A stretch of 50,123 bases of DNA from an uncultured Rhizobiaceae bacterium. Lineage in GTDB: Bacteria > Pseudomonadota > Alphaproteobacteria > Rickettsiales > UBA1997. Position numbers and translations under genes: made by a program. The stretch covers positions 1 through 50,123 of the forward strand of contig CAZAFD010000002.1 in assembly GCA_964484785.1 (NCBI GenBank), given 5' to 3'. Under the pieces are notes generated by a model. The model was not told the DNA's origin. It worked only from the letters and a program-made list of their open reading frames with translations, and did no database searches. Shown here piece after piece: positions 1 to 50,123 of the stretch (the stretch's first letter is position 1; every line of letters begins with the position of its first letter).

Positions 1-54
1 GGCGATATTATACGTGTTGAATACTACGACACGCCAACCGGAGCGTATATCGGC

Positions 55-127
<73 letters not shown>

Positions 128-154
128 ATAAAAAATTCACGGAAGTATAATAAA

Positions 155-187
155 ATATATTCTTCTATTTTCAATAGAAGAATATAT
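155..187 (-). terminator. Intrinsic-terminator-like hairpin downstream of ddh
   Basis: Perfect 15-bp inverted repeat atatattcttctatt / aatagaagaatatat with a 3-nt loop. On the minus strand it is followed by the T-rich tract tttatta. It lies between the ddh stop (216) and the tRNA. Confidence 0.55.
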
Positions 188-215
188 GGGACAGAAAATC
201 TATTTGCGGTTTCTC

Positions 216-1112
216 TTATACTAACTCTCTTATTAAATCTTCCTCATTACCTGGTAACATTTTAATAATAGGTACCTCTATAGTTGTATAAGCTCCTGGT
301 TCCATCTTCATGGTAGCCCTTGCACAAGCAAGCATAATTTGAGAAGTCAAGGCAGGATTGTTAATTCTCATATTAAAGTCTAATAATTGGTTATGCGACT
401 TACCTGACACTCCCTTTCTACACATATGAACACCATGACCCATATCTATTATGGTTCTAATATCATCAACTTTAAAAAATCTTGTATCATCATGTGCAAA
501 ATAGTCATCGGCCTTAATTTCTTTACAAGCTAAATCGAAATCAGCGCCACTCTCCATTTCCAAATATACTAATCTTCTATGAATTCCATCGCCTAAAGGC
601 ATGGTCATAGATAGAGCATCTTTTACACCAGTTTTTGACTTGGCTACAACACTATGTCCCATACTCATACCTGGACCAAAGTTTGTATATGTAATACCAA
701 AAGGAACTATAGCCTTAAATAAACTTCTAACCATAGAATCTGAACCTGGATCCCAACCCGCAGAAATTATAGCAGTTGCATTATTCTTTTTAGCTATAAC
801 ATCCAATTGTTTCTTCAAATGATAAATCTGACCATGTATATCGAAGCTATCTACTGTATTAATACCCCTAGCTAATACACTGCTAGCCATTTCCGGCACA
901 CTTCTGGTTGGCCCACATAACAAAGCTACATCTACACCCTTAAGTTGGTCTATGTTGTTTACTACTGGATACTTTTTTAATTCATCTGGTATTATACCAA
1001 CATTTCTTCTTACGACGCCAACTAGCTCAGCATCATCAGCTGCTTCAACTGCTTGGACAGCGAATTTACCAACATTTCCATATCCAACTACGGCTACTTT
1101 CATTTTTTGCAT
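216..1112 (-). CDS. ddh: meso-diaminopimelate D-dehydrogenase
   Basis: 298 aa. It has the N-terminal Rossmann motif KVAVVGYGNVGK, then GWDPG, GPGMSMGHS, and a C-terminal ...EDLIRELV. From memory this is colinear with Corynebacterium Ddh (VAIVGYGNLG, GWDPG, GPGLSQGHS, ...LIARDV). An alternative ATG lies at 1103. Confidence 0.75.
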   Translation of the reverse strand: MQKMKVAVVGYGNVGKFAVQAVEAADDAELVGVVRRNVGIIPDELKKYPVVNNIDQLKGVDVALLCGPTRSVPEMASSVLARGINTVDSFDIHGQIYHLKKQLDVIAKKNNATAIISAGWDPGSDSMVRSLFKAIVPFGITYTNFGPGMSMGHSVVAKSKTGVKDALSMTMPLGDGIHRRLVYLEMESGADFDLACKEIKADDYFAHDDTRFFKVDDIRTIIDMGHGVHMCRKGVSGKSHNQLLDFNMRINNPALTSQIMLACARATMKMEPGAYTTIEVPIIKMLPGNEEDLIRELV

Positions 1113-1193
1113 ATTGATTCATTTTTTCAATTTAACTAATGTTAGTCTAGAACGTACTTTTTATAAGTAAACTACATTTTTTAACTAAAATAT

Positions 1194-1922
1194 TTGATGA
1201 AACAAATAAGTAAAATTACGCAGGAGACCTTTATATATTTATATAAAGTCCTCACGGATCTTGGTTTAGATCAAGATAGAATATCCTTTGCTGAATTAAA
1301 AAACATTTTAAATAATGATAAAATGTTCAATTCTGAAGAATTTGCATATGAAGTTTTTTATGTAATATGTGTAGCTGGTTTCAAACAAGATTACGCAAAA
1401 ATCATATGTAATAAAATTATATATTTAGCTCAAAAGAAACCAGATTTAAATCTGGAAGATCTAAAATGTATATATAATCATAGTGGTAAAATTAAGGCAA
1501 TTTTAAAAGTATGGCAAAACAGAGACATGTACCAAAAAAAATTTTATGAGCTACACACTTTAGAAGAAAAGTTGAATTTTCTAGAAACTTTACCATATAT
1601 AGGCCCAATCACTAAGTATCACCTAGCACGGAATCTTGGCTTAAATTTTGTCAAATATGACATATGGATACAAAGGCTAGGAGTAGCTTTGTATGGTGAT
1701 ATTAATTTACTAAATTTAGTAAACAATTCAAAACTTTCGCCTCAAGTAGAAGCCGCTTGCAACCGCATGTTTGCAGATATACATAAAAATACTGGAGAAA
1801 AAATTGGTTTCATTGACGCCATTTTATGGAGGGCTTGTCAAAAGGGTTTAATAAAAATAGATAAACAATATGTCTATCTTGATACCAATTTTAGTATAAA
1901 ATCTAAAGTAACTAAATTATGA
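1194..1922 (+). CDS. Helix-hairpin-helix protein, possibly a divergent HhH-GPD (DNA glycosylase-like) superfamily member
   Basis: 242-aa ORF. The track start is TTG at 1194, with ATG at 1197 the more likely start. It has the HhH-like segment LETLPYIGPITKYHLARNLGL followed by VKYDIWIQRLG (compare EndoIII LPGVGRKTANVVL...VDTHVxRVxxRLG). No Fe-S Cys cluster is present. Its stop overlaps the next gene's start (ATGA). Confidence 0.45.
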   Translation: MMKQISKITQETFIYLYKVLTDLGLDQDRISFAELKNILNNDKMFNSEEFAYEVFYVICVAGFKQDYAKIICNKIIYLAQKKPDLNLEDLKCIYNHSGKIKAILKVWQNRDMYQKKFYELHTLEEKLNFLETLPYIGPITKYHLARNLGLNFVKYDIWIQRLGVALYGDINLLNLVNNSKLSPQVEAACNRMFADIHKNTGEKIGFIDAILWRACQKGLIKIDKQYVYLDTNFSIKSKVTKL

Positions 1923-2539
1923 GAGACTTTTACCAAGTCAAAGCAATTTTTGACAAAATATTTCAAGGTATAAATGGTTACGGACCATCCTTACAGGAGA
2001 GAAACAATTATTTAGATGATCACGTCATTAAAAACGTTATATATGGTGAAACACCTATAGAACTTTTATACGCTCTATTGACTATGGACTGCTTACTTTC
2101 TCATTTGGACAAGGCAAAAAGCTTTTATGATCTTGGATCTGGAATAGGCAATACTGTTATTGGTGCCTATTTAATTAAACATTTTGAAAAATGCGTTGGA
2201 ATTGAGTTACTAGATTCTCTTTTTACTCTATCTCAACATGCCTTACAAAAATTAGAACAATTAGATAATAAGGCAGGCGAAGTTATTCAATTTATACACG
2301 AAAATATACTTAATATTGATATAACTGCAGCAGATATTGTATATTTTCATTGCCCGTCAATTGATGAAACTTATAGGAATTTAATGGAAAAAAAGATGGA
2401 AACAGAGCTAAAAAATGGTGCCATTGTTTTATCTCTAATACATGTATTTCACAACAAGGATAAATTTGAACTTATAACTGATATGATGGTAAAAACAGCC
2501 TGGGGACAGGCACCAATGATGATATATAGAAAGAAATAA
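1919..2539 (+). CDS. Class I SAM-dependent methyltransferase, DOT1-like
   Basis: 206 aa. The segment IYGETPIELLYALL...FYDLGSGIGNTVIGAYL...CVGIEL resembles, from memory, the DOT1L core VYGETSFDLVAQMI...[16 protein letters not shown]...HYGVEK. It overlaps the upstream ORF by 4 nt. Confidence 0.5.
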   Translation: MRDFYQVKAIFDKIFQGINGYGPSLQERNNYLDDHVIKNVIYGETPIELLYALLTMDCLLSHLDKAKSFYDLGSGIGNTVIGAYLIKHFEKCVGIELLDSLFTLSQHALQKLEQLDNKAGEVIQFIHENILNIDITAADIVYFHCPSIDETYRNLMEKKMETELKNGAIVLSLIHVFHNKDKFELITDMMVKTAWGQAPMMIYRKK

Positions 2540-2610
2540 TAAATTTTACTTTTTTTTAGAAAATTACTCTATAATTTATATCCTTAATATGTAATTATAT
2601 TTAATAAAAT

Positions 2611-3885
2611 ATGCTAGACTATATAAAATTGCCGAACGATATGCAAGTAGCCGCTGACTACATGCCTAATGTGGAATCTGTTGCTATAAGAATTAACGTG
2701 CAAACCGGTAGTCGTAACGAAGACGCTATTACTAGTGGTATATCTCATTTCATAGAACATATGGCTTTCAAGGGTACAGAAAAGCGTAATGCTGTGCAAA
2801 TAGCTAATGATTTTGAGAACATTGGAGCTAATTTTAATGCTTATACCAGCCAGGAGCTAACAGTATATTATGGTCAAGTATTAAAAGAAAAAGCTGAGGA
2901 CCTTTTTGAGATTTTAGCAGATATAGTACAAAATCAAACCTTCGATCCAGAAGAAATGGAAAAGGAACGTGGTGTAATTTTGCAAGAAATTTCTATGAGG
3001 AATGATGAACCAGATACCATGGCTTTTGAATACTTTGGTGATACAGCCTTTCCAAAACAATCACACGGTAGACCTGTCATTGGTACAGCAGAAAATGTAA
3101 AAAGGTTTACTAGAAATGATTTATTAAAGTATGTCCAAAAAAATTACATAGCTAAAAATATAACCATAACGGCTTCTGGTAATATAACAAACAAGCAACT
3201 ACTAGAATATGTTAGTAAATATATGACAAAGGTCAGTACTAAAACACAACATAAATATGAAAAAGCACAATATAAGGGCGGGTATTTTGTAAAAGAAAAA
3301 GATATAGAGCAAACTCATATTATTTTGGGTTTTGAAGGAAAATCATATGAGGATAAGGACTTGTATAAATTAAATATTTTACACAGTATTTTAGGCCAAG
3401 GTATGTCGTCACGCTTATTCCAAGAGGTCCGTGAAAAACAAGGTTTATGCTATACTATTTACTCTTTTAATGATCCAACCTATGAAACAGGCACCTTTGC
3501 TATATATACAGCCACAGATCCTACAAAGGTTAAACTGGCGATAGATAGTATTTTTGCCAGTATGAAGAATATGATAGAAAATGGTATTACAGAAGCAGAA
3601 TTGGCTAGAGCAAAAATCAATGCTAAATCATCTATTCTGATGAGGATGGAAAATACATCATATAGAGCATCTATTCTTGCAAGCTATTTAATCTTTAAGA
3701 AAAAACTACCAAATGTTACAGAAATTTCAGAAGAACTTGATAAAACTACAGCTCAAGATGTAATAAATTTATTAAAAACTACCTTAAAAACAAAACCAAC
3801 CACTGTAATTTATGGAAAGACAACAGAAATTTATACAAAAGAAGAAATAAACAAAAAAGTAAAAGAATTACAAAAAGCTCTATAA
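2611..3885 (+). CDS. M16-family zinc metallopeptidase (pitrilysin / processing-peptidase-like)
   Basis: 424 aa. It has the inverted zinc motif HFIEHMAFKGT (HxxEH) near the N-terminus, plus the downstream E of the motif region (GVILQEI). Length and layout are typical of alphaproteobacterial M16 peptidases. Confidence 0.85.
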   Translation: MLDYIKLPNDMQVAADYMPNVESVAIRINVQTGSRNEDAITSGISHFIEHMAFKGTEKRNAVQIANDFENIGANFNAYTSQELTVYYGQVLKEKAEDLFEILADIVQNQTFDPEEMEKERGVILQEISMRNDEPDTMAFEYFGDTAFPKQSHGRPVIGTAENVKRFTRNDLLKYVQKNYIAKNITITASGNITNKQLLEYVSKYMTKVSTKTQHKYEKAQYKGGYFVKEKDIEQTHIILGFEGKSYEDKDLYKLNILHSILGQGMSSRLFQEVREKQGLCYTIYSFNDPTYETGTFAIYTATDPTKVKLAIDSIFASMKNMIENGITEAELARAKINAKSSILMRMENTSYRASILASYLIFKKKLPNVTEISEELDKTTAQDVINLLKTTLKTKPTTVIYGKTTEIYTKEEINKKVKELQKAL

Positions 3886-3891
3886 AAACAG

Positions 3892-3915
3892 GTAGTGTAC
3901 AAACTTGTACACTAC
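3892..3915 (+). terminator. Hairpin immediately after the M16 peptidase gene
   Basis: Inverted repeat gtagtgtacaa-ac-ttgtacactac, starting 7 nt after the stop codon. There is no clear T-tract, so it may be a weak terminator or an RNA-stability element. Confidence 0.4.
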
Positions 3916-4158
3916 ATACAGGAACTTACATATAACTATGTAAATGTATATTTACTATACACGGGTATGTGTGTATAAATAAGAAAATTGCTTGTCAATA
4001 TATTCGAAGGAGTAACTTTATTTTTTAAATATAACTATAAACCCTGGTAACTTGGGCTTTGCATGAAATGATCATACCATTACCATGGTCAAGAATTGTT
4101 TTTTAATTTTAAATGGATTATTTAAGAATCAGAATTAATAACTTTCTATATAGAGTAT

Positions 4159-4854
4159 ATGACTATGACCGGACATGAAATGGATAGCTGCGCTCATCAT
4201 AATAAATGCGAAATCTGTGCTGCTAATCTACAACATATAGCAATAATAATATTATTACTTTTATTATTAATCACTCAGTTGTGCCAGGTATGCCAGCTAA
4301 AACAAATAAAAAATGCTAATTTGCATAGGCATTATCAGCCTATCCCATGCAGGCATGAATTTAACAAAATTAGAAGACCTCAATACGAACCGGAAGAGAA
4401 TTTCTATAAGGATCAGTATTTTTTTGAAGATGATTTTGAAGCAACAAGAAGGCAAATGCACAAAATTGGTAATGAAATACGACACGAAATAGATAGGGTT
4501 GTTGACGATGGAGAAAAAGGTCCATGGAGAGAAAGAGCTTGGCATGACAATAGACCAGATTTTAGACCTAGGCCAATAAAGTATTTAGATCGAGAAAAAC
4601 ATGCTTTTATTATTAAAGTAGTAGTTCCACGAGGCACTAAAGAGTCTGACATTGTTCTGAACTTCAATAAAGATGGAATGCTACAACTTGACTTTAAAAA
4701 AGAGCAGGAAAAAACAACCGATACAGCCAGACACATACATTATCACGCTTTGAGTCATACTTTCGAGATACCTCATACTCACGCTAGTCCCGAACAAATA
4801 AAAAAACAAATACATGATAATGTATTAACACTTACAATACCTATAATTCAATAG
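4159..4854 (+). CDS. Membrane-anchored protein with a C-terminal Hsp20/alpha-crystallin-like domain
   Basis: 231 aa. Its features are an N-terminal Cys/His patch (MDSCAHHNKCEICAAN), the hydrophobic helix IAIIILLLLLLITQLCQVCQL, and a C-terminal ~95 aa (HAFIIKVVVPRGTKESDIVLNFNKDGMLQLDF...HTFEIPHTHASPEQIKKQIHDNVLTLTIPI) that follows the alpha-crystallin-domain pattern. Confidence 0.5.
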   Translation: MTMTGHEMDSCAHHNKCEICAANLQHIAIIILLLLLLITQLCQVCQLKQIKNANLHRHYQPIPCRHEFNKIRRPQYEPEENFYKDQYFFEDDFEATRRQMHKIGNEIRHEIDRVVDDGEKGPWRERAWHDNRPDFRPRPIKYLDREKHAFIIKVVVPRGTKESDIVLNFNKDGMLQLDFKKEQEKTTDTARHIHYHALSHTFEIPHTHASPEQIKKQIHDNVLTLTIPIIQ

Positions 4855-4889
4855 TTATTATTACTAATATTTGCTAGGTTTTAAAAACT

Positions 4890-4923
4890 AAAAAGCACCA
4901 AAAAATGAATTTTGGTGCTTTTT
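4890..4923. terminator. Bidirectional rho-independent terminator between convergent genes
   Basis: aaaaagcaccaaaa-aatgaa-ttttggtgcttttt forms a 14-bp stem whose A/T runs give a U-tract in either orientation. It lies between the 4159-4854 gene (+) and rpmA (-). Confidence 0.75.
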
Positions 4924-4954
4924 AGTTTGTTTATATATATGTATCTTCGAGATT

Positions 4955-5212
4955 TTATAGAGCTACCACGCTAACAAAAACTCTATCTTTTGCTGTTGCC
5001 TTATTAAAAGCTACTACGCCGTCTATTTTAGCATAAATCGTATGATCCTTACCTAGACCTACATTTTCACCTGGATGCCATTTAGTACCTCTTTGTCTAC
5101 ATATAATGTTGCCTGCCAATACCTTTTGGCCAGCATACTTCTTTATACCAAGTCTTCGTCCTGCGGAATCTCGACCGTTCTTGGAGCTACCACCAGCTTT
5201 CTTGTGTGCCAT
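4955..5212 (-). CDS. rpmA: 50S ribosomal protein L27
   Basis: 85 aa, starting [24 protein letters not shown]... Confidence 0.97.
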
Positions 5213-5233
5213 CTTTAATTTCCTCTACAAAAA

Positions 5234-5548
5234 TTAAGCTTTAATATCTAAAATCTTTAACTCGGTCTTTTCTTGTCTATGACCATTGGTTGTTCTTGAA
5301 TTGTGTCTTCTTCTTTTCTTAAAGACTATAATTTTATCATCCCTATAGTTTTTAACTACCTCTGCTGTAACTTTTACATTATCTAGCAATGGTTGTCCTA
5401 TCAAGGATTCGTCATTATCTTTTTGTAAAAACAATACTTTATCAAGGATAACTTGCTCGCCCTCATTAGCGTCAATCTTTTCAACATCTATAGTATTACC
5501 CACAGAGACTTTGTATTGCTTTCCACCTGTCTCTAAAATTACAAACAT
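5234..5548 (-). CDS. rplU: 50S ribosomal protein L21
   Basis: 104 aa, starting MFVILETGGKQYKV..., directly upstream of rpmA in the canonical rplU-rpmA order. Confidence 0.95.
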   Translation of the reverse strand: MFVILETGGKQYKVSVGNTIDVEKIDANEGEQVILDKVLFLQKDNDESLIGQPLLDNVKVTAEVVKNYRDDKIIVFKKRRRHNSRTTNGHRQEKTELKILDIKA

Positions 5549-5615
5549 GTGCCTTAAAATAAAAATTAATAAATATATAAAAAACTAAGGGAAACAGTCT
5601 TTGTTCCAAACAATA

Positions 5616-5634
5616 CAAAGCGTACTACGCTTTG
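5616..5634 (-). terminator. Short hairpin downstream of infB
   Basis: caaagcg-tacta-cgctttg (7-bp stem), followed on the minus strand by tattgttt. It lies 35 nt after the infB stop. Confidence 0.4.
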
Positions 5635-5668
5635 TCAATAAAAACTTTTCCCATTGGTATTCGCTGTA

Positions 5669-8101
5669 TTATAATTCTCTTTTTTGCTCGACTATTTCGT
5701 AGCATTCGAGAATATCTTTTTCTTTAATATCTAAATAGTTATCTACACAAATACCACATTCATAATTATTTTTAACACTCTTAACATCATCTTTAAATCT
5801 ACGTAGAGTCTTAATTGTACCTGTATAAACTACGATATCATCTCTAATAACTCTAACATTAGCTCCTCTCTGGATTTCGCCAGAGTTAACATAACAACCA
5901 GCAACTAACCCAACATTACTTACCTTAAAGACATTCTTAACTTCAGCTTGTCCTAGTATATTGTCTTTTTTGTCTGGTTCGAGCAAACCGTTTAAGATAT
6001 TTTTAACATCATCTATTATATCATATATAATAGAGTGGTACCTTATTTCTACACACTTATCTTTTGCCATCTCAACAGCCTTGGAACTAGCTCTAACATT
6101 AAACCCTATAACTAGAGCATTAGAAACAGAAGCTAGTGTAATATCAGACTCATTTACAGCACCAGTAGCGCCATGAATTATTTTAACACTTACCTCATCA
6201 TTTCCTAGTTTTAAGAGGCTACTACTAATAGCTTCTATAGACCCTGATACATCTGCCTTAATAATCAAAGACAACTGTTTTCTGTTAGATCCAACTTGAG
6301 TTAACATATTTTCGAGACTCAACTTGTTATTTTTAGCAAGAGTCTTTTCTTTTTCTTTTCTGTCTCTATAGGAGATAATATCTCTGGCTTCCTTCTCTGT
6401 AGCCACAACATTAAAGGTATCTCCTGCCTTTGGAACAGTATTTAAACCAAGTATTTCTACAGGCATTGAGGCAGAGACTTTTTCTTGAACCTTATGTTTG
6501 TCGTCTACCATTTTTTTAATTTTACCGTAACTCGTTCCGGCTACAACAATGTCCCCAATTTTTAGAATACCTTTTTGTACCAAAACACTAGCAACAGCAC
6601 CTCTTTTAAGATCAATTTTAGCCTCTATTATAGCACCTTCAGCTGGACAATCAATTGGAGCCTTTAACTCTAACATTTCTGCCTGTAAGAGTATAGTATC
6701 TAATAATTTATCCAAATTAATATTATCTTTAGCGGATATATTAACACTCATGATATCTCCACCAAAGTCTTCTGTTACCACATCATATTGCAATAACTCT
6801 TGCTTGACTCTATCTGGATTAGCCCCGGGTTTATCAATTTTATTAATAGCAACTATCATAGGCACTTTAGCAGCTTTAGTGTGATTTATAGCTTCAATAG
6901 TTTGATCCTTGATGCCGTCATCAGCTGCTACTACTAAGACCACAATATCCGTAATATTAGCACCTCTAATTCGCATTTCAGTAAAGGCCTCGTGTCCTGG
7001 AGTATCAATAAAGGTAACAAATTTACCTGGACGTACTTCAACTCTGGAAGCACCTATATGTTGTGTAATTCCACCGGATTCATCTTTAACTATATTAGTT
7101 GATCTTAGCGCATCCAACAACGAGGTTTTACCATGGTCCACATGTCCCATAACAGTGACAACTGGATCTCTATCAACAAATTTGGTACCAACTTGTTGTG
7201 AAATAATTTTTTCTACATCAGATTCTGAAACCCTAACCGGATTATGCCCAAATTCCACCACAAGCAGCTCGGCTGTATCTGCATCTATAATTTGATTGGC
7301 AGTAGTCTGCATACCCATAGTAAAAAGTTTCTTGACTAAATCGGCTTTTTTTTCAGACATTCTATCTGCTAAATCCGAAATAGAAATAAAATCAGGTATA
7401 TTTACATCATGATAGATTTTTTCATGCTGATTATCAGCTTTCTTAATTTTTACTTTGTTTTTAGGGGTGCTTCTTCTTTTTATAAATACATCATCCTCAT
7501 CTTCTTCATCCTCTTCGTTAAAGACAAAAGCTCGGATTCCTTTACTATATTTATTGAGCTTGCTATTTAACTTATCATTAAAGTCTTTCTTGCTTCTTTT
7601 TTCGGGAAGTTGTTCTTCAAAGTCATCGGTTTTTTCTTTTTTGAAACCAACTTTAGTTTTTAGGACTTTATTATTACGATTTTTATCAAAGGCTAAGTTG
7701 GTTTGATTTTCATCTGAGAACTTATTTTCTACTGATGGTTTTTTTTCGTCCCTTACTTCTCTTTTTTCTTCTTTTGTTGTCTCTACCTTTTTTTCCCTAT
7801 TAGGGTTTTGGAAACCTCTTGCTGTTGCTTTTTGGTTATGTTGGCAAACTTGATCTTCCTTCTTTGTTTCGGGTTTCTGCGTCTCTGGTTCTATAACATT
7901 GGAGTCATCCTTGACCTTTTTACCCCTATTTAAAAACTTATTCCTTTGTTCCAACATTCTGTTGTTTTTTATCTGCTGCTGACGCAACATCAGTTGCTGA
8001 ATAGATTTATTTGGGGCCTCATCATCAGTCTGTATATTACTTTCTTTACTCTTACGAGCATTAAAATTTAATGTTAATGTACCTCTTTTACTCTCTTGCA
8101 T
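5669..8101 (-). CDS. infB: Translation initiation factor IF-2
   Basis: 810 aa. It has a Lys/Glu-rich low-complexity N-terminal region, then the GTPase core (VTVMGHVDHGKTSLLD, DTPGHEAF, NKIDK) and the C-terminal IF-2 domains. Confidence 0.97.
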   Translation of the reverse strand: MQESKRGTLTLNFNARKSKESNIQTDDEAPNKSIQQLMLRQQQIKNNRMLEQRNKFLNRGKKVKDDSNVIEPETQKPETKKEDQVCQHNQKATARGFQNPNREKKVETTKEEKREVRDEKKPSVENKFSDENQTNLAFDKNRNNKVLKTKVGFKKEKTDDFEEQLPEKRSKKDFNDKLNSKLNKYSKGIRAFVFNEEDEEDEDDVFIKRRSTPKNKVKIKKADNQHEKIYHDVNIPDFISISDLADRMSEKKADLVKKLFTMGMQTTANQIIDADTAELLVVEFGHNPVRVSESDVEKIISQQVGTKFVDRDPVVTVMGHVDHGKTSLLDALRSTNIVKDESGGITQHIGASRVEVRPGKFVTFIDTPGHEAFTEMRIRGANITDIVVLVVAADDGIKDQTIEAINHTKAAKVPMIVAINKIDKPGANPDRVKQELLQYDVVTEDFGGDIMSVNISAKDNINLDKLLDTILLQAEMLELKAPIDCPAEGAIIEAKIDLKRGAVASVLVQKGILKIGDIVVAGTSYGKIKKMVDDKHKVQEKVSASMPVEILGLNTVPKAGDTFNVVATEKEARDIISYRDRKEKEKTLAKNNKLSLENMLTQVGSNRKQLSLIIKADVSGSIEAISSSLLKLGNDEVSVKIIHGATGAVNESDITLASVSNALVIGFNVRASSKAVEMAKDKCVEIRYHSIIYDIIDDVKNILNGLLEPDKKDNILGQAEVKNVFKVSNVGLVAGCYVNSGEIQRGANVRVIRDDIVVYTGTIKTLRRFKDDVKSVKNNYECGICVDNYLDIKEKDILECYEIVEQKREL

Positions 8102-8131
8102 TATCTAAACCAACTTCATTTTTAATAAATC

Positions 8132-9502
8132 CTATTCATCCAATACTAATTCATCTTCATTAACAGCTTCAGTCTTTGGACTATTTTCTTCAACCCATTC
8201 TCTGGCTCTTAGCTGAATTTCAGTAGCAATATCTTCATCAAAACCTTCAATTTTTATAAGATCTTCTATATTAGAATCAGCTAAACTTTCTATTGTTAGA
8301 TAACCGTCAGAAGCTAACAACTGACCAATAACCTCTTCTACATCAAGTTCCTCTACAAATAGCTTTGTAGCAGTATTAAATTCTATACTTCTCTTCTCTT
8401 GTTCTTCTTCCTCAGTTAAAATGTTTAGTCTATGTTTGATTAGCTTAACAGCCAGTCTAATATTTTGACCGTTACGACCAATAGCTAAGCTAAGTTGATT
8501 TTGAGGCACAACAGCATCTATACTGTTTGTTATCTCATCTATAACAACTTTAGAAACCTTGGCCGGGGTTAAGACATTAGCTACTAATTCAGGTAAATTT
8601 TCTGACCACTTAATAATATCAATTTTTTCCCCACGAAGTTCATTGGTAATAAGTTGTATTCTACTTCCCCTTGGACCAACACAAACACCAATTATATCAG
8701 AAATATTATCTCTAGAATAAACTAAAACTTTAGCCTTTGAACCAGGATCTCTAGCTATTCCTTTAATTTCTATTAAACCATCGTATATCTCTGCTACCTC
8801 CTGCTTTAATAATTCAGCAAGGAAGTTAACATGAACCCTAGACAAAAGTACCTGACAATCATTTCTTTCGTTAGAAACTTCTACTATATAGGCCCTGATT
8901 CTATCACCTGTTTTAAATTGTTCGCCAGGTATTAGATTTTCGTTATGTAATAAGGTCTCATAGCCATCAACATCAACTACAATATTCTTCAAACCCTTTT
9001 TCTTAATGACACCATTAACAATAGTTCCAACTCTATTTTTAAACTCGTTATATTCTCTTTCTTTTTCTGCTTCTTTTACTTTTTTAATTATTTCAGTTTT
9101 TGCAATCTGTACCATCACCCTGCTTAGGTCTATAGGAGGCAAGTTAACTCTTATAAAACCACCTATCTCAACCTCATCTTGTAATACCGCCTTGCCAGAA
9201 GTAACATATTTCACTGCATTGGCTAACCCTATTTGGGTTTTATAGTTAAATTCTTCCTTTTTTTCATCAGCATCAGCAATCACTTCCAGCTTATTAAATA
9301 AGTTTATAGCTCCAGTCTTTTTATCAATATTACATTCGATATTTAAATCGTACCCATATTTTTTTCTAGCAGCTAATCTGATTCCCTCTTCTAAGGCTCC
9401 TATTACTGAGCTTACTGGTATTCCCTTGTCTAGAGCCATACGTTCAGCCACTAATAACAATTCCTTACTTCCTTTAACTATAAAATCAGTACCCATATTC
9501 AA
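8132..9502 (-). CDS. nusA: Transcription termination/antitermination factor NusA
   Basis: 456 aa. The layout is an N-terminal domain, S1 and KH regions (GPRGSRIQ, AIGRNGQNIRLA) and an acidic C-terminal HhH-type tail. The track start is TTG at 9502, with ATG at 9496 more likely. It sits directly upstream of infB. Confidence 0.95.
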   Translation of the reverse strand: MNMGTDFIVKGSKELLLVAERMALDKGIPVSSVIGALEEGIRLAARKKYGYDLNIECNIDKKTGAINLFNKLEVIADADEKKEEFNYKTQIGLANAVKYVTSGKAVLQDEVEIGGFIRVNLPPIDLSRVMVQIAKTEIIKKVKEAEKEREYNEFKNRVGTIVNGVIKKKGLKNIVVDVDGYETLLHNENLIPGEQFKTGDRIRAYIVEVSNERNDCQVLLSRVHVNFLAELLKQEVAEIYDGLIEIKGIARDPGSKAKVLVYSRDNISDIIGVCVGPRGSRIQLITNELRGEKIDIIKWSENLPELVANVLTPAKVSKVVIDEITNSIDAVVPQNQLSLAIGRNGQNIRLAVKLIKHRLNILTEEEEQEKRSIEFNTATKLFVEELDVEEVIGQLLASDGYLTIESLADSNIEDLIKIEGFDEDIATEIQLRAREWVEENSPKTEAVNEDELVLDE

Positions 9503-9516
9503 TTCGTTTTAATATT

Positions 9517-9547
9517 AAAAAAACCTATTTAATTGAATAAATAGGTT
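9517..9547 (-). terminator. Intrinsic terminator/attenuator in the nusA 5' leader
   Basis: On the minus strand, aacctattta-ttcaat-taaataggtt (10-bp stem) is followed by ttttt and ends about 20 nt before the nusA ATG. There is no upstream co-directional gene for it to terminate, because gyrB is divergent. Confidence 0.55.
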
Positions 9548-9736
9548 ATAATGGTGATGTATTACCGATAAGAATAATCATGAAAAAATTAAAGTGCAAG
9601 ATCTTAGTATAAAAAACAAAGTAGAATTTTTAAAAAATTACAAAAATATCTGCATAAATATTGATGTTTTCCTTTATTTTCCAAGAAAAACTTGCTTTCT
9701 AATTAGAAAGTTATATTATTTTTCCCTAGTTGGTAG

Positions 9737-12196
<2,460 letters not shown>

Positions 12197-12207
12197 TTAA
12201 TTTTTAG

Positions 12208-12241
12208 TTAATTAGTTATCCAAACTTGGATAACTAATTAA
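12208..12241 (+). terminator. Long perfect hairpin after gyrB
   Basis: ttaattagttatccaa-ac-ttggataactaattaa has 16-bp arms and starts 12 nt after the gyrB stop. It is AT-rich and lacks a clean U-tract. Confidence 0.5.
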
Positions 12242-12309
12242 TATCCATATTGCTAATTTCGTTTTTCTTAATACGCTAGTCAAAACTGTAACAGTTATAT
12301 AGGTAGTGT

Positions 12310-13674
12310 ATGTCACAAGTTAAAAAAATTTTATTTGGCCTTTTGTGTCTTACTTTTTTGTCAAGACCAGCCTTGTCCGACCTAATTATTCAAGAATGGC
12401 GTCAAACAAATATTCTAAATAAAAATAATCAAAAAGTAACTATAAACATTAGGTTAAAGGCTACAAATTTACCTAAAAATACCTATTATAACGGTTGGTC
12501 TTATATTTTTGACCCAAATCAACCAATTACAATCACAGAGGCTCGTGTAATTAAACCCTCAGTAAATGGTAGAACTAACGTTAGTAACAAAACCATATAC
12601 TTTAATTTCGAAAAATTATTTAATAATCAAGATGTTGAATTGCAATTTGCGTACATAATGCCAGACGCAAATACTACACCTTATACAACAACAAAATACG
12701 TCGGTATACCTAATCTAGCGGCAGGAGCAAACGCCTTTATATTAGCCAAGGTATATACAAACGATATGAACACTTACCTAACAAATAACGTACTTCTAAA
12801 ACAAAATAACCAATACTTCTGGTCAGGTAAGGTGCCAAAGGAAGGTATTACAGACTACGTCAATCTTACACCAAAACGTGCAAAATGGCTTATTAGTACA
12901 AATGTGGACCTAACGGATTCTGAACGGATAGGTAGTTTAACAGTCACTATGCCACAATATTATGCCCTTGGTATCAACGATATCATTGAATATAAAGCAT
13001 TTAATAATCAAACAGATTATACAAATACAAAAGTTTTTAAAATCAAACAAGATAGTGTACAAGTTAAATTTAATAAACTTAATCAAAATACAGCTTTTAT
13101 TAAAACTGAAACTATAATAGATAATTACAATTATAACTACAGTAATAAATATAAAACTGCCTTAGACATAAATAACTATCTAAAAATCGATAATTTTACA
13201 GCAAATGCTTTACAGATGAAAATTGCTCCTTTATTAGAAAAATACCGAAATACCAATGAACAAATGTACTTAACCTTAGCGAAACTAGTTCATTCTGAAA
13301 TCACGTATGATAAGGCAATGTACGGCAAGATTATAAAATCACCACAAATATTAGAACAAAAAAACGGGGTATGTGATCACTTTTCCTTATTATACCAAGA
13401 TTTATTGAGAACATATAACATACCCGCTACAGCTGTATCTGGTTTAGCATACGATTCTAAAAATAATAAGTTCGAGAGACATTCATGGGTTTTAGTTTAT
13501 GTGAATGGAGAATGGCTACCCATAGATCCAACTTGGGGTTTATATTCTGGTGTCGTACCAATATCACATATTTTATTATCAATAGGCTTAAATATTGAAT
13601 ATAAGTTCCAGAGAATTCATAGTCTAAACAAATTAACTGCTGATATTAAAGAGGAAGCAAAAATGCTAGAATAA
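12310..13674 (+). CDS. Secreted transglutaminase-like cysteine protease-fold protein
   Basis: 454 aa. It has a signal peptide (MSQVKKILFGLLCLTFLSRPALS), an Asn-rich N-terminal domain of about 330 aa with no recognisable family, and a transglutaminase-core Cys-His-Asp pattern (GVCDHFSLLYQDLLR ... RHSWVLVYVNGEWLPIDPTWG). Confidence 0.7.
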   Translation: MSQVKKILFGLLCLTFLSRPALSDLIIQEWRQTNILNKNNQKVTINIRLKATNLPKNTYYNGWSYIFDPNQPITITEARVIKPSVNGRTNVSNKTIYFNFEKLFNNQDVELQFAYIMPDANTTPYTTTKYVGIPNLAAGANAFILAKVYTNDMNTYLTNNVLLKQNNQYFWSGKVPKEGITDYVNLTPKRAKWLISTNVDLTDSERIGSLTVTMPQYYALGINDIIEYKAFNNQTDYTNTKVFKIKQDSVQVKFNKLNQNTAFIKTETIIDNYNYNYSNKYKTALDINNYLKIDNFTANALQMKIAPLLEKYRNTNEQMYLTLAKLVHSEITYDKAMYGKIIKSPQILEQKNGVCDHFSLLYQDLLRTYNIPATAVSGLAYDSKNNKFERHSWVLVYVNGEWLPIDPTWGLYSGVVPISHILLSIGLNIEYKFQRIHSLNKLTADIKEEAKMLE

Positions 13675-13745
13675 TCCTCTTGATTCTAGGACAAAAGACC
13701 AATTATTATATCAGTTAATAAAAGATATAAAAAGATATTTGATAA

Positions 13746-14354
13746 ATGGTAAATTTTTTATATGAAGAAGATCTACCCGCCGACATAGATCTTGGTAATG
13801 AAATAGCTATAGACACAGAAACTTTAGGATTGAATAATCACAGAGACCGACTTTGTATGGTCCAATTATCAAGAGGAGATGGAAATGCATACTTAGTTCA
13901 TTTTAGTGGTAAAGATTATTCAGCTCCAAATTTAAAAAAAATCCTAGCCAATGAAAAAATACTAAAAATTATGCACTTTGCCAGATTCGATATGGCAATC
14001 TTACAAAAAACTTTTGGCTTTCCAATAAAGAATGTATATTGTACTAAAATTGCATCAAAAATTGCTAGAACTTATAGTGATGCGCATGGTTTAAAGGTGC
14101 TAATCAAGGAATTTCTGGATATGGATATTTCTAAAAAAGAACAAAGTTCTTATTGGGGTGGACCTATAAATAAAGAACAACAAAGGTATGCGGCAAATGA
14201 TGTTTTATATTTGCATAAAATAAAAGAACAACTTGATTTTATGCTTCATAATGAAGGCCGTTATGAACTTGTTAAAAATTGCTTTGGATTTTTAAATACC
14301 AGGGTTAATCTAGATCTAGAAGGATGGTCGGATATTGACATTTTTTTACACTAA
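13746..14354 (+). CDS. rnd: RNase D-like 3'-5' exonuclease (DEDDy family, short alphaproteobacterial form)
   Basis: 202 aa, with Exo motifs IAIDTETLGL, HFARFDMAIL and YAANDVLYL. Confidence 0.8.
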   Translation: MVNFLYEEDLPADIDLGNEIAIDTETLGLNNHRDRLCMVQLSRGDGNAYLVHFSGKDYSAPNLKKILANEKILKIMHFARFDMAILQKTFGFPIKNVYCTKIASKIARTYSDAHGLKVLIKEFLDMDISKKEQSSYWGGPINKEQQRYAANDVLYLHKIKEQLDFMLHNEGRYELVKNCFGFLNTRVNLDLEGWSDIDIFLH

Positions 14355-14391
14355 ATCCTATAATCGCCTTAACAAGTAATTAAAGTTATAT

Positions 14392-14808
14392 ATGCAGAAT
14401 ATATCCATAGAAAAGTGTCTAGATATAGTATCGAATAAGTATAAGTTGGTTTTATTAGCAATGGAAAGAGCCAAACACTTGATGTTAGGCGCCGAGCCTC
14501 AGGTTGAAAAGGGTGTTGCACAAAAAAATAGTTATTTGGCTTTACAAGAAATAGAACATGATAAGCTTGATTTAATACAATTAGAGGAAGATTTAAAAAC
14601 GGATCTATCAAAATCTGACTTCTTTGTAAAAAGTAACGCAGAACATAAGGTTGATACTAGCGACACTAATACAGAAAACGAAGATACTTTTGATTTAGAC
14701 GAAATAATAGATGAAGAATTAGAGTCTGTTGAAGCAAACGATGAAGACGGTTATTACGATAGTAATGATATGGATGATACAGACGCAGATAGTGGTTTTG
14801 AAGAATAG
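14392..14808 (+). CDS. rpoZ: DNA-directed RNA polymerase subunit omega with a long acidic tail
   Basis: 138 aa. The N-terminal omega core is CLDIVSNKYKLVLLAMERAKHL. The C-terminal ~60 aa are very acidic (DTSDTNTENEDTFDLDEIIDEELESVEANDEDGYYDSNDMDDTDADSGFEE). Confidence 0.8.
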   Translation: MQNISIEKCLDIVSNKYKLVLLAMERAKHLMLGAEPQVEKGVAQKNSYLALQEIEHDKLDLIQLEEDLKTDLSKSDFFVKSNAEHKVDTSDTNTENEDTFDLDEIIDEELESVEANDEDGYYDSNDMDDTDADSGFEE

Positions 14809-14832
14809 TTATTATAAAATAAGTAGGAAAAG

Positions 14833-15390
14833 ATGAACGCAAATTCAATCAACATAGGTAACGTTATAAAGCACAATAATAAGTTTTGGTTAGTAACCAA
14901 AAAGGAGCATGTAAAGCCTGGTAAGGGTGGTGCTTTTGTGCAAGTAGAAATGAAGGATATAATTAATAATACAAAGCTTAATGAAAGATTTAGATCTACA
15001 GCCGAGGTAGAAAAAGCTTTTTTAGAAGAAAAGACATTTAATTATCAGTATGATGATCGAGACAACCTTGTATTAATGAATACAGAAACCTATGAGCAGG
15101 AATTCTTTCCAAAAACCTTACTTGGTAATAGAACAGCATTTCTACAAGAAGGTATGGATGTAACTGTCTCATTTTGCGAAGGAATGGCTATAGATATAAA
15201 ACTACCTGAAACAGTTGTTTTAGCTATAACAACAACAGAACCAACTATTAAAGGCCAAACCGCCACAAATTCTTTTAAACCAGCTATTTTAGAAAATGGT
15301 ATAAGAGTTATGGTGCCACCTTTTATTTCATCAGAAGATAAAATAGTCGTTAGAACAGAAGACGGCACATATGTTGAAAGAGCAAAATAA
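14833..15390 (+). CDS. efp: Elongation factor P
   Basis: 185 aa, containing ...HVKPGKGGAFVQVEMKDI..., the canonical EF-P loop and length. An AGGAAAAG Shine-Dalgarno-like sequence lies upstream. Confidence 0.95.
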   Translation: MNANSINIGNVIKHNNKFWLVTKKEHVKPGKGGAFVQVEMKDIINNTKLNERFRSTAEVEKAFLEEKTFNYQYDDRDNLVLMNTETYEQEFFPKTLLGNRTAFLQEGMDVTVSFCEGMAIDIKLPETVVLAITTTEPTIKGQTATNSFKPAILENGIRVMVPPFISSEDKIVVRTEDGTYVERAK

Positions 15391-15418
15391 TTTTAAAATC
15401 TTAGTTTTATAACAGCTG

Positions 15419-16105
15419 TTACTTTTTACGCCAAGTTAGAAAGTAACAGCTTCTGTTTTCTTGTAGAGCTTTACTTTGATATTTAGTCTTAATCCACCAA
15501 TCCGGTTCAGTAGTACATTCGGTATATTCATGAAATAGTGGCACAAAAACTTCATTCTGTTGAAAATAACTAATAGTCCATTTGACATAATCTAAAATGT
15601 CGCTAGCAAAAATAATTTCCCCACCACTTTTTAGTTTTAAGCTAATTAATTTTATAAAATCCGAATTTATTATACGCCTTTTATTTTGACGAATCTTAGG
15701 CCATGGATCTGGAAATAAAATAAAAATCCTATCTAAGCTTTTATCAAGCAATGCTTGCAATAGAAGTCTAGCATCACCATAAAATATTCTTAGATTAGTA
15801 CTATCTAGATCCAAAGCCATTTTAGTTAAGTTAGCTACACCTTTGGTATATGATTCACAGCCTATATAGTTTATATCAGTATCTTTGACAGCTCTTTTAA
15901 TTATACTTTCTCCGTAACCAAAGCCTATTTCTAAATAGTTTTTATTGTTGTTATGAAAGATTGTAGATAAATTTATTGTATCGCCTAATTCAATCTGAAT
16001 CTTTGGTAAATCATTTTTAATAATATTATCATCCGTAGCAGTTAATCTTTTACTGTTAATTCTTCCAAAACTTCTAATATTATCCCTAGTATTTAAATAA
16101 ATCAT
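15419..16105 (-). CDS. trmB: tRNA (guanine-N7)-methyltransferase
   Basis: 228 aa, with EIGFGYGE (SAM motif I) and FPDPWPK motifs. Confidence 0.9.
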   Translation of the reverse strand: MIYLNTRDNIRSFGRINSKRLTATDDNIIKNDLPKIQIELGDTINLSTIFHNNNKNYLEIGFGYGESIIKRAVKDTDINYIGCESYTKGVANLTKMALDLDSTNLRIFYGDARLLLQALLDKSLDRIFILFPDPWPKIRQNKRRIINSDFIKLISLKLKSGGEIIFASDILDYVKWTISYFQQNEVFVPLFHEYTECTTEPDWWIKTKYQSKALQENRSCYFLTWRKK

Positions 16106-16112
16106 ATAATAC

Positions 16113-16511
16113 TCAATCCTTCGTTATAATAACCATAGCATTTACGTAAGGTATTTCATCTGTTATAGATACATGAATATTTATATTAGCATAATTACAA
16201 TTAAAAGTCTTTGCAAGAAACCTTTTGATTGGTTCACTCAATACTATATATGGCTTACCATATTCATTGTTTAAGACAGAAATATGCTGTAGGTTTAAAT
16301 TACTACCTAAACCACACCCAACAGCCTTGCTAAAGGCTTCTTTAGCACAAAAACGTTTACCTATATAATTCACCGAATCTTTTTTAGAGGATAATAATAT
16401 CTCTTGTTCTTCTTTAGATAATACCCTTTGCACAAGTCTGTCAGGAAATTTATTTAAAAGCCTTTTGACTCTATCTAAATTTAATAGATCTATTCCACAA
16501 CCTAAAAGCAT
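16113..16511 (-). CDS. acpS: Holo-[acyl-carrier-protein] synthase
   Basis: 132 aa, starting MLLGCGIDLL..., with RFCAKEAFSKA. Size is typical of AcpS. Confidence 0.88.
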   Translation of the reverse strand: MLLGCGIDLLNLDRVKRLLNKFPDRLVQRVLSKEEQEILLSSKKDSVNYIGKRFCAKEAFSKAVGCGLGSNLNLQHISVLNNEYGKPYIVLSEPIKRFLAKTFNCNYANINIHVSITDEIPYVNAMVIITKD

Positions 16512-16513
16512 AA

Positions 16514-17677
16514 TTATTTTACTAGTAGACTATTATAACACTTCTTAAGTTTTGTATACATATTCTCAAAACTAAAATTATCAACAACATTAAGTCTAGC
16601 TGTCTTTGTTAATACTTGTTTTTCATGTGTACTTAAGGTCATAACTCGGTCTAAAACCTCAGCAAATACCCTAACATCATCAGGTGGTACTAAGAAGCCT
16701 GTTAAACCATCTTTTGTGGTTTCAAGCATTCCTCCAAGTGCGGTTCCTATAAAAATACGTTCCATAGCCTGAGCCTCTATAGCAATCATACCAAAAGCCT
16801 CTGGTTTTAAAGTAGAACAAACAACAATATCTGATAATTTATAAAGAGCTGGCATATCTGAAATATTATTTACCAGTCTAACCTTATCATATAGATTATG
16901 TTTATTGATAATATTAATTAATCTTTGCCTATATCTTGGATGTTTGGCAGCATCCCCAGCTAAAATACAAAAATAGTTTTTATTTTTTAACAAGGGAAGA
17001 GTTTTTAATAAATAATCTTGTCCTTTAATTGGTGTGATACGTCCGGGCAAAGTAATAATAACCTTGTCATCCGGAATATTTAATCTCTTTTTGAGCTGAA
17101 TAATTCTATTATCACCAACAATACCCAAATCAAACTTCTTAAGATCTAAACCCCTATATATTAATTCTAGTTTTTGTGGGTCCTTAAAATAAGAAAGATA
17201 ATTGTTATAACAATAATCCCTAATATAATTAGAAACTACTATAATCTTATTAGATTTAAACATAACCGAATTATACAATACCTTAAAATATCTTAGTACT
17301 GCATTTTTAGAGCCTAAACTGTAAGCTCCGTGTATTGTTGTTATGAAGGAAACTTTTAATTTTTTGCAAGCATAATAAACACTCCAAGCTGGAGCACGTG
17401 ATTCAACTTCAACAAGATTTATTTGGTATTTTTTTATAATACGTTTAATAAAAAAGATATTCTTAAATATAACAAAGGGGTTTTTAGATTTAACCTTAGC
17501 TTTAATTACTTGAAGACCAAGACTCTCTAATCTTTGGCTTAATTTGCCACCGCTAGTTAATAAGAATATTTCAAAGTCCTTTTCTCGGAGAAGTCTTAAG
17601 CAAAGTTCAAAAATACCACACTCAACACCGCCAGCCTCCATATTTGGGACAACAAATAAAAGCCTTGTTTGAACCAT
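16514..17677 (-). CDS. GT-B fold glycosyltransferase, family 4-like
   Basis: 387 aa. It has an N-terminal GGVE motif and a C-terminal E-x7-E motif (PEAFGMIAIEAQAME). The start lies 12 nt after the stop of the giant ORF, and the stop lies 2 nt before the acpS start. Confidence 0.8.
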   Translation of the reverse strand: MVQTRLLFVVPNMEAGGVECGIFELCLRLLREKDFEIFLLTSGGKLSQRLESLGLQVIKAKVKSKNPFVIFKNIFFIKRIIKKYQINLVEVESRAPAWSVYYACKKLKVSFITTIHGAYSLGSKNAVLRYFKVLYNSVMFKSNKIIVVSNYIRDYCYNNYLSYFKDPQKLELIYRGLDLKKFDLGIVGDNRIIQLKKRLNIPDDKVIITLPGRITPIKGQDYLLKTLPLLKNKNYFCILAGDAAKHPRYRQRLINIINKHNLYDKVRLVNNISDMPALYKLSDIVVCSTLKPEAFGMIAIEAQAMERIFIGTALGGMLETTKDGLTGFLVPPDDVRVFAEVLDRVMTLSTHEKQVLTKTARLNVVDNFSFENMYTKLKKCYNSLLVK

Positions 17678-17689
17678 ACAGCTGTTTTA

Positions 17690-20600
17690 TTAATCGTAGG
17701 AAAAGTAAATATAAGGTCCTTGTCGATAGGCCGTCTGTTTTTGTTTACTCTCTGTGGATTTTACTGTAGTTTTTATCTTCAAGTATGGTGCACCTGAAAA
17801 ACCAACTGCAGTAGCCGATGTGCTACTATCTGCATAAGTATAACCGCCAGGTCCTTGGCAAAGCATTACGGCCGGTTTATGGTTGTCTTCCCAGGCTAGG
17901 CCACCATAACGAAAATCCTCAGAACCAACTCCACTGCAGTCTATTCTTGTACCACATCCTTTATTAGGTTTACCAAAGTGATCACCTACATCCCAAACAT
18001 CGGTTGATAAACTTATACTACCATTATTTCCACAATTACCACTAATATATCCAGATTTTACTTCACCGCCATCTCCATCCAACCAAACAAAGCACAATTG
18101 ACTATGCGCATAGAAACGATACCTATTAAATTTTTCCCTATATCGTAAACCTGAAACATTGAAGGTTAAATTCCATGTTCCCCAGCCATAAGGATCAACA
18201 CGTACAGTAGCTGTTCCACTGCAACGTCGTACACATTTAGACTCAGTAACAGCCTCCCAAAAACCTTTTGTATTACATTGCACAGCCATATAGAAACCTT
18301 CCCTTGGGGTTTGTTGTAAAGCCGTATTATATCCAGTAACTGATGTACCTGCATTTGCGAGATAAGTTCTATAACCTCCAGGCAAATCCACCATGCATTT
18401 TTGATACATAGCACTGTAATTCGTAGCACTAGCAACCTTGTCTTGAATAGTCATATATATTTTATCTACATAACTGTATAAATACTCGATGATAGGCTCA
18501 ATAGAGGTATCAACCAATTTTGCTGACTTACAGGATTGAATTTCACGATTCGTATCCTCAGCTGAATTGTTTACCTCTTTAACTTTCGTACATACCTCAG
18601 ACAATCTCAATAAATCCGGTATTTTATCACTAAGGTTAACTTTCAGGCAAATAGAATTATTTTCTGATACCACGACGGATGTATCAGAATTAATATCTGG
18701 TGACTGTATACCTGCACACACATATAAAAAACCATTAGCTGTAGATGAAGGCAATGGAGAATATCCCTGTGAATCTGCCGCTAAAAACTCCATAGATACA
18801 CCACCAACTGAACTTGGTTTACTCTTAAGTCCGCTCATTAAACCACTAGTTGAATAGCTGTAATATTTATTATTTATAAAGTTAACATAATTAGTTTTAT
18901 TGTTTTGATAAAACTTATTTGCCCTCCATAATTTTTCGTAGTACTGTATAATACTATTATAATCGTAACTTGAGGATTCGGCTAATCTAAAGTCAGCCGC
19001 CTTCAATCTCTGTATTAGTATTGTGTTATTTCCACTAATTTGAGCTTCTATTACAGCCATTTTTGCTTGTCTCAATTCCTCGGCCTTTTGCTGTTTAAAA
19101 GCAGCTAAATCAGCTTCAGTCACAAAATATGCTTTATGGCAAAGATCTGTCACTTTATTTTCTTCTGGGCATTCTTTAGGTTGAATTGGTTCTTCAACAT
19201 TTTCCCCGCCTTCGCTTGGTTGATTCTCTTCATCATGCTCTCCATTCAAACCGCTTAACTCGGTTCCTAATGATTCACCGGTGTTATCATTGTTTGTTTG
19301 ATTAGCACCAATGTCTGTAGATAATACAGGCGCGCCTTCAATTTCTTCTTGGTTATTGCAGGTTATAATAGGATCACAAACAAATGAATCTTCGACCAAC
19401 ATAATAGTTGGAATCTCTTCTATTGGTTCAACCGGTACCTGCTGATCTTCAACAAAATCTTGAGATACATCAGCATCATCAGCATCCTCCTCTGGTTGAG
19501 GCTCACTTGGCTCTGGCTCTATTGGTTCAGGTATAACCTTATCAGGAATAGTATATTTACATGAGTAAGCTGTATAACCCTCAGACTTATAGTCAATACC
19601 TGCACCTTTTGTACAAACAACCTCAATGTCAGAATCATATACACTCTTATTAACTTGAGTTTTAATATACTTGAGAACTTCTACTTGTAGATCCTCCTGT
19701 ACGCTTGCTTCAACCTCGTCTTTCACAACTTGGCTGTCTAGTACCACATCAACTAGGTGCTTCTTAACTTCCGTCTGGAGATTAGTCTTTTCTGCAGAAG
19801 TTAGAGTTATACTGCGAGCACTATTAAATGATGTAGCCCAAATAGCTAAAGGTGTATCAAATTTAACATATGGACTTGCAACCAACCTACTGATATAACT
19901 ATCACACACTGAATATTGACTATTTGAATAAAAATAATCTTCAAATGAATCAGGAGTGCTGGTACCTGTGCTATAAATATCACTAGATGCATCAGAGTTA
20001 CTGCTGGCACTATTGCATAAATTATTTTGCTGAATAACGTAGCCATTATCTGTCATACCAGCCTTTTGTAAAAAATCACCACTACTAGATTCAAAGATCA
20101 CTATCTTATCAAATGGGTATTTGTTTATGTATACTGAATTGAGACTCGAAACATTTTGACCCACATTATTTTTTATGTTATAAGTACCAGCAGTACAACC
20201 CATATAAACACAGTAGTTAGTACTAAATGATGAATCATTTGCTACAGTTTGTTCAGAAACAGAAACACATGACTTCCTTTCCAAATCTGTACATAATTTT
20301 GTAGGGAATTGGCTTTGATCTAGAGCACCATAATACTCGATAGATCTATCTGAAGTAGATGTGTTATTAATTTTATTTGTACTCTGATTAACACGACAAT
20401 CTGCTCTTATTTTCTGTACAAAACCATGATCAAGATAATTTTTGCTGCCACTATCATAACCAACTAAAACACTAGCGCCACTAACTGTTTTCACATTTCT
20501 AAGTCTATTAAGCTCATCTGCTGGTAGAACTAGAGCATAGCCACTAGGACAAGAAAATTCTGAGTATGAGAAATTTATTGCGCTAGCTGATTTGTATTTT

Positions 20601-23600
20601 TGTTGTAAAGTATTATAATTGTATGTACCAACTTGATCTAAAACTTCTGTAATACCAGATTTGCTAAAGTTCTTTTGATAACTATTGTTACCACATGTCT
20701 TCATTAAACAATCAGATGGGTGAACATGGTGCCCATAATTATTATATAGTGTGCTAGCGTTCGCATCAGCATCAGTTATAATACTAAAGGTTGGAGCACC
20801 ACCTGAACCAAGCGTACACTTATAACCAACTGTGCTTTTAGCATCTGACGTATAGAACAATGTATTATCACATTGAACAGAATCAACATAGTATCTACCA
20901 TATTCTTTCGTACCAATATTCATTGTCTCACTATTACTTGTAATATCAGCAAGACCACTTTCCTTAACATACATAGGCAGAGCCAGTCTCTTAATCTTTA
21001 GTCTATTAAATAATTGAGATAACTCTGTATTATTCTGGAAAACGTTTTCATTGGTACAGGTCTTTGGAATAAAGTAGTTTCCTATATCATAATCAATTGC
21101 ATTAAAGTTCCAGAAGTCAACTTTAGGTTTATTAATACTTCTACTTAAGTTACATACAAACTGCTCTTTAGCCTTTTCAAAAGTAGTAGCTTTAGCTTGT
21201 GAATCAGCTATATTTTGTAATGTCACATTAAACTCGCTGCCGGAGTAATCAGTAATATCTGATTTATTACCAGCACTTAGATAAGAAAAGCCTAAAATTG
21301 AACCTGCATTTTTAACCATTATTCTATTTAGATCAGTATTTAAGTTTAGTGCTAAATTATATGCATTAGACTTATCTTTATTGTATATTGTTATTAAACT
21401 TTTTAGGTCCTCTAGTCTAAAGTAGAGATCACCACAGGTTCTAAATAATACACACCTAGTATCGCCTTGTACAGGACCCCAAGTACCATCTTCGTAACAC
21501 CTTCTCTTTGGAGGGTTTTTAGTTTTTTTATTGATTACATACTGGTATACCTCTGTCTCAGATCCCTTTACAGGATATGTGGCATCACATTCTCCTTCTA
21601 CTTCGTAATACCTTAAACCTTTCTTAGGTCCAGTTGTTTCTAAAGTTAAACTATTTTCATTAACAATAGATCTTGGCCACCTAGCACCACCAAGTCTATA
21701 GTCACCATATAAGAAGCCGCTTGTTTCCTTATTGGCAATAATAACTGATTCCTTATCAGTAGAAGAATAATCATGGAATCTATCATAATCAGGTGTACTT
21801 CTAATAGTACTTATATCTTGGTTACTAATATAATCACCATCGTTAATTTTGCGTTTAAAATTGGTATGATATAAGTCCATCATCTCACAGGCTCTAAAGC
21901 ATGGATTATTTACTCCGCTCCATATACCGGCACTATTACATGTTCTACTTGGTTTTTCAGCATCAGCTGATGCTACTTCATCTATCAACCCAAACATACG
22001 CGGATCGGTTACGCTTGAAGTAAATTGTAACTGACTATGCTGATCTATAAATGTGTCTAAGAAGTAGGTACCTCGACTATAATAACCTAAATCTGCAGCA
22101 CATTCGCCCTGAACTTTCTTCAAATAACTTGTACTTGAATCTATACTTTGATCTTCTTGGGACTTTATATCAAAAATTCTTATTATAGAAGCACTTGTAT
22201 AATCATTTACATCATAAATAACTTTAGAACTATCATTCCTTGGTGCTGAAATAGCTTCCCAGCGAGCTCCTCCTGTATGTCTCCAAGGTGTATACTTGTT
22301 AATTATTTTTGGATCGGAGGTTATATAATACTTGCCATGTCTTGTGGTACCACTAGGTAAAGTCTCATCAATAGATGGTTTGGTTTCTGATACATAAATA
22401 CTATACTGCATCTTATCATCATATGTATCAAAAGAATCCTCAAAGTTTATACGTGGACAATATAAACGTTCACAATATAAATTCTTTTCTACAGCAGGTT
22501 CAAACACTTCACGAACATTATCTTGTAAGAAGCCAGTATCTTTATCAACTATAAAGTTTAGATTTAAGAAACCATTACCATTATTAGCACCCGTTACAGC
22601 ATTCTGCCAAACCGGATGTTCTCTAAAGTAGTGTAGAGCAGTATTAGTTATAGCATTATGATAAATATCTCTCACAACCAACCATTCTCCTCTTGGACCA
22701 CAGTATCTCCTAGGTAGATAAGCATTCAACTGTAAACCAGTAATATTTAAACCATTAGTTAGGAGTTCTTCATTAAATATTCTAACTTGTTCCTTGAGCA
22801 ACTTAACAAATTTATTTTGTTCTACTCTAGTACCAGCCAAGTATTCGTAATTAACATCAACATCAGCAGAATTACTATCTGTAAATATATATGGTATATA
22901 TCTTTCTTTGTAGTAATTTGTACCAGCTGGCGCAAAACCAGTAATACATTGTTTAGCTACAGCTGGTTGCGCTATATCTTTACTTTCTATACTAGACCAT
23001 ACAGCAAAACCATGTGAATTACCTCTTAAATCTACAGATTGTCCATCTATTTCTTCATTATGTGAGAAGGATTTAAAATCAGTAGGAGCAACTGTAGATG
23101 TAAAATTACTTATTTCGGCAGCATCAAAGTTATATATTTCACTTTCATCACCAGAATCTATAAATACATCAGGACAAGCATACCTCTCACAAACCTGAGA
23201 ATTTTCTAATAATTCATATTGATAGACATATTTATTTCCGATCTTCTTCTTCACACATTTAGCACGAGGAGTACCATGATCTGAATTTCTCCAAAAACCA
23301 TTACACGTACCCTCAACAACATCTTGAGCACCTATACACTTACTAATATTGTCTCCACAGTATAAAGAAGATTCAAATTCTGCATGGCCCAAGCTTAATT
23401 GAGTCTTATCACTTCTGCTAGCAGAATTCATCACACCAAATATTTTTTCTTCACTTCTCCATATATTTTGTTCATAAGGATTATTAGTACCTCTAAGACT
23501 ATTTAACTCTTCTTCGGTGGTAAAGTATAACTGTTCATTAGGGTCAATATACTTATGATTATGGCCATAATACTTGACTGCACGACATGTAGGAATTTCT

Positions 23601-26600
23601 GGGATACTTACACATAGACCTAATTCTCTACGTTCCGCATCACGTGATTCAAAATATTTATTAAAGAGGCTAGCATTATCTTTACGAGCATTTCTTATAC
23701 CAGTAGTATCATCATAGCAAGAACAAGAATAATTCATCCTATCGTCAGAAAAGACAGTATTATTTTTATTGAATCCGCCTTTATAGCATAACTGCATCTT
23801 TTTAATATATTCCTCATTCTTAATAACTTCCAAAGTAGGTTTGTTACGAATCTCATTAAAAAATGTTGAACAGTTAACTTCTTTTACAAAAAGCGTTTCA
23901 GCGGTACCAAGACTTGCTACCTTTTTACAGCCTATTTCGTTAATATCATCACAGTATGCATAAACAATGTCATCCACTAAACAATCAATATTAGAACGAC
24001 TTATATCATCGAGTACACACTTACCCTTGGCTCCTTGCTTAGTAACATAAGCTAAAACCTCTGGTATATTATCACCCAACTCACGATTTTTAGCCTTCAT
24101 TGCATCAAAATGCTCTTCTGATATACAAATATCATTGAATGCTCCAAAGGCACCAGGATTCTGTCTAGTTGTATGAATATTTTCTACATAGCCATTGTTA
24201 ATATCCTCATACTTTGCAAATTCTATCAAATCACCATCTAAGTGTTCACAATAAGAGAAAACTGTTTCTGTTATACTGTCATTTTGTCTTTGTAAATTTG
24301 CTATCAAGGATAAATCTTGATTTGCTTTAGACTTTATTTTTTCCCTAGCAATTTTATCTAAATTTTGGTAATATTCCACAACTCGTTTAGAGCAATAACT
24401 TCTATCAAATTTTAAAGAGAAGTGTTGGATGCCGTTTCTACCTGTTTCGTTAATATATATACTATCACTAACCTTATCTCGTAGCTGATATGAAGCATCT
24501 GAAAATTTGCTTAAAATTGAATTATTACTTAAACCTTGTCTATCTACAATTGCCGCTTGGACAACTGGGGTATTAAAGTGGAACTTTTCACTATCAATTC
24601 GCAAGAAAATATTACGGAACGGAGGATAATATCTATCATAACACATTATATTATCTTCTAAAGTAATATAATGTTTACCATTCATTTCTAAAGTATATTG
24701 TTCAAAGGTCTGAGGGACTTCTTGAATTCTGTCTATACAAACAGTAGGAAGCTCTAGATTTCTAATATCCGTATAAGAATCTTTCCTTAAAAGGATATCA
24801 AAAACTTCTAATTTTTTAAATTCTGCTGCTAAATTCTGCCCTTCATATTTATATTCATAAAATGACTTATCGGAATTATTTGAAATAGCAGCTAACTGTG
24901 CCTCATTACTACCCGAATATGCATTTATATATCTACTATCAATAGTTTTGTATTCATAATTGAAATGCATCTTAGGATTAAAGAAATCAAGGATTACTTC
25001 TTGATTGTTATAAGGTATCTTCAATTGATTATTCTTATAACTGTAAAAAGCTGACAGATAGAATAATGGGCTAAATAAATCAATTGAGTTGTTTTGGTTA
25101 GCTAATGTAAAAAAGGCTTGTGGACTTGTTTCGAGTCTAATAGGCACACATTGCGTCTCTTTATAAAATATTTTAGAAACAGGATCATAAATACCTCTAC
25201 AATACTCTATATTTCCTATAGGATTACCATATGAGTCTAATCTACAGTTAATATCACTGCTACTATTTAAATTTCCCACATATGGAACAGTCGCAATCTT
25301 TATATAATTTGCCTTTTCATAATCCTCGTAATCATTTTTAATTCTGTTATCCTGTATATAACAACCACAACTATTGTTCTCAACCGTATAAAAAGTATCA
25401 TCTTTGTGATCTAAAAAAGCAGAAGTAGAGTTATAGGAACCCTCTATTGTTTCACCGTCATAATCAATAAAATATGTCGAATTTTTCTTTAAACAGTCTA
25501 GTTTGTCCTGAGTAATAGATTTATAATCAATCTTTAAACCTCCTTGTGAAACATTTACTATACCAAGTAGCCCACACGAGCTTAATAAATCTCGACTTTT
25601 TGAATTTTGTAAGCTTCCAGATGTTTTAGATCTGACATCGCTTAAAAAATTATCTTTTCTGTTATAAAAGGCATAATCAGTGTTATTATTATCATGTATA
25701 TTAAGTTCTGTTATAATACCTTTTTTATCATTTCCATAATCTCTTACGGTATTAGTATCGTTTCTAACATTTATATTATACTCTGAAAAGTCCTTTTTTT
25801 CACTATAAACACAAGGACTGCTAGGTTTATCATAAGACGGACGACTATAAGTAGTAAGTGGACTACCCAATAGAGCGCTATACGTTTCATAGGCAGCAAG
25901 AGCGGCGGTTGCTACTATTAAAGCAGCCAAGGCACCACCAGCAGTGAAAAAACAAGCAATAGTTGCAGCAGCCACAGCAGCTATCAATACAGCATGTGTT
26001 GTTATTAAGTAAGCTTTAGCTGTACCAACTTCTCCTTCTAGGGCTTTTCTACAAGCAGTTTTAAGAAAGAATTCAGCAGCAAATCTCTTGTCACAATAAG
26101 TATCTAATACTTCTGGAAAAGTATAATTTTCTTTATTTTCAAAGGAACATAAACTACTTTCCTTAGATAAAAATGTACAAACACGTCTTCCAACTCTTTC
26201 AACTTCATACCTAAAACCAAGGTTTGGTGACATTTTATAAGATTCAAAATTAGCGAAGTTAATACCAACTGCCTGGGCATTATCTTTTGTTCCAGGTTGC
26301 AATTTTGTTGGTAGACAATAGTCACCAATATCGCCATGTTCAGCAGCACCACACTGATTACTTTTGCCAAATCTTGTACATACAGATATATCTACAGTGG
26401 CATCTTTAGGTTTTATATTACTATTAGTATCTGTCTTGGCGTAGCTTTGACCTATTTTACTAATATAAGCCGTATTGCTGTCTGGAGTAAAACAGCCTTC
26501 ATCCTTCTCGTTAACGCCACACAAAGGTGTCATTATATCAAATCGACCTCTTCCTACATTACTAATTTTTCCATTATTTAATGCTGGTAGATATTGACTA

Positions 26601-29434
26601 TTAAATGTAGGTGATGGTTCACTCACCATTGGTGTTTCTATTTGGTATACCTCTGCATTACAATATTTTATATTACTTTTGATGGTATCATATAGAGGGG
26701 ATGTTTCTTTTACTAAAGCCTTAATATCTTCATTATAGTACAAACCACAGTCATAATATGAAGGATCAGTTTCGCTCGCAAAACCTAAACCATTATTGTA
26801 AACCTGGCAATTATTTTCAAAGTACTTACTTAGTAATATCTCTGGACATTCATTTTCTTGAGATGTGCACTGTCTGAGCAAGCTATTGCTGTCCGACGGA
26901 CCATTTATTATTTCTGATTCACTGCAGATCGTATCAATTATATATTTTTTATGATTAGACTGACATAATTTAACACTTAAAATTAATTGTTGTTTTTGGT
27001 CACAATAGGCTGGATCATAACTACAATTTTTTCCTTCTGAATCACAGTTTGCACTACAACCAGGATTATCTTTAGCAAAATTTTGTATAAATTCTTTAAT
27101 TTCTCCACTAACATGTGCTGTATCCACCTGTGAGCATTCGGAACTAAGCGCCTTACCAAGCTTTGCAGATCTAACATTAGGTAGGTTGTTGTGCCCACAA
27201 ATAGCAGTAAAAATATTGGAAATATCAACATCTCCCAACATACTACCATTATATTCACTGTTAGGATTTTGATTTAAACCTAATTCCTTATTTTTTTCAC
27301 CCTTGGTCTTTTCATCTAGGCTTCCTATACTAGCAGGAATTTTTAAAGGTACTTCTGCATTTAAATAAAGAGTAAAATTATCAACATATTTACAAACATT
27401 ATGTGCAAAACCCTTGTTAGAAATATATTTGTTTTGATGGTTATCATCGCAGACATTTTCAAAATATTGAGAATTGCTATCACCACCACTAGATCCGCTA
27501 TTTTCGTTAATTGTGGTTTTTACATTACACAAAAAACTTTTATCTGTCCCTATATTTCTATAAATAGGTGTAATTTGCTTACGGCAAACTGCCCTGGATG
27601 TCCAAGAATCATATGAATTAAACCATAGAGACTTTGCGTCTGTCTGAATATTGCTGCTAACAGAGGATTTTAATTCAGTGCATGGAACTGTATTAAGATT
27701 AATATGATTTAAACCCCTGATATAGAAAACTTTATTTTCACAATATTTAGGCAAATTCAAATCTGTCTGGATTATGCTATCCAAACCATTTTTCCCAGTA
27801 TAACCAGAAGTAGCTTTAGCAAAATCTAAAATCTTTTGGGTAGCAACAGCCTCACGTTCTTTCTCGCTTAAAGAAAAACATGTTTTTAAATAACAATTAT
27901 CCTTTTTTGGACTAAGACCTGAAGTAAAGATCAAACTACCATTGTTTAAATCAGAACAGTAAATAGGAAACTCTTTTGGAAAATACTTAAGTTTAGCATC
28001 ATTAGATAACCATCTATATTCGCTGCAACGCTTTATCTTACTACCGCCCTCATTGGATATGGCTCGTAACTCTTCTGAAGTTAGGTCAGCGCAACTCTTA
28101 AGAAAACAGTTTGGTATTTTAAGTGTTACGTTGGAAACACTTACATTTTTTGTACTAAAAGTATTATATTTAAAATTACCCGAAGCATCTAAATCTGAAC
28201 AATAGGAAACGTCAGCAGAAGATTCTTGGTTAGGTTCATCATAATATAAACAATTCGCAGTATTACCATTATTACTTAAATACTGTAAATATGCTTCATC
28301 AAAGTCTTTTATATTGCTTGTTTTACTTTTATAGTAGTTAGCTCTATTGTTGTTTCTTGTATTTGTATTGCTAATTAATGGACGTCTGTTTACTAAAGGA
28401 ATCTCCTTGCAAGGCGGCAAATACTTATCGCAAGTAGCTCTTTGAATATTTTTAATGTAGTAATCTACTCGAACAACATTGTTACCACTAGAAGTTTTTT
28501 CAGTATATTTATATTTAAAGTATGCATTATTAGTTAGTATATTAATACGTTCACCATCAACCAAGACACTTTTACAATCATTAAGTGCACAAGAACCCTT
28601 ATACTGGAAAAAAGCAACATTTGATGGTAAATCACTCTTTATTATTCTTCTAAAATTTTCATCATTCACACCTGATGACTGTTCTGTAACTATATTAACA
28701 CCCGATGAGTCGCTACTACCAACTTTTAAGTCACATGTATATCTTTTTAGTCTACAGTTACGACTAGAATCGTAGACAGCATCTTCCTCTGCATAACGTA
28801 TGTCCTTATAATATATTACAAAGGAATGTTTTTTATTATCTTCATTATATATGGTGTAATCCTCATCATCCACTGCATAAAATTTAGTATTAATAGTATT
28901 ATATTCTTTATACCTATTACATATATGCTGTTCTGGATAACAAGTAGGCTTATTTAAGTTTGGAATAAAGGAGGAATTATTGTTTTCTCCGGAAACAAAG
29001 CTGTCCCAAGAAGAACAGTTCTTAACATCCCTCTTTGTACAAGATCCATGAGAAATTATCCTATCGGATTCACAAACAATTACCTTCGAGTCACTAAAAC
29101 CGCATGAATAAAGCTCACTCCACTTGCTGTCTAGTGTCTTTAATTTTTTTGTTGTTAGAATTTTAAATAAGGCATAATCATTTGAATTCTCATTATTTTT
29201 ATTTTTTAGAGAGATAAAATTATAATAATTCTTACTTAAATTCTCGGTAGTTTTGCTTCCGTATAATTCTTCAGTCAGATTAATTGTGCAATCAGCGTAA
29301 TCAGCCTTTGCTCTTTTTTGAAAAAATAGAAGACAAAATAAAGTAGATAAAAGTAGTACAGAGATAATACGTCTCTTAGAAGAAATCTCTTCTTCAAGCT
29401 TTATAAAAGTATATTCATTATTACTCATGATCAT
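17690..29434 (-). CDS. Giant (3,914 aa) cysteine-rich modular envelope/secreted protein of unknown family
   Basis: An uninterrupted 11,745-nt ORF in AT-rich DNA cannot arise by chance. It has an N-terminal signal/anchor (KRRIISVLLLSTLFCLLFFQKRAKA|DY), an internal 50-aa hydrophobic hairpin (aa ~1141-1190) and recurring Cys-containing modules. It is rich in Asn, Ser, Tyr and Cys. I recognise no known adhesin, toxin or autotransporter signature. Confidence 0.9.
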   Translation of the reverse strand: MIMSNNEYTFIKLEEEISSKRRIISVLLLSTLFCLLFFQKRAKADYADCTINLTEELYGSKTTENLSKNYYNFISLKNKNNENSNDYALFKILTTKKLKTLDSKWSELYSCGFSDSKVIVCESDRIISHGSCTKRDVKNCSSWDSFVSGENNNSSFIPNLNKPTCYPEQHICNRYKEYNTINTKFYAVDDEDYTIYNEDNKKHSFVIYYKDIRYAEEDAVYDSSRNCRLKRYTCDLKVGSSDSSGVNIVTEQSSGVNDENFRRIIKSDLPSNVAFFQYKGSCALNDCKSVLVDGERINILTNNAYFKYKYTEKTSSGNNVVRVDYYIKNIQRATCDKYLPPCKEIPLVNRRPLISNTNTRNNNRANYYKSKTSNIKDFDEAYLQYLSNNGNTANCLYYDEPNQESSADVSYCSDLDASGNFKYNTFSTKNVSVSNVTLKIPNCFLKSCADLTSEELRAISNEGGSKIKRCSEYRWLSNDAKLKYFPKEFPIYCSDLNNGSLIFTSGLSPKKDNCYLKTCFSLSEKEREAVATQKILDFAKATSGYTGKNGLDSIIQTDLNLPKYCENKVFYIRGLNHINLNTVPCTELKSSVSSNIQTDAKSLWFNSYDSWTSRAVCRKQITPIYRNIGTDKSFLCNVKTTINENSGSSGGDSNSQYFENVCDDNHQNKYISNKGFAHNVCKYVDNFTLYLNAEVPLKIPASIGSLDEKTKGEKNKELGLNQNPNSEYNGSMLGDVDISNIFTAICGHNNLPNVRSAKLGKALSSECSQVDTAHVSGEIKEFIQNFAKDNPGCSANCDSEGKNCSYDPAYCDQKQQLILSVKLCQSNHKKYIIDTICSESEIINGPSDSNSLLRQCTSQENECPEILLSKYFENNCQVYNNGLGFASETDPSYYDCGLYYNEDIKALVKETSPLYDTIKSNIKYCNAEVYQIETPMVSEPSPTFNSQYLPALNNGKISNVGRGRFDIMTPLCGVNEKDEGCFTPDSNTAYISKIGQSYAKTDTNSNIKPKDATVDISVCTRFGKSNQCGAAEHGDIGDYCLPTKLQPGTKDNAQAVGINFANFESYKMSPNLGFRYEVERVGRRVCTFLSKESSLCSFENKENYTFPEVLDTYCDKRFAAEFFLKTACRKALEGEVGTAKAYLITTHAVLIAAVAAATIACFFTAGGALAALIVATAALAAYETYSALLGSPLTTYSRPSYDKPSSPCVYSEKKDFSEYNINVRNDTNTVRDYGNDKKGIITELNIHDNNNTDYAFYNRKDNFLSDVRSKTSGSLQNSKSRDLLSSCGLLGIVNVSQGGLKIDYKSITQDKLDCLKKNSTYFIDYDGETIEGSYNSTSAFLDHKDDTFYTVENNSCGCYIQDNRIKNDYEDYEKANYIKIATVPYVGNLNSSSDINCRLDSYGNPIGNIEYCRGIYDPVSKIFYKETQCVPIRLETSPQAFFTLANQNNSIDLFSPLFYLSAFYSYKNNQLKIPYNNQEVILDFFNPKMHFNYEYKTIDSRYINAYSGSNEAQLAAISNNSDKSFYEYKYEGQNLAAEFKKLEVFDILLRKDSYTDIRNLELPTVCIDRIQEVPQTFEQYTLEMNGKHYITLEDNIMCYDRYYPPFRNIFLRIDSEKFHFNTPVVQAAIVDRQGLSNNSILSKFSDASYQLRDKVSDSIYINETGRNGIQHFSLKFDRSYCSKRVVEYYQNLDKIAREKIKSKANQDLSLIANLQRQNDSITETVFSYCEHLDGDLIEFAKYEDINNGYVENIHTTRQNPGAFGAFNDICISEEHFDAMKAKNRELGDNIPEVLAYVTKQGAKGKCVLDDISRSNIDCLVDDIVYAYCDDINEIGCKKVASLGTAETLFVKEVNCSTFFNEIRNKPTLEVIKNEEYIKKMQLCYKGGFNKNNTVFSDDRMNYSCSCYDDTTGIRNARKDNASLFNKYFESRDAERRELGLCVSIPEIPTCRAVKYYGHNHKYIDPNEQLYFTTEEELNSLRGTNNPYEQNIWRSEEKIFGVMNSASRSDKTQLSLGHAEFESSLYCGDNISKCIGAQDVVEGTCNGFWRNSDHGTPRAKCVKKKIGNKYVYQYELLENSQVCERYACPDVFIDSGDESEIYNFDAAEISNFTSTVAPTDFKSFSHNEEIDGQSVDLRGNSHGFAVWSSIESKDIAQPAVAKQCITGFAPAGTNYYKERYIPYIFTDSNSADVDVNYEYLAGTRVEQNKFVKLLKEQVRIFNEELLTNGLNITGLQLNAYLPRRYCGPRGEWLVVRDIYHNAITNTALHYFREHPVWQNAVTGANNGNGFLNLNFIVDKDTGFLQDNVREVFEPAVEKNLYCERLYCPRINFEDSFDTYDDKMQYSIYVSETKPSIDETLPSGTTRHGKYYITSDPKIINKYTPWRHTGGARWEAISAPRNDSSKVIYDVNDYTSASIIRIFDIKSQEDQSIDSSTSYLKKVQGECAADLGYYSRGTYFLDTFIDQHSQLQFTSSVTDPRMFGLIDEVASADAEKPSRTCNSAGIWSGVNNPCFRACEMMDLYHTNFKRKINDGDYISNQDISTIRSTPDYDRFHDYSSTDKESVIIANKETSGFLYGDYRLGGARWPRSIVNENSLTLETTGPKKGLRYYEVEGECDATYPVKGSETEVYQYVINKKTKNPPKRRCYEDGTWGPVQGDTRCVLFRTCGDLYFRLEDLKSLITIYNKDKSNAYNLALNLNTDLNRIMVKNAGSILGFSYLSAGNKSDITDYSGSEFNVTLQNIADSQAKATTFEKAKEQFVCNLSRSINKPKVDFWNFNAIDYDIGNYFIPKTCTNENVFQNNTELSQLFNRLKIKRLALPMYVKESGLADITSNSETMNIGTKEYGRYYVDSVQCDNTLFYTSDAKSTVGYKCTLGSGGAPTFSIITDADANASTLYNNYGHHVHPSDCLMKTCGNNSYQKNFSKSGITEVLDQVGTYNYNTLQQKYKSASAINFSYSEFSCPSGYALVLPADELNRLRNVKTVSGASVLVGYDSGSKNYLDHGFVQKIRADCRVNQSTNKINNTSTSDRSIEYYGALDQSQFPTKLCTDLERKSCVSVSEQTVANDSSFSTNYCVYMGCTAGTYNIKNNVGQNVSSLNSVYINKYPFDKIVIFESSSGDFLQKAGMTDNGYVIQQNNLCNSASSNSDASSDIYSTGTSTPDSFEDYFYSNSQYSVCDSYISRLVASPYVKFDTPLAIWATSFNSARSITLTSAEKTNLQTEVKKHLVDVVLDSQVVKDEVEASVQEDLQVEVLKYIKTQVNKSVYDSDIEVVCTKGAGIDYKSEGYTAYSCKYTIPDKVIPEPIEPEPSEPQPEEDADDADVSQDFVEDQQVPVEPIEEIPTIMLVEDSFVCDPIITCNNQEEIEGAPVLSTDIGANQTNNDNTGESLGTELSGLNGEHDEENQPSEGGENVEEPIQPKECPEENKVTDLCHKAYFVTEADLAAFKQQKAEELRQAKMAVIEAQISGNNTILIQRLKAADFRLAESSSYDYNSIIQYYEKLWRANKFYQNNKTNYVNFINNKYYSYSTSGLMSGLKSKPSSVGGVSMEFLAADSQGYSPLPSSTANGFLYVCAGIQSPDINSDTSVVVSENNSICLKVNLSDKIPDLLRLSEVCTKVKEVNNSAEDTNREIQSCKSAKLVDTSIEPIIEYLYSYVDKIYMTIQDKVASATNYSAMYQKCMVDLPGGYRTYLANAGTSVTGYNTALQQTPREGFYMAVQCNTKGFWEAVTESKCVRRCSGTATVRVDPYGWGTWNLTFNVSGLRYREKFNRYRFYAHSQLCFVWLDGDGGEVKSGYISGNCGNNGSISLSTDVWDVGDHFGKPNKGCGTRIDCSGVGSEDFRYGGLAWEDNHKPAVMLCQGPGGYTYADSSTSATAVGFSGAPYLKIKTTVKSTESKQKQTAYRQGPYIYFSYD

Positions 29435-29494
29435 ATTCTTTTATTTTTACTAAATAGTCTTCTACTTGCGCCCTAGTTTTTAACTAGGATTCAA

Positions 29495-29680
29495 TTAAAT
29501 ATCTTTCCACCTAATAGGTTTTTTATCTTCATCTAGGATAATATCATTGGATTTTAGATATTTAGCAGATAAGTATTTTTTATTCTCACCCACAAACATA
29601 ACAGGCTCTACCTCTTTATCCTTGTATATTTTCTTGTTTAGGTTTTCACCTCTGTTCTTCGGGTTATTTTTACTTCCCAT
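29495..29680 (-). CDS. Small basic hypothetical protein
   Basis: 61-aa ORF (MGSKNNPKNRGENLNKK...KPIRWKDI) filling the gap between pgk and the giant gene on the same strand. No recognisable motif. Its coding status rests only on position and strand. Confidence 0.4.
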   Translation of the reverse strand: MGSKNNPKNRGENLNKKIYKDKEVEPVMFVGENKKYLSAKYLKSNDIILDEDKKPIRWKDI

Positions 29681-29726
29681 TTGTTTTTCAACTTAGTTTA
29701 TAAAATAATAACTCTTATAGGCTATA

Positions 29727-30920
29727 TTAAACTTTCAACTTTTCAACAGCTGGTAACTCTCCTTTTTCTAACCATTTTAAAAAAGCTCCACCAGCAGTAG
29801 AAACATATGTAAAATCAGATACAACCTTGGCTCCATTTAAGGCGGCTAAAATATCTCCACCACCAGCCACAGATTTTATCTTAGAAGCTTGGGTCATTTT
29901 ACCTATAACTCTTGCGAGATCATTTGTACCTTGGTCAAATGGTTTTATTTCGTAAATACCAATTGGACCATTCCAGATAACAACTTTGCATCTGTTAAGT
30001 TTATCTTGTATTTGTTGAATTGTCTTATCTCCAACATCTACTATTATATCATCGTCCTTAACAGACTTTAAATCCACAACACGTCTTGGTTGGTTTTCCG
30101 CTATTTCTTTGGTAACAGCAACATCTACAGGTAGAATAACTTCACAATTATTTTGTTTAGCTTCATCTAATAAAGCTAAAGCCTCTCCTGTTAGGTCATC
30201 TTCTCTCAAAGACTTACCAACCATATATCCATTAGCTAACAAGAAGGTATTTGCCATGGCACCGCCAACCACAACATAATCAACCTTAGAAACCAAGGCT
30301 TTTAATAAACTCAATTTAGTAGAAATCTTGGAACCACCAACTATAACCATTACAGGTCTTTCTGGTTTTGAAACCAAGTTTGTTAAATTATCCAATTCTT
30401 CCTCAAGAGTAAAACCAGCATATGCAGGCAACAACTTTGGCATACCCACCATGGAAGCATGTTTTCTATGGCATGTAGAAAAGGCATCATTAACGTATAT
30501 ATCAGCTAGACTGGATAATTCCTTGGCAAAATTTTCATCATTCCCCTCTTCCCCTGCATGAAATCTTAAATTTTCCAATAAGATTACTTCTCCAAAATTT
30601 GTCTGGGCTATATCCTTCTTGGTTTGTTCACCTATACAATCTGACGAATAATGAAACTTTACCTTTGGCAAAAGTTCCTTAAGTCTTTCTAAAACTATTT
30701 TTAAAGAAAACTCTTCTTGAAATCCTTGACCAGCAGCCTTACCTAAATGACTTGCTAGTACAACTTTGGCGTTATTCTTAACTAAAAACTCTATAGTAGG
30801 TATAGTAGCTTTTACTCTAGTATCATCAATAATCTTTCCGTTTTTTATAGAAACATTCATATCAGCTCTCAAAAAAACGACTTTTTTATTAACATTACAG
30901 TCCCTGATTTTTTTAAACAT
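29727..30920 (-). CDS. pgk: Phosphoglycerate kinase
   Basis: 397 aa, with ...VFLRADMNV..., ...LENLRFHAGEE... and ...STAGGAFLKWLEGK-like motifs. Full-length PGK layout. Confidence 0.96.
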   Translation of the reverse strand: MFKKIRDCNVNKKVVFLRADMNVSIKNGKIIDDTRVKATIPTIEFLVKNNAKVVLASHLGKAAGQGFQEEFSLKIVLERLKELLPKVKFHYSSDCIGEQTKKDIAQTNFGEVILLENLRFHAGEEGNDENFAKELSSLADIYVNDAFSTCHRKHASMVGMPKLLPAYAGFTLEEELDNLTNLVSKPERPVMVIVGGSKISTKLSLLKALVSKVDYVVVGGAMANTFLLANGYMVGKSLREDDLTGEALALLDEAKQNNCEVILPVDVAVTKEIAENQPRRVVDLKSVKDDDIIVDVGDKTIQQIQDKLNRCKVVIWNGPIGIYEIKPFDQGTNDLARVIGKMTQASKIKSVAGGGDILAALNGAKVVSDFTYVSTAGGAFLKWLEKGELPAVEKLKV

Positions 30921-30995
30921 GTTTGTAGTATTTGTTAATTATGATATTAAAGTCTTTCTAGTAGGTTAGAATAAGAAAATTGATTTGCAAGCTAC

Positions 30996-31691
30996 TTACA
31001 TTAAGATCTCTGTAATTTTTCTATTATTTATAGTAATTTTTCTATCAAACGAATCACACAAGTCTTGGTTGTGTGTTACCATTAACAAACTTAGATTATA
31101 GCGCTTCACTAAAAGTGATAATATATTTAGAATTTTTATACCATTATCCTTGTCCAAATTACCAGTAGGTTCATCAGCTAGAATCAAATCTGGCTTAGCG
31201 ATTATGGCACGAGCAATAGCTACTCTTTGTTTCTCTCCACCAGACAAGGCATATGGTTTAACATCTATTTTATCACCTAACCCCATCTCTTCTAATTGCT
31301 TTTTAGCAAGTATATAAGCCTTGTCTCTAGAAAGGTTTTGTATAAGTAATGGCATCATTACATTTTCTAAGGAAGTAAAGTCTGTAAATAAGTGGTGTGC
31401 TTGGTATACAAAACCTAAATTAAGCCGTCGAATTTTTGTCCTTTCCTTGTCATTTAGCTGACTAGTTGGGACACCATTAATAATAACTTCCCCGGAATCT
31501 GGTTTATCTAGTAAACCACATATCTGTAATAAAGTACTTTTACCAGAACCAGATGGGCCAATAAAAGACACAAGTTCGCCCTTTTTTATAGAAAAACACG
31601 AATTCTCTAAAACAACCAATTTATTGCCACTTGGTTCTATATAGGTTTTTGTAATATTTTTACACTCTAATACTACTGTACTGGATCCCAT
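30996..31691 (-). CDS. ABC transporter ATP-binding protein (LolD/MacB-type ATPase, stand-alone)
   Basis: 231 aa, with Walker [10 protein letters not shown], signature [14 protein letters not shown] and Walker [13 protein letters not shown]. The start overlaps the ferredoxin gene's stop by 19 nt. Confidence 0.88.
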
Positions 31692-31915
31692 TCTTTAGCA
31701 TTAGCTCTATTAAACTCAATATCTTTTTCATTAGCCTCGGCATCTGTTAAGATATCACCGTTATCTACAATAACTTGACACACTCCACAATCTATACACT
31801 CATTCGGATCTATAACAAATTCACCTTGTAAGCTTTTTCTAAAACAGTTAACCGGACAAGTCATGCCGGCTTCCTCGAGATTTGGACCTTTTTTATTAAC
31901 AACTACTCTTGGCAT
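31673..31915 (-). CDS. Ferredoxin, FdxA-like but retaining only one Cys cluster
   Basis: 80 aa, with ...TCPVNCF...IDPNECIDCGVCQ... It is colinear with 7Fe ferredoxin FdxA, but the N-terminal CxxCxxxxC region and the final C-P are replaced. Confidence 0.7.
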   Translation of the reverse strand: MPRVVVNKKGPNLEEAGMTCPVNCFRKSLQGEFVIDPNECIDCGVCQVIVDNGDILTDAEANEKDIEFNRANAKEWDPVQ

Positions 31916-31964
31916 TATTATTTATTTTTATTGTTATTAGTTATATAAAGTTTTATTACTTATC

Positions 31965-32774
31965 CTATTTAAGTTTTACAGTTACGGGCATACCCTGTTT
32001 TAAATAGTCATCAGCATCTTCAACAACAATACGAAGTCTGTATACTAGATCTGTCCTTAAAGAACTAGTTTCTATATTTTTTGGAGTAAATTCAGCTACT
32101 GGCGAGATAAAACCAATTTTACCTTTATATGTCTTATCTGTAGAATCTGTAAGTATTGTTACCTTATCACCTAGTTTAATCTTACCCAATTGCGTTTCCT
32201 GTATATATGTTCTAACCCACATTGATTCATTTAAGGACAAAGTATAAACGGGCGTACCAGAACCAATAATCGCACCAATTTCTTGTATTTTCGTAAGTAC
32301 TACACCATTGCTTGGCGCTATAAGTCTACTGTCGTTTAATGTAGTATTAGCCTGATCCAAGCCAGCTTTTGCAAAATCTAGATTCGCTTTAGCAGCTTTC
32401 TTTTTTAGAGATAAATTATCACACTCTTGTTTAGCTATTAACTTACGTTGGCAAAGCTCAAGGTTTCTATTATAAAGTAGGTTTGCATTATCATAAGTAA
32501 CCTCGGCCTGAGCTAATTGAGCCTTAGCTTGATTTAGCTGATTTACATATACTTCATCATCAAGTATAGCCAAAAGGTCACCTTTTTTAATTATATCTCC
32601 TTCATCAGCCTTCATTTCCTTAAGCTTACCAGCAATTCTAAAGCCAAGATTAACTTGTCTAATATCTACATTTCCATATAAAATAGACTTATGCTTGTCT
32701 TTGCTCTTAGCAAATAAAAAAGCTCCAATTGTAACTAAAACTATGATTATTCCAAATAATGTTTTTTTGTTCAT
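31965..32774 (-). CDS. HlyD-family membrane fusion protein (YbhG-like)
   Basis: 269 aa. It has an N-terminal anchor, then GNVDIRQVNLGFRIAGKL..., ...SRLIAPSNGVV... and ...ISPVAEFTPKNIETSSLRTDLVYRLRIVVEDADDYLKQGMPVTV. From memory this is very close to E. coli YbhG. Confidence 0.85.
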   Translation of the reverse strand: MNKKTLFGIIIVLVTIGAFLFAKSKDKHKSILYGNVDIRQVNLGFRIAGKLKEMKADEGDIIKKGDLLAILDDEVYVNQLNQAKAQLAQAEVTYDNANLLYNRNLELCQRKLIAKQECDNLSLKKKAAKANLDFAKAGLDQANTTLNDSRLIAPSNGVVLTKIQEIGAIIGSGTPVYTLSLNESMWVRTYIQETQLGKIKLGDKVTILTDSTDKTYKGKIGFISPVAEFTPKNIETSSLRTDLVYRLRIVVEDADDYLKQGMPVTVKLK

Positions 32775-32782
32775 TTTAATAC

Positions 32783-34138
32783 CTAATTTAAATTAGTGCC
32801 TGTTGCTTTATACAATACAATAACATCCATAATCATTTGCATATTTGATGCAATGCACTTGATTTTATAGTCAATTACTTTTTGTCGAAGTTCTTTCAAT
32901 TCAACAAAAGAAATTAATCCATTTTTATATCTTACCTCGTTACTATTATAGTTCTCTAATTCTCTGGTATATCCATCAAGAGTATTTCTATATATTTTGT
33001 AATCGAGATCAATGGCATTTAAAACATCATTAATCTCTTTTATAGCATTTAAACTTGTTTTTTTATACGATTCTACTATTTGCTCATATTTGTTTTTTAT
33101 AATCTCTAAATTTATTTTCTTTCTACCACCAACAAACAAATCTTGACCAACGTTTAGTATTAGCTGAGTAATTGCATTACTAATATTAAAAAAACCAGAC
33201 CTATAATTATTAAAAATTAAACCACCCTGAAGATTTATACTTGGCAAAAACTCCTTTCTGGCTACATCAATATTTATTTCTGCCTCTTCCAAGGCTTTTT
33301 CTATAGCTAGAACATCTGGTCTAGAAAAGATCGCGTCTGATTTTAGATTTAAAGGCCTTTCAAATTGTGGATTCCAATAATCATATTTATTTCTTTCAAG
33401 ACTCAAAGCATTATCCGGGTCTCTACCTAAAAGCACAGAAAGTTGGGTTAAAATATACAATCTATCTCTTTTGGTTTCGAGTAAATTATTTTCTAATTCT
33501 CTCAATTTTATATAATCAGCATTGATATCTACTTCTGAAAGTAAATTGTGTTTGTGTTTATCATATTTGATCTCGATAATATCTCTGTTGATTGCAATTA
33601 GTTCCTCTAGGAGCTCTATAATCTTATCTAGTTTAACTGCATTAAAATACAAACTACTAACATCTGAAACCAGACTAATGTAAATATTAGTCGTTTCAAA
33701 TTCTAAACTTTCTAGATGTTTTTTTAGGGCTTTTGTTTTATTTCTTTTTTTTGCAAACAGATCAAGTTCATAACTTACCGTAATAGGTAAGGTCATTGTA
33801 TTCTTTTTTAAAACAAGAGGATTGTTGTGGTTTTTTTGCGCCTCAAGACCAAGATGAATACTTGGTAGCTCGCTACCAAAAGACATTTTTACACTCTTTC
33901 TAAATTCATCTATTCGTAAGCCAGCAAGTTTTAAATCACTATTATTTTTTAAAGCTTCTAAAATATATACGTTTAAAATAGGATCATTAAATCGAAACCA
34001 CCATGTATAATTTATACGGTTTAATTTATCTTCTAAATCATCAAGTTTATTTACTTGTTTAGCTTTAGCACTAAGACACGGACTTGCTTGAAATATAAAT
34101 ACAAAAAATACTATAGCATTAATTAAATAATTTTTCAT
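32783..34138 (-). CDS. Outer-membrane efflux protein (TolC/OprM family)
   Basis: 451 aa. It has a signal peptide and two repeated coiled-coil/beta halves typical of outer-membrane factor proteins. It sits directly upstream of the membrane fusion gene. Confidence 0.75.
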   Translation of the reverse strand: MKNYLINAIVFFVFIFQASPCLSAKAKQVNKLDDLEDKLNRINYTWWFRFNDPILNVYILEALKNNSDLKLAGLRIDEFRKSVKMSFGSELPSIHLGLEAQKNHNNPLVLKKNTMTLPITVSYELDLFAKKRNKTKALKKHLESLEFETTNIYISLVSDVSSLYFNAVKLDKIIELLEELIAINRDIIEIKYDKHKHNLLSEVDINADYIKLRELENNLLETKRDRLYILTQLSVLLGRDPDNALSLERNKYDYWNPQFERPLNLKSDAIFSRPDVLAIEKALEEAEINIDVARKEFLPSINLQGGLIFNNYRSGFFNISNAITQLILNVGQDLFVGGRKKINLEIIKNKYEQIVESYKKTSLNAIKEINDVLNAIDLDYKIYRNTLDGYTRELENYNSNEVRYKNGLISFVELKELRQKVIDYKIKCIASNMQMIMDVIVLYKATGTNLN

Positions 34139-34295
34139 TGCTAATACAAAATTAATATAACAATACCGTTTTACTTACTGTACATTTAGTTTTTATAAAT
34201 TCAATATTTTGTGTACTATCTAAAAGTATATGGTTTTATTGTATAATAATTAAACAGGTGTTTAAAAGATCCTTTATATCAGAATTCTATATAGA

Positions 34296-34324
34296 TTGAC
34301 AATTTTTTGTTGGTAGTTTTTAAT
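34296..34324 (+). promoter_or_regulatory. Candidate sigma70-type promoter for the cupin gene
   Basis: TTGACA (34296-34301), a 17-nt spacer, then TTTAAT (34319-34324), about 30 nt upstream of the ATG at 34357. Confidence 0.4.
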
Positions 34325-34356
34325 TTAAAGTACGCAATACAATATAATTTAAGAAG

Positions 34357-34797
34357 ATGAAAGAAATAATAGTTAAAAACTATAAAGACAGAGAAGGTCA
34401 AAATTATTCAGGAACAAACAACTACTTTAAAGTAAAACCAATTATAAAAGATACAGATAAATGTTCGGCAAATTTCGTTGAAGTTGATCCAGGATGTCAC
34501 GCATATTCTTATCACTATCACGAAGAAAACGAGGAAATATTTTATATTATCAGCGGAAAAGCACGTGTTAAGGCTGTTGATAAGGAAATAGATTTAGAGG
34601 AAGGAGATGTAATATGTTTCCCAAGAGGGAAGGCTGGAGCACATGTTATATACAACCTATCTAAAACGGAAAAGTTAATTTATTTGGATGTTGGTAGTGC
34701 AAACAAACCCGACATTATTCACTTCCGAGAAAATGGCGCCGGTATGGTTATTACAAAAGAAAAGGTATATAATTTTAAAGATTCGGAAGATATCTAA
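34357..34797 (+). CDS. Cupin-domain protein
   Basis: 146 aa. Cupin motif 1 is HYHEENEEIFYIISGKARV and motif 2 is GDVICFPRGKAGAHVIYN. Confidence 0.75.
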   Translation: MKEIIVKNYKDREGQNYSGTNNYFKVKPIIKDTDKCSANFVEVDPGCHAYSYHYHEENEEIFYIISGKARVKAVDKEIDLEEGDVICFPRGKAGAHVIYNLSKTEKLIYLDVGSANKPDIIHFRENGAGMVITKEKVYNFKDSEDI

Positions 34798-34806
34798 AGA
34801 ATTTTA

Positions 34807-35886
34807 TTATAATCGCCACCAGTGGTTTGCTGTAAAGTCTTTGACTAAATCCAATCTTTCTCCAAGGTGTGGTGTAATAAGGTGTAGACTTGTGTCCCTA
34901 AGAGATTCTTCCAAAATATCAATGGATTCTGTCCATTTATGATAACCAAGATCATAAGCTCCCTAATGTACTGGTAGGATCTTTTTTGTTTTTAAGTCTT
35001 CAGCGAGATTTTTAACCTGTTCAGGAAACATATGTATACTAGCCCATCTTGGATTCCAGGCATCTATTTCTACAGCTAAAAGATCAAAAGGCCCATATTT
35101 TTGTCCAATCTCCTTATGATGTGTACCATAACCACCATCTCCTGTCCAAAATATTTTATAATCATTACTTTGTATTACGTAGGAATTCCATAATGTTAAA
35201 TCACTATCACCAAAACCCCTCCCAGAAAAGTGTATTGCTGGAGTGGCTATAATTTTAATACTACCATCTTCAAAGGAATCATGCCAACCAAGTTCATGGA
35301 TATTACTTTCTGGAACCCCCCAAGCAAGTAAAGTAGCCTTTAAACCAAGAGGAACTATAAAATTAGTATTTTTTAGGTATTTTATTGTTTTATATTCTAG
35401 ATGATCATAGTGATTGTGCGTTATAACAATATAATCAAAATATGGTAAATCTTTTCTTTTAATTGGAGCTTTTTGAAATCTTCTTACAGTAAATGGTATA
35501 GGCGAGGCATTGTTTAAAACTAGATCAATACCTATACGCTTATTTTTTAATTCTAGTATTGAAGAAGAGTGACCCAACCAATAAAAGATTTTATCTTTTG
35601 GTTTGGTTAAAAAATCCTTTTTAATAAGGTCATATTGCTTGATTTTTCTTATTGGTTTATTTGGTGAACCCAATAATAATTTTAAAAAACTAAAATCTTT
35701 TTGAGTTTTGATGTATGGAACATGAGTATAAATATTAACAAATTTTCCATCTTTAAAATAAGGTAATTTAGTAAAAGATGTTAAATCTTTGTCGCTTGGG
35801 CTCTTGCCTATGTTCTTGAACACAAAATAAATACAGCAACCACAGATTGTACACAAAATTACTAAAAAAACTATAAGCTTACACAT
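34807..35886 (-). pseudogene. NAPE-PLD-like metallo-beta-lactamase-fold hydrolase, interrupted by an in-frame TAG
   Basis: The ORF 34963-35886 (307 aa; N-terminal anchor; VITHNHYDH metal motif) stops at TAG (34963-34965) right after ...ILPVH. The same frame continues for 51 more codons to TAA at 34807-34809: GAYDLGYHKWTESIDILEESLRDTSLHLITPHLGERLDLVKDFTANHWWRL. That continuation matches the expected family C-terminus (..P[IV]HWG[TA][FY].L....). Confidence 0.7.
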
Positions 35887-35957
35887 CCTATCTAAATTAG
35901 CCTTTTAAAACAACTGCTTGCTAGCGGTTTTATTAAAAATGTAATAAATACAAAAAT

Positions 35958-35983
35958 AAATAAAGACCTTTCGGTCTTTATTT
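35958..35983 (-). terminator. Rho-independent terminator after the pilin-like gene
   Basis: aaataaagacc-tttc-ggtctttattt has an 11-bp stem. On the minus strand it is followed by a T-rich run (atttttgtattt). It lies 23 nt downstream of the stop at 36006. Confidence 0.7.
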
Positions 35984-36005
35984 AAGCAAATAAAAAATTA
36001 ATTTT

Positions 36006-36632
36006 TTATTGTAATATATCTCTAATTACAACTCTCATGATAACTGAAGTGCCACTAGATAGATTTTCAGATGTGGTATCGCAGTCTGTATCTCCGGTGT
36101 CACATGTCTGCTGCATAAGCCCTTTAAGCTTGCTAGTAGTAGTAGCACAATAAATCTCCATAGTACCAGCTTCTGAATACTTACCGGCAAATTGACTACA
36201 TATAGCATAATCCAAAGCAGGAGTAGTCTTACTAGAAGCAGACGCAAGATCAAAAGCCATAACACTACTGTCCCCTACATAATACCATGCATTACCTGTT
36301 ACCTTAGAGGTTAAACCAGCTTCAACATTATCATCTGCTGTCAAAGAACCTTCTAGATAACCACTATTAGACAAGTGATACATAGAAATCTTTTCATTTT
36401 TTAATTTATCTGCTGTCGCTGCTGCCGTATAATCCGAAATGTCATAGGTATCCGTGTAATTTCTTGTAGCAATCTTAATAGTTTCTAGTTCGCTCTTTAT
36501 AACCGCTAATTTAGCACTATTAATTAAAGCTTTACCACTTATAACTGCTGCTATAAGAAGACCTATAATAATTAAAACTATAGAAAGCTCTACTAATGAA
36601 AAACCTTTATTTGCCCTTTTTTGTAGTTTCAT
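36006..36632 (-). CDS. Type IV pilin / T2SS pseudopilin-like protein (prepilin-type N-terminus)
   Basis: 208 aa. The sequence MKLQKRANKG|FSLVELSIVLIIIGLLIAAVISG is a class III signal peptide with G-1, F+1 and E+5. The C-terminal region has Cys pairs (CATTTSKLKGLMQQTCDTGDTDC). Confidence 0.8.
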   Translation of the reverse strand: MKLQKRANKGFSLVELSIVLIIIGLLIAAVISGKALINSAKLAVIKSELETIKIATRNYTDTYDISDYTAAATADKLKNEKISMYHLSNSGYLEGSLTADDNVEAGLTSKVTGNAWYYVGDSSVMAFDLASASSKTTPALDYAICSQFAGKYSEAGTMEIYCATTTSKLKGLMQQTCDTGDTDCDTTSENLSSGTSVIMRVVIRDILQ

Positions 36633-36706
36633 TTTAAAATGAAATTAATTTAACTTGAGAAGGATGGTATATATGGTTTTTAAAAAAGCAACATAAAAAG
36701 ATCGCA

Positions 36707-37564
36707 TTAAATCAACATTTTTACCACAAATAAAATACCTTCTTGTATTTTAGCTAAACAAACCACCTTCTGATTATATCTGGTTTGATATATGCCATTG
36801 GCTTTACTTTTATATATATGAATACCATTTTTAACTTTATTAAACTCGACTTCATTTAGTTCTACAGCTTCAAGCTGTAGTATCTGTTCTAGAGAATATA
36901 TTTTTTCTGCAACATCTATTTCATGAAAATCTTCCAAAGATATTGCATCTTCAACAGTAAATATACCCAGCTTTGTACGCTCTAATTTTGTAACAAAACC
37001 TAAAGTATTTAATTTAAGGGCCAGATCTTCTGCTAAACTTCTAATATAACAGCCTCTGCCACATATAACGGTAAATCTAGCCGTATTATTATTAATAAAA
37101 CCATTATAATTTATAGATTCTATAACAATGCTTCTTGGTTTCATATCTGGATTAAACCCCTGACGCATCAAATCACATGCTCTTTTTCCATTAATTTTTA
37201 AGGCCGAATATTTCGGTGGTGTCTGTTGGATTGTTCCAATAAAATACGGTAGTGCTTCTAGGATTGTATTTTGATCTGGTATTGTATTGCTTTCCGCAAT
37301 AATTCGTCCATCTTTATCCCCGGTGTCTGTTTGTTGTCCAAAACTTAAGTCAAATACGTATGTTTTTTTATGATCCATAACGTATTCAACTGTCTTGGTT
37401 GCTTTATTCAAGCAAATTGGCAGCACTCCAGAAGCAAAAGGATCTAGGGTGCCTCCATGGCCTATTTTGTGTGGATGCAGTATATGTTTAAGTTTAGATA
37501 CAACGTTATTTGAAGTAATACCAGCTGGTTTATAGACGTTTAACCAGCCATTAATTTCCATCAT
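36707..37564 (-). CDS. truB: tRNA pseudouridine(55) synthase
   Basis: 285 aa, with GWLNVYKPAGITS and the catalytic motif HGGTLDPFASG. It overlaps the rbfA stop by 14 nt. Confidence 0.93.
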   Translation of the reverse strand: MMEINGWLNVYKPAGITSNNVVSKLKHILHPHKIGHGGTLDPFASGVLPICLNKATKTVEYVMDHKKTYVFDLSFGQQTDTGDKDGRIIAESNTIPDQNTILEALPYFIGTIQQTPPKYSALKINGKRACDLMRQGFNPDMKPRSIVIESINYNGFINNNTARFTVICGRGCYIRSLAEDLALKLNTLGFVTKLERTKLGIFTVEDAISLEDFHEIDVAEKIYSLEQILQLEAVELNEVEFNKVKNGIHIYKSKANGIYQTRYNQKVVCLAKIQEGILFVVKMLI

Positions 37565-37970
37565 TAAACTCTAATTTTTTAATTTCTTGATCAATAATTT
37601 TATTAACTCTTTCTGCTTTTTCATTAAAAATGTCAAGATAAAACCTTATTTCTGGAATGTATCTTAGCTTCATATTTTGCGCAATAAGATTTTTAATTTG
37701 TTTAATAAAACCTATAGAATTAAATTCTTTTAGTAGTTCTGTTTTTTTAGTCTCGCTAACTCCAAAAGAATCTAATAAAATCTTAGCATTTTTAAAATCT
37801 TTACTTAAATCCACAGTTAAAACATTAACAAAAACAGGTTTGTTTTTTAAGGTAAAACTACTTTTAGAAAAAATTTCATTTAAGACTCTTTGAATTTTTT
37901 TTTCTGTCATAATCCATAAATTAGACTTACTATCTTTTTTGACTAAATTTATCTTGTTTTGTTTTTTCAT
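37551..37970 (-). CDS. rbfA: Ribosome-binding factor A
   Basis: 139 aa with an RbfA-like core (RVLNEIFSK..., LRYIPEIRF). It occupies the canonical position upstream of truB. Confidence 0.8.
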   Translation of the reverse strand: MKKQNKINLVKKDSKSNLWIMTEKKIQRVLNEIFSKSSFTLKNKPVFVNVLTVDLSKDFKNAKILLDSFGVSETKKTELLKEFNSIGFIKQIKNLIAQNMKLRYIPEIRFYLDIFNEKAERVNKIIDQEIKKLEFNDGN

Positions 37971-37973
37971 AAT

Positions 37974-38558
37974 TCAAACCTTGATTTTATAGTATTTACT
38001 GTTTGATTCAATAAAATCAGCTATTTGATGAATTTTAAGTTTGGACTTTATGTTATATATTATTGTATCTACCGCCCTACTTTCATCATAACCACATAGT
38101 TGTTTTAGCAACAAATTCTTATCAACTTGATCATTGTTAAACAAAATCTCTAAAACCTTACATTCTTTTTCTGTTAGGTTTAGTGTTGTAGTATTATCAA
38201 TAACTAAGCATTCTTTGTTTAAATTTAAAACCAAGTTACCTTTAGACAAAACAAACTTATTACAATACTCAATATAAGTGTTTATATGGCTTTTTAAGGT
38301 GTTTAATTTAAAAGGGGGTTTTAAATTTATAACTTCATCAACTTGATAATTGGCAATATTTATTGTTAGAGTACAAATTTTGTTTATTTTATCTATAACC
38401 TTATTCAATTCATTTTTTTGAACTTGATCAAAAATAAATATGTTAAAACCATTAAGTAAAAAGTCTTCTATTTTATCTATTACAACAACTTCTTGGTTGG
38501 TCTCTTGGTTTAGAAAACTAGCTAAAAAGTTATCTTGAGACACGAGAAGACTTTTCAT
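37974..38558 (-). CDS. OmpR/PhoB-type winged-helix regulator with an atypical receiver-like N-terminus
   Basis: 194 aa. The C-terminal LNLTEKECKVLEILFNNDQVDKNLLLKQLCGYDESRAVDTIIYNIKSKL fits the trans_reg_C pattern. The N-terminal half keeps a possible acceptor Asp (IFIFDQ) and KPPF, but the acidic pocket is degenerate (LLVSQDN). No kinase gene is nearby. Confidence 0.55.
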   Translation of the reverse strand: MKSLLVSQDNFLASFLNQETNQEVVVIDKIEDFLLNGFNIFIFDQVQKNELNKVIDKINKICTLTINIANYQVDEVINLKPPFKLNTLKSHINTYIEYCNKFVLSKGNLVLNLNKECLVIDNTTTLNLTEKECKVLEILFNNDQVDKNLLLKQLCGYDESRAVDTIIYNIKSKLKIHQIADFIESNSKYYKIKV

Positions 38559-38565
38559 AAAAACT

Positions 38566-39087
38566 TTATTTATTCTTTTTTGTCAAAGACGACAAAATAA
38601 AAAATAGTTTTCTTTCCTCCATTTTAGGTTCTACATCAAGTTTAGATATATCGCTTAATTGCTCTATAATTTTGTCTGTTATTTCTTTTGATAAGCCCGA
38701 AAATATAATCTCTCTACCTTTAAATTTAAAAGTAAATTTAACTTTATTTCCGTTTTCTAAAAATTTTCTAGCCTGTTTTACTTTTGTATCAAAATCACCC
38801 TGTCCTATGTTTAAAGACATTTTAATTTCTTTTAGTTCCATTGTTTTTTGCTTTTTTTTGGAATCGTTCAATTTTTTCTGATTTTGATATCTTATTTTTC
38901 CATAATCTCCAATCTTACATACAGGTGGAATAGCGTCTGCTGACACTTGAATTAAATCTAATTCGCTTTCGCTAGCCTTTTCTAGGGCCTCAGCTATTGG
39001 CACAATTCCTAATACCTGTCCGTCTTGATCAATCAATCTGACTGTTCTTGCTTTTATTTCTGCGTTTATTTTTAGTTCGTTTATCAA
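38566..39087 (-). CDS. infC: Translation initiation factor IF-3
   Basis: 173 aa, with INELKINAEIKARTVRLIDQDGQVLGIVPIAEALEKASESELDLIQVS... The first in-frame start is TTG (39085-39087). There is no ATG near the expected N-terminus. Confidence 0.92.
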   Translation of the reverse strand: MINELKINAEIKARTVRLIDQDGQVLGIVPIAEALEKASESELDLIQVSADAIPPVCKIGDYGKIRYQNQKKLNDSKKKQKTMELKEIKMSLNIGQGDFDTKVKQARKFLENGNKVKFTFKFKGREIIFSGLSKEITDKIIEQLSDISKLDVEPKMEERKLFFILSSLTKKNK

Positions 39088-39221
39088 TTTGAAAAATTAG
39101 TTATTACTAAATAAATAGTGTTTTCCTTTATTTAAAAGCATTTTCTTTAGATTTCAATAAAAAATTAAAAGTCTTAGCTAATAACCTTATTATATTTTAG
39201 TTATTTTTAGTAAATAGAACC

Positions 39222-39544
39222 TGTTAATATGTTAATAAAAAGTTATTAACAGATTTATTAACAATAATTTAATAAAAGATAAAGCTTTAAATAAAAAGAC
39301 TTTTACAATGTTATTAACAATTTGTTAATAAAAAATAAAAAGTTATTAACATGTTAATAACTAGAAAAAAGGATTGTTAATAAAGCTGCTTAATTTGTTA
39401 ATAAATATTTTTTAACAAAGTTTTTAACAGGGTTATTAACAAGGTTATAAACATGGATATTAACATGTTGTGTTTGTGAAATGCACTATAAAATAAGAAA
39501 CATTGAAATTTATATTTGAGTACGTAAAATCCCGGTGTTAATAA
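39222..39544. repeat. Array of DnaA-box-like 9-mers (TTATTAACA / TGTTAATAA); candidate replication origin or iteron region
   Basis: Perfect TGTTAATAA copies start at 39230, 39323, 39352, 39375, 39396 and 39536. Perfect TTATTAACA copies start at 39243, 39255, 39311, 39343 and 39433. One-mismatch copies start at 39222, 39409, 39421, 39445 and 39457. The array lies in a 629-bp non-coding gap between divergent infC and the 39717 gene. Confidence 0.6.
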
Positions 39545-39716
39545 AAATATGTAAAAATGTTTATTAGATTTTTAGAAGGATTTATTACTGTTTTTCCTTT
39601 TGTTTCTATAAATGAAAAGTTAATTAGTTATTTTCCGCATGAAATATATAAGAACGATTGGAAAATTATAGGTAATACGTTAAAAACAATTTTAAGAAAC
39701 AATAAAGAACATAGAA

Positions 39717-40145
39717 ATGACAAGTAACACGAACGGACAAGAAAAATTAGAGGCATTTTTACCTCCTGTAGAATTATTGCATAAATACGAAGAATTAGGA
39801 ATGGGAGGAGATTTAATAGGGCTGATAAAAAAGGAACAAGCACATAGACATCAGTTACAAAAAAAATATTTAATGTGTTATAGATTTGGCCAAATACTGA
39901 GCTTCTTTTTGATAGCTCTAGTAAGTTGTGGAATATATAATTTATTTGTAAATGAACTTAAAATAGAGGCTTATATATCAATGGTTGCCCTAATTGCCAC
40001 AATGTTTGGTGTTTTGTTTATTATTAGAAAAGATAAAGCAGGTCTAGCCAAAATTAAACAAGTAGCATCTTTGAAGAAAAACAATACTATAGCACAAAGA
40101 TTTTCTAGCGGTGGTAGAAAAAATTTTTATAGAAATAGTAAATAG
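39717..40145 (+). CDS. DUF2335-like small membrane protein
   Basis: 142 aa. The segment LPPVELLHKYEELGMGGDLIGLIKKEQAHRHQLQKK, followed by two hydrophobic helices, matches the DUF2335 pattern as I remember it (PPPE.L..YE...PG...RI....E.EQ.HR). Confidence 0.55.
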   Translation: MTSNTNGQEKLEAFLPPVELLHKYEELGMGGDLIGLIKKEQAHRHQLQKKYLMCYRFGQILSFFLIALVSCGIYNLFVNELKIEAYISMVALIATMFGVLFIIRKDKAGLAKIKQVASLKKNNTIAQRFSSGGRKNFYRNSK

Positions 40146-40148
40146 AAA

Positions 40149-41123
40149 ATGCTAAATAATGAGATTATAGAAGCAGCTAATTTGTCAATAAAAATAGAAA
40201 TGAAGGCTTTGCAAAGCCTTCTGGATAACTCTACTAATCAAAGTTTTTGTGAACTAATCAATTTAATTCTTAACACCAAGGGAAAGGTATGTTTTAGTGC
40301 TGTTGGTAAGCCGGGATATATAGCACATAAATGTGCTGCTACTTTCGCTTCCACGGGAACCCCGTCTTTCTATCTTCATCCAACAGAAGCAAGCCATGGT
40401 GACCTTGGTATGATAGACAAGAAAGATTTGGTGATTCTATTATCAAATTCAGGGTCTTCTAACGAATTAAGAGACATAATTTTATATTGTAAACGTAACG
40501 GTATTACTCTTGTTACAATAACAAGAAATAAAGATTCATTTGTTTCTCAGGCTGGTGATTTATCAATAGTTTTAGAAAATGTTGAACAAACTAATCCTGT
40601 TAATTCACCAACTAGTGACATTATAATGTTTTTGGCTTATCTAGATGCGGTGGCTACTGTTTTAATAAAAGCCAAAGGTTTTAATCAAGATAATTTTAAA
40701 AAATTTCATCCTGGTGGAAAGCTTGGTGCCAACCTTATTAAGGTTGATGAAATAATGCATGTAGACAATCTTCCGTTGGTTTATGAAACCACAGATATGA
40801 GAGAAGCTTTAGACGAGATGATTTTTAAAAATTTAGGCTGTGTTGGTGTTCTTGATACAAATTCAAAAAAATTAATAGGAATTATTACAGATGGTGATTT
40901 AAAACGCCTTCTCAAGAGGGGTATAGGTTTTATGGAAGGTCAAGTAAAAGATGCAATGACCTTGTCACCAAGGGTTGTAAAACTTGGAGCCTTGGCTGTT
41001 GAAGCTGCTTCTATTATGAGTAATAAAGGTAAGTATGTACAGGTTTTGTTTGTGGTAGATGATGAATCACATGTTGTTGGATTCTTACATGTACAAGATC
41101 TTTTTAAAGCAAAAATTATTTAG
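40149..41123 (+). CDS. kdsD: Arabinose-5-phosphate isomerase (SIS + tandem CBS domains; KdsD/KpsF)
   Basis: 324 aa. The SIS motifs are GKVCFSAVGKPGYIAHKCAATFASTGTPSFYLHPTEASHGDLGM and LLSNSGSS. Two C-terminal CBS repeats are present. Confidence 0.88.
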   Translation: MLNNEIIEAANLSIKIEMKALQSLLDNSTNQSFCELINLILNTKGKVCFSAVGKPGYIAHKCAATFASTGTPSFYLHPTEASHGDLGMIDKKDLVILLSNSGSSNELRDIILYCKRNGITLVTITRNKDSFVSQAGDLSIVLENVEQTNPVNSPTSDIIMFLAYLDAVATVLIKAKGFNQDNFKKFHPGGKLGANLIKVDEIMHVDNLPLVYETTDMREALDEMIFKNLGCVGVLDTNSKKLIGIITDGDLKRLLKRGIGFMEGQVKDAMTLSPRVVKLGALAVEAASIMSNKGKYVQVLFVVDDESHVVGFLHVQDLFKAKII

Positions 41124-41128
41124 AATAA

Positions 41129-42040
41129 ATGTTCAATTTTTTTACAAAACAAGATAAAGATAAGGTAAAATCCAGCAAGATTGCTACAGGATTGAATGCT
41201 ATTTTTAATAGCAAGAAACTAGATGAGGAAATGTTAGATAAGTTAGAAGACTTATTATTGTCTAGTGATATTAGTGTTAGTATAGTTAGTGATATTATAA
41301 GGTTCTTAAAAAATAATCGATTTGATAAGGAAGTTAAATTATCAGATATAAAGGAAATTATTTATAATAAATTGGCTAGTATTTTTGCGGATTTGCCTAG
41401 TTCGAACCTGTTTAACTTTAGCGAAAAACCCTATGTGTTGGTATTTTTTGGCGTTAATGGATCGGGCAAAACTACACTTATAGGTAAATTAGCCAATAAA
41501 TTTAAGCTTGATGGTAAAAAAACTTTAGTGGCAGCTTGTGATACCTTTAGAGCTGGGGCTAGCGATCAATTAAGGGTTTGGACAGAAAGAAGTGGGGTTG
41601 ATATAGTTTTGCCAGAACGAGAGTTTCAAGATCCGGCTTCTTTAGCTTTTCAGGCATGTGAAAAAGCCCGTAAGGAAAACTATGATGTACTGTTAATAGA
41701 CACAGCTGGTAGGCTCCAAAGTAATACTAATTTAATGAATCAGCTAACAAAACTAGATAATATTTTAACCAAACTTGATAAAGGTAGGCATAAAAACTTT
41801 TTAGTTTTAGACGCCACTATAGGCCAAAATTCAAATACACAAATTGAGATGTTTAGTGGTGCTGTAAAAATTGATGAAATTATTATTAATAAAATGGATG
41901 GTACAGCCAAGGGTGGGGCCTTGGTTTCGATTACAGATAAGTTTAAAAAACCAATAGCATGTGTTGGTGCTGGTGAAAACATAGAAGATATTTATACTTT
42001 TGATTATAAGAATTTCTTAAAAAGTTTATTAGATTTATAA
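41129..42040 (+). CDS. ftsY: Signal recognition particle receptor FtsY
   Basis: 303 aa with an NG domain: GVNGSGKTT, DTFRAGA, DTAGRLQ and INKMDGTAKGG. Confidence 0.94.
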   Translation: MFNFFTKQDKDKVKSSKIATGLNAIFNSKKLDEEMLDKLEDLLLSSDISVSIVSDIIRFLKNNRFDKEVKLSDIKEIIYNKLASIFADLPSSNLFNFSEKPYVLVFFGVNGSGKTTLIGKLANKFKLDGKKTLVAACDTFRAGASDQLRVWTERSGVDIVLPEREFQDPASLAFQACEKARKENYDVLLIDTAGRLQSNTNLMNQLTKLDNILTKLDKGRHKNFLVLDATIGQNSNTQIEMFSGAVKIDEIIINKMDGTAKGGALVSITDKFKKPIACVGAGENIEDIYTFDYKNFLKSLLDL

Positions 42041-42507
42041 TGTCAGAAACATATAAAATAGTCGCTCAAAACAAGAGGGCTAGATACGAATATTTTATTG
42101 AAGATGAGTATGAGGCTGGCTTGGTACTTTTGGGTTCCGAGATAAAATCTTTACGTGGTGGCAAGGCCAATATACAAGATGCTTTTGTAGAATTTTCTAA
42201 AGATGGACAGTTATATTTAATCAATTCTTACATAGCTCCTTATAAGATGGCTATTTTATTTAATCACGAACCATTAAGAAAAAGAAAATTACTTTTACAT
42301 TCTAGACAAATTAAAAAGATTATAGGTAAAATCAAGACCAAAGGAATAACTGTTGTTCCTTTAGTCTTATATTTTAATAATAAAAATATAGCTAAAATTA
42401 AAATAGCCGTAGCTAAGGGTAAAAAACTATACGACAAGAGACAAACTCTTAAAGAGAGAGATCAAAAAAGGAACGAGCAAAGGTTATTAAAAGATAGTAA
42501 TTATTAA
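42040..42507 (+). CDS. smpB: SsrA-binding protein SmpB
   Basis: 155 aa, with NKRARYEYFIEDEYEAGLVLLGSEIKSLR... and a basic C-terminal tail. The start overlaps the ftsY stop (TAATG). Confidence 0.94.
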   Translation: MSETYKIVAQNKRARYEYFIEDEYEAGLVLLGSEIKSLRGGKANIQDAFVEFSKDGQLYLINSYIAPYKMAILFNHEPLRKRKLLLHSRQIKKIIGKIKTKGITVVPLVLYFNNKNIAKIKIAVAKGKKLYDKRQTLKERDQKRNEQRLLKDSNY

Positions 42508-42516
42508 AAAAGTTTT

Positions 42517-43338
42517 ATGGCAGATTCTTTTGAGGAATTAATAGCAATAGAGGAAGGCAAGGGGTTTTCTAAAGAGGAGTTTTTTTTATATGTTAATTTA
42601 TTTCTTTTTCTGAAGTTTGCTGAGCATCTTGATACCTTAAAGGGAGAAAAAATTAAAAGGATAAAATATTACTTCTCCAATGCTTTTGATATTTTATACA
42701 ACAGTTCATTTAAGACAGATTTTTTAGAGACTTTAATAGACTTTTCTAATTTTAAGAACAATATCTTGATAGAAGCAATGTTTAATTCTCTAAACATTAG
42801 TCCTTCTTATTTAGATGATGTTGATTCTAGAAAGAGAGTGGTTTTTATTATAATGATTGCAGTTTTATTTGCTTTAAATGGATATCGCGAAATTGTAAGA
42901 TTATTACGTAAACCACTTAGTTTTGCACCCAACCTGGAAAGCAAGATTAAGAGATTGGCCGAATCTGATTGTTCTGCTTTTTTACAAGAACTTAATGCTG
43001 GTCATTTTAATCGCATCATTCAAGATAAACAGGGTAATTATATTAGTGTTTGTGAAAAGATGGTTAGGTCTGCTTTAGAAAAGTCTCAATATCATAACCA
43101 TATTAAGCTCAGACAATTTATTCGATACGGCAATGATATAGATAATAATTATAAAAACTTAAAGAACTTGGATTTTATAATGGATTTTAGTCATTTAAGA
43201 AGAGTATATAGAGCACATATGAAGTCTGAACATCAGTTTCTTTATGAAAAAGCATTTTTCAGAGATCTTCCTAAATTTTTAGCTAATATAAGTCAGTACA
43301 ATAAAAAGGATACTGCTCCAGCTATAAGTGAGAATTAA
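42517..43338 (+). CDS. Hypothetical protein (no recognisable family)
   Basis: 273-aa ORF, co-directional and tightly spaced (9 nt) after smpB. It has one hydrophobic segment (VVFIIMIAVLFALNGY). Its 3' end overlaps the convergent ruvC by 17 nt. Confidence 0.55.
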   Translation: MADSFEELIAIEEGKGFSKEEFFLYVNLFLFLKFAEHLDTLKGEKIKRIKYYFSNAFDILYNSSFKTDFLETLIDFSNFKNNILIEAMFNSLNISPSYLDDVDSRKRVVFIIMIAVLFALNGYREIVRLLRKPLSFAPNLESKIKRLAESDCSAFLQELNAGHFNRIIQDKQGNYISVCEKMVRSALEKSQYHNHIKLRQFIRYGNDIDNNYKNLKNLDFIMDFSHLRRVYRAHMKSEHQFLYEKAFFRDLPKFLANISQYNKKDTAPAISEN

Positions 43339-43813
43339 AACAAGTATTATTAATGTGACATATAGCTATAGCTAAAGCATCTGCTTCATCTTCAGTTTTG
43401 GTTGACGATAAGGGCAGTAAACATTTAATCATTGTTACTATTTGGTCTTTGTGAGCCTTGCCGATACCTGTTACTGCCTTTTTGACAGCGTTTGGTAGAT
43501 ATTCAAAAACATCCAAGTTATTCATTCCAGCAGCCAAAATAGCGGCTCCACGTGCATGACCCAATTTTAAAGAGGATACAGCGTTGTTATTCATAAAGGT
43601 TTGTTCTATTGCAAAAGACCTTGGTTTATAGGTCTTTATTATTGTGTCTATATTAGTATAGATGTTTTTTAATCTTAGTTCTATAGGTAGTTTTTGTTCA
43701 GTAAAAATAGTGCCACTATTTATATAAATTAGATTATTATTATCTAAACCAACTATCCCCCAACCGGTTTTGAGTAAACCAGGATCTATTCCTATAACTA
43801 TTTTATTCAACAT
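43322..43813 (-). CDS. ruvC: Holliday junction resolvase RuvC
   Basis: 163 aa, with IGIDPGLLKTGWGIV, ...FAIEQTF... and ...DEADALAIAICH. Confidence 0.93.
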   Translation of the reverse strand: MLNKIVIGIDPGLLKTGWGIVGLDNNNLIYINSGTIFTEQKLPIELRLKNIYTNIDTIIKTYKPRSFAIEQTFMNNNAVSSLKLGHARGAAILAAGMNNLDVFEYLPNAVKKAVTGIGKAHKDQIVTMIKCLLPLSSTKTEDEADALAIAICHINNTCFNSHL

Positions 43814-46319
43814 CTTTAATAGATTTTAGTAACATTTCATCTAGAGAAGTTTCGTCATCAATTTCTACTTCCTCTGTAGCATTTATTATTGATTCTTTGT
43901 CGTGATATAAATTATCGATGGTTTTATCACTATTAATTTTAAAGGCTTCAAATATTATATCATTTTTGTCTGAACTTAAGTTTGGCTTTTGTCCAGTCTT
44001 ATTATCTATTTTTATAAATTCTATGTTTTCAGGAACTCGAAATGGTATGTCGGCCTTATCTTTTAAAATATTTTTCATAGCACTAACGAAAATTGGTAGA
44101 GCGGTTCTAGAACCTGTTTCTTCATCTCCTAGACTGATACTGTTATCATAACCAACATAAACTCCCATCACAAAATCTGGGGAAAATCCTATAAACCATG
44201 TGTCCTTATAATTATTGCTGGTGCCTGTTTTTCCACCAATTGTTTTACCTATAGCTTTAGCTCTCCAACCAGTACCGTTTTTAACAGCATCTTCCAAGAT
44301 ATAAATTATTTGGTAAGCGTTGGCTGGATCTATGATGCTTTTTCTCTTATCTTTTAGTTCTGGGATCAAGACTTTATCAATGTTCTCTTCTGTGACTATA
44401 CAGAAAGGGCACTCCCTATTGTCCATTCTATAAATTATTTTGCCGTATTGATCTTGAATTTTTTCTATAAGATTTAGATCGATTTCTTTACCTCCATTGA
44501 CCAATATAGCGTAGGCTCTGGTTAAATCTATTAGTTTTGTTTCTAAAGAACCTAGAACCATAGAATATAAAGCTTGCGGCTGTTTGTTTATATTTAATCG
44601 CCTTATCATTTCTGTAACTTTATTTAGACCAAGTTGGTCGGCTAATCTAACCGTTGCAACGTTGTGTGATTTTTTTAGTGCTGTCCTCAAGGTTATGGGG
44701 CCATAATACATATCAGCATAATAGTTGTGAGGAGTATATGGTGGTAAACCATATCCTTGATCTAGAGTAATTTCTTCATCTACTACTATGCTTGCTGGAC
44801 TATATCCGTTTTCAAAGGCAGAAAGATATACAAAAGGCTTGATTGTAGAACCGATTTGTCTTGTGGCTTGAGTTACTCTGTTGAAGTTTGTTTCAGAGTC
44901 TATATAGCCACCTACCATACCCAAGATTCTACCAGTATGAGGATCTAACATAACAGCGCCGCCGTTTGTTACTGGTACTTGTCTTAATAAATATCCAGAG
45001 TTTTGGCTGGCTTTAACTAGAATTACATCTCCCAATCTTATATTCAGATCCTGTATTTTAGTAGCTACTTTTTTTTGTGCCTTGTCTTCCCGAGATATAG
45101 CCCAATTATTGGATTTAAAATCCAGATAGCTTGTTATATAATTTTTACCATTGATATTTACTGTAATATCATACAAATGTTGTGTTTTTGTATCTAGTAG
45201 ACCAATTTTAGCACGATTATCTTTATTATTTATGTCTAATATTACGGCTTTTAGCCAGCCGTTTCTAATATAGCTATTTGTGTGGAAGGTTGCTAATTTT
45301 TCTGGCCAGGTATTTTCAAAATCTGTATCATCATATATATTACCTAGACTGCCACGATAACCATATCTTCTTTCATAAGCTTCTATCCCGTTTTTTAAAG
45401 CTTCTCGCATGGCTTCTTGTATATCTGGATCTAGTGTTGTTGTTATTACTAAACCTCCAGTTAAGAGAGTGTTTTCATCGGTAAGCTCGATTATTTTTTT
45501 TCTGGCGTCTTCAGTAAAAGAACCAGCTATAAAGTATTCAGAAGATTCTTTTTCTGAAACGTGTATCTCGGTTTTTATGGCTTTATCCATTTGGTCCTTT
45601 GTGATAAGGCCTTTTTCGTATAATCTTCCTATAACCCAATTTCTACGTTTTAATGCTCCGCTATAATTTACCTTTGGGTTAAGGTGTCCTGGTGCCTTGG
45701 GTAGGGCTGCCAGTAGAGCTACTTCTTCTATTTCAAGATCGTCTAACGACTTATTAAAGTAGTTTAATGCTCCGGCTGCTACACCATAGGCTCTAGCTCC
45801 TAAAAATATTTGATTTAGATATAGTTCTAGAACCTTATTTTTTGGTATAGCTCTAGTGATCTTAAGCGATAAAATTGCTTCTTTAATTTTTCTTTCAAGT
45901 GTCTTATCGTTAGTTAATAAAAAATTTTTTGCTACTTGTTGAGTAATTGTGGATCCTCCACGTATTTTACGTGAATCAAAATTAGATCTCGCATTATCTA
46001 TGGCTGCAGATATGATTGATTTTATACTGATTCCAAAGTGATAATAAAAATCTGCGTCCTCAGCTACTATAAAAGCATCTTTTACTAATTTTGGAATATT
46101 ATCAATCGGCACAAACAGTCTTTTTTCTTTGGCGTATTCTTTTAGTAAACGGCCATTATTGGTATAAAGTCTACTTGTTAAAATTGGATTGTAATTCTTT
46201 AGTTGTTCGATACTTGGTAATTTAGCGTTATAATAATTAAAAATGCATATTGAAACTAGTATGCCTGAAGCTGTACCAATTAAGAATAATGATGTTAAAA
46301 GACGTAAAAATTTTTTCAT
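43803..46319 (-). CDS. mrcA: Bifunctional class A penicillin-binding protein (PBP1A)
   Basis: 838 aa. The glycosyltransferase motifs are EDADFYYHFGI, GGSTITQQ and RKIKEA. The transpeptidase motifs are STIKP (SxxK), SHN and KTGTS. Confidence 0.93.
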   Translation of the reverse strand: MKKFLRLLTSLFLIGTASGILVSICIFNYYNAKLPSIEQLKNYNPILTSRLYTNNGRLLKEYAKEKRLFVPIDNIPKLVKDAFIVAEDADFYYHFGISIKSIISAAIDNARSNFDSRKIRGGSTITQQVAKNFLLTNDKTLERKIKEAILSLKITRAIPKNKVLELYLNQIFLGARAYGVAAGALNYFNKSLDDLEIEEVALLAALPKAPGHLNPKVNYSGALKRRNWVIGRLYEKGLITKDQMDKAIKTEIHVSEKESSEYFIAGSFTEDARKKIIELTDENTLLTGGLVITTTLDPDIQEAMREALKNGIEAYERRYGYRGSLGNIYDDTDFENTWPEKLATFHTNSYIRNGWLKAVILDINNKDNRAKIGLLDTKTQHLYDITVNINGKNYITSYLDFKSNNWAISREDKAQKKVATKIQDLNIRLGDVILVKASQNSGYLLRQVPVTNGGAVMLDPHTGRILGMVGGYIDSETNFNRVTQATRQIGSTIKPFVYLSAFENGYSPASIVVDEEITLDQGYGLPPYTPHNYYADMYYGPITLRTALKKSHNVATVRLADQLGLNKVTEMIRRLNINKQPQALYSMVLGSLETKLIDLTRAYAILVNGGKEIDLNLIEKIQDQYGKIIYRMDNRECPFCIVTEENIDKVLIPELKDKRKSIIDPANAYQIIYILEDAVKNGTGWRAKAIGKTIGGKTGTSNNYKDTWFIGFSPDFVMGVYVGYDNSISLGDEETGSRTALPIFVSAMKNILKDKADIPFRVPENIEFIKIDNKTGQKPNLSSDKNDIIFEAFKINSDKTIDNLYHDKESIINATEEVEIDDETSLDEMLLKSIKDVE

Positions 46320-46362
46320 ATTAAAATTTGGATCAGTATTTCCTCTCTAATAATAACAATAA

Positions 46363-47007
46363 TTATAAATATTTTGTTAATATTGTTAAGATTTTCTTCT
46401 GTACTTCCTCTATATTTAGTTCAGTTACATTCAAGATCTTACATCGATTACTTTCTTCTTGAGATAAACGCTTAAATCCTTCTCTTACTCTTCTATGGTA
46501 ATCTAATTCCATATCCTCAAATTTATTTTTAACACCCCGTTTATTGGCGCGTTTTAGTCCTTCTTCTATATCTAGATCTAAAATTAATGTTATATCTGGT
46601 TTAAAGTCATCTAATACTATTTTTCTTATAGTGTTAATCTTATCAATATCAAATTTATAGCCGTATCCTTGGTATGCCAAACTTGAATCAAAATACCTAT
46701 CAGAAACAACAGTAATATTTTGTGAAAGTAATGGTTTTATTTTTTTAACTGTATGTACTCGTCTTGAAGCATACATCAAAAGGAGTTCTGTTATACCATC
46801 CCATTTGCCCACTCCACCATTAAATAGTAGAGATCTTATTTCTTCTGCCTCGTCGCAGCCTCCCGGTTCTCTTGTCCAAACGGCCTGTATACCTTTATTG
46901 TTTAAATAATCGACCAATAGTTTTGATTGAGTGCTTTTGCCAACTCCCTCTGGCCCCTCAAATGTGATAAACTTACCACGAAGTTTTTCTAAATTTTCCA
47001 TTTTCAA
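46363..47007 (-). CDS. tmk: Thymidylate kinase
   Basis: 214 aa, with P-loop FITFEGPEGVGKST and DRYFDSSLAYQG. The track start is TTG at 47007. ATG at 47001 (MENLEKL...) is more likely. Confidence 0.92.
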   Translation of the reverse strand: MKMENLEKLRGKFITFEGPEGVGKSTQSKLLVDYLNNKGIQAVWTREPGGCDEAEEIRSLLFNGGVGKWDGITELLLMYASRRVHTVKKIKPLLSQNITVVSDRYFDSSLAYQGYGYKFDIDKINTIRKIVLDDFKPDITLILDLDIEEGLKRANKRGVKNKFEDMELDYHRRVREGFKRLSQEESNRCKILNVTELNIEEVQKKILTILTKYL

Positions 47008-47019
47008 ATTATGTTTTTG

Positions 47020-47865
47020 CTAATTTATTTTGTCTAATAATAGATTTAGTTCTTTGGTATTATTATATTTTATTACTAACTGCCCTCCATCGTTTTCGGA
47101 ATTGTTAGTAATTTTAAAGGAAAAGTTTTTCAACTTGTCCTTTAATACATCATGTATTTCTTGAGATATAGAATGTTTATTCTTTTTTATAACTTTTTTA
47201 GTTTTTACTAATTTTTCTACTTGGCGCACAGATAGATTATTTTCTAAAATATATTGAGCTAATTCTTCGGCGCGTGGGTTGCCTATTAATGGTCTTATAT
47301 GACCATAATCCAATAAACCCTTATTCAAATAATCTAAAACTTTATCAGGTAGATTCAATACACGTAGTATATTTGCTATATAGCTTCGGCTCTTACCAAT
47401 TTTTTCTGCCAACTGTGTCTGGGTAAAATTATAAAGATCTATTAAATTTTTGTAGGCTATGGCCTCTTCTATTGTATTTAAGTTAGATCTTTGGATATTC
47501 TCTATTATACTAAGATTAAAACTATTTTCATTATCTAGATTTTTTACTATTGCCTGAATTTTTTTGAATCCAAGAATTTTGCAGGCTCTATATCTTCTCT
47601 CTCCTGCAATGATCTCGTATTTGCCACTTTGATTTGTACTTGGTCTGACTATAATAGGTTGTAATAAGCCAAAGTTCTTTATAGATTGGGCTAAATCATC
47701 TAATTCTTCTTTGTTAAATTCTTTTCTTGGTTGTTTGGGGTTTGGATAGATTAAATCTATATCTAGTTCATTATCGAATTCTAGATTTTTTGTAGTATTT
47801 ACAAATATTTTTCTTTCTCCTAGTAGGCTGGCTAATCCCTTGCCTAATCTGCTTGTATTATTCAT
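47020..47865 (-). CDS. parB: Chromosome partitioning protein ParB
   Basis: 281 aa, with LGKGLASLLG, LLQPIIVR, the GERRYRA box and an HTH (TQTQLAEKIGKSRSYIAN). It overlaps the parA stop (ATGA). Confidence 0.94.
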   Translation of the reverse strand: MNNTSRLGKGLASLLGERKIFVNTTKNLEFDNELDIDLIYPNPKQPRKEFNKEELDDLAQSIKNFGLLQPIIVRPSTNQSGKYEIIAGERRYRACKILGFKKIQAIVKNLDNENSFNLSIIENIQRSNLNTIEEAIAYKNLIDLYNFTQTQLAEKIGKSRSYIANILRVLNLPDKVLDYLNKGLLDYGHIRPLIGNPRAEELAQYILENNLSVRQVEKLVKTKKVIKKNKHSISQEIHDVLKDKLKNFSFKITNNSENDGGQLVIKYNNTKELNLLLDKIN

Positions 47866-48632
47866 TTTTTGCGTGATTTTTTGATAATTTCTTCCACTAG
47901 AGACATATAAGCTATTGAGCCAGAACAGTTCGAATCGTATAATATTGCTGGTATTCCATGCGATGCAGCTTCAGACAGTCTAATGTTTCTAGGAATTACT
48001 GTTTTATAAACCAAATCACCTAGACAATCTCTTACATCCTTTTCTATATTTTCTGTTAACTTGTTTCGCCTATCATACATAGTAAGAAGTATTCCATCAA
48101 TTGTTAAGTGTTTATTAAAATTTTCTTTGATTCTTTCTATGCTATCTAGTAAATGAGCCAGCCCTTCTAGGGCAAAAAATTCACATTGCAGCGGAACTAT
48201 AATTGAATCAGAAGCGCATAAGGCATTAATGGTTAACATACTCAATGATGGAGGACAATCAATTAAAATATAATCAAAATTTTCTTTTATATCTTTCAAT
48301 TTATTTTTTAAAATATATTCCCTTTTATCAAAGCTACACAATTCAATTTCCGCGGCGGCTAGATCTAAATTTGATAATAATATGTTTAAATTAGGTATAC
48401 GAGTTTTTGTAATTGCTGTATTTATATCTAAGTTATCTACAACTACTGTGTAGCTATTGTTTAATTCTTTGTTCATACTTTCAAATCCTAGGCCTGAGCT
48501 GCAATTACCTTGTGGATCAAAGTCTATTAAAAGTATTTTATAATTTATAGCAGCTAAAGTGCCGGCTAAGTTTATCGCCGTCGTTGTTTTACCAACGCCG
48601 CCCTTTTGGTTAACGATAGATATTACTTGCAT
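47862..48632 (-). CDS. parA: Chromosome partitioning ATPase ParA/Soj
   Basis: 256 aa, with the deviant Walker A NQKGGVGKTTTAINL and DCPPS. Confidence 0.94.
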   Translation of the reverse strand: MQVISIVNQKGGVGKTTTAINLAGTLAAINYKILLIDFDPQGNCSSGLGFESMNKELNNSYTVVVDNLDINTAITKTRIPNLNILLSNLDLAAAEIELCSFDKREYILKNKLKDIKENFDYILIDCPPSLSMLTINALCASDSIIVPLQCEFFALEGLAHLLDSIERIKENFNKHLTIDGILLTMYDRRNKLTENIEKDVRDCLGDLVYKTVIPRNIRLSEAASHGIPAILYDSNCSGSIAYMSLVEEIIKKSRKK

Positions 48633-48720
48633 TACAGTAAACAGCTTTTTTAAATTCGAAATAATTTCAGGTTAAAAGGTAAAGCAGAAATTTTATATTT
48701 GCAAGTTAATGTAACACTAG

Positions 48721-48736
48721 TGTTAAACGTGAAACA
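48721..48736. promoter_or_regulatory. parS-like centromere site
   Basis: TGTTAAACGTGAAACA matches the parS consensus TGTTTCACGTGAAACA at 14 of 16 positions, and the right half-site is perfect. It lies 89 nt upstream of the parA start and overlaps a separate perfect 14-bp palindrome, TAACACTAGTGTTA (48712-48725). Confidence 0.55.
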
Positions 48737-49756
48737 TTATAGAGTTTTTGCTCTTTGTAAAGTGCCTTTTTCACTGTGCAAGTACTTATCAACATAACTA
48801 TTTTTGTTTTTTTGGTCAAGACTATTTGTATTTTTTGCAATACTTGTTGTTTGTTGTTTTTTGATTCCCTGCTTATATGTTCTTAAAGTATCTACTGCGG
48901 TTTGTGCTATTGATAAACCTTGTTTGCTAGCATATACAACGAGTGATGTTTTTATGGCTGTGGTTAATGCTTTGGTGAGTACATTACAAAATAATCTGGT
49001 ATCATTAAAGCTTGGTGTATAACTAGTTAATCTGCTGTTTCTAGTCTGAAGACTAGAAGTATATTGATTAGTTTTTTGTTGTCCTGGTTGTTGATGATTA
49101 GAAGGTGAAGATAAACTTGGTACAGAGGACTCTTCTATTATAGGTTTCGAGCGAAGAAGAGTTAAGTCCTTAATTGTTTGAATAGGTCTAAGAACAGCAT
49201 TTTTAAGCCTGTCGGTTAACCGTGGCTTTGTAATATCAATAAGACCTTGCTCCTTGGCGGGTTTGGCACGTAATGTTTGTTGGGTTTTTAATTTATGTAA
49301 ACTATTTAAAAATCGCTCAAAATTTCTATTAACCATTCTAGCCATATTAAGCACGCGGCCTAATCCAGATGTCTCCTGCAAAGATTGACCTCTATGAATT
49401 GGATTAATGTCGGCTCCCAAGGCAAATTGATGGATCCAATAAGATAAAGCACCTAATAATCCAGCTTTTTTTAATTTTGTTTTTTTATATTTTCTTTTAT
49501 TTAATAAAAGCCTTAAATATTCAATAAAAGACTCCATATCAAAAAAACCTAAACTTATTAGATATTGTATTAAGTCTTCAAAGTTTTGTAATTCGTTAAA
49601 AACTGGTTGTAAAACTTCGTTTTGCTCAACTTTATTTGTTTGAATTGATTGCTGCAAACCACTAAAGATTTGGTCTATAAGGTTTTGATATTCATCTACC
49701 TTGTCTTGTGGTAGTATAAAGTTATTGCCAAATGGATTCTCAAATTGAACATTCAT
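48737..49756 (-). CDS. Hypothetical protein (no recognisable family; Ser/Thr/Gln-rich middle)
   Basis: 339-aa ORF upstream of parA, in the slot usually held by rsmG/mnmG. I recognise no motifs. A low-complexity stretch is present (SSVPSLSSPSNHQQPGQQKTNQYTSSLQTRNSRLTSYTPS). Confidence 0.55.
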   Translation of the reverse strand: MNVQFENPFGNNFILPQDKVDEYQNLIDQIFSGLQQSIQTNKVEQNEVLQPVFNELQNFEDLIQYLISLGFFDMESFIEYLRLLLNKRKYKKTKLKKAGLLGALSYWIHQFALGADINPIHRGQSLQETSGLGRVLNMARMVNRNFERFLNSLHKLKTQQTLRAKPAKEQGLIDITKPRLTDRLKNAVLRPIQTIKDLTLLRSKPIIEESSVPSLSSPSNHQQPGQQKTNQYTSSLQTRNSRLTSYTPSFNDTRLFCNVLTKALTTAIKTSLVVYASKQGLSIAQTAVDTLRTYKQGIKKQQTTSIAKNTNSLDQKNKNSYVDKYLHSEKGTLQRAKTL

Positions 49757-49846
49757 AATTATTATAAATAAATGTTGTTCTTTTTACAGAGAAAATAATG
49801 ATAAAAACCAAGTAAAAATCAAGAAAAATTACAAAAGTTAATCAAC

Positions 49847-49874
49847 TTGAAAAATAAATATTTGTATATATACT
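49847..49874 (+). promoter_or_regulatory. Candidate promoter for tRNA-Thr(GGU)
   Basis: TTGAAA, a 16-nt spacer, then TATACT. The -10 element ends 14 nt before the mature tRNA 5' end. Confidence 0.4.
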
Positions 49875-49888
49875 TACCCGTATAAGAA

Positions 49889-49963
49889 GCCGCCATAGCT
49901 CAGGGGTAGAGCAACACATTGGTAATGTGTAGGTCGGTGGTCCAATTCCACCTGGCGGCACCA
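49889..49963 (+). tRNA. tRNA-Thr (anticodon GGU), CCA encoded
   Basis: GCCGCCA-TA-GCTC/AGGGGTA/GAGC-A-ACACA/TTGGTAA/TGTGT-AGGTC-GGTGG/TCCAATT/CCACC-TGGCGGC-A-CCA. All stems pair perfectly. The T-loop TCCAATT deviates from the usual TTCRANT. Confidence 0.88.
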
Positions 49964-50123
49964 TTCACTGATTTCAGGTGTTCTAGTAGTTTGTCCAACG
50001 GTTTACTTATTGAAAAACAAAGATTTTTTCCATCGGTTTTGCAGCCTGATAAGATTAATCTCAAAATGTCTCTTTTTTGTGAAATAATCGGACTTTTTAA
50101 GGATTTTCCAACATTTGCAGCCA

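What the first reader, a model, noticed from the sequence alone, without database searches (positions are those of the whole stretch)
17690..29434. 11.7-kb ORF encoding a 3,914-aa cysteine-rich modular protein that I cannot place in any known family
About 23% of this window is one uninterrupted reading frame, in DNA where random frames hit AT-rich stop codons every few dozen codons. The product starts with a signal/anchor (KRRIISVLLLSTLFCLLFFQKRAKA|DY). It is very rich in Cys: I count 22 in the first ~530 aa, about one per 25 residues. It is also rich in Asn, Ser and Tyr. Short modules recur: C-[FYL]-[LM]-K-[ST]-C three times (NCFLKSC, NCYLKTC, DCLMKTC), V-x-G-E-C-[AD]-A twice, and C-E-R-x-x-C-P twice. 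I see no autotransporter barrel terminus (it ends ...PYIYFSYD), no RTX, Big or cadherin-like repeat, no Rhs/YD repeat and no obvious enzymatic motif. In a reduced genome, keeping an intact gene this large implies strong selection. A surface or host-interaction role is the most plausible reading, but that is inference.
Basis: partly seen in the sequence, partly recalled or inferred. Interest (0 to 1): 0.85.

Follow-up and report, generated by a model that had tools for sequence, protein, structure and literature searches.

The report
Giant cysteine-rich exported protein, undescribed family
A real 3,914-residue exported, disulfide-rich protein from an uncultured Rickettsiales-like bacterium belongs to a previously undescribed family of giant proteins, is nearly always preceded by a conserved ~65-residue partner gene, and resembles nothing characterised; its role, probably at the cell envelope or surface, is still unknown.

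Summary

It is not an orphan. An exhaustive HMMER search found 55 relatives, 37 at E<1e-30, mostly 2,400-5,186 aa. All named ones are 'hypothetical protein [Rickettsiales bacterium]' from MAGs.

No member matches Pfam, NCBIfam, PHROGs, PADLOC or PDB sequences. An AlphaFold model of the conserved core (pLDDT 68.6) has no significant Foldseek match.

Shared features:
- a signal peptide;
- a collinear series of unique, non-repeated regions;
- 86 of 125 Cys at least 90% conserved at about 29% overall identity;
- a ~45-residue hydrophobic hairpin at about residue 1140 in the 4,000-aa subfamily;
- a short duplicated module with sub-threshold Sushi/SCR-like signals;
- a conserved C-terminal domain.

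A 61-69-aa gene lies directly upstream in 7 of 8 loci. The giant protein diverges fast (27-31% identity, against 74-78% for the adjacent pgk).

Best reading: a Sec-exported, disulfide-stabilised envelope or surface protein, probably for host or prey contact. Export is well supported. Surface location and function are inferred.

The parts
17690..29434 (-). Giant ORF of 3,914 aa plus stop. The NCBI record calls the start two codons later, at nt 29428 (3,912 aa).
29303..29434 (-). Signal peptide, residues 1-44: basic n-region (KRR), hydrophobic core, and AKA|DY cleavage context.
   Evidence: Hydrophobic segment at residues 20-41. The ...A|DYA[DN]C context is conserved with L001. All full-length relatives have a comparable N-terminus. 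No dedicated signal-peptide predictor was available.
26015..29302 (-). N-terminal cysteine-rich arm, residues 45-1140. It includes two copies of the invariant C-[YFL]-L-K-[ST]-C-x-[DS]-L-[TS]-x-x-E motif at residues 443-455 and 514-526.
   Evidence: Cys positions. Invariant columns C443 L445 K446 S447 C448 D450 L451 E455, C514 Y515 C519 S521 L522 E526 and others. P0002 and L001 match this arm.
25880..26014 (-). Hydrophobic Ala/Gly-rich block, residues 1141-1185 (AYLITTHAVLIAAVAAATIACFFTAGGALAALIVATAALAAYETY). I read it as a two-helix membrane hairpin.
   Evidence: Kyte-Doolittle 19-residue means of 1.7-2.2. An equivalent block is present at about residues 1050-1230 in most members of the 4,000-aa subfamily and at about 1570-1700 in the two longest. 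It is absent from the 2,500-aa subfamily. The two-helix topology is my inference.
24068..25879 (-). Conserved post-hairpin region, residues 1186-1789. Family consensus motifs include NITDNNNY.YR.YPRSDNIE.DIKNKLE, CRGF...FYTESQ..K.PL.TSPFFFY.L.TP.NTP.LF.P and LDFF.PK. In the window itself the first of these reads NIHDNNNTDYAFYNRKDNFLSDVRSK, so only part of it is kept.
   Evidence: Consensus and invariant columns.
21365..24067 (-). Family-defining conserved core, residues 1790-2690. Collinear motifs: LGHAEF (2015), CERYAC (2082), LPRRYC..GEW (2240), CERLYC (2321), WRHTGGARW (2384), GGARWPR (2582) and CYEDGTWG (2646).
   Evidence: The profile of this region retrieved 55 relatives. Motif order is collinear in all of them. 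AlphaFold2 model with 24 sequences: pLDDT 68.6, pTM 0.59, mixed alpha/beta.
21860..22312 (-). Module M3, residues 2375-2525: WRHTGGARW ... VQGECAA ... P.R.C..G.W....C...C.
   Evidence: hhalign against module M4 gives probability 96.7% and E=4.6e-10 over about 31 residues.
21410..21727 (-). Module M4, residues 2570-2675: GGARWPR ... VEGECDA ... PKRRCYEDGTWGPV..DTRC.....C. This is a duplicated disulfide module with sub-threshold Sushi/SCR-like signals.
   Evidence: Module profile against PDB: GABA-B1a Sushi domain E=0.04, CRFR2 ectodomain E=0.3. Pfam per member: Ephrin_CRD 11 of 20, HRM 4 of 20 (best 8e-4), Sushi 2 of 20. Foldseek: EphA2 CRD with probability 0.69-0.75. All are below significance thresholds.
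19865..21364 (-). Distal conserved part of the C-terminal arm, residues 2691-3190, including DCLMKTC at 2908-2914. The equivalent stretch is the hot-spot of variation between strains in a relative.
   Evidence: Invariant Cys at 2761, 2793, 2855, 2873, 2909, 2914, 2962, 3013, 3048, 3056, 3075 and 3080. In three close strains (P0021, P0060, P0062), 38 of the 86 variable columns fall in residues 2601-3000.
18635..19837 (-). Poorly conserved stretch, residues ~3200-3600, with an acidic, Pro/Glu-rich linker in residues 3201-3400 (43 Asp+Glu in 200 residues).
   Evidence: Composition. Almost no conserved columns.
17693..18337 (-). Conserved C-terminal domain, residues 3700-3914. Family consensus: G.F/Y.M..C...G.W......C..RC.G...DP.G.G.W.V....LR...
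   Evidence: Invariant G3713, C3720, C3734, R3737, C3738 and C3801. No PDB or Pfam relative, and no beta-barrel or sorting-domain hit.
29495..29680 (-). Conserved partner gene: a 61-aa basic, hydrophilic protein (MGSKNNPKNRG...KEVEP...KYLSAKY.K..D.....P.RW..I). Its stop lies 60 nt upstream of the giant ORF's start.
   Evidence: A homologous 61-69-aa ORF lies immediately upstream of the giant gene in the window, L001, L082, L083, L084, L085 and L087, and is absent in L086. It is 49-69% identical across loci. No Pfam, NCBIfam or PDB relative. No promoter-like or terminator-like site separates it from the giant ORF.

Best explanation
The ORF is a functional gene for a giant extracytoplasmic protein. 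It belongs to an undescribed family found, so far, only in uncultured alphaproteobacteria that NCBI labels Rickettsiales.

Proposed mechanism, step by step:
1. A small cytoplasmic partner gene (61 aa) and the giant gene are transcribed together. This is inferred from conserved adjacency and the lack of intervening signals.
2. The N-terminal signal peptide sends the protein through Sec. This is supported by the sequence across the whole family.
3. Outside the cytoplasm, about 60 disulfides lock a long, non-repetitive series of small unique domains into a rigid array. The evidence is indirect: Cys is by far the best conserved residue on both sides of the hairpin.
4. In the 4,000-aa subfamily, a two-helix hydrophobic hairpin at about residue 1140 tethers the chain in a membrane. 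That leaves an N-arm of about 1,100 aa and a C-arm of about 2,700 aa on the same, oxidising side. This topology is inferred.
5. The C-arm carries duplicated, possibly Sushi/SCR-like binding modules and a stretch that varies between strains. It reaches the cell surface and binds a host or prey surface, or forms a coat. This step is inference; its only support is fast divergence and localised variation between strains.

The role of the small partner is unknown. It could be a chaperone, an export pilot or a regulator.
For: Real and selected:
- The chance of the open frame is about 1e-144, and the coding signal runs its full length.
- A syntenic orthologue follows pgk in L001, L082 and L083.
- There are 55 relatives, 37 at E<1e-30, with collinear motifs.
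- Close strains of three relatives keep the ORF intact: 3,769-3,779 aa on at least 23 contigs, 4,460-4,462 aa, and 2,512-2,546 aa.

Exported and disulfide-bonded:
- All full-length members have signal-peptide-like N-termini.
- 86 of 125 Cys are at least 90% conserved among 12 proteins that are about 29% identical. Mean conservation is 0.79 for Cys, 0.64 for Trp and 0.15-0.43 for the other residues.
- Conserved Cys lie on both sides of the hydrophobic block. That fits an even number of membrane passes.
- No substitution between close strains touches a Cys.

Hairpin.

Exposure or interaction:
- The giant protein is 27-31% identical where the adjacent pgk is 74-78% identical.
- Variation between strains is concentrated in the C-arm. 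Only 4 variable columns fall in the first 1,600 residues, against 38 in residues 2601-3000.
- The duplicated module gives converging sub-threshold hits to Sushi, HRM and Ephrin-CRD extracellular binding modules.

Partner gene: upstream in 7 of 8 loci, including loci with otherwise different neighbours.
Against: - No experiment or expression data exists.
- No outer-membrane secretion or anchoring signal was found. There is no autotransporter barrel and no recognised C-terminal sorting domain.
- A hairpin in the inner membrane would by itself keep the protein in the periplasm.
- The hairpin is absent from the 2,500-aa subfamily and is only a short segment in L082. It is therefore not essential to the family's core function.
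- The Sushi-like signals are all below significance.
- Only 23% of the protein was modelled.
- The analysis of variation between strains rests on three sequences of a relative, not of the window protein.
- Signal-peptide and TM calls rest on hydropathy and inspection, not on dedicated predictors.
Confidence: 0.5

Rival explanations
1. It is a periplasmic envelope scaffold. The protein is exported by Sec, tethered to the inner membrane by the hairpin, and stays in the periplasm. There it acts as a structural or spacing element of an unusual cell envelope and is never surface-exposed.
For: - The hydrophobic hairpin is strong enough to be integrated by Sec (19-residue hydropathy means of 1.7-2.6).
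- No outer-membrane translocation or anchoring domain was found.
- The gene sits among housekeeping genes in conserved synteny, not on an island.
Against: - The protein diverges much faster than its neighbours, and variation between strains is localised. Both are unusual for a housekeeping periplasmic scaffold.
- The 2,500-aa subfamily lacks the tether.
- A disulfide-rich, non-repetitive protein of about 430 kDa has no known periplasmic precedent (own knowledge).
Confidence: 0.25
2. It is a secreted membrane-inserting toxin or effector. The Ala/Gly-rich hairpin would be a target-membrane insertion element, as in colicin or diphtheria-toxin translocation domains or chlamydial Inc proteins. The flanking arms would deliver or anchor it in a host or prey membrane.
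For: - A bilobed hydrophobic block of about 45 residues with a very short, uncharged turn.
- Giant toxins are known in bacteria (own knowledge).
- The window also encodes a eukaryote-like DOT1-domain protein, which suggests a host-associated lifestyle.
Against: - No toxin, enzymatic, Rhs/YD, RTX or defence-related domain was found.
- There is no pore-forming-domain homology in PDB profile searches.
- The hairpin is missing in a whole subfamily.
- No immunity-like or mobile-element context is present.
- There are conserved structural Cys throughout, which is unusual for proteins that must unfold to translocate.
Confidence: 0.12
3. It is an artefact: a mis-assembly, a chimeric ORF or a decaying pseudogene that happens to be open.
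For: - The window comes from a metagenome-type assembly, and read coverage could not be checked.
- One relative (L082) has the gene split into two ORFs by a frame change.
Against: - The chance of the open frame is about 1e-144.
- The sequence is collinear from end to end with relatives from independent assemblies and sources: NCBI, JGI, ENA and Logan.
- Cysteines are conserved along the whole length.
- Close strains keep the ORF intact.
Confidence: 0.01
4. Its origin is eukaryote-derived mimicry. Parts of the protein (the Sushi/HRM/Ephrin-CRD-like modules) would have been acquired from a eukaryotic host and would mimic host extracellular proteins. This concerns origin and is compatible with the best explanation.
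For: - Converging weak hits go only to animal extracellular modules.
- A DOT1-like gene is present in the same window.
Against: - Every hit is sub-threshold.
- The Trp lies between the second and third Cys of the module, not in the canonical Sushi position between the third and fourth (own knowledge of the Sushi consensus).
- Composition and codon-position GC match the rest of the window.
Confidence: 0.1

Closest known systems
Sushi/CCP (SCR) modules and their fold relatives: hormone-receptor domain (HRM) of class-B GPCRs and the Ephrin-receptor cysteine-rich domain
   Same: - The duplicated ~60-residue module has four invariant Cys, an invariant Trp in a C..DG.W motif, and a P.R.C lead-in.
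- Its best sequence and structure matches, although weak, are all to this fold class.
- Like those modules, it is predicted to be extracytoplasmic and disulfide-bonded.
   Different: - No hit reaches a curated threshold.
- The spacing differs: about 30 residues separate the first and second Cys.
- The Trp lies between Cys 2 and Cys 3 rather than between Cys 3 and Cys 4.
- The modules cover only about 5% of the protein, and the rest has no relative at all.
Giant bacterial surface adhesins: rickettsial Sca autotransporters, and RTX/T1SS adhesins such as LapA and SiiE
   Same: - Very large size.
- Presumed extracytoplasmic destination.
- Occurrence in host-associated bacteria.
- Fast sequence divergence.
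   Different: - Those adhesins are built from tandem repeats (beta-helix, Big or cadherin-like domains) and are almost free of Cys.
- They carry a C-terminal beta-barrel or an RTX/T1SS signal.
- This protein is non-repetitive and has 125 Cys.
- It has an N-terminal Sec signal plus an internal hairpin.
- It has none of those domains.
Chlamydial cysteine-rich envelope proteins (OmcB/OmcA, the disulfide cross-linked outer-membrane complex)
   Same: The idea of an envelope stabilised by disulfide-rich exported proteins in an obligately host-associated bacterium (own knowledge).
   Different: There is no sequence relationship. The chlamydial proteins are 10-60 kDa, not about 430 kDa, and the phylum is different.
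Giant genes of Omnitrophota and other predatory bacteria (West-Roberts et al., bioRxiv 10.1101/2023.11.21.568195)
   Same: - Giant, mostly unannotatable proteins from uncultured small-genome bacteria, proposed to mediate attachment.
- Pilus or T2SS-type genes occur within 10 kb here too: a pilin-like gene in the window, a secretin in L083 and a T2SS-type ATPase in L084.
   Different: - According to that paper's abstract, those proteins have numerous TM regions and SecA-like DEAD helicase domains, and they reach 30,000-85,000 aa.
- This protein has one signal peptide plus one hairpin and no such domain.

Membership tests
Undescribed family of giant Cys-rich proteins of Rickettsiales-labelled MAGs (defined here) | Significant full-core HMMER similarity, with collinear motifs: LGHAEF, CERY.C, CERLYC, W.H.GGA.W, GGA.W.R, CYEDGTWG. 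| tested here: met
   55 relatives, 37 at E<1e-30. The motif order is conserved.
Undescribed family of giant Cys-rich proteins of Rickettsiales-labelled MAGs (defined here) | An N-terminal signal peptide and conserved cysteines along the whole length. | tested here: met
Undescribed family of giant Cys-rich proteins of Rickettsiales-labelled MAGs (defined here) | A conserved ~65-aa partner gene immediately upstream. | tested here: met
   Present in the window and in 6 of 7 other inspectable loci.
Type V autotransporters (e.g. rickettsial Sca proteins) | A C-terminal beta-barrel translocator domain. | tested here: not met
   No Pfam hit on the whole protein. The C-terminal domain profile has no Pfam or PDB relative and contains conserved Cys.
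RTX / type I-secreted giant adhesins | Tandem Big/cadherin-like repeats, GGxGxD nonapeptide repeats, a C-terminal T1SS signal and no Sec signal. | tested here: not met
   No Pfam hit. BLAST finds no internal repeats. An N-terminal signal peptide is present. The protein has 125 Cys.
Rhs/YD-repeat and polymorphic toxins | YD repeats or an Rhs core, PAAR or other trafficking domains, and a C-terminal toxin with an adjacent immunity gene. | tested here: not met
   No Pfam, NCBIfam or PADLOC hits. The downstream genes differ between loci.
Sushi/CCP (PF00084), HRM (PF02793), Ephrin_CRD (PF25599) | A score above the curated Pfam threshold. | tested here: not met
   Best results: Ephrin_CRD 14.8 bits against a cutoff of 27, HRM E=8e-4 in 4 of 20 members, and Sushi E=0.013 in 2 of 20.
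Sushi/CCP (PF00084), HRM (PF02793), Ephrin_CRD (PF25599) | A ~60-residue module with four conserved Cys and a conserved Trp. | tested here: met
   Invariant C11, C41, W47, C56 and C62 in the module alignment.
Sushi/CCP (PF00084), HRM (PF02793), Ephrin_CRD (PF25599) | A beta-sandwich fold with 1-3 and 2-4 disulfides. | tested here: inconclusive
   Foldseek's top hits are EphA2 CRD, CD55, SPICE and IL-15Ra, but with E=0.2-4.
Hydrophobic-hairpin membrane proteins (chlamydial Inc; colicin-type pore-forming domains) | A bilobed hydrophobic block of 40-60 residues. | tested here: met
   Residues 1141-1185. The block is conserved in the 4,000-aa subfamily.
Hydrophobic-hairpin membrane proteins (chlamydial Inc; colicin-type pore-forming domains) | Homology to a pore-forming or translocation domain, or a type III secretion signal. 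| tested here: not met
   No Pfam or PDB profile hit. A Sec signal is present instead. T3SS dependence is not testable with these tools.
Chlamydial cysteine-rich envelope proteins / Pmp | OmcB or Pmp Pfam domains (GGA[ILV]/FxxN repeats plus an autotransporter). | tested here: not met
   No Pfam hit.
Omnitrophota-type giant proteins | Numerous TM regions and a divergent SecA DEAD helicase domain. | tested here: not met
   Only two hydrophobic regions and no Pfam hit.

The most novel reading that the evidence does not exclude
This is the founding example of a new class of bacterial envelope protein. It is a non-repetitive, roughly 430-kDa array of small unique disulfide-locked domains, some with a Sushi/SCR-like fold that is otherwise typical of animal extracellular proteins. 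It is made together with a dedicated ~65-residue cytoplasmic partner. A whole clade of uncultured, small-genome Rickettsiales-like bacteria uses it to engage the surface of a eukaryotic host or prey cell. The variable stretch of the C-arm determines partner specificity.
Probability: 0.25. Interest if true: 0.8.

Novelty: categorically new. Interest (0 to 1): 0.62.

Why it matters
If the reading holds, a whole clade of uncultured, small-genome alphaproteobacteria devotes 7.5-16 kb of coding sequence to a protein type that has no described relative in sequence or, as far as I could test, in fold.

Its design is unlike known bacterial giant proteins. It is non-repetitive and extremely rich in conserved disulfides. 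It has an internal membrane hairpin and a dedicated small partner gene.

It is the obvious candidate for how these organisms contact their host or prey, and it would be a specific marker for the clade.

Defining the family also turns dozens of 'hypothetical protein' records into one testable group. The group has clear landmarks for structural and localisation work: invariant motifs, the hairpin, the stretch that varies between strains, and the partner gene.

Two caveats apply to the 'categorically new' rating. It refers to the protein family. The functional kind (adhesin or coat, periplasmic scaffold, or toxin) is unresolved. In addition, only HMMER-level searches and one modelled tile (23% of the length) stand behind 'no known relative'.

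Tried and rejected
Searches and jobs that failed or gave nothing:
- The whole-protein word-indexed search timed out.
- The C-terminal 1,000 aa gave no hit in the word-indexed search. In hindsight the word filter was too insensitive for this family. Profile queries in the same tool found only P0001 and P0002.
- The exact protein is not on record, because the deposited start differs.
- Pattern-based scans with the giant protein found nothing in species genomes or JGI metagenomes. Using pgk as a bait worked instead.
- The first AlphaFold job, with 2 sequences, gave pLDDT 25 and was discarded.
- A 31-sequence alignment was too large for the structure tool.
- Foldseek against viral structures gave nothing.
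- PDB profile searches of the whole length, at E<=1 and E<=10, gave nothing.
- The C-terminal domain had no PDB or Pfam relative.
- PHROGs and PADLOC gave nothing.
- Literature searches for accessions, locus tags and sample ids found nothing relevant.

Ideas rejected:
- A functional link to the GT4 glycosyltransferase 12 nt downstream. It is not downstream in L081, L083, L084, L085, L086 or L087, and NxS/T sequons are not enriched (56 observed against 51 expected).
- Export by the nearby ABC/HlyD/TolC-like genes. Their linkage is not consistent across loci, and that route is implausible for a folded protein of about 430 kDa.
- Large internal domain repeats. BLAST self-comparison found none. 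hhalign found only a duplicated ~30-residue element.

One slip: I mis-indexed the L001 small ORF by one base, and corrected it.
Full report
**1. The observation**

The ORF at 17690..29434 on the minus strand is real. It has 3,914 codons and an ATG start. It takes up 23.4% of the window.

- With the ORF's own base composition a stop is expected every 12 codons. The log10 probability of 3,914 open codons is about -144.
- The five other frames over the same interval carry 202-653 stops.
- GC3 is 0.19-0.25 and GC1 is 0.33-0.48 in every 500-codon block, so the coding signal runs end to end.
- The NCBI record of this contig calls the same gene two codons shorter (P0003, 3,912 aa, on a contig of 50,123 bp).

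**2. Context and organism**

The neighbours are housekeeping genes of a Gram-negative bacterium.

- Upstream are pgk, a LolD-like ABC ATPase, an HlyD-type adaptor and a NodT/TolC-type channel.
- Downstream are a GT4 glycosyltransferase (12 nt after the stop), trmB and efp.
- Further away are infB, nusA, gyrB, PBP1a, ftsY, parB, infC, truB, a pilin-like protein and a KdsD-like protein.

With pgk as bait, the closest species-representative genome is an uncultured alphaproteobacterial MAG (L001, 78% identical). The next best hits, Micavibrio and others, are only about 50% identical. Every relative of the giant protein that carries a source name is 'hypothetical protein [Rickettsiales bacterium]' from a MAG. 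GC content is about 31%. One relative lies on a 711-kb contig.

**3. It is not an orphan**

- L001 carries a syntenic giant ORF directly after pgk. Its full-length form is P0020, 4,004 aa.
- The word-indexed search of 5.8 billion proteins found only two fragments: P0001 (24% identical) and P0002 (31%).
- P0002's contig, L082, again shows pgk, a small ORF and the giant gene. There the giant gene is split by a frame change.
- The exhaustive HMMER search, using a profile of the core, found 55 proteins. Of these, 42 are at E<1e-10 and 37 at E<1e-30. Most are 2,400-5,186 aa long.
- A series of motifs is collinear in all of them: LGHAEF, CERY.C, CERLYC, W.H.GGA.W, GGA.W.R, CYEDGTWG and a C-terminal G.F.M..C...GW...C..RC.
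- Close strains inside three other clusters keep the ORF intact: 3,769-3,779 aa on at least 23 contigs, 4,460-4,462 aa, and 2,512-2,546 aa.

**4. No known family**

- The window protein and five relatives (P0004, P0005, P0011, P0018, P0019) have no Pfam hit. The only trace is a sub-threshold Ephrin_CRD match at residues 2637-2661.
- NCBIfam, PHROGs and PADLOC give nothing.
- PDB sequences give nothing with the single sequence or with an 8-sequence full-length profile at E<=10.
- An AlphaFold2 model of residues 1790-2690, built on 24 family sequences, reached pLDDT 68.6 and pTM 0.59, with 505 residues at pLDDT 70 or above.
- Foldseek found no match at E<=0.001 in PDB or BFVD.
- The literature holds nothing on these accessions.

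**5. Anatomy**

(a) *Signal peptide.* Residues 1-44 form a signal peptide with an AKA|DY context. The same architecture is seen in all full-length members. In L086, extending the deposited start restores it.

(b) *N-arm.* Residues 45-1140 are rich in invariant Cys.

(c) *Hydrophobic block.* Residues 1141-1185 form a 45-residue Ala/Gly-rich hydrophobic block with a short uncharged turn.
- It is present at the equivalent place in most of the 4,000-aa subfamily.
- It is absent from the 2,500-aa subfamily.
- It is reduced to a short segment in L082.

(d) *C-arm.* It is about 2,700 residues long and includes the family-defining core.

(e) *Variable stretch.* Residues ~3200-3600 are poorly conserved, with an acidic, Pro/Glu-rich linker in residues 3201-3400.

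(f) *C-terminal domain.* Residues 3700-3914 are conserved but have no recognisable relative and no barrel or sorting signature.

BLAST sees no internal repeats. Profile comparison shows that one element of about 30 residues (P.R.C..G.W....C...C) is duplicated. Residues 2375-2525 match 2570-2675 with probability 96.7% and E=4.6e-10. A weaker copy lies at about 2240.

So the protein is a long series of unique regions with a few short recurring disulfide motifs. It is not a tandem-repeat adhesin.

**6. Evidence that it is extracytoplasmic**

- Cys is by far the most conserved residue. 86 of 125 Cys are at least 90% conserved among 12 proteins that share about 29% identity.
- Mean conservation is 0.79 for Cys, 0.64 for Trp and 0.15-0.43 for the other residues.
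- The conserved Cys lie on both sides of the hydrophobic block.
- This pattern is what structural disulfides produce. It requires both arms to be on the oxidising side of the membrane, which fits a signal peptide followed by an even number (two) of membrane passes.
- None of the 86 differences between three close strains touches a Cys.

Export and disulfide bonding are therefore well supported, although indirectly. The two-helix topology is inference.

**7. Evidence on function**

- The protein evolves fast. It is 27-31% identical to orthologues whose adjacent pgk is 74-78% identical.
- In the one relative with several close strains, variation is sharply localised. Only 4 variable columns fall in the first 1,600 residues, while 38 fall in residues 2601-3000. 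That stretch corresponds to about residues 2700-3100 of the window protein.
- The duplicated module gives converging weak signals, all to one fold class of animal extracellular binding modules:
  - PDB sequence profile: GABA-B1a Sushi domain E=0.04; CRFR2 and PTH1R ectodomains E=0.3-1.3.
  - Pfam: Ephrin_CRD in 11 of 20 members, HRM in 4 (best 8e-4), Sushi in 2.
  - Foldseek: EphA2 CRD with probability 0.69-0.75, plus CD55, SPICE and IL-15Ra.

None of these signals is significant, so I treat this as a lead about one module and not as membership of a family. That class-B GPCR ectodomains and the Ephrin CRD share a Sushi/SCR-like fold is my own knowledge.

These features favour an exposed, interaction-type protein, but they do not prove it. 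Against that reading, I found no outer-membrane route or anchor, and an inner-membrane hairpin alone predicts a periplasmic protein.

Genes of the pilus or T2SS type lie within 10 kb in three loci: a pilin-like gene in the window, a secretin in L083 and a T2SS-type ATPase in L084. That machinery can export folded, disulfide-bonded proteins (own knowledge). The linkage is loose and I did not follow it up.

**8. A conserved partner gene**

- Window 29495..29680 (-) encodes a 61-aa basic, hydrophilic protein. Its stop lies 60 nt upstream of the giant ORF's start.
- A homologous ORF of 61-69 aa lies immediately upstream of the giant gene in L001, L082, L083, L084, L085 and L087. This includes a member of the 2,500-aa subfamily and loci where the other neighbours differ. 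It is missing only in L086.
- It is better conserved than the giant protein (49-69% identity).
- It has no Pfam, NCBIfam or PDB relative.
- It has no signal peptide.
- No promoter-like or terminator-like site separates pgk, the small ORF and the giant ORF.

I read the pair as one functional unit. The partner's role (chaperone, export pilot or regulator) is unknown.

By contrast, the GT4 gene downstream is not conserved next to the giant gene, and N-glycosylation-type sequons are not enriched.

**9. Verdict**

The gene is real, intact and under selection, and it cannot be placed in any characterised family.

What is new here:
- It founds, or belongs to, a sizeable undescribed family restricted so far to Rickettsiales-labelled MAGs.
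- It carries an internal hydrophobic hairpin.
- It is paired with a conserved small gene.
- It contains a duplicated, possibly Sushi-like module.

My probabilities for what it is:
- Sec-exported, disulfide-stabilised envelope or surface protein for host or prey contact: 0.5.
- Periplasmic scaffold: 0.25.
- Membrane-inserting toxin or effector: 0.12.
- Artefact: 0.01.
- Something not considered here: the remaining 0.12.

A eukaryote-derived origin of the modules (about 0.1) is a question of origin. It is compatible with any of these readings and is not counted in the total.

At the level of protein family I rate it categorically new. Two caveats apply: the searches were HMMER-level, and only 23% of the length was modelled. 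Interest is 0.62. It is unusual and well-defined, and it is now testable, but there are no functional data.

Noticed in passing
window 29495..29680 (-): A conserved 61-aa basic ORF (MGSKNNPKNRG...) lies directly upstream of the giant gene. Homologues hold the same position in 6 of 7 other loci. It has no known relative.
   Followed up: yes
window 1919..2539 (+): A 206-aa protein with a DOT1 domain, the eukaryotic histone-H3K79 methyltransferase type (Pfam E=3.4e-12). A eukaryote-like domain of this kind suggests a host-associated lifestyle.
   Followed up: no
window 12310..13674 (+): A 454-aa protein with a transglutaminase-like core domain (Pfam E=1.7e-13). It has no NCBIfam name.
   Followed up: no
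window 16514..17677 (-): A GT4-family glycosyltransferase starts 12 nt after the giant ORF's stop, with no terminator between them. It is not adjacent to the giant gene in any other locus, so a functional link is unlikely.
   Followed up: yes
window 30996..34138 (-): A LolD-like ABC ATPase, an HlyD-type adaptor and a NodT/TolC-type outer-membrane factor lie in a row. No membrane permease gene was seen between them. MacB-type or OEP genes also lie near the giant gene in L083 and L084.
   Followed up: partly
window 36006..36632 (-); L083 27057..27607; L084 22945..23937: Pilus or T2SS-type genes lie within 10 kb of the giant gene in three loci: a pilin/pseudopilin-like protein with an N-methylation motif in the window, a secretin in L083 and a T2SS-type ATPase in L084. 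This is a possible export route for a folded, disulfide-bonded protein.
   Followed up: no
L082 ~nt 4391: In this relative (pgk 77% identical) the giant gene is split into an 898-aa ORF and an ORF of at least 2,354 aa by a frame change upstream of the short hydrophobic segment. It could be a sequencing or assembly error, a pseudogene or a genuine split.
   Followed up: partly
L086 3875..4001 and window 29428..29434: Start codons look mis-called in deposited records. P0011's annotated start removes the signal peptide, and an upstream TTG restores ...SLKA|ADEC. The window protein is deposited two codons shorter than the longest ORF.
   Followed up: partly
relative P0021/P0060/P0062, residues 2601-3000 (about window residues 2700-3100; window nt ~20135..21337): Differences between three close strains are strongly clustered. 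38 of the 86 variable columns fall in this 400-residue stretch, and only 4 fall in the first 1,600 residues. This could be a hypervariable exposed region or a recombination tract.
   Followed up: partly
window 55..127 (-) and 49889..49963 (+): Two tRNA-Thr genes (anticodons CGT and GGT) lie at the two ends of the window.
   Followed up: no
window 1194..1922 (+), 42517..43338 (+), 48737..49756 (-): Three further ORFs of 242-339 aa have no Pfam hit.
   Followed up: no

Follow-up and report, generated by a model that had tools for sequence, protein, structure and literature searches.

The window in this study is the whole stretch of DNA that was analyzed, 50,123 bases long. Its housekeeping genes are gyrB, nusA, infB, rpoZ, efp, pgk, truB, rbfA, infC, ftsY, smpB, ruvC, a PBP1A-type gene, tmk, and parAB, and the DNA is therefore chromosomal. 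A dense array of short repeats sits in the gap between infC on its left (38566-39087, minus strand) and a plus-strand block on its right, which contains a small ORF of 56 aa, a membrane ORF of 142 aa, a kpsF-like SIS/CBS gene, ftsY, and smpB. The gene orientations proposed in a first-pass annotation of this DNA held up on reanalysis: minus from 15419 to 39087 (with an exception at 34357-34797), plus from 39717 to 43338, and minus again from 43322 to 49756. The 50-kb window contains no dnaA and no hemE, and the array is flanked by infC and the small ORF/kpsF-like gene in place of the conserved origin neighborhood (dnaA/dnaN, or hemE in alphaproteobacteria). A dnaA or hemE neighborhood is frequent in origins, not obligatory.

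The reported gap reached 39716. Its non-coding part ends at 39556 because a conserved ORF of 56 aa follows, at 39557-39727 on the plus strand. Its product is 75% identical in amino acids to L002:2458-2649, an ORF in the closest relative found, and it was also called as a gene on Logan contig L001. The rightward block begins with this gene, which falls within the coordinates given for the finding but outside the putative origin proper. The partition locus is 8-9 kb from the array, which is an origin-proximal position for parABS. parA and parB are located at 47020-48632, and a parS-like site, TGTTAAACGTGAAACA, with two mismatches to the consensus, is located upstream of parA at 48721-48736, in agreement with the earlier placement of parAB and a parS-like site about 9 kb away.

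The GC content of the organism is about 32%. By FtsY, its nearest relatives share 55-63% identity, and submitters gave some of them the name 'Rickettsiales bacterium'. An identical 2.5-kb contig is present in a prairie-vole fecal run (PMC6952658). The FtsY relatives and the vole fecal contig together point to an uncultured gut alphaproteobacterium.

The repeat is the 9-mer TTATTAACA. As the first-pass annotation had noted, it equals the DnaA-box consensus TTATNCACA except at position 6, where C is replaced by A. In the 50,123-base window, 13 exact copies were counted in the two orientations (TTATTAACA/TGTTAATAA), compared to dinucleotide-preserving shuffles, which averaged 3.14 and reached at most 9. 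Eleven of the 13 fall in 39230-39544, a span of about 315 bp for which the shuffle-based rate predicts about 0.02 copies, the same figure that had been estimated before. Two isolated copies had been reported outside the array; the one at 30886 is where it was said to be, and the one assigned to 31885 is actually at 31893. Five one-mismatch boxes are in register with the perfect ones: 39222 and 39457 (ATATTAACA), 39409 and 39421 (TTTTTAACA), and 39445 (TTATAAACA). A sixth one-mismatch match, at 39309, was rejected as spurious since it overlaps the perfect box at 39311. The recount therefore gives 16 boxes in 39222-39544, 11 perfect and five with one mismatch, which reproduces the original tally of 11 perfect and at least five one-mismatch copies in about 320 bp. 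A box cluster of oriC type is usually defined by at least 3-4 boxes with a mean spacing below 100 bp and no more than one mismatch to TTWTNCACA (cited in PMC7561715 and PMC1914354). The array has 16 boxes, and each perfect copy is a single mismatch, at position 6, from the consensus.

The boxes are organized in modules, which were compared in a MAFFT alignment of seven genomes (A1). The boxes form invariant columns in this alignment and the spacers vary. The left module (39222-39263) starts with two abutting minus-strand boxes, ATATTAACA at 39222 and TTATTAACA at 39230, followed by plus-strand boxes at 39243 and 39255 with spacings of 13 and 12 bp; its box columns are invariant. A box-free spacer of 47 bp (39264-39310, 85% AT) separates it from the central boxes. 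The sequence of this spacer differs among genomes, while the box-to-box distance across it is conserved (53-57 bp, start to start). The central boxes (39311-39404) comprise a convergent pair at 39311 (plus) and 39323 (minus), a palindromic pair at 39343 (plus) and 39352 (minus), and single minus-strand boxes at 39375 and 39396. The convergent pair, TTATTAACAnnnTGTTAATAA, is invariant in the alignment and also gives a TTAA-N7-TTAA match. The palindromic pair is the 18-bp palindrome previously described, found at the same coordinates, 39343-39360. The right module (39409-39465, plus strand) holds five boxes in strict 12-bp phase, in the order TTTTTAACA, TTTTTAACA, TTATTAACA, TTATAAACA, ATATTAACA.

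The last box (39536-39544, minus strand) is isolated and lies immediately downstream of the -10 hexamer of a promoter-like site on the plus strand, TTGAAA-16-TAAAAT at 39503-39530, so that site and box together span 39503-39544. Both promoter-like hexamers are conserved in L002. Scanning the gap for GATC, GANTC, the canonical TTATNCACA, and the IHF consensus yielded nothing informative, and the gap matches no RNA family in Rfam.

Whole-sequence GC skew in the window tracks gene orientation. Since this skew is not decisive alone, third codon positions were used, read on the top strand with genes split by orientation; skew at these positions separates the effect of replication from that of the coding strand. 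Left of 39400, the GC3 skew was -0.044 in plus genes and -0.085 in minus genes, and right of 39400 it was +0.206 and +0.203, respectively. The third-position T/A skew behaved in the same way, with -0.044 (plus) and -0.130 (minus) on the left and +0.105 (plus) and +0.119 (minus) on the right. The top strand thus changes from C/A-rich to G/T-rich at the array in genes of either strand, with the change point at 39.0-39.5 kb of the 50-kb window. A change-point scan on a 500-bp grid, using a logistic model that included terms for gene strand and for side, had its optimum at 39500 (delta logL of 22.3), compared to 16.4 at 43000, near the strand switch at 43.3 kb. The cumulative G-C curve reached its minimum at 39016. 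At the level of single genes, the mean skew was -0.115 on the left (n = 30) and +0.171 on the right (n = 11; Mann-Whitney p = 1.6e-5), and the difference persisted when only plus genes (p = 0.0013) or only minus genes (p = 0.0014) were used. The polarity, with a G/T-rich top strand to the right, fits an origin and not a terminus. A skew analysis had been named as a check in the first-pass annotation; run on this 50-kb contig, it shows the third-position skew flipping at the array with origin polarity. The flip is local to 50 kb, and an inversion boundary could in principle be its source. When the loci of relatives were pooled, the GC3 skew was -0.083 to the left and +0.124 to the right of the array (Fisher p = 1.5e-11), and the right value exceeded the left in 9 of 10 loci.

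Related arrays were sought among 185,579 species-representative genomes by scanning for three perfect boxes on the same strand with gaps of no more than 30 nt, and at least 119 loci were found. Among the matches listed, dense arrays with 8-11 perfect boxes per 500 bp were mostly in bins labelled Rickettsiales (L012, L019, L029, L037, L042, L052, L068, and L078); others came from a Pelagibacterales bin (L072), from a bin that carries the label 'Rickettsia typhi' (L056), and from a few further ones. The order, orientation, and spacing of the boxes in the window can be written as '- 13 + 12 + 56 + 12 - ... - 13 + 12 + 12 + 12 + 12 +'. This layout recurs in at least six MAGs labelled Rickettsiales, in the same sense in L012 and as the reverse complement in L052, L019, L078, L037, and L042. 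The same six also have a phased run of four to five boxes like the right module. The genes next to the array differ within this gut group and include a Band 7 protein, a family 4 glycosyltransferase, an amino-acid permease, and conserved hypothetical proteins. In the closest FtsY relatives (L002-L006), the array is absent from the syntenic kpsF-ftsY-smpB site, and the similarity of L002 to the window starts at about 39500, just to the right of the array. The position of the array is therefore not conserved. One further candidate, L086, was rejected as an array of origin type; it is a 14-bp tandem repeat that contains the 9-mer incidentally.

In four other alphaproteobacterial MAGs among the matches listed (L068, L029, L072, and L056), a dense array of the same 9-mer is located directly upstream of hemE. 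In L068, hemE is followed by a CNNM/CBS/CorC gene. In Caulobacter, Rickettsia, Wolbachia, Ehrlichia, and Anaplasma, the origin is bounded by hemE paired with COG1806 or COG1253, a CBS-domain gene (PMC1914354). The arrays next to hemE match this classical alphaproteobacterial origin site and support the reading of the array as an origin.

The same scan connects the 9-mer to dnaA. In at least 12 loci from other lineages, including Bacilli, Clostridia, Mollicutes, Ignavibacteria, and Patescibacteria, triples of the 9-mer occur 20-225 bp upstream of the dnaA start codon, and in at least two further loci they occur just downstream of dnaA. The identity of dnaA was confirmed with Pfam in 10 of these loci. 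By chance, dnaA is estimated to be present in well under 1% of 8-kb blocks. Near dnaA, TTATTAACA is intermixed with canonical TTATCCACA and TTATTCACA boxes. The variants of the 9-mer are also informative. Inside the alphaproteobacterial arrays, one-mismatch variants are mainly changed at position 5 (15 cases), position 3 (10, mostly A to T), and position 1 (8). In one-mismatch copies outside the arrays, the changes are chiefly at positions 8 and 7. Positions 3 and 5 are the degenerate positions of TT(A/T)TNCACA, which supports the reading of the 9-mer as a DnaA box.

Both the stringent and the relaxed E. coli box consensus retain C at position 6. Of the 150 box-like 9-mers (TTWTNNACA) in the alphaproteobacterial arrays, 143 carry A at position 6, and there are hardly any canonical CACA boxes. 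In Mycoplasma hominis, M. mobile, and M. arthritidis, TTATTAACA had already been annotated as a putative DnaA box (PMC2751442), and for T5-like phages it appears among the non-consensus boxes (bioRxiv 10.1101/866236). From these sequence patterns, we infer that DnaA would bind the A6 boxes of the window. Since A is so prevalent at position 6 and CACA boxes are so scarce, a shift in the preference of DnaA at this position is possible. We consider it possible but rather unlikely that the pair of initiator and box has been recoded throughout the clade, such that the DnaA of this lineage may prefer A at position 6 beyond tolerating AT drift, or that the 9-mers double as sites for a second cell-cycle regulator. 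If recoding or dual use were true, the conserved and regular layout of 16 boxes would offer a natural setting in which to study the co-evolution of DnaA specificity and origin grammar.

The skew flip, the conserved layout, the arrays adjacent to hemE, and the occurrence of the 9-mer upstream of dnaA are four independent lines of support for the chromosomal origin proposed in the first-pass annotation. We conclude that the array is very probably oriC, the DnaA-dependent origin at which replication of the main chromosome starts in an uncultured gut alphaproteobacterium of about 32% GC. In the proposed mechanism, DnaA-ATP would dock on the boxes via domain IV, and adjacent DnaA molecules would oligomerize along the phased modules, in which boxes on the same strand are about one helical turn apart (11-13 bp). 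A filament seeded at the abutting pair 39222/39230 would spread to the left onto the AT-rich DNA at 39088-39221 and open it, and bidirectional replication would follow. The isolated box at 39536, on the conserved promoter-like site, probably couples transcription of the rightward operon to DnaA.

The candidate unwinding region is the left flank (39088-39221), which extends from the infC start to the first box pair. It had been singled out as a very AT-rich stretch. It is indeed AT-rich (82.8%), but it is not distinct from the array, which is itself 83.2% AT, and its duplex stability does not place it with the window's least stable 40-mers. No segment is distinctive by AT content or duplex stability. 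The flank ends in AAATAGAACC at 39212-39221, which contains a TAG-bearing trinucleotide stretch beside the tandem boxes: AAA TAG AAC, then C, then the boxes at 39222 and 39230. A basal unwinding system is described by the rule of one or more boxes, a spacer of up to 16 bp, and three or more NAN trios that follow on the correct strand. The stretch fits this rule, but so do 56-70% of random positions in the spacer. The DnaA-trio scan was therefore discarded as evidence, since most random positions in AT-rich DNA satisfy the pattern.

The sole match of the gap in a plasmid collection by BLAST was the dnaA-dnaN intergenic region of C. difficile, a chromosome fragment filed as a plasmid. This region reads TAGTAGTAATAGTAGTAG-gtgt-TGTTGATAA-TGTTAATAA, and its boxes TTATCAACA and TTATTAACA, both of A6 type, abut DnaA-trios. 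In C. difficile, DnaA-dependent unwinding has been mapped to the dnaA-dnaN half of the origin, oriC2 (PMC7561715). In the relatives of the window, the counterpart of the flank and box pair is TATTATTAG(A/T)CC-TGTTAATn-TGTTAATAA. Since the abutting pair 39222/39230 is oriented and arranged like the trio-proximal boxes of C. difficile and like the pair in the relatives, opening is predicted to the left of 39222. The candidate unwinding element in the left flank is plausible. The internal 47-bp spacer, with its conserved length, is an alternative opening site.

Both E. coli and B. subtilis are known to have DnaA-box clusters away from their origins. The array could be such a cluster, a titration or regulatory site like E. 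coli datA or the Bacillus subtilis clusters that controls the availability of DnaA or the divergent promoters, with replication starting elsewhere. datA is a box cluster away from the origin with an essential IHF site, and like the array it is a dense, intergenic group of DnaA boxes. The window is without dnaA and hemE, one box overlaps a promoter-like site, and no distinct unwinding element is visible, all of which would suit this explanation. We regard it as very unlikely because a composition switch of origin polarity coincides with the array in plus and minus genes, and likewise in the pooled relatives; because dense arrays of the same 9-mer occupy the hemE origin position in four MAGs; and because the IHF consensus that datA requires was not found in the gap. 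Another possible explanation is that a different lineage-wide protein binds the 9-mers at or near the origin, either a response regulator of CtrA type or an initiator or nucleoid protein not yet known. CtrA is a candidate because the 9-mer contains TTAAC, so that copies spaced 11 bp apart yield TTAA-N7-TTAAC. Several neighboring boxes in L068, L029, L072, and L090 have this CtrA-type spacing, the invariant convergent pair provides TTAA-N7-TTAA (39314) with a second match at 39258, and an overlap of CtrA sites with DnaA boxes is known from Caulobacter origins (PMC1914354). The boxes of the window and the gut group, however, are phased at 12-13 bp, which yields TTAA-N8-TTAA. A CtrA-controlled origin of the Cori type has several TTAA-N7-TTAA(C) sites across it, whereas the gap has no full TTAA-N7-TTAAC and just the two loose TTAA-N7-TTAA matches, which are formed by the boxes themselves. 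Moreover, all nine positions are conserved, beyond TTAAC, the tolerated variants include both degenerate positions of the DnaA-box consensus, and phyla that lack CtrA have clusters of this 9-mer upstream of dnaA. A different binder is thus improbable.

The first-pass annotation had itself offered an alternative, an operator or iteron array for another DNA-binding protein. In its operator form, the 9-mers would serve a 194-aa winged-helix protein of OmpR type encoded at 37974-38558, and in its iteron form a plasmid-like Rep protein; either would control local genes or an integrated element. This ORF, 0.5 kb left of the array, has a weak Trans_reg_C match (E = 9.9e-6), and proteins of the OmpR family bind phased direct repeats. 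Its matches are, however, only weak and generic to the OmpR family, with none to CtrA, and a search of 5.8 billion proteins detected no homologue. It is therefore unlikely to be a conserved binder and offers no synteny anchor, while the array is conserved amid unrelated neighbors. An iteron origin has direct repeats of about 17-22 bp beside a rep gene on a mobile replicon. The array instead has 9-mers in both orientations, there is no rep gene nearby, and the flanks are housekeeping genes (infC, rbfA, truB, kpsF-like, ftsY, and smpB). The gap matched no phage records, and its one match in the plasmid database is the chromosomal dnaA-dnaN region. With no true counterpart in the plasmid and phage BLAST searches, an origin of the array from a mobile element was rejected. 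Control of local genes or of an integrated element through these repeats is extremely unlikely.

As oriC, the array belongs to an ordinary type of element, and its box variant and origin logic have already been described. It is modestly interesting for its nearly exclusive use of the A6 box, its strict multi-module layout across the clade, and the loss of the hemE neighborhood. It places the origin in a gut alphaproteobacterial lineage known only from metagenome bins, which aids genome closure, growth-rate estimates from coverage (peak-to-trough ratio), and the orientation of contigs. The hemE neighborhood was lost while the internal box layout was kept, so a prediction from neighboring genes would miss this origin and a scan for A6 boxes finds it. 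The use of TTATTAACA beside dnaA in several phyla is something that origin-finding tools could exploit.

The array can be compared to several known systems. oriC of Escherichia coli has 9-mer boxes in both orientations, a same-strand spacing of 11 bp, and a combination of strong and weak sites. The window shares with it a cluster of boxes that point both ways, a same-strand spacing of roughly one helical turn that suits DnaA oligomers, an AT-rich flank, and a neighboring promoter that carries a box. It differs in its spacing (12-13 bp versus 11 bp), in having nearly all boxes of one consensus and no mixture of strong and weak sites, and in a gap without GATC, GANTC, or the IHF consensus. Origins of the same broad lineage are those of Caulobacter (Cori) and the Rickettsiales (Brassinga et al., via Ioannidis et al. 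2007, PMC1914354). Both they and the array occupy intergenic, AT-rich regions, 300-600 bp long, in which DnaA boxes coincide with a skew switch. They adjoin hemE, whereas the array sits between infC and the small ORF/kpsF-like operon, and 3-5 boxes are reported for them (PMC1914354), compared to about 16 near-identical boxes, all A6, in the window. The gap also differs from them in that no full CtrA site and no IHF consensus were found in it.

oriC2 of Clostridioides difficile and the BUS of Bacillus subtilis (PMC7561715, PMC8287927) share with the window two abutting boxes in the TGTTAATAA orientation, a G/C-containing spacer of 3-5 nt (4 nt in C. difficile), and a trinucleotide stretch with TAG nearest the boxes. 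These origins are bipartite, flank dnaA, and have clear (TAG)n trios; in contrast, the array is continuous, dnaA is not nearby, and the trio-like stretch is short and statistically no different from the background. The Mollicutes M. hominis, M. mobile, and M. arthritidis (PMC2751442) have the identical 9-mer, which was likewise read there as AT-rich drift of the DnaA box. They carry one or two copies upstream of dnaA, whereas the window has 11 perfect copies in a conserved multi-module layout away from dnaA.

Similarity between the window and the locus of its closest relative by FtsY (L002) starts at approximately position 39500, directly to the right of the array of DnaA-box-like 9-mers (L002 2330-2460 compared with window 39440-39560). 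The place of the array in this relative is taken by a CYTH-domain gene. Therefore, the origin or its neighbours have been rearranged here. A Logan contig from a prairie-vole faecal run (SRR9335148; L001), which is identical to the window, stops at window position 39436, within the box array. This end is probably an assembly break at the array repeats.

A 56-aa ORF on the plus strand (39557-39727), shorter than the usual ORF-length cut-off, lies to the right of the array. An ORF in L002 (2458-2649) is 75% identical to it, and a gene call was also made for it on the Logan contig. It shares 11 nt with the beginning of the 142-aa membrane ORF and was without a match to any Pfam or NCBIfam family. 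In three gut MAGs that share the array layout of the window, the left end of the array is adjoined by a hypothetical protein of 250-270 aa (L012 4747-5559, L052 6840-7598 and L019 5386-6150). This protein shows 43-50% identity between the genomes and has no Pfam match.

Two further MAGs carry clusters of the 9-mer. In a Pseudomonadota MAG, 10 copies of the 9-mer, all of them perfect, form a strict 14-bp tandem repeat (L086 5901-6035) flanked by two ORFs of approximately 535 aa each. This repeat is different in kind from the origin-type arrays. In a MAG labelled Hyphomicrobiales (L108), nadA is flanked by two box clusters (1665-1983 and 3034-3363), in which TTATTAACA is mixed with the canonical TTATTCACA and also with TTATCAACA; these may represent a bipartite arrangement.

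The plasmid-database match (NZ_CP149720.1 11011-17158) belongs to a C. difficile record of 163 kb that was deposited as a plasmid. Its gene order, gyrB-recF-yaaA-dnaN-dnaA-rpmH-rnpA, is that of a chromosomal origin region, and the record looks like a chromosome fragment under a plasmid label. Alphaproteobacterial-type arrays were present in bins labelled "Rickettsia typhi" (L056) and "Rikenella microfusus" (L027), and for both the taxonomic label or the binning looks doubtful. In the former, the order is hemE, array and an NMO-domain gene, not COG1806.

Elsewhere in the window, a 194-aa ORF on the minus strand (37974-38558) adjoins infC and has a weak match to an OmpR-type winged-helix C-terminal domain. 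It lacks a detectable receiver domain, and a comparison with 5.8 billion proteins gave no homologue; it is an orphan regulator-like gene. A giant minus-strand ORF of 3914 aa (17690-29434) has an N-terminal hydrophobic segment and seems to have a high content of Cys, Asn and Ser; its product is probably secreted or located at the cell surface. A parS-like site, TGTTAAACGTGAAACA (48721-48736), which differs from the consensus at two positions, is located in the gap that precedes parA. Meso-diaminopimelate dehydrogenase is encoded on the minus strand at 216-1112 (TIGR01921, E = 5.9e-93); alphaproteobacteria do not commonly use this route to make lysine and peptidoglycan precursors.
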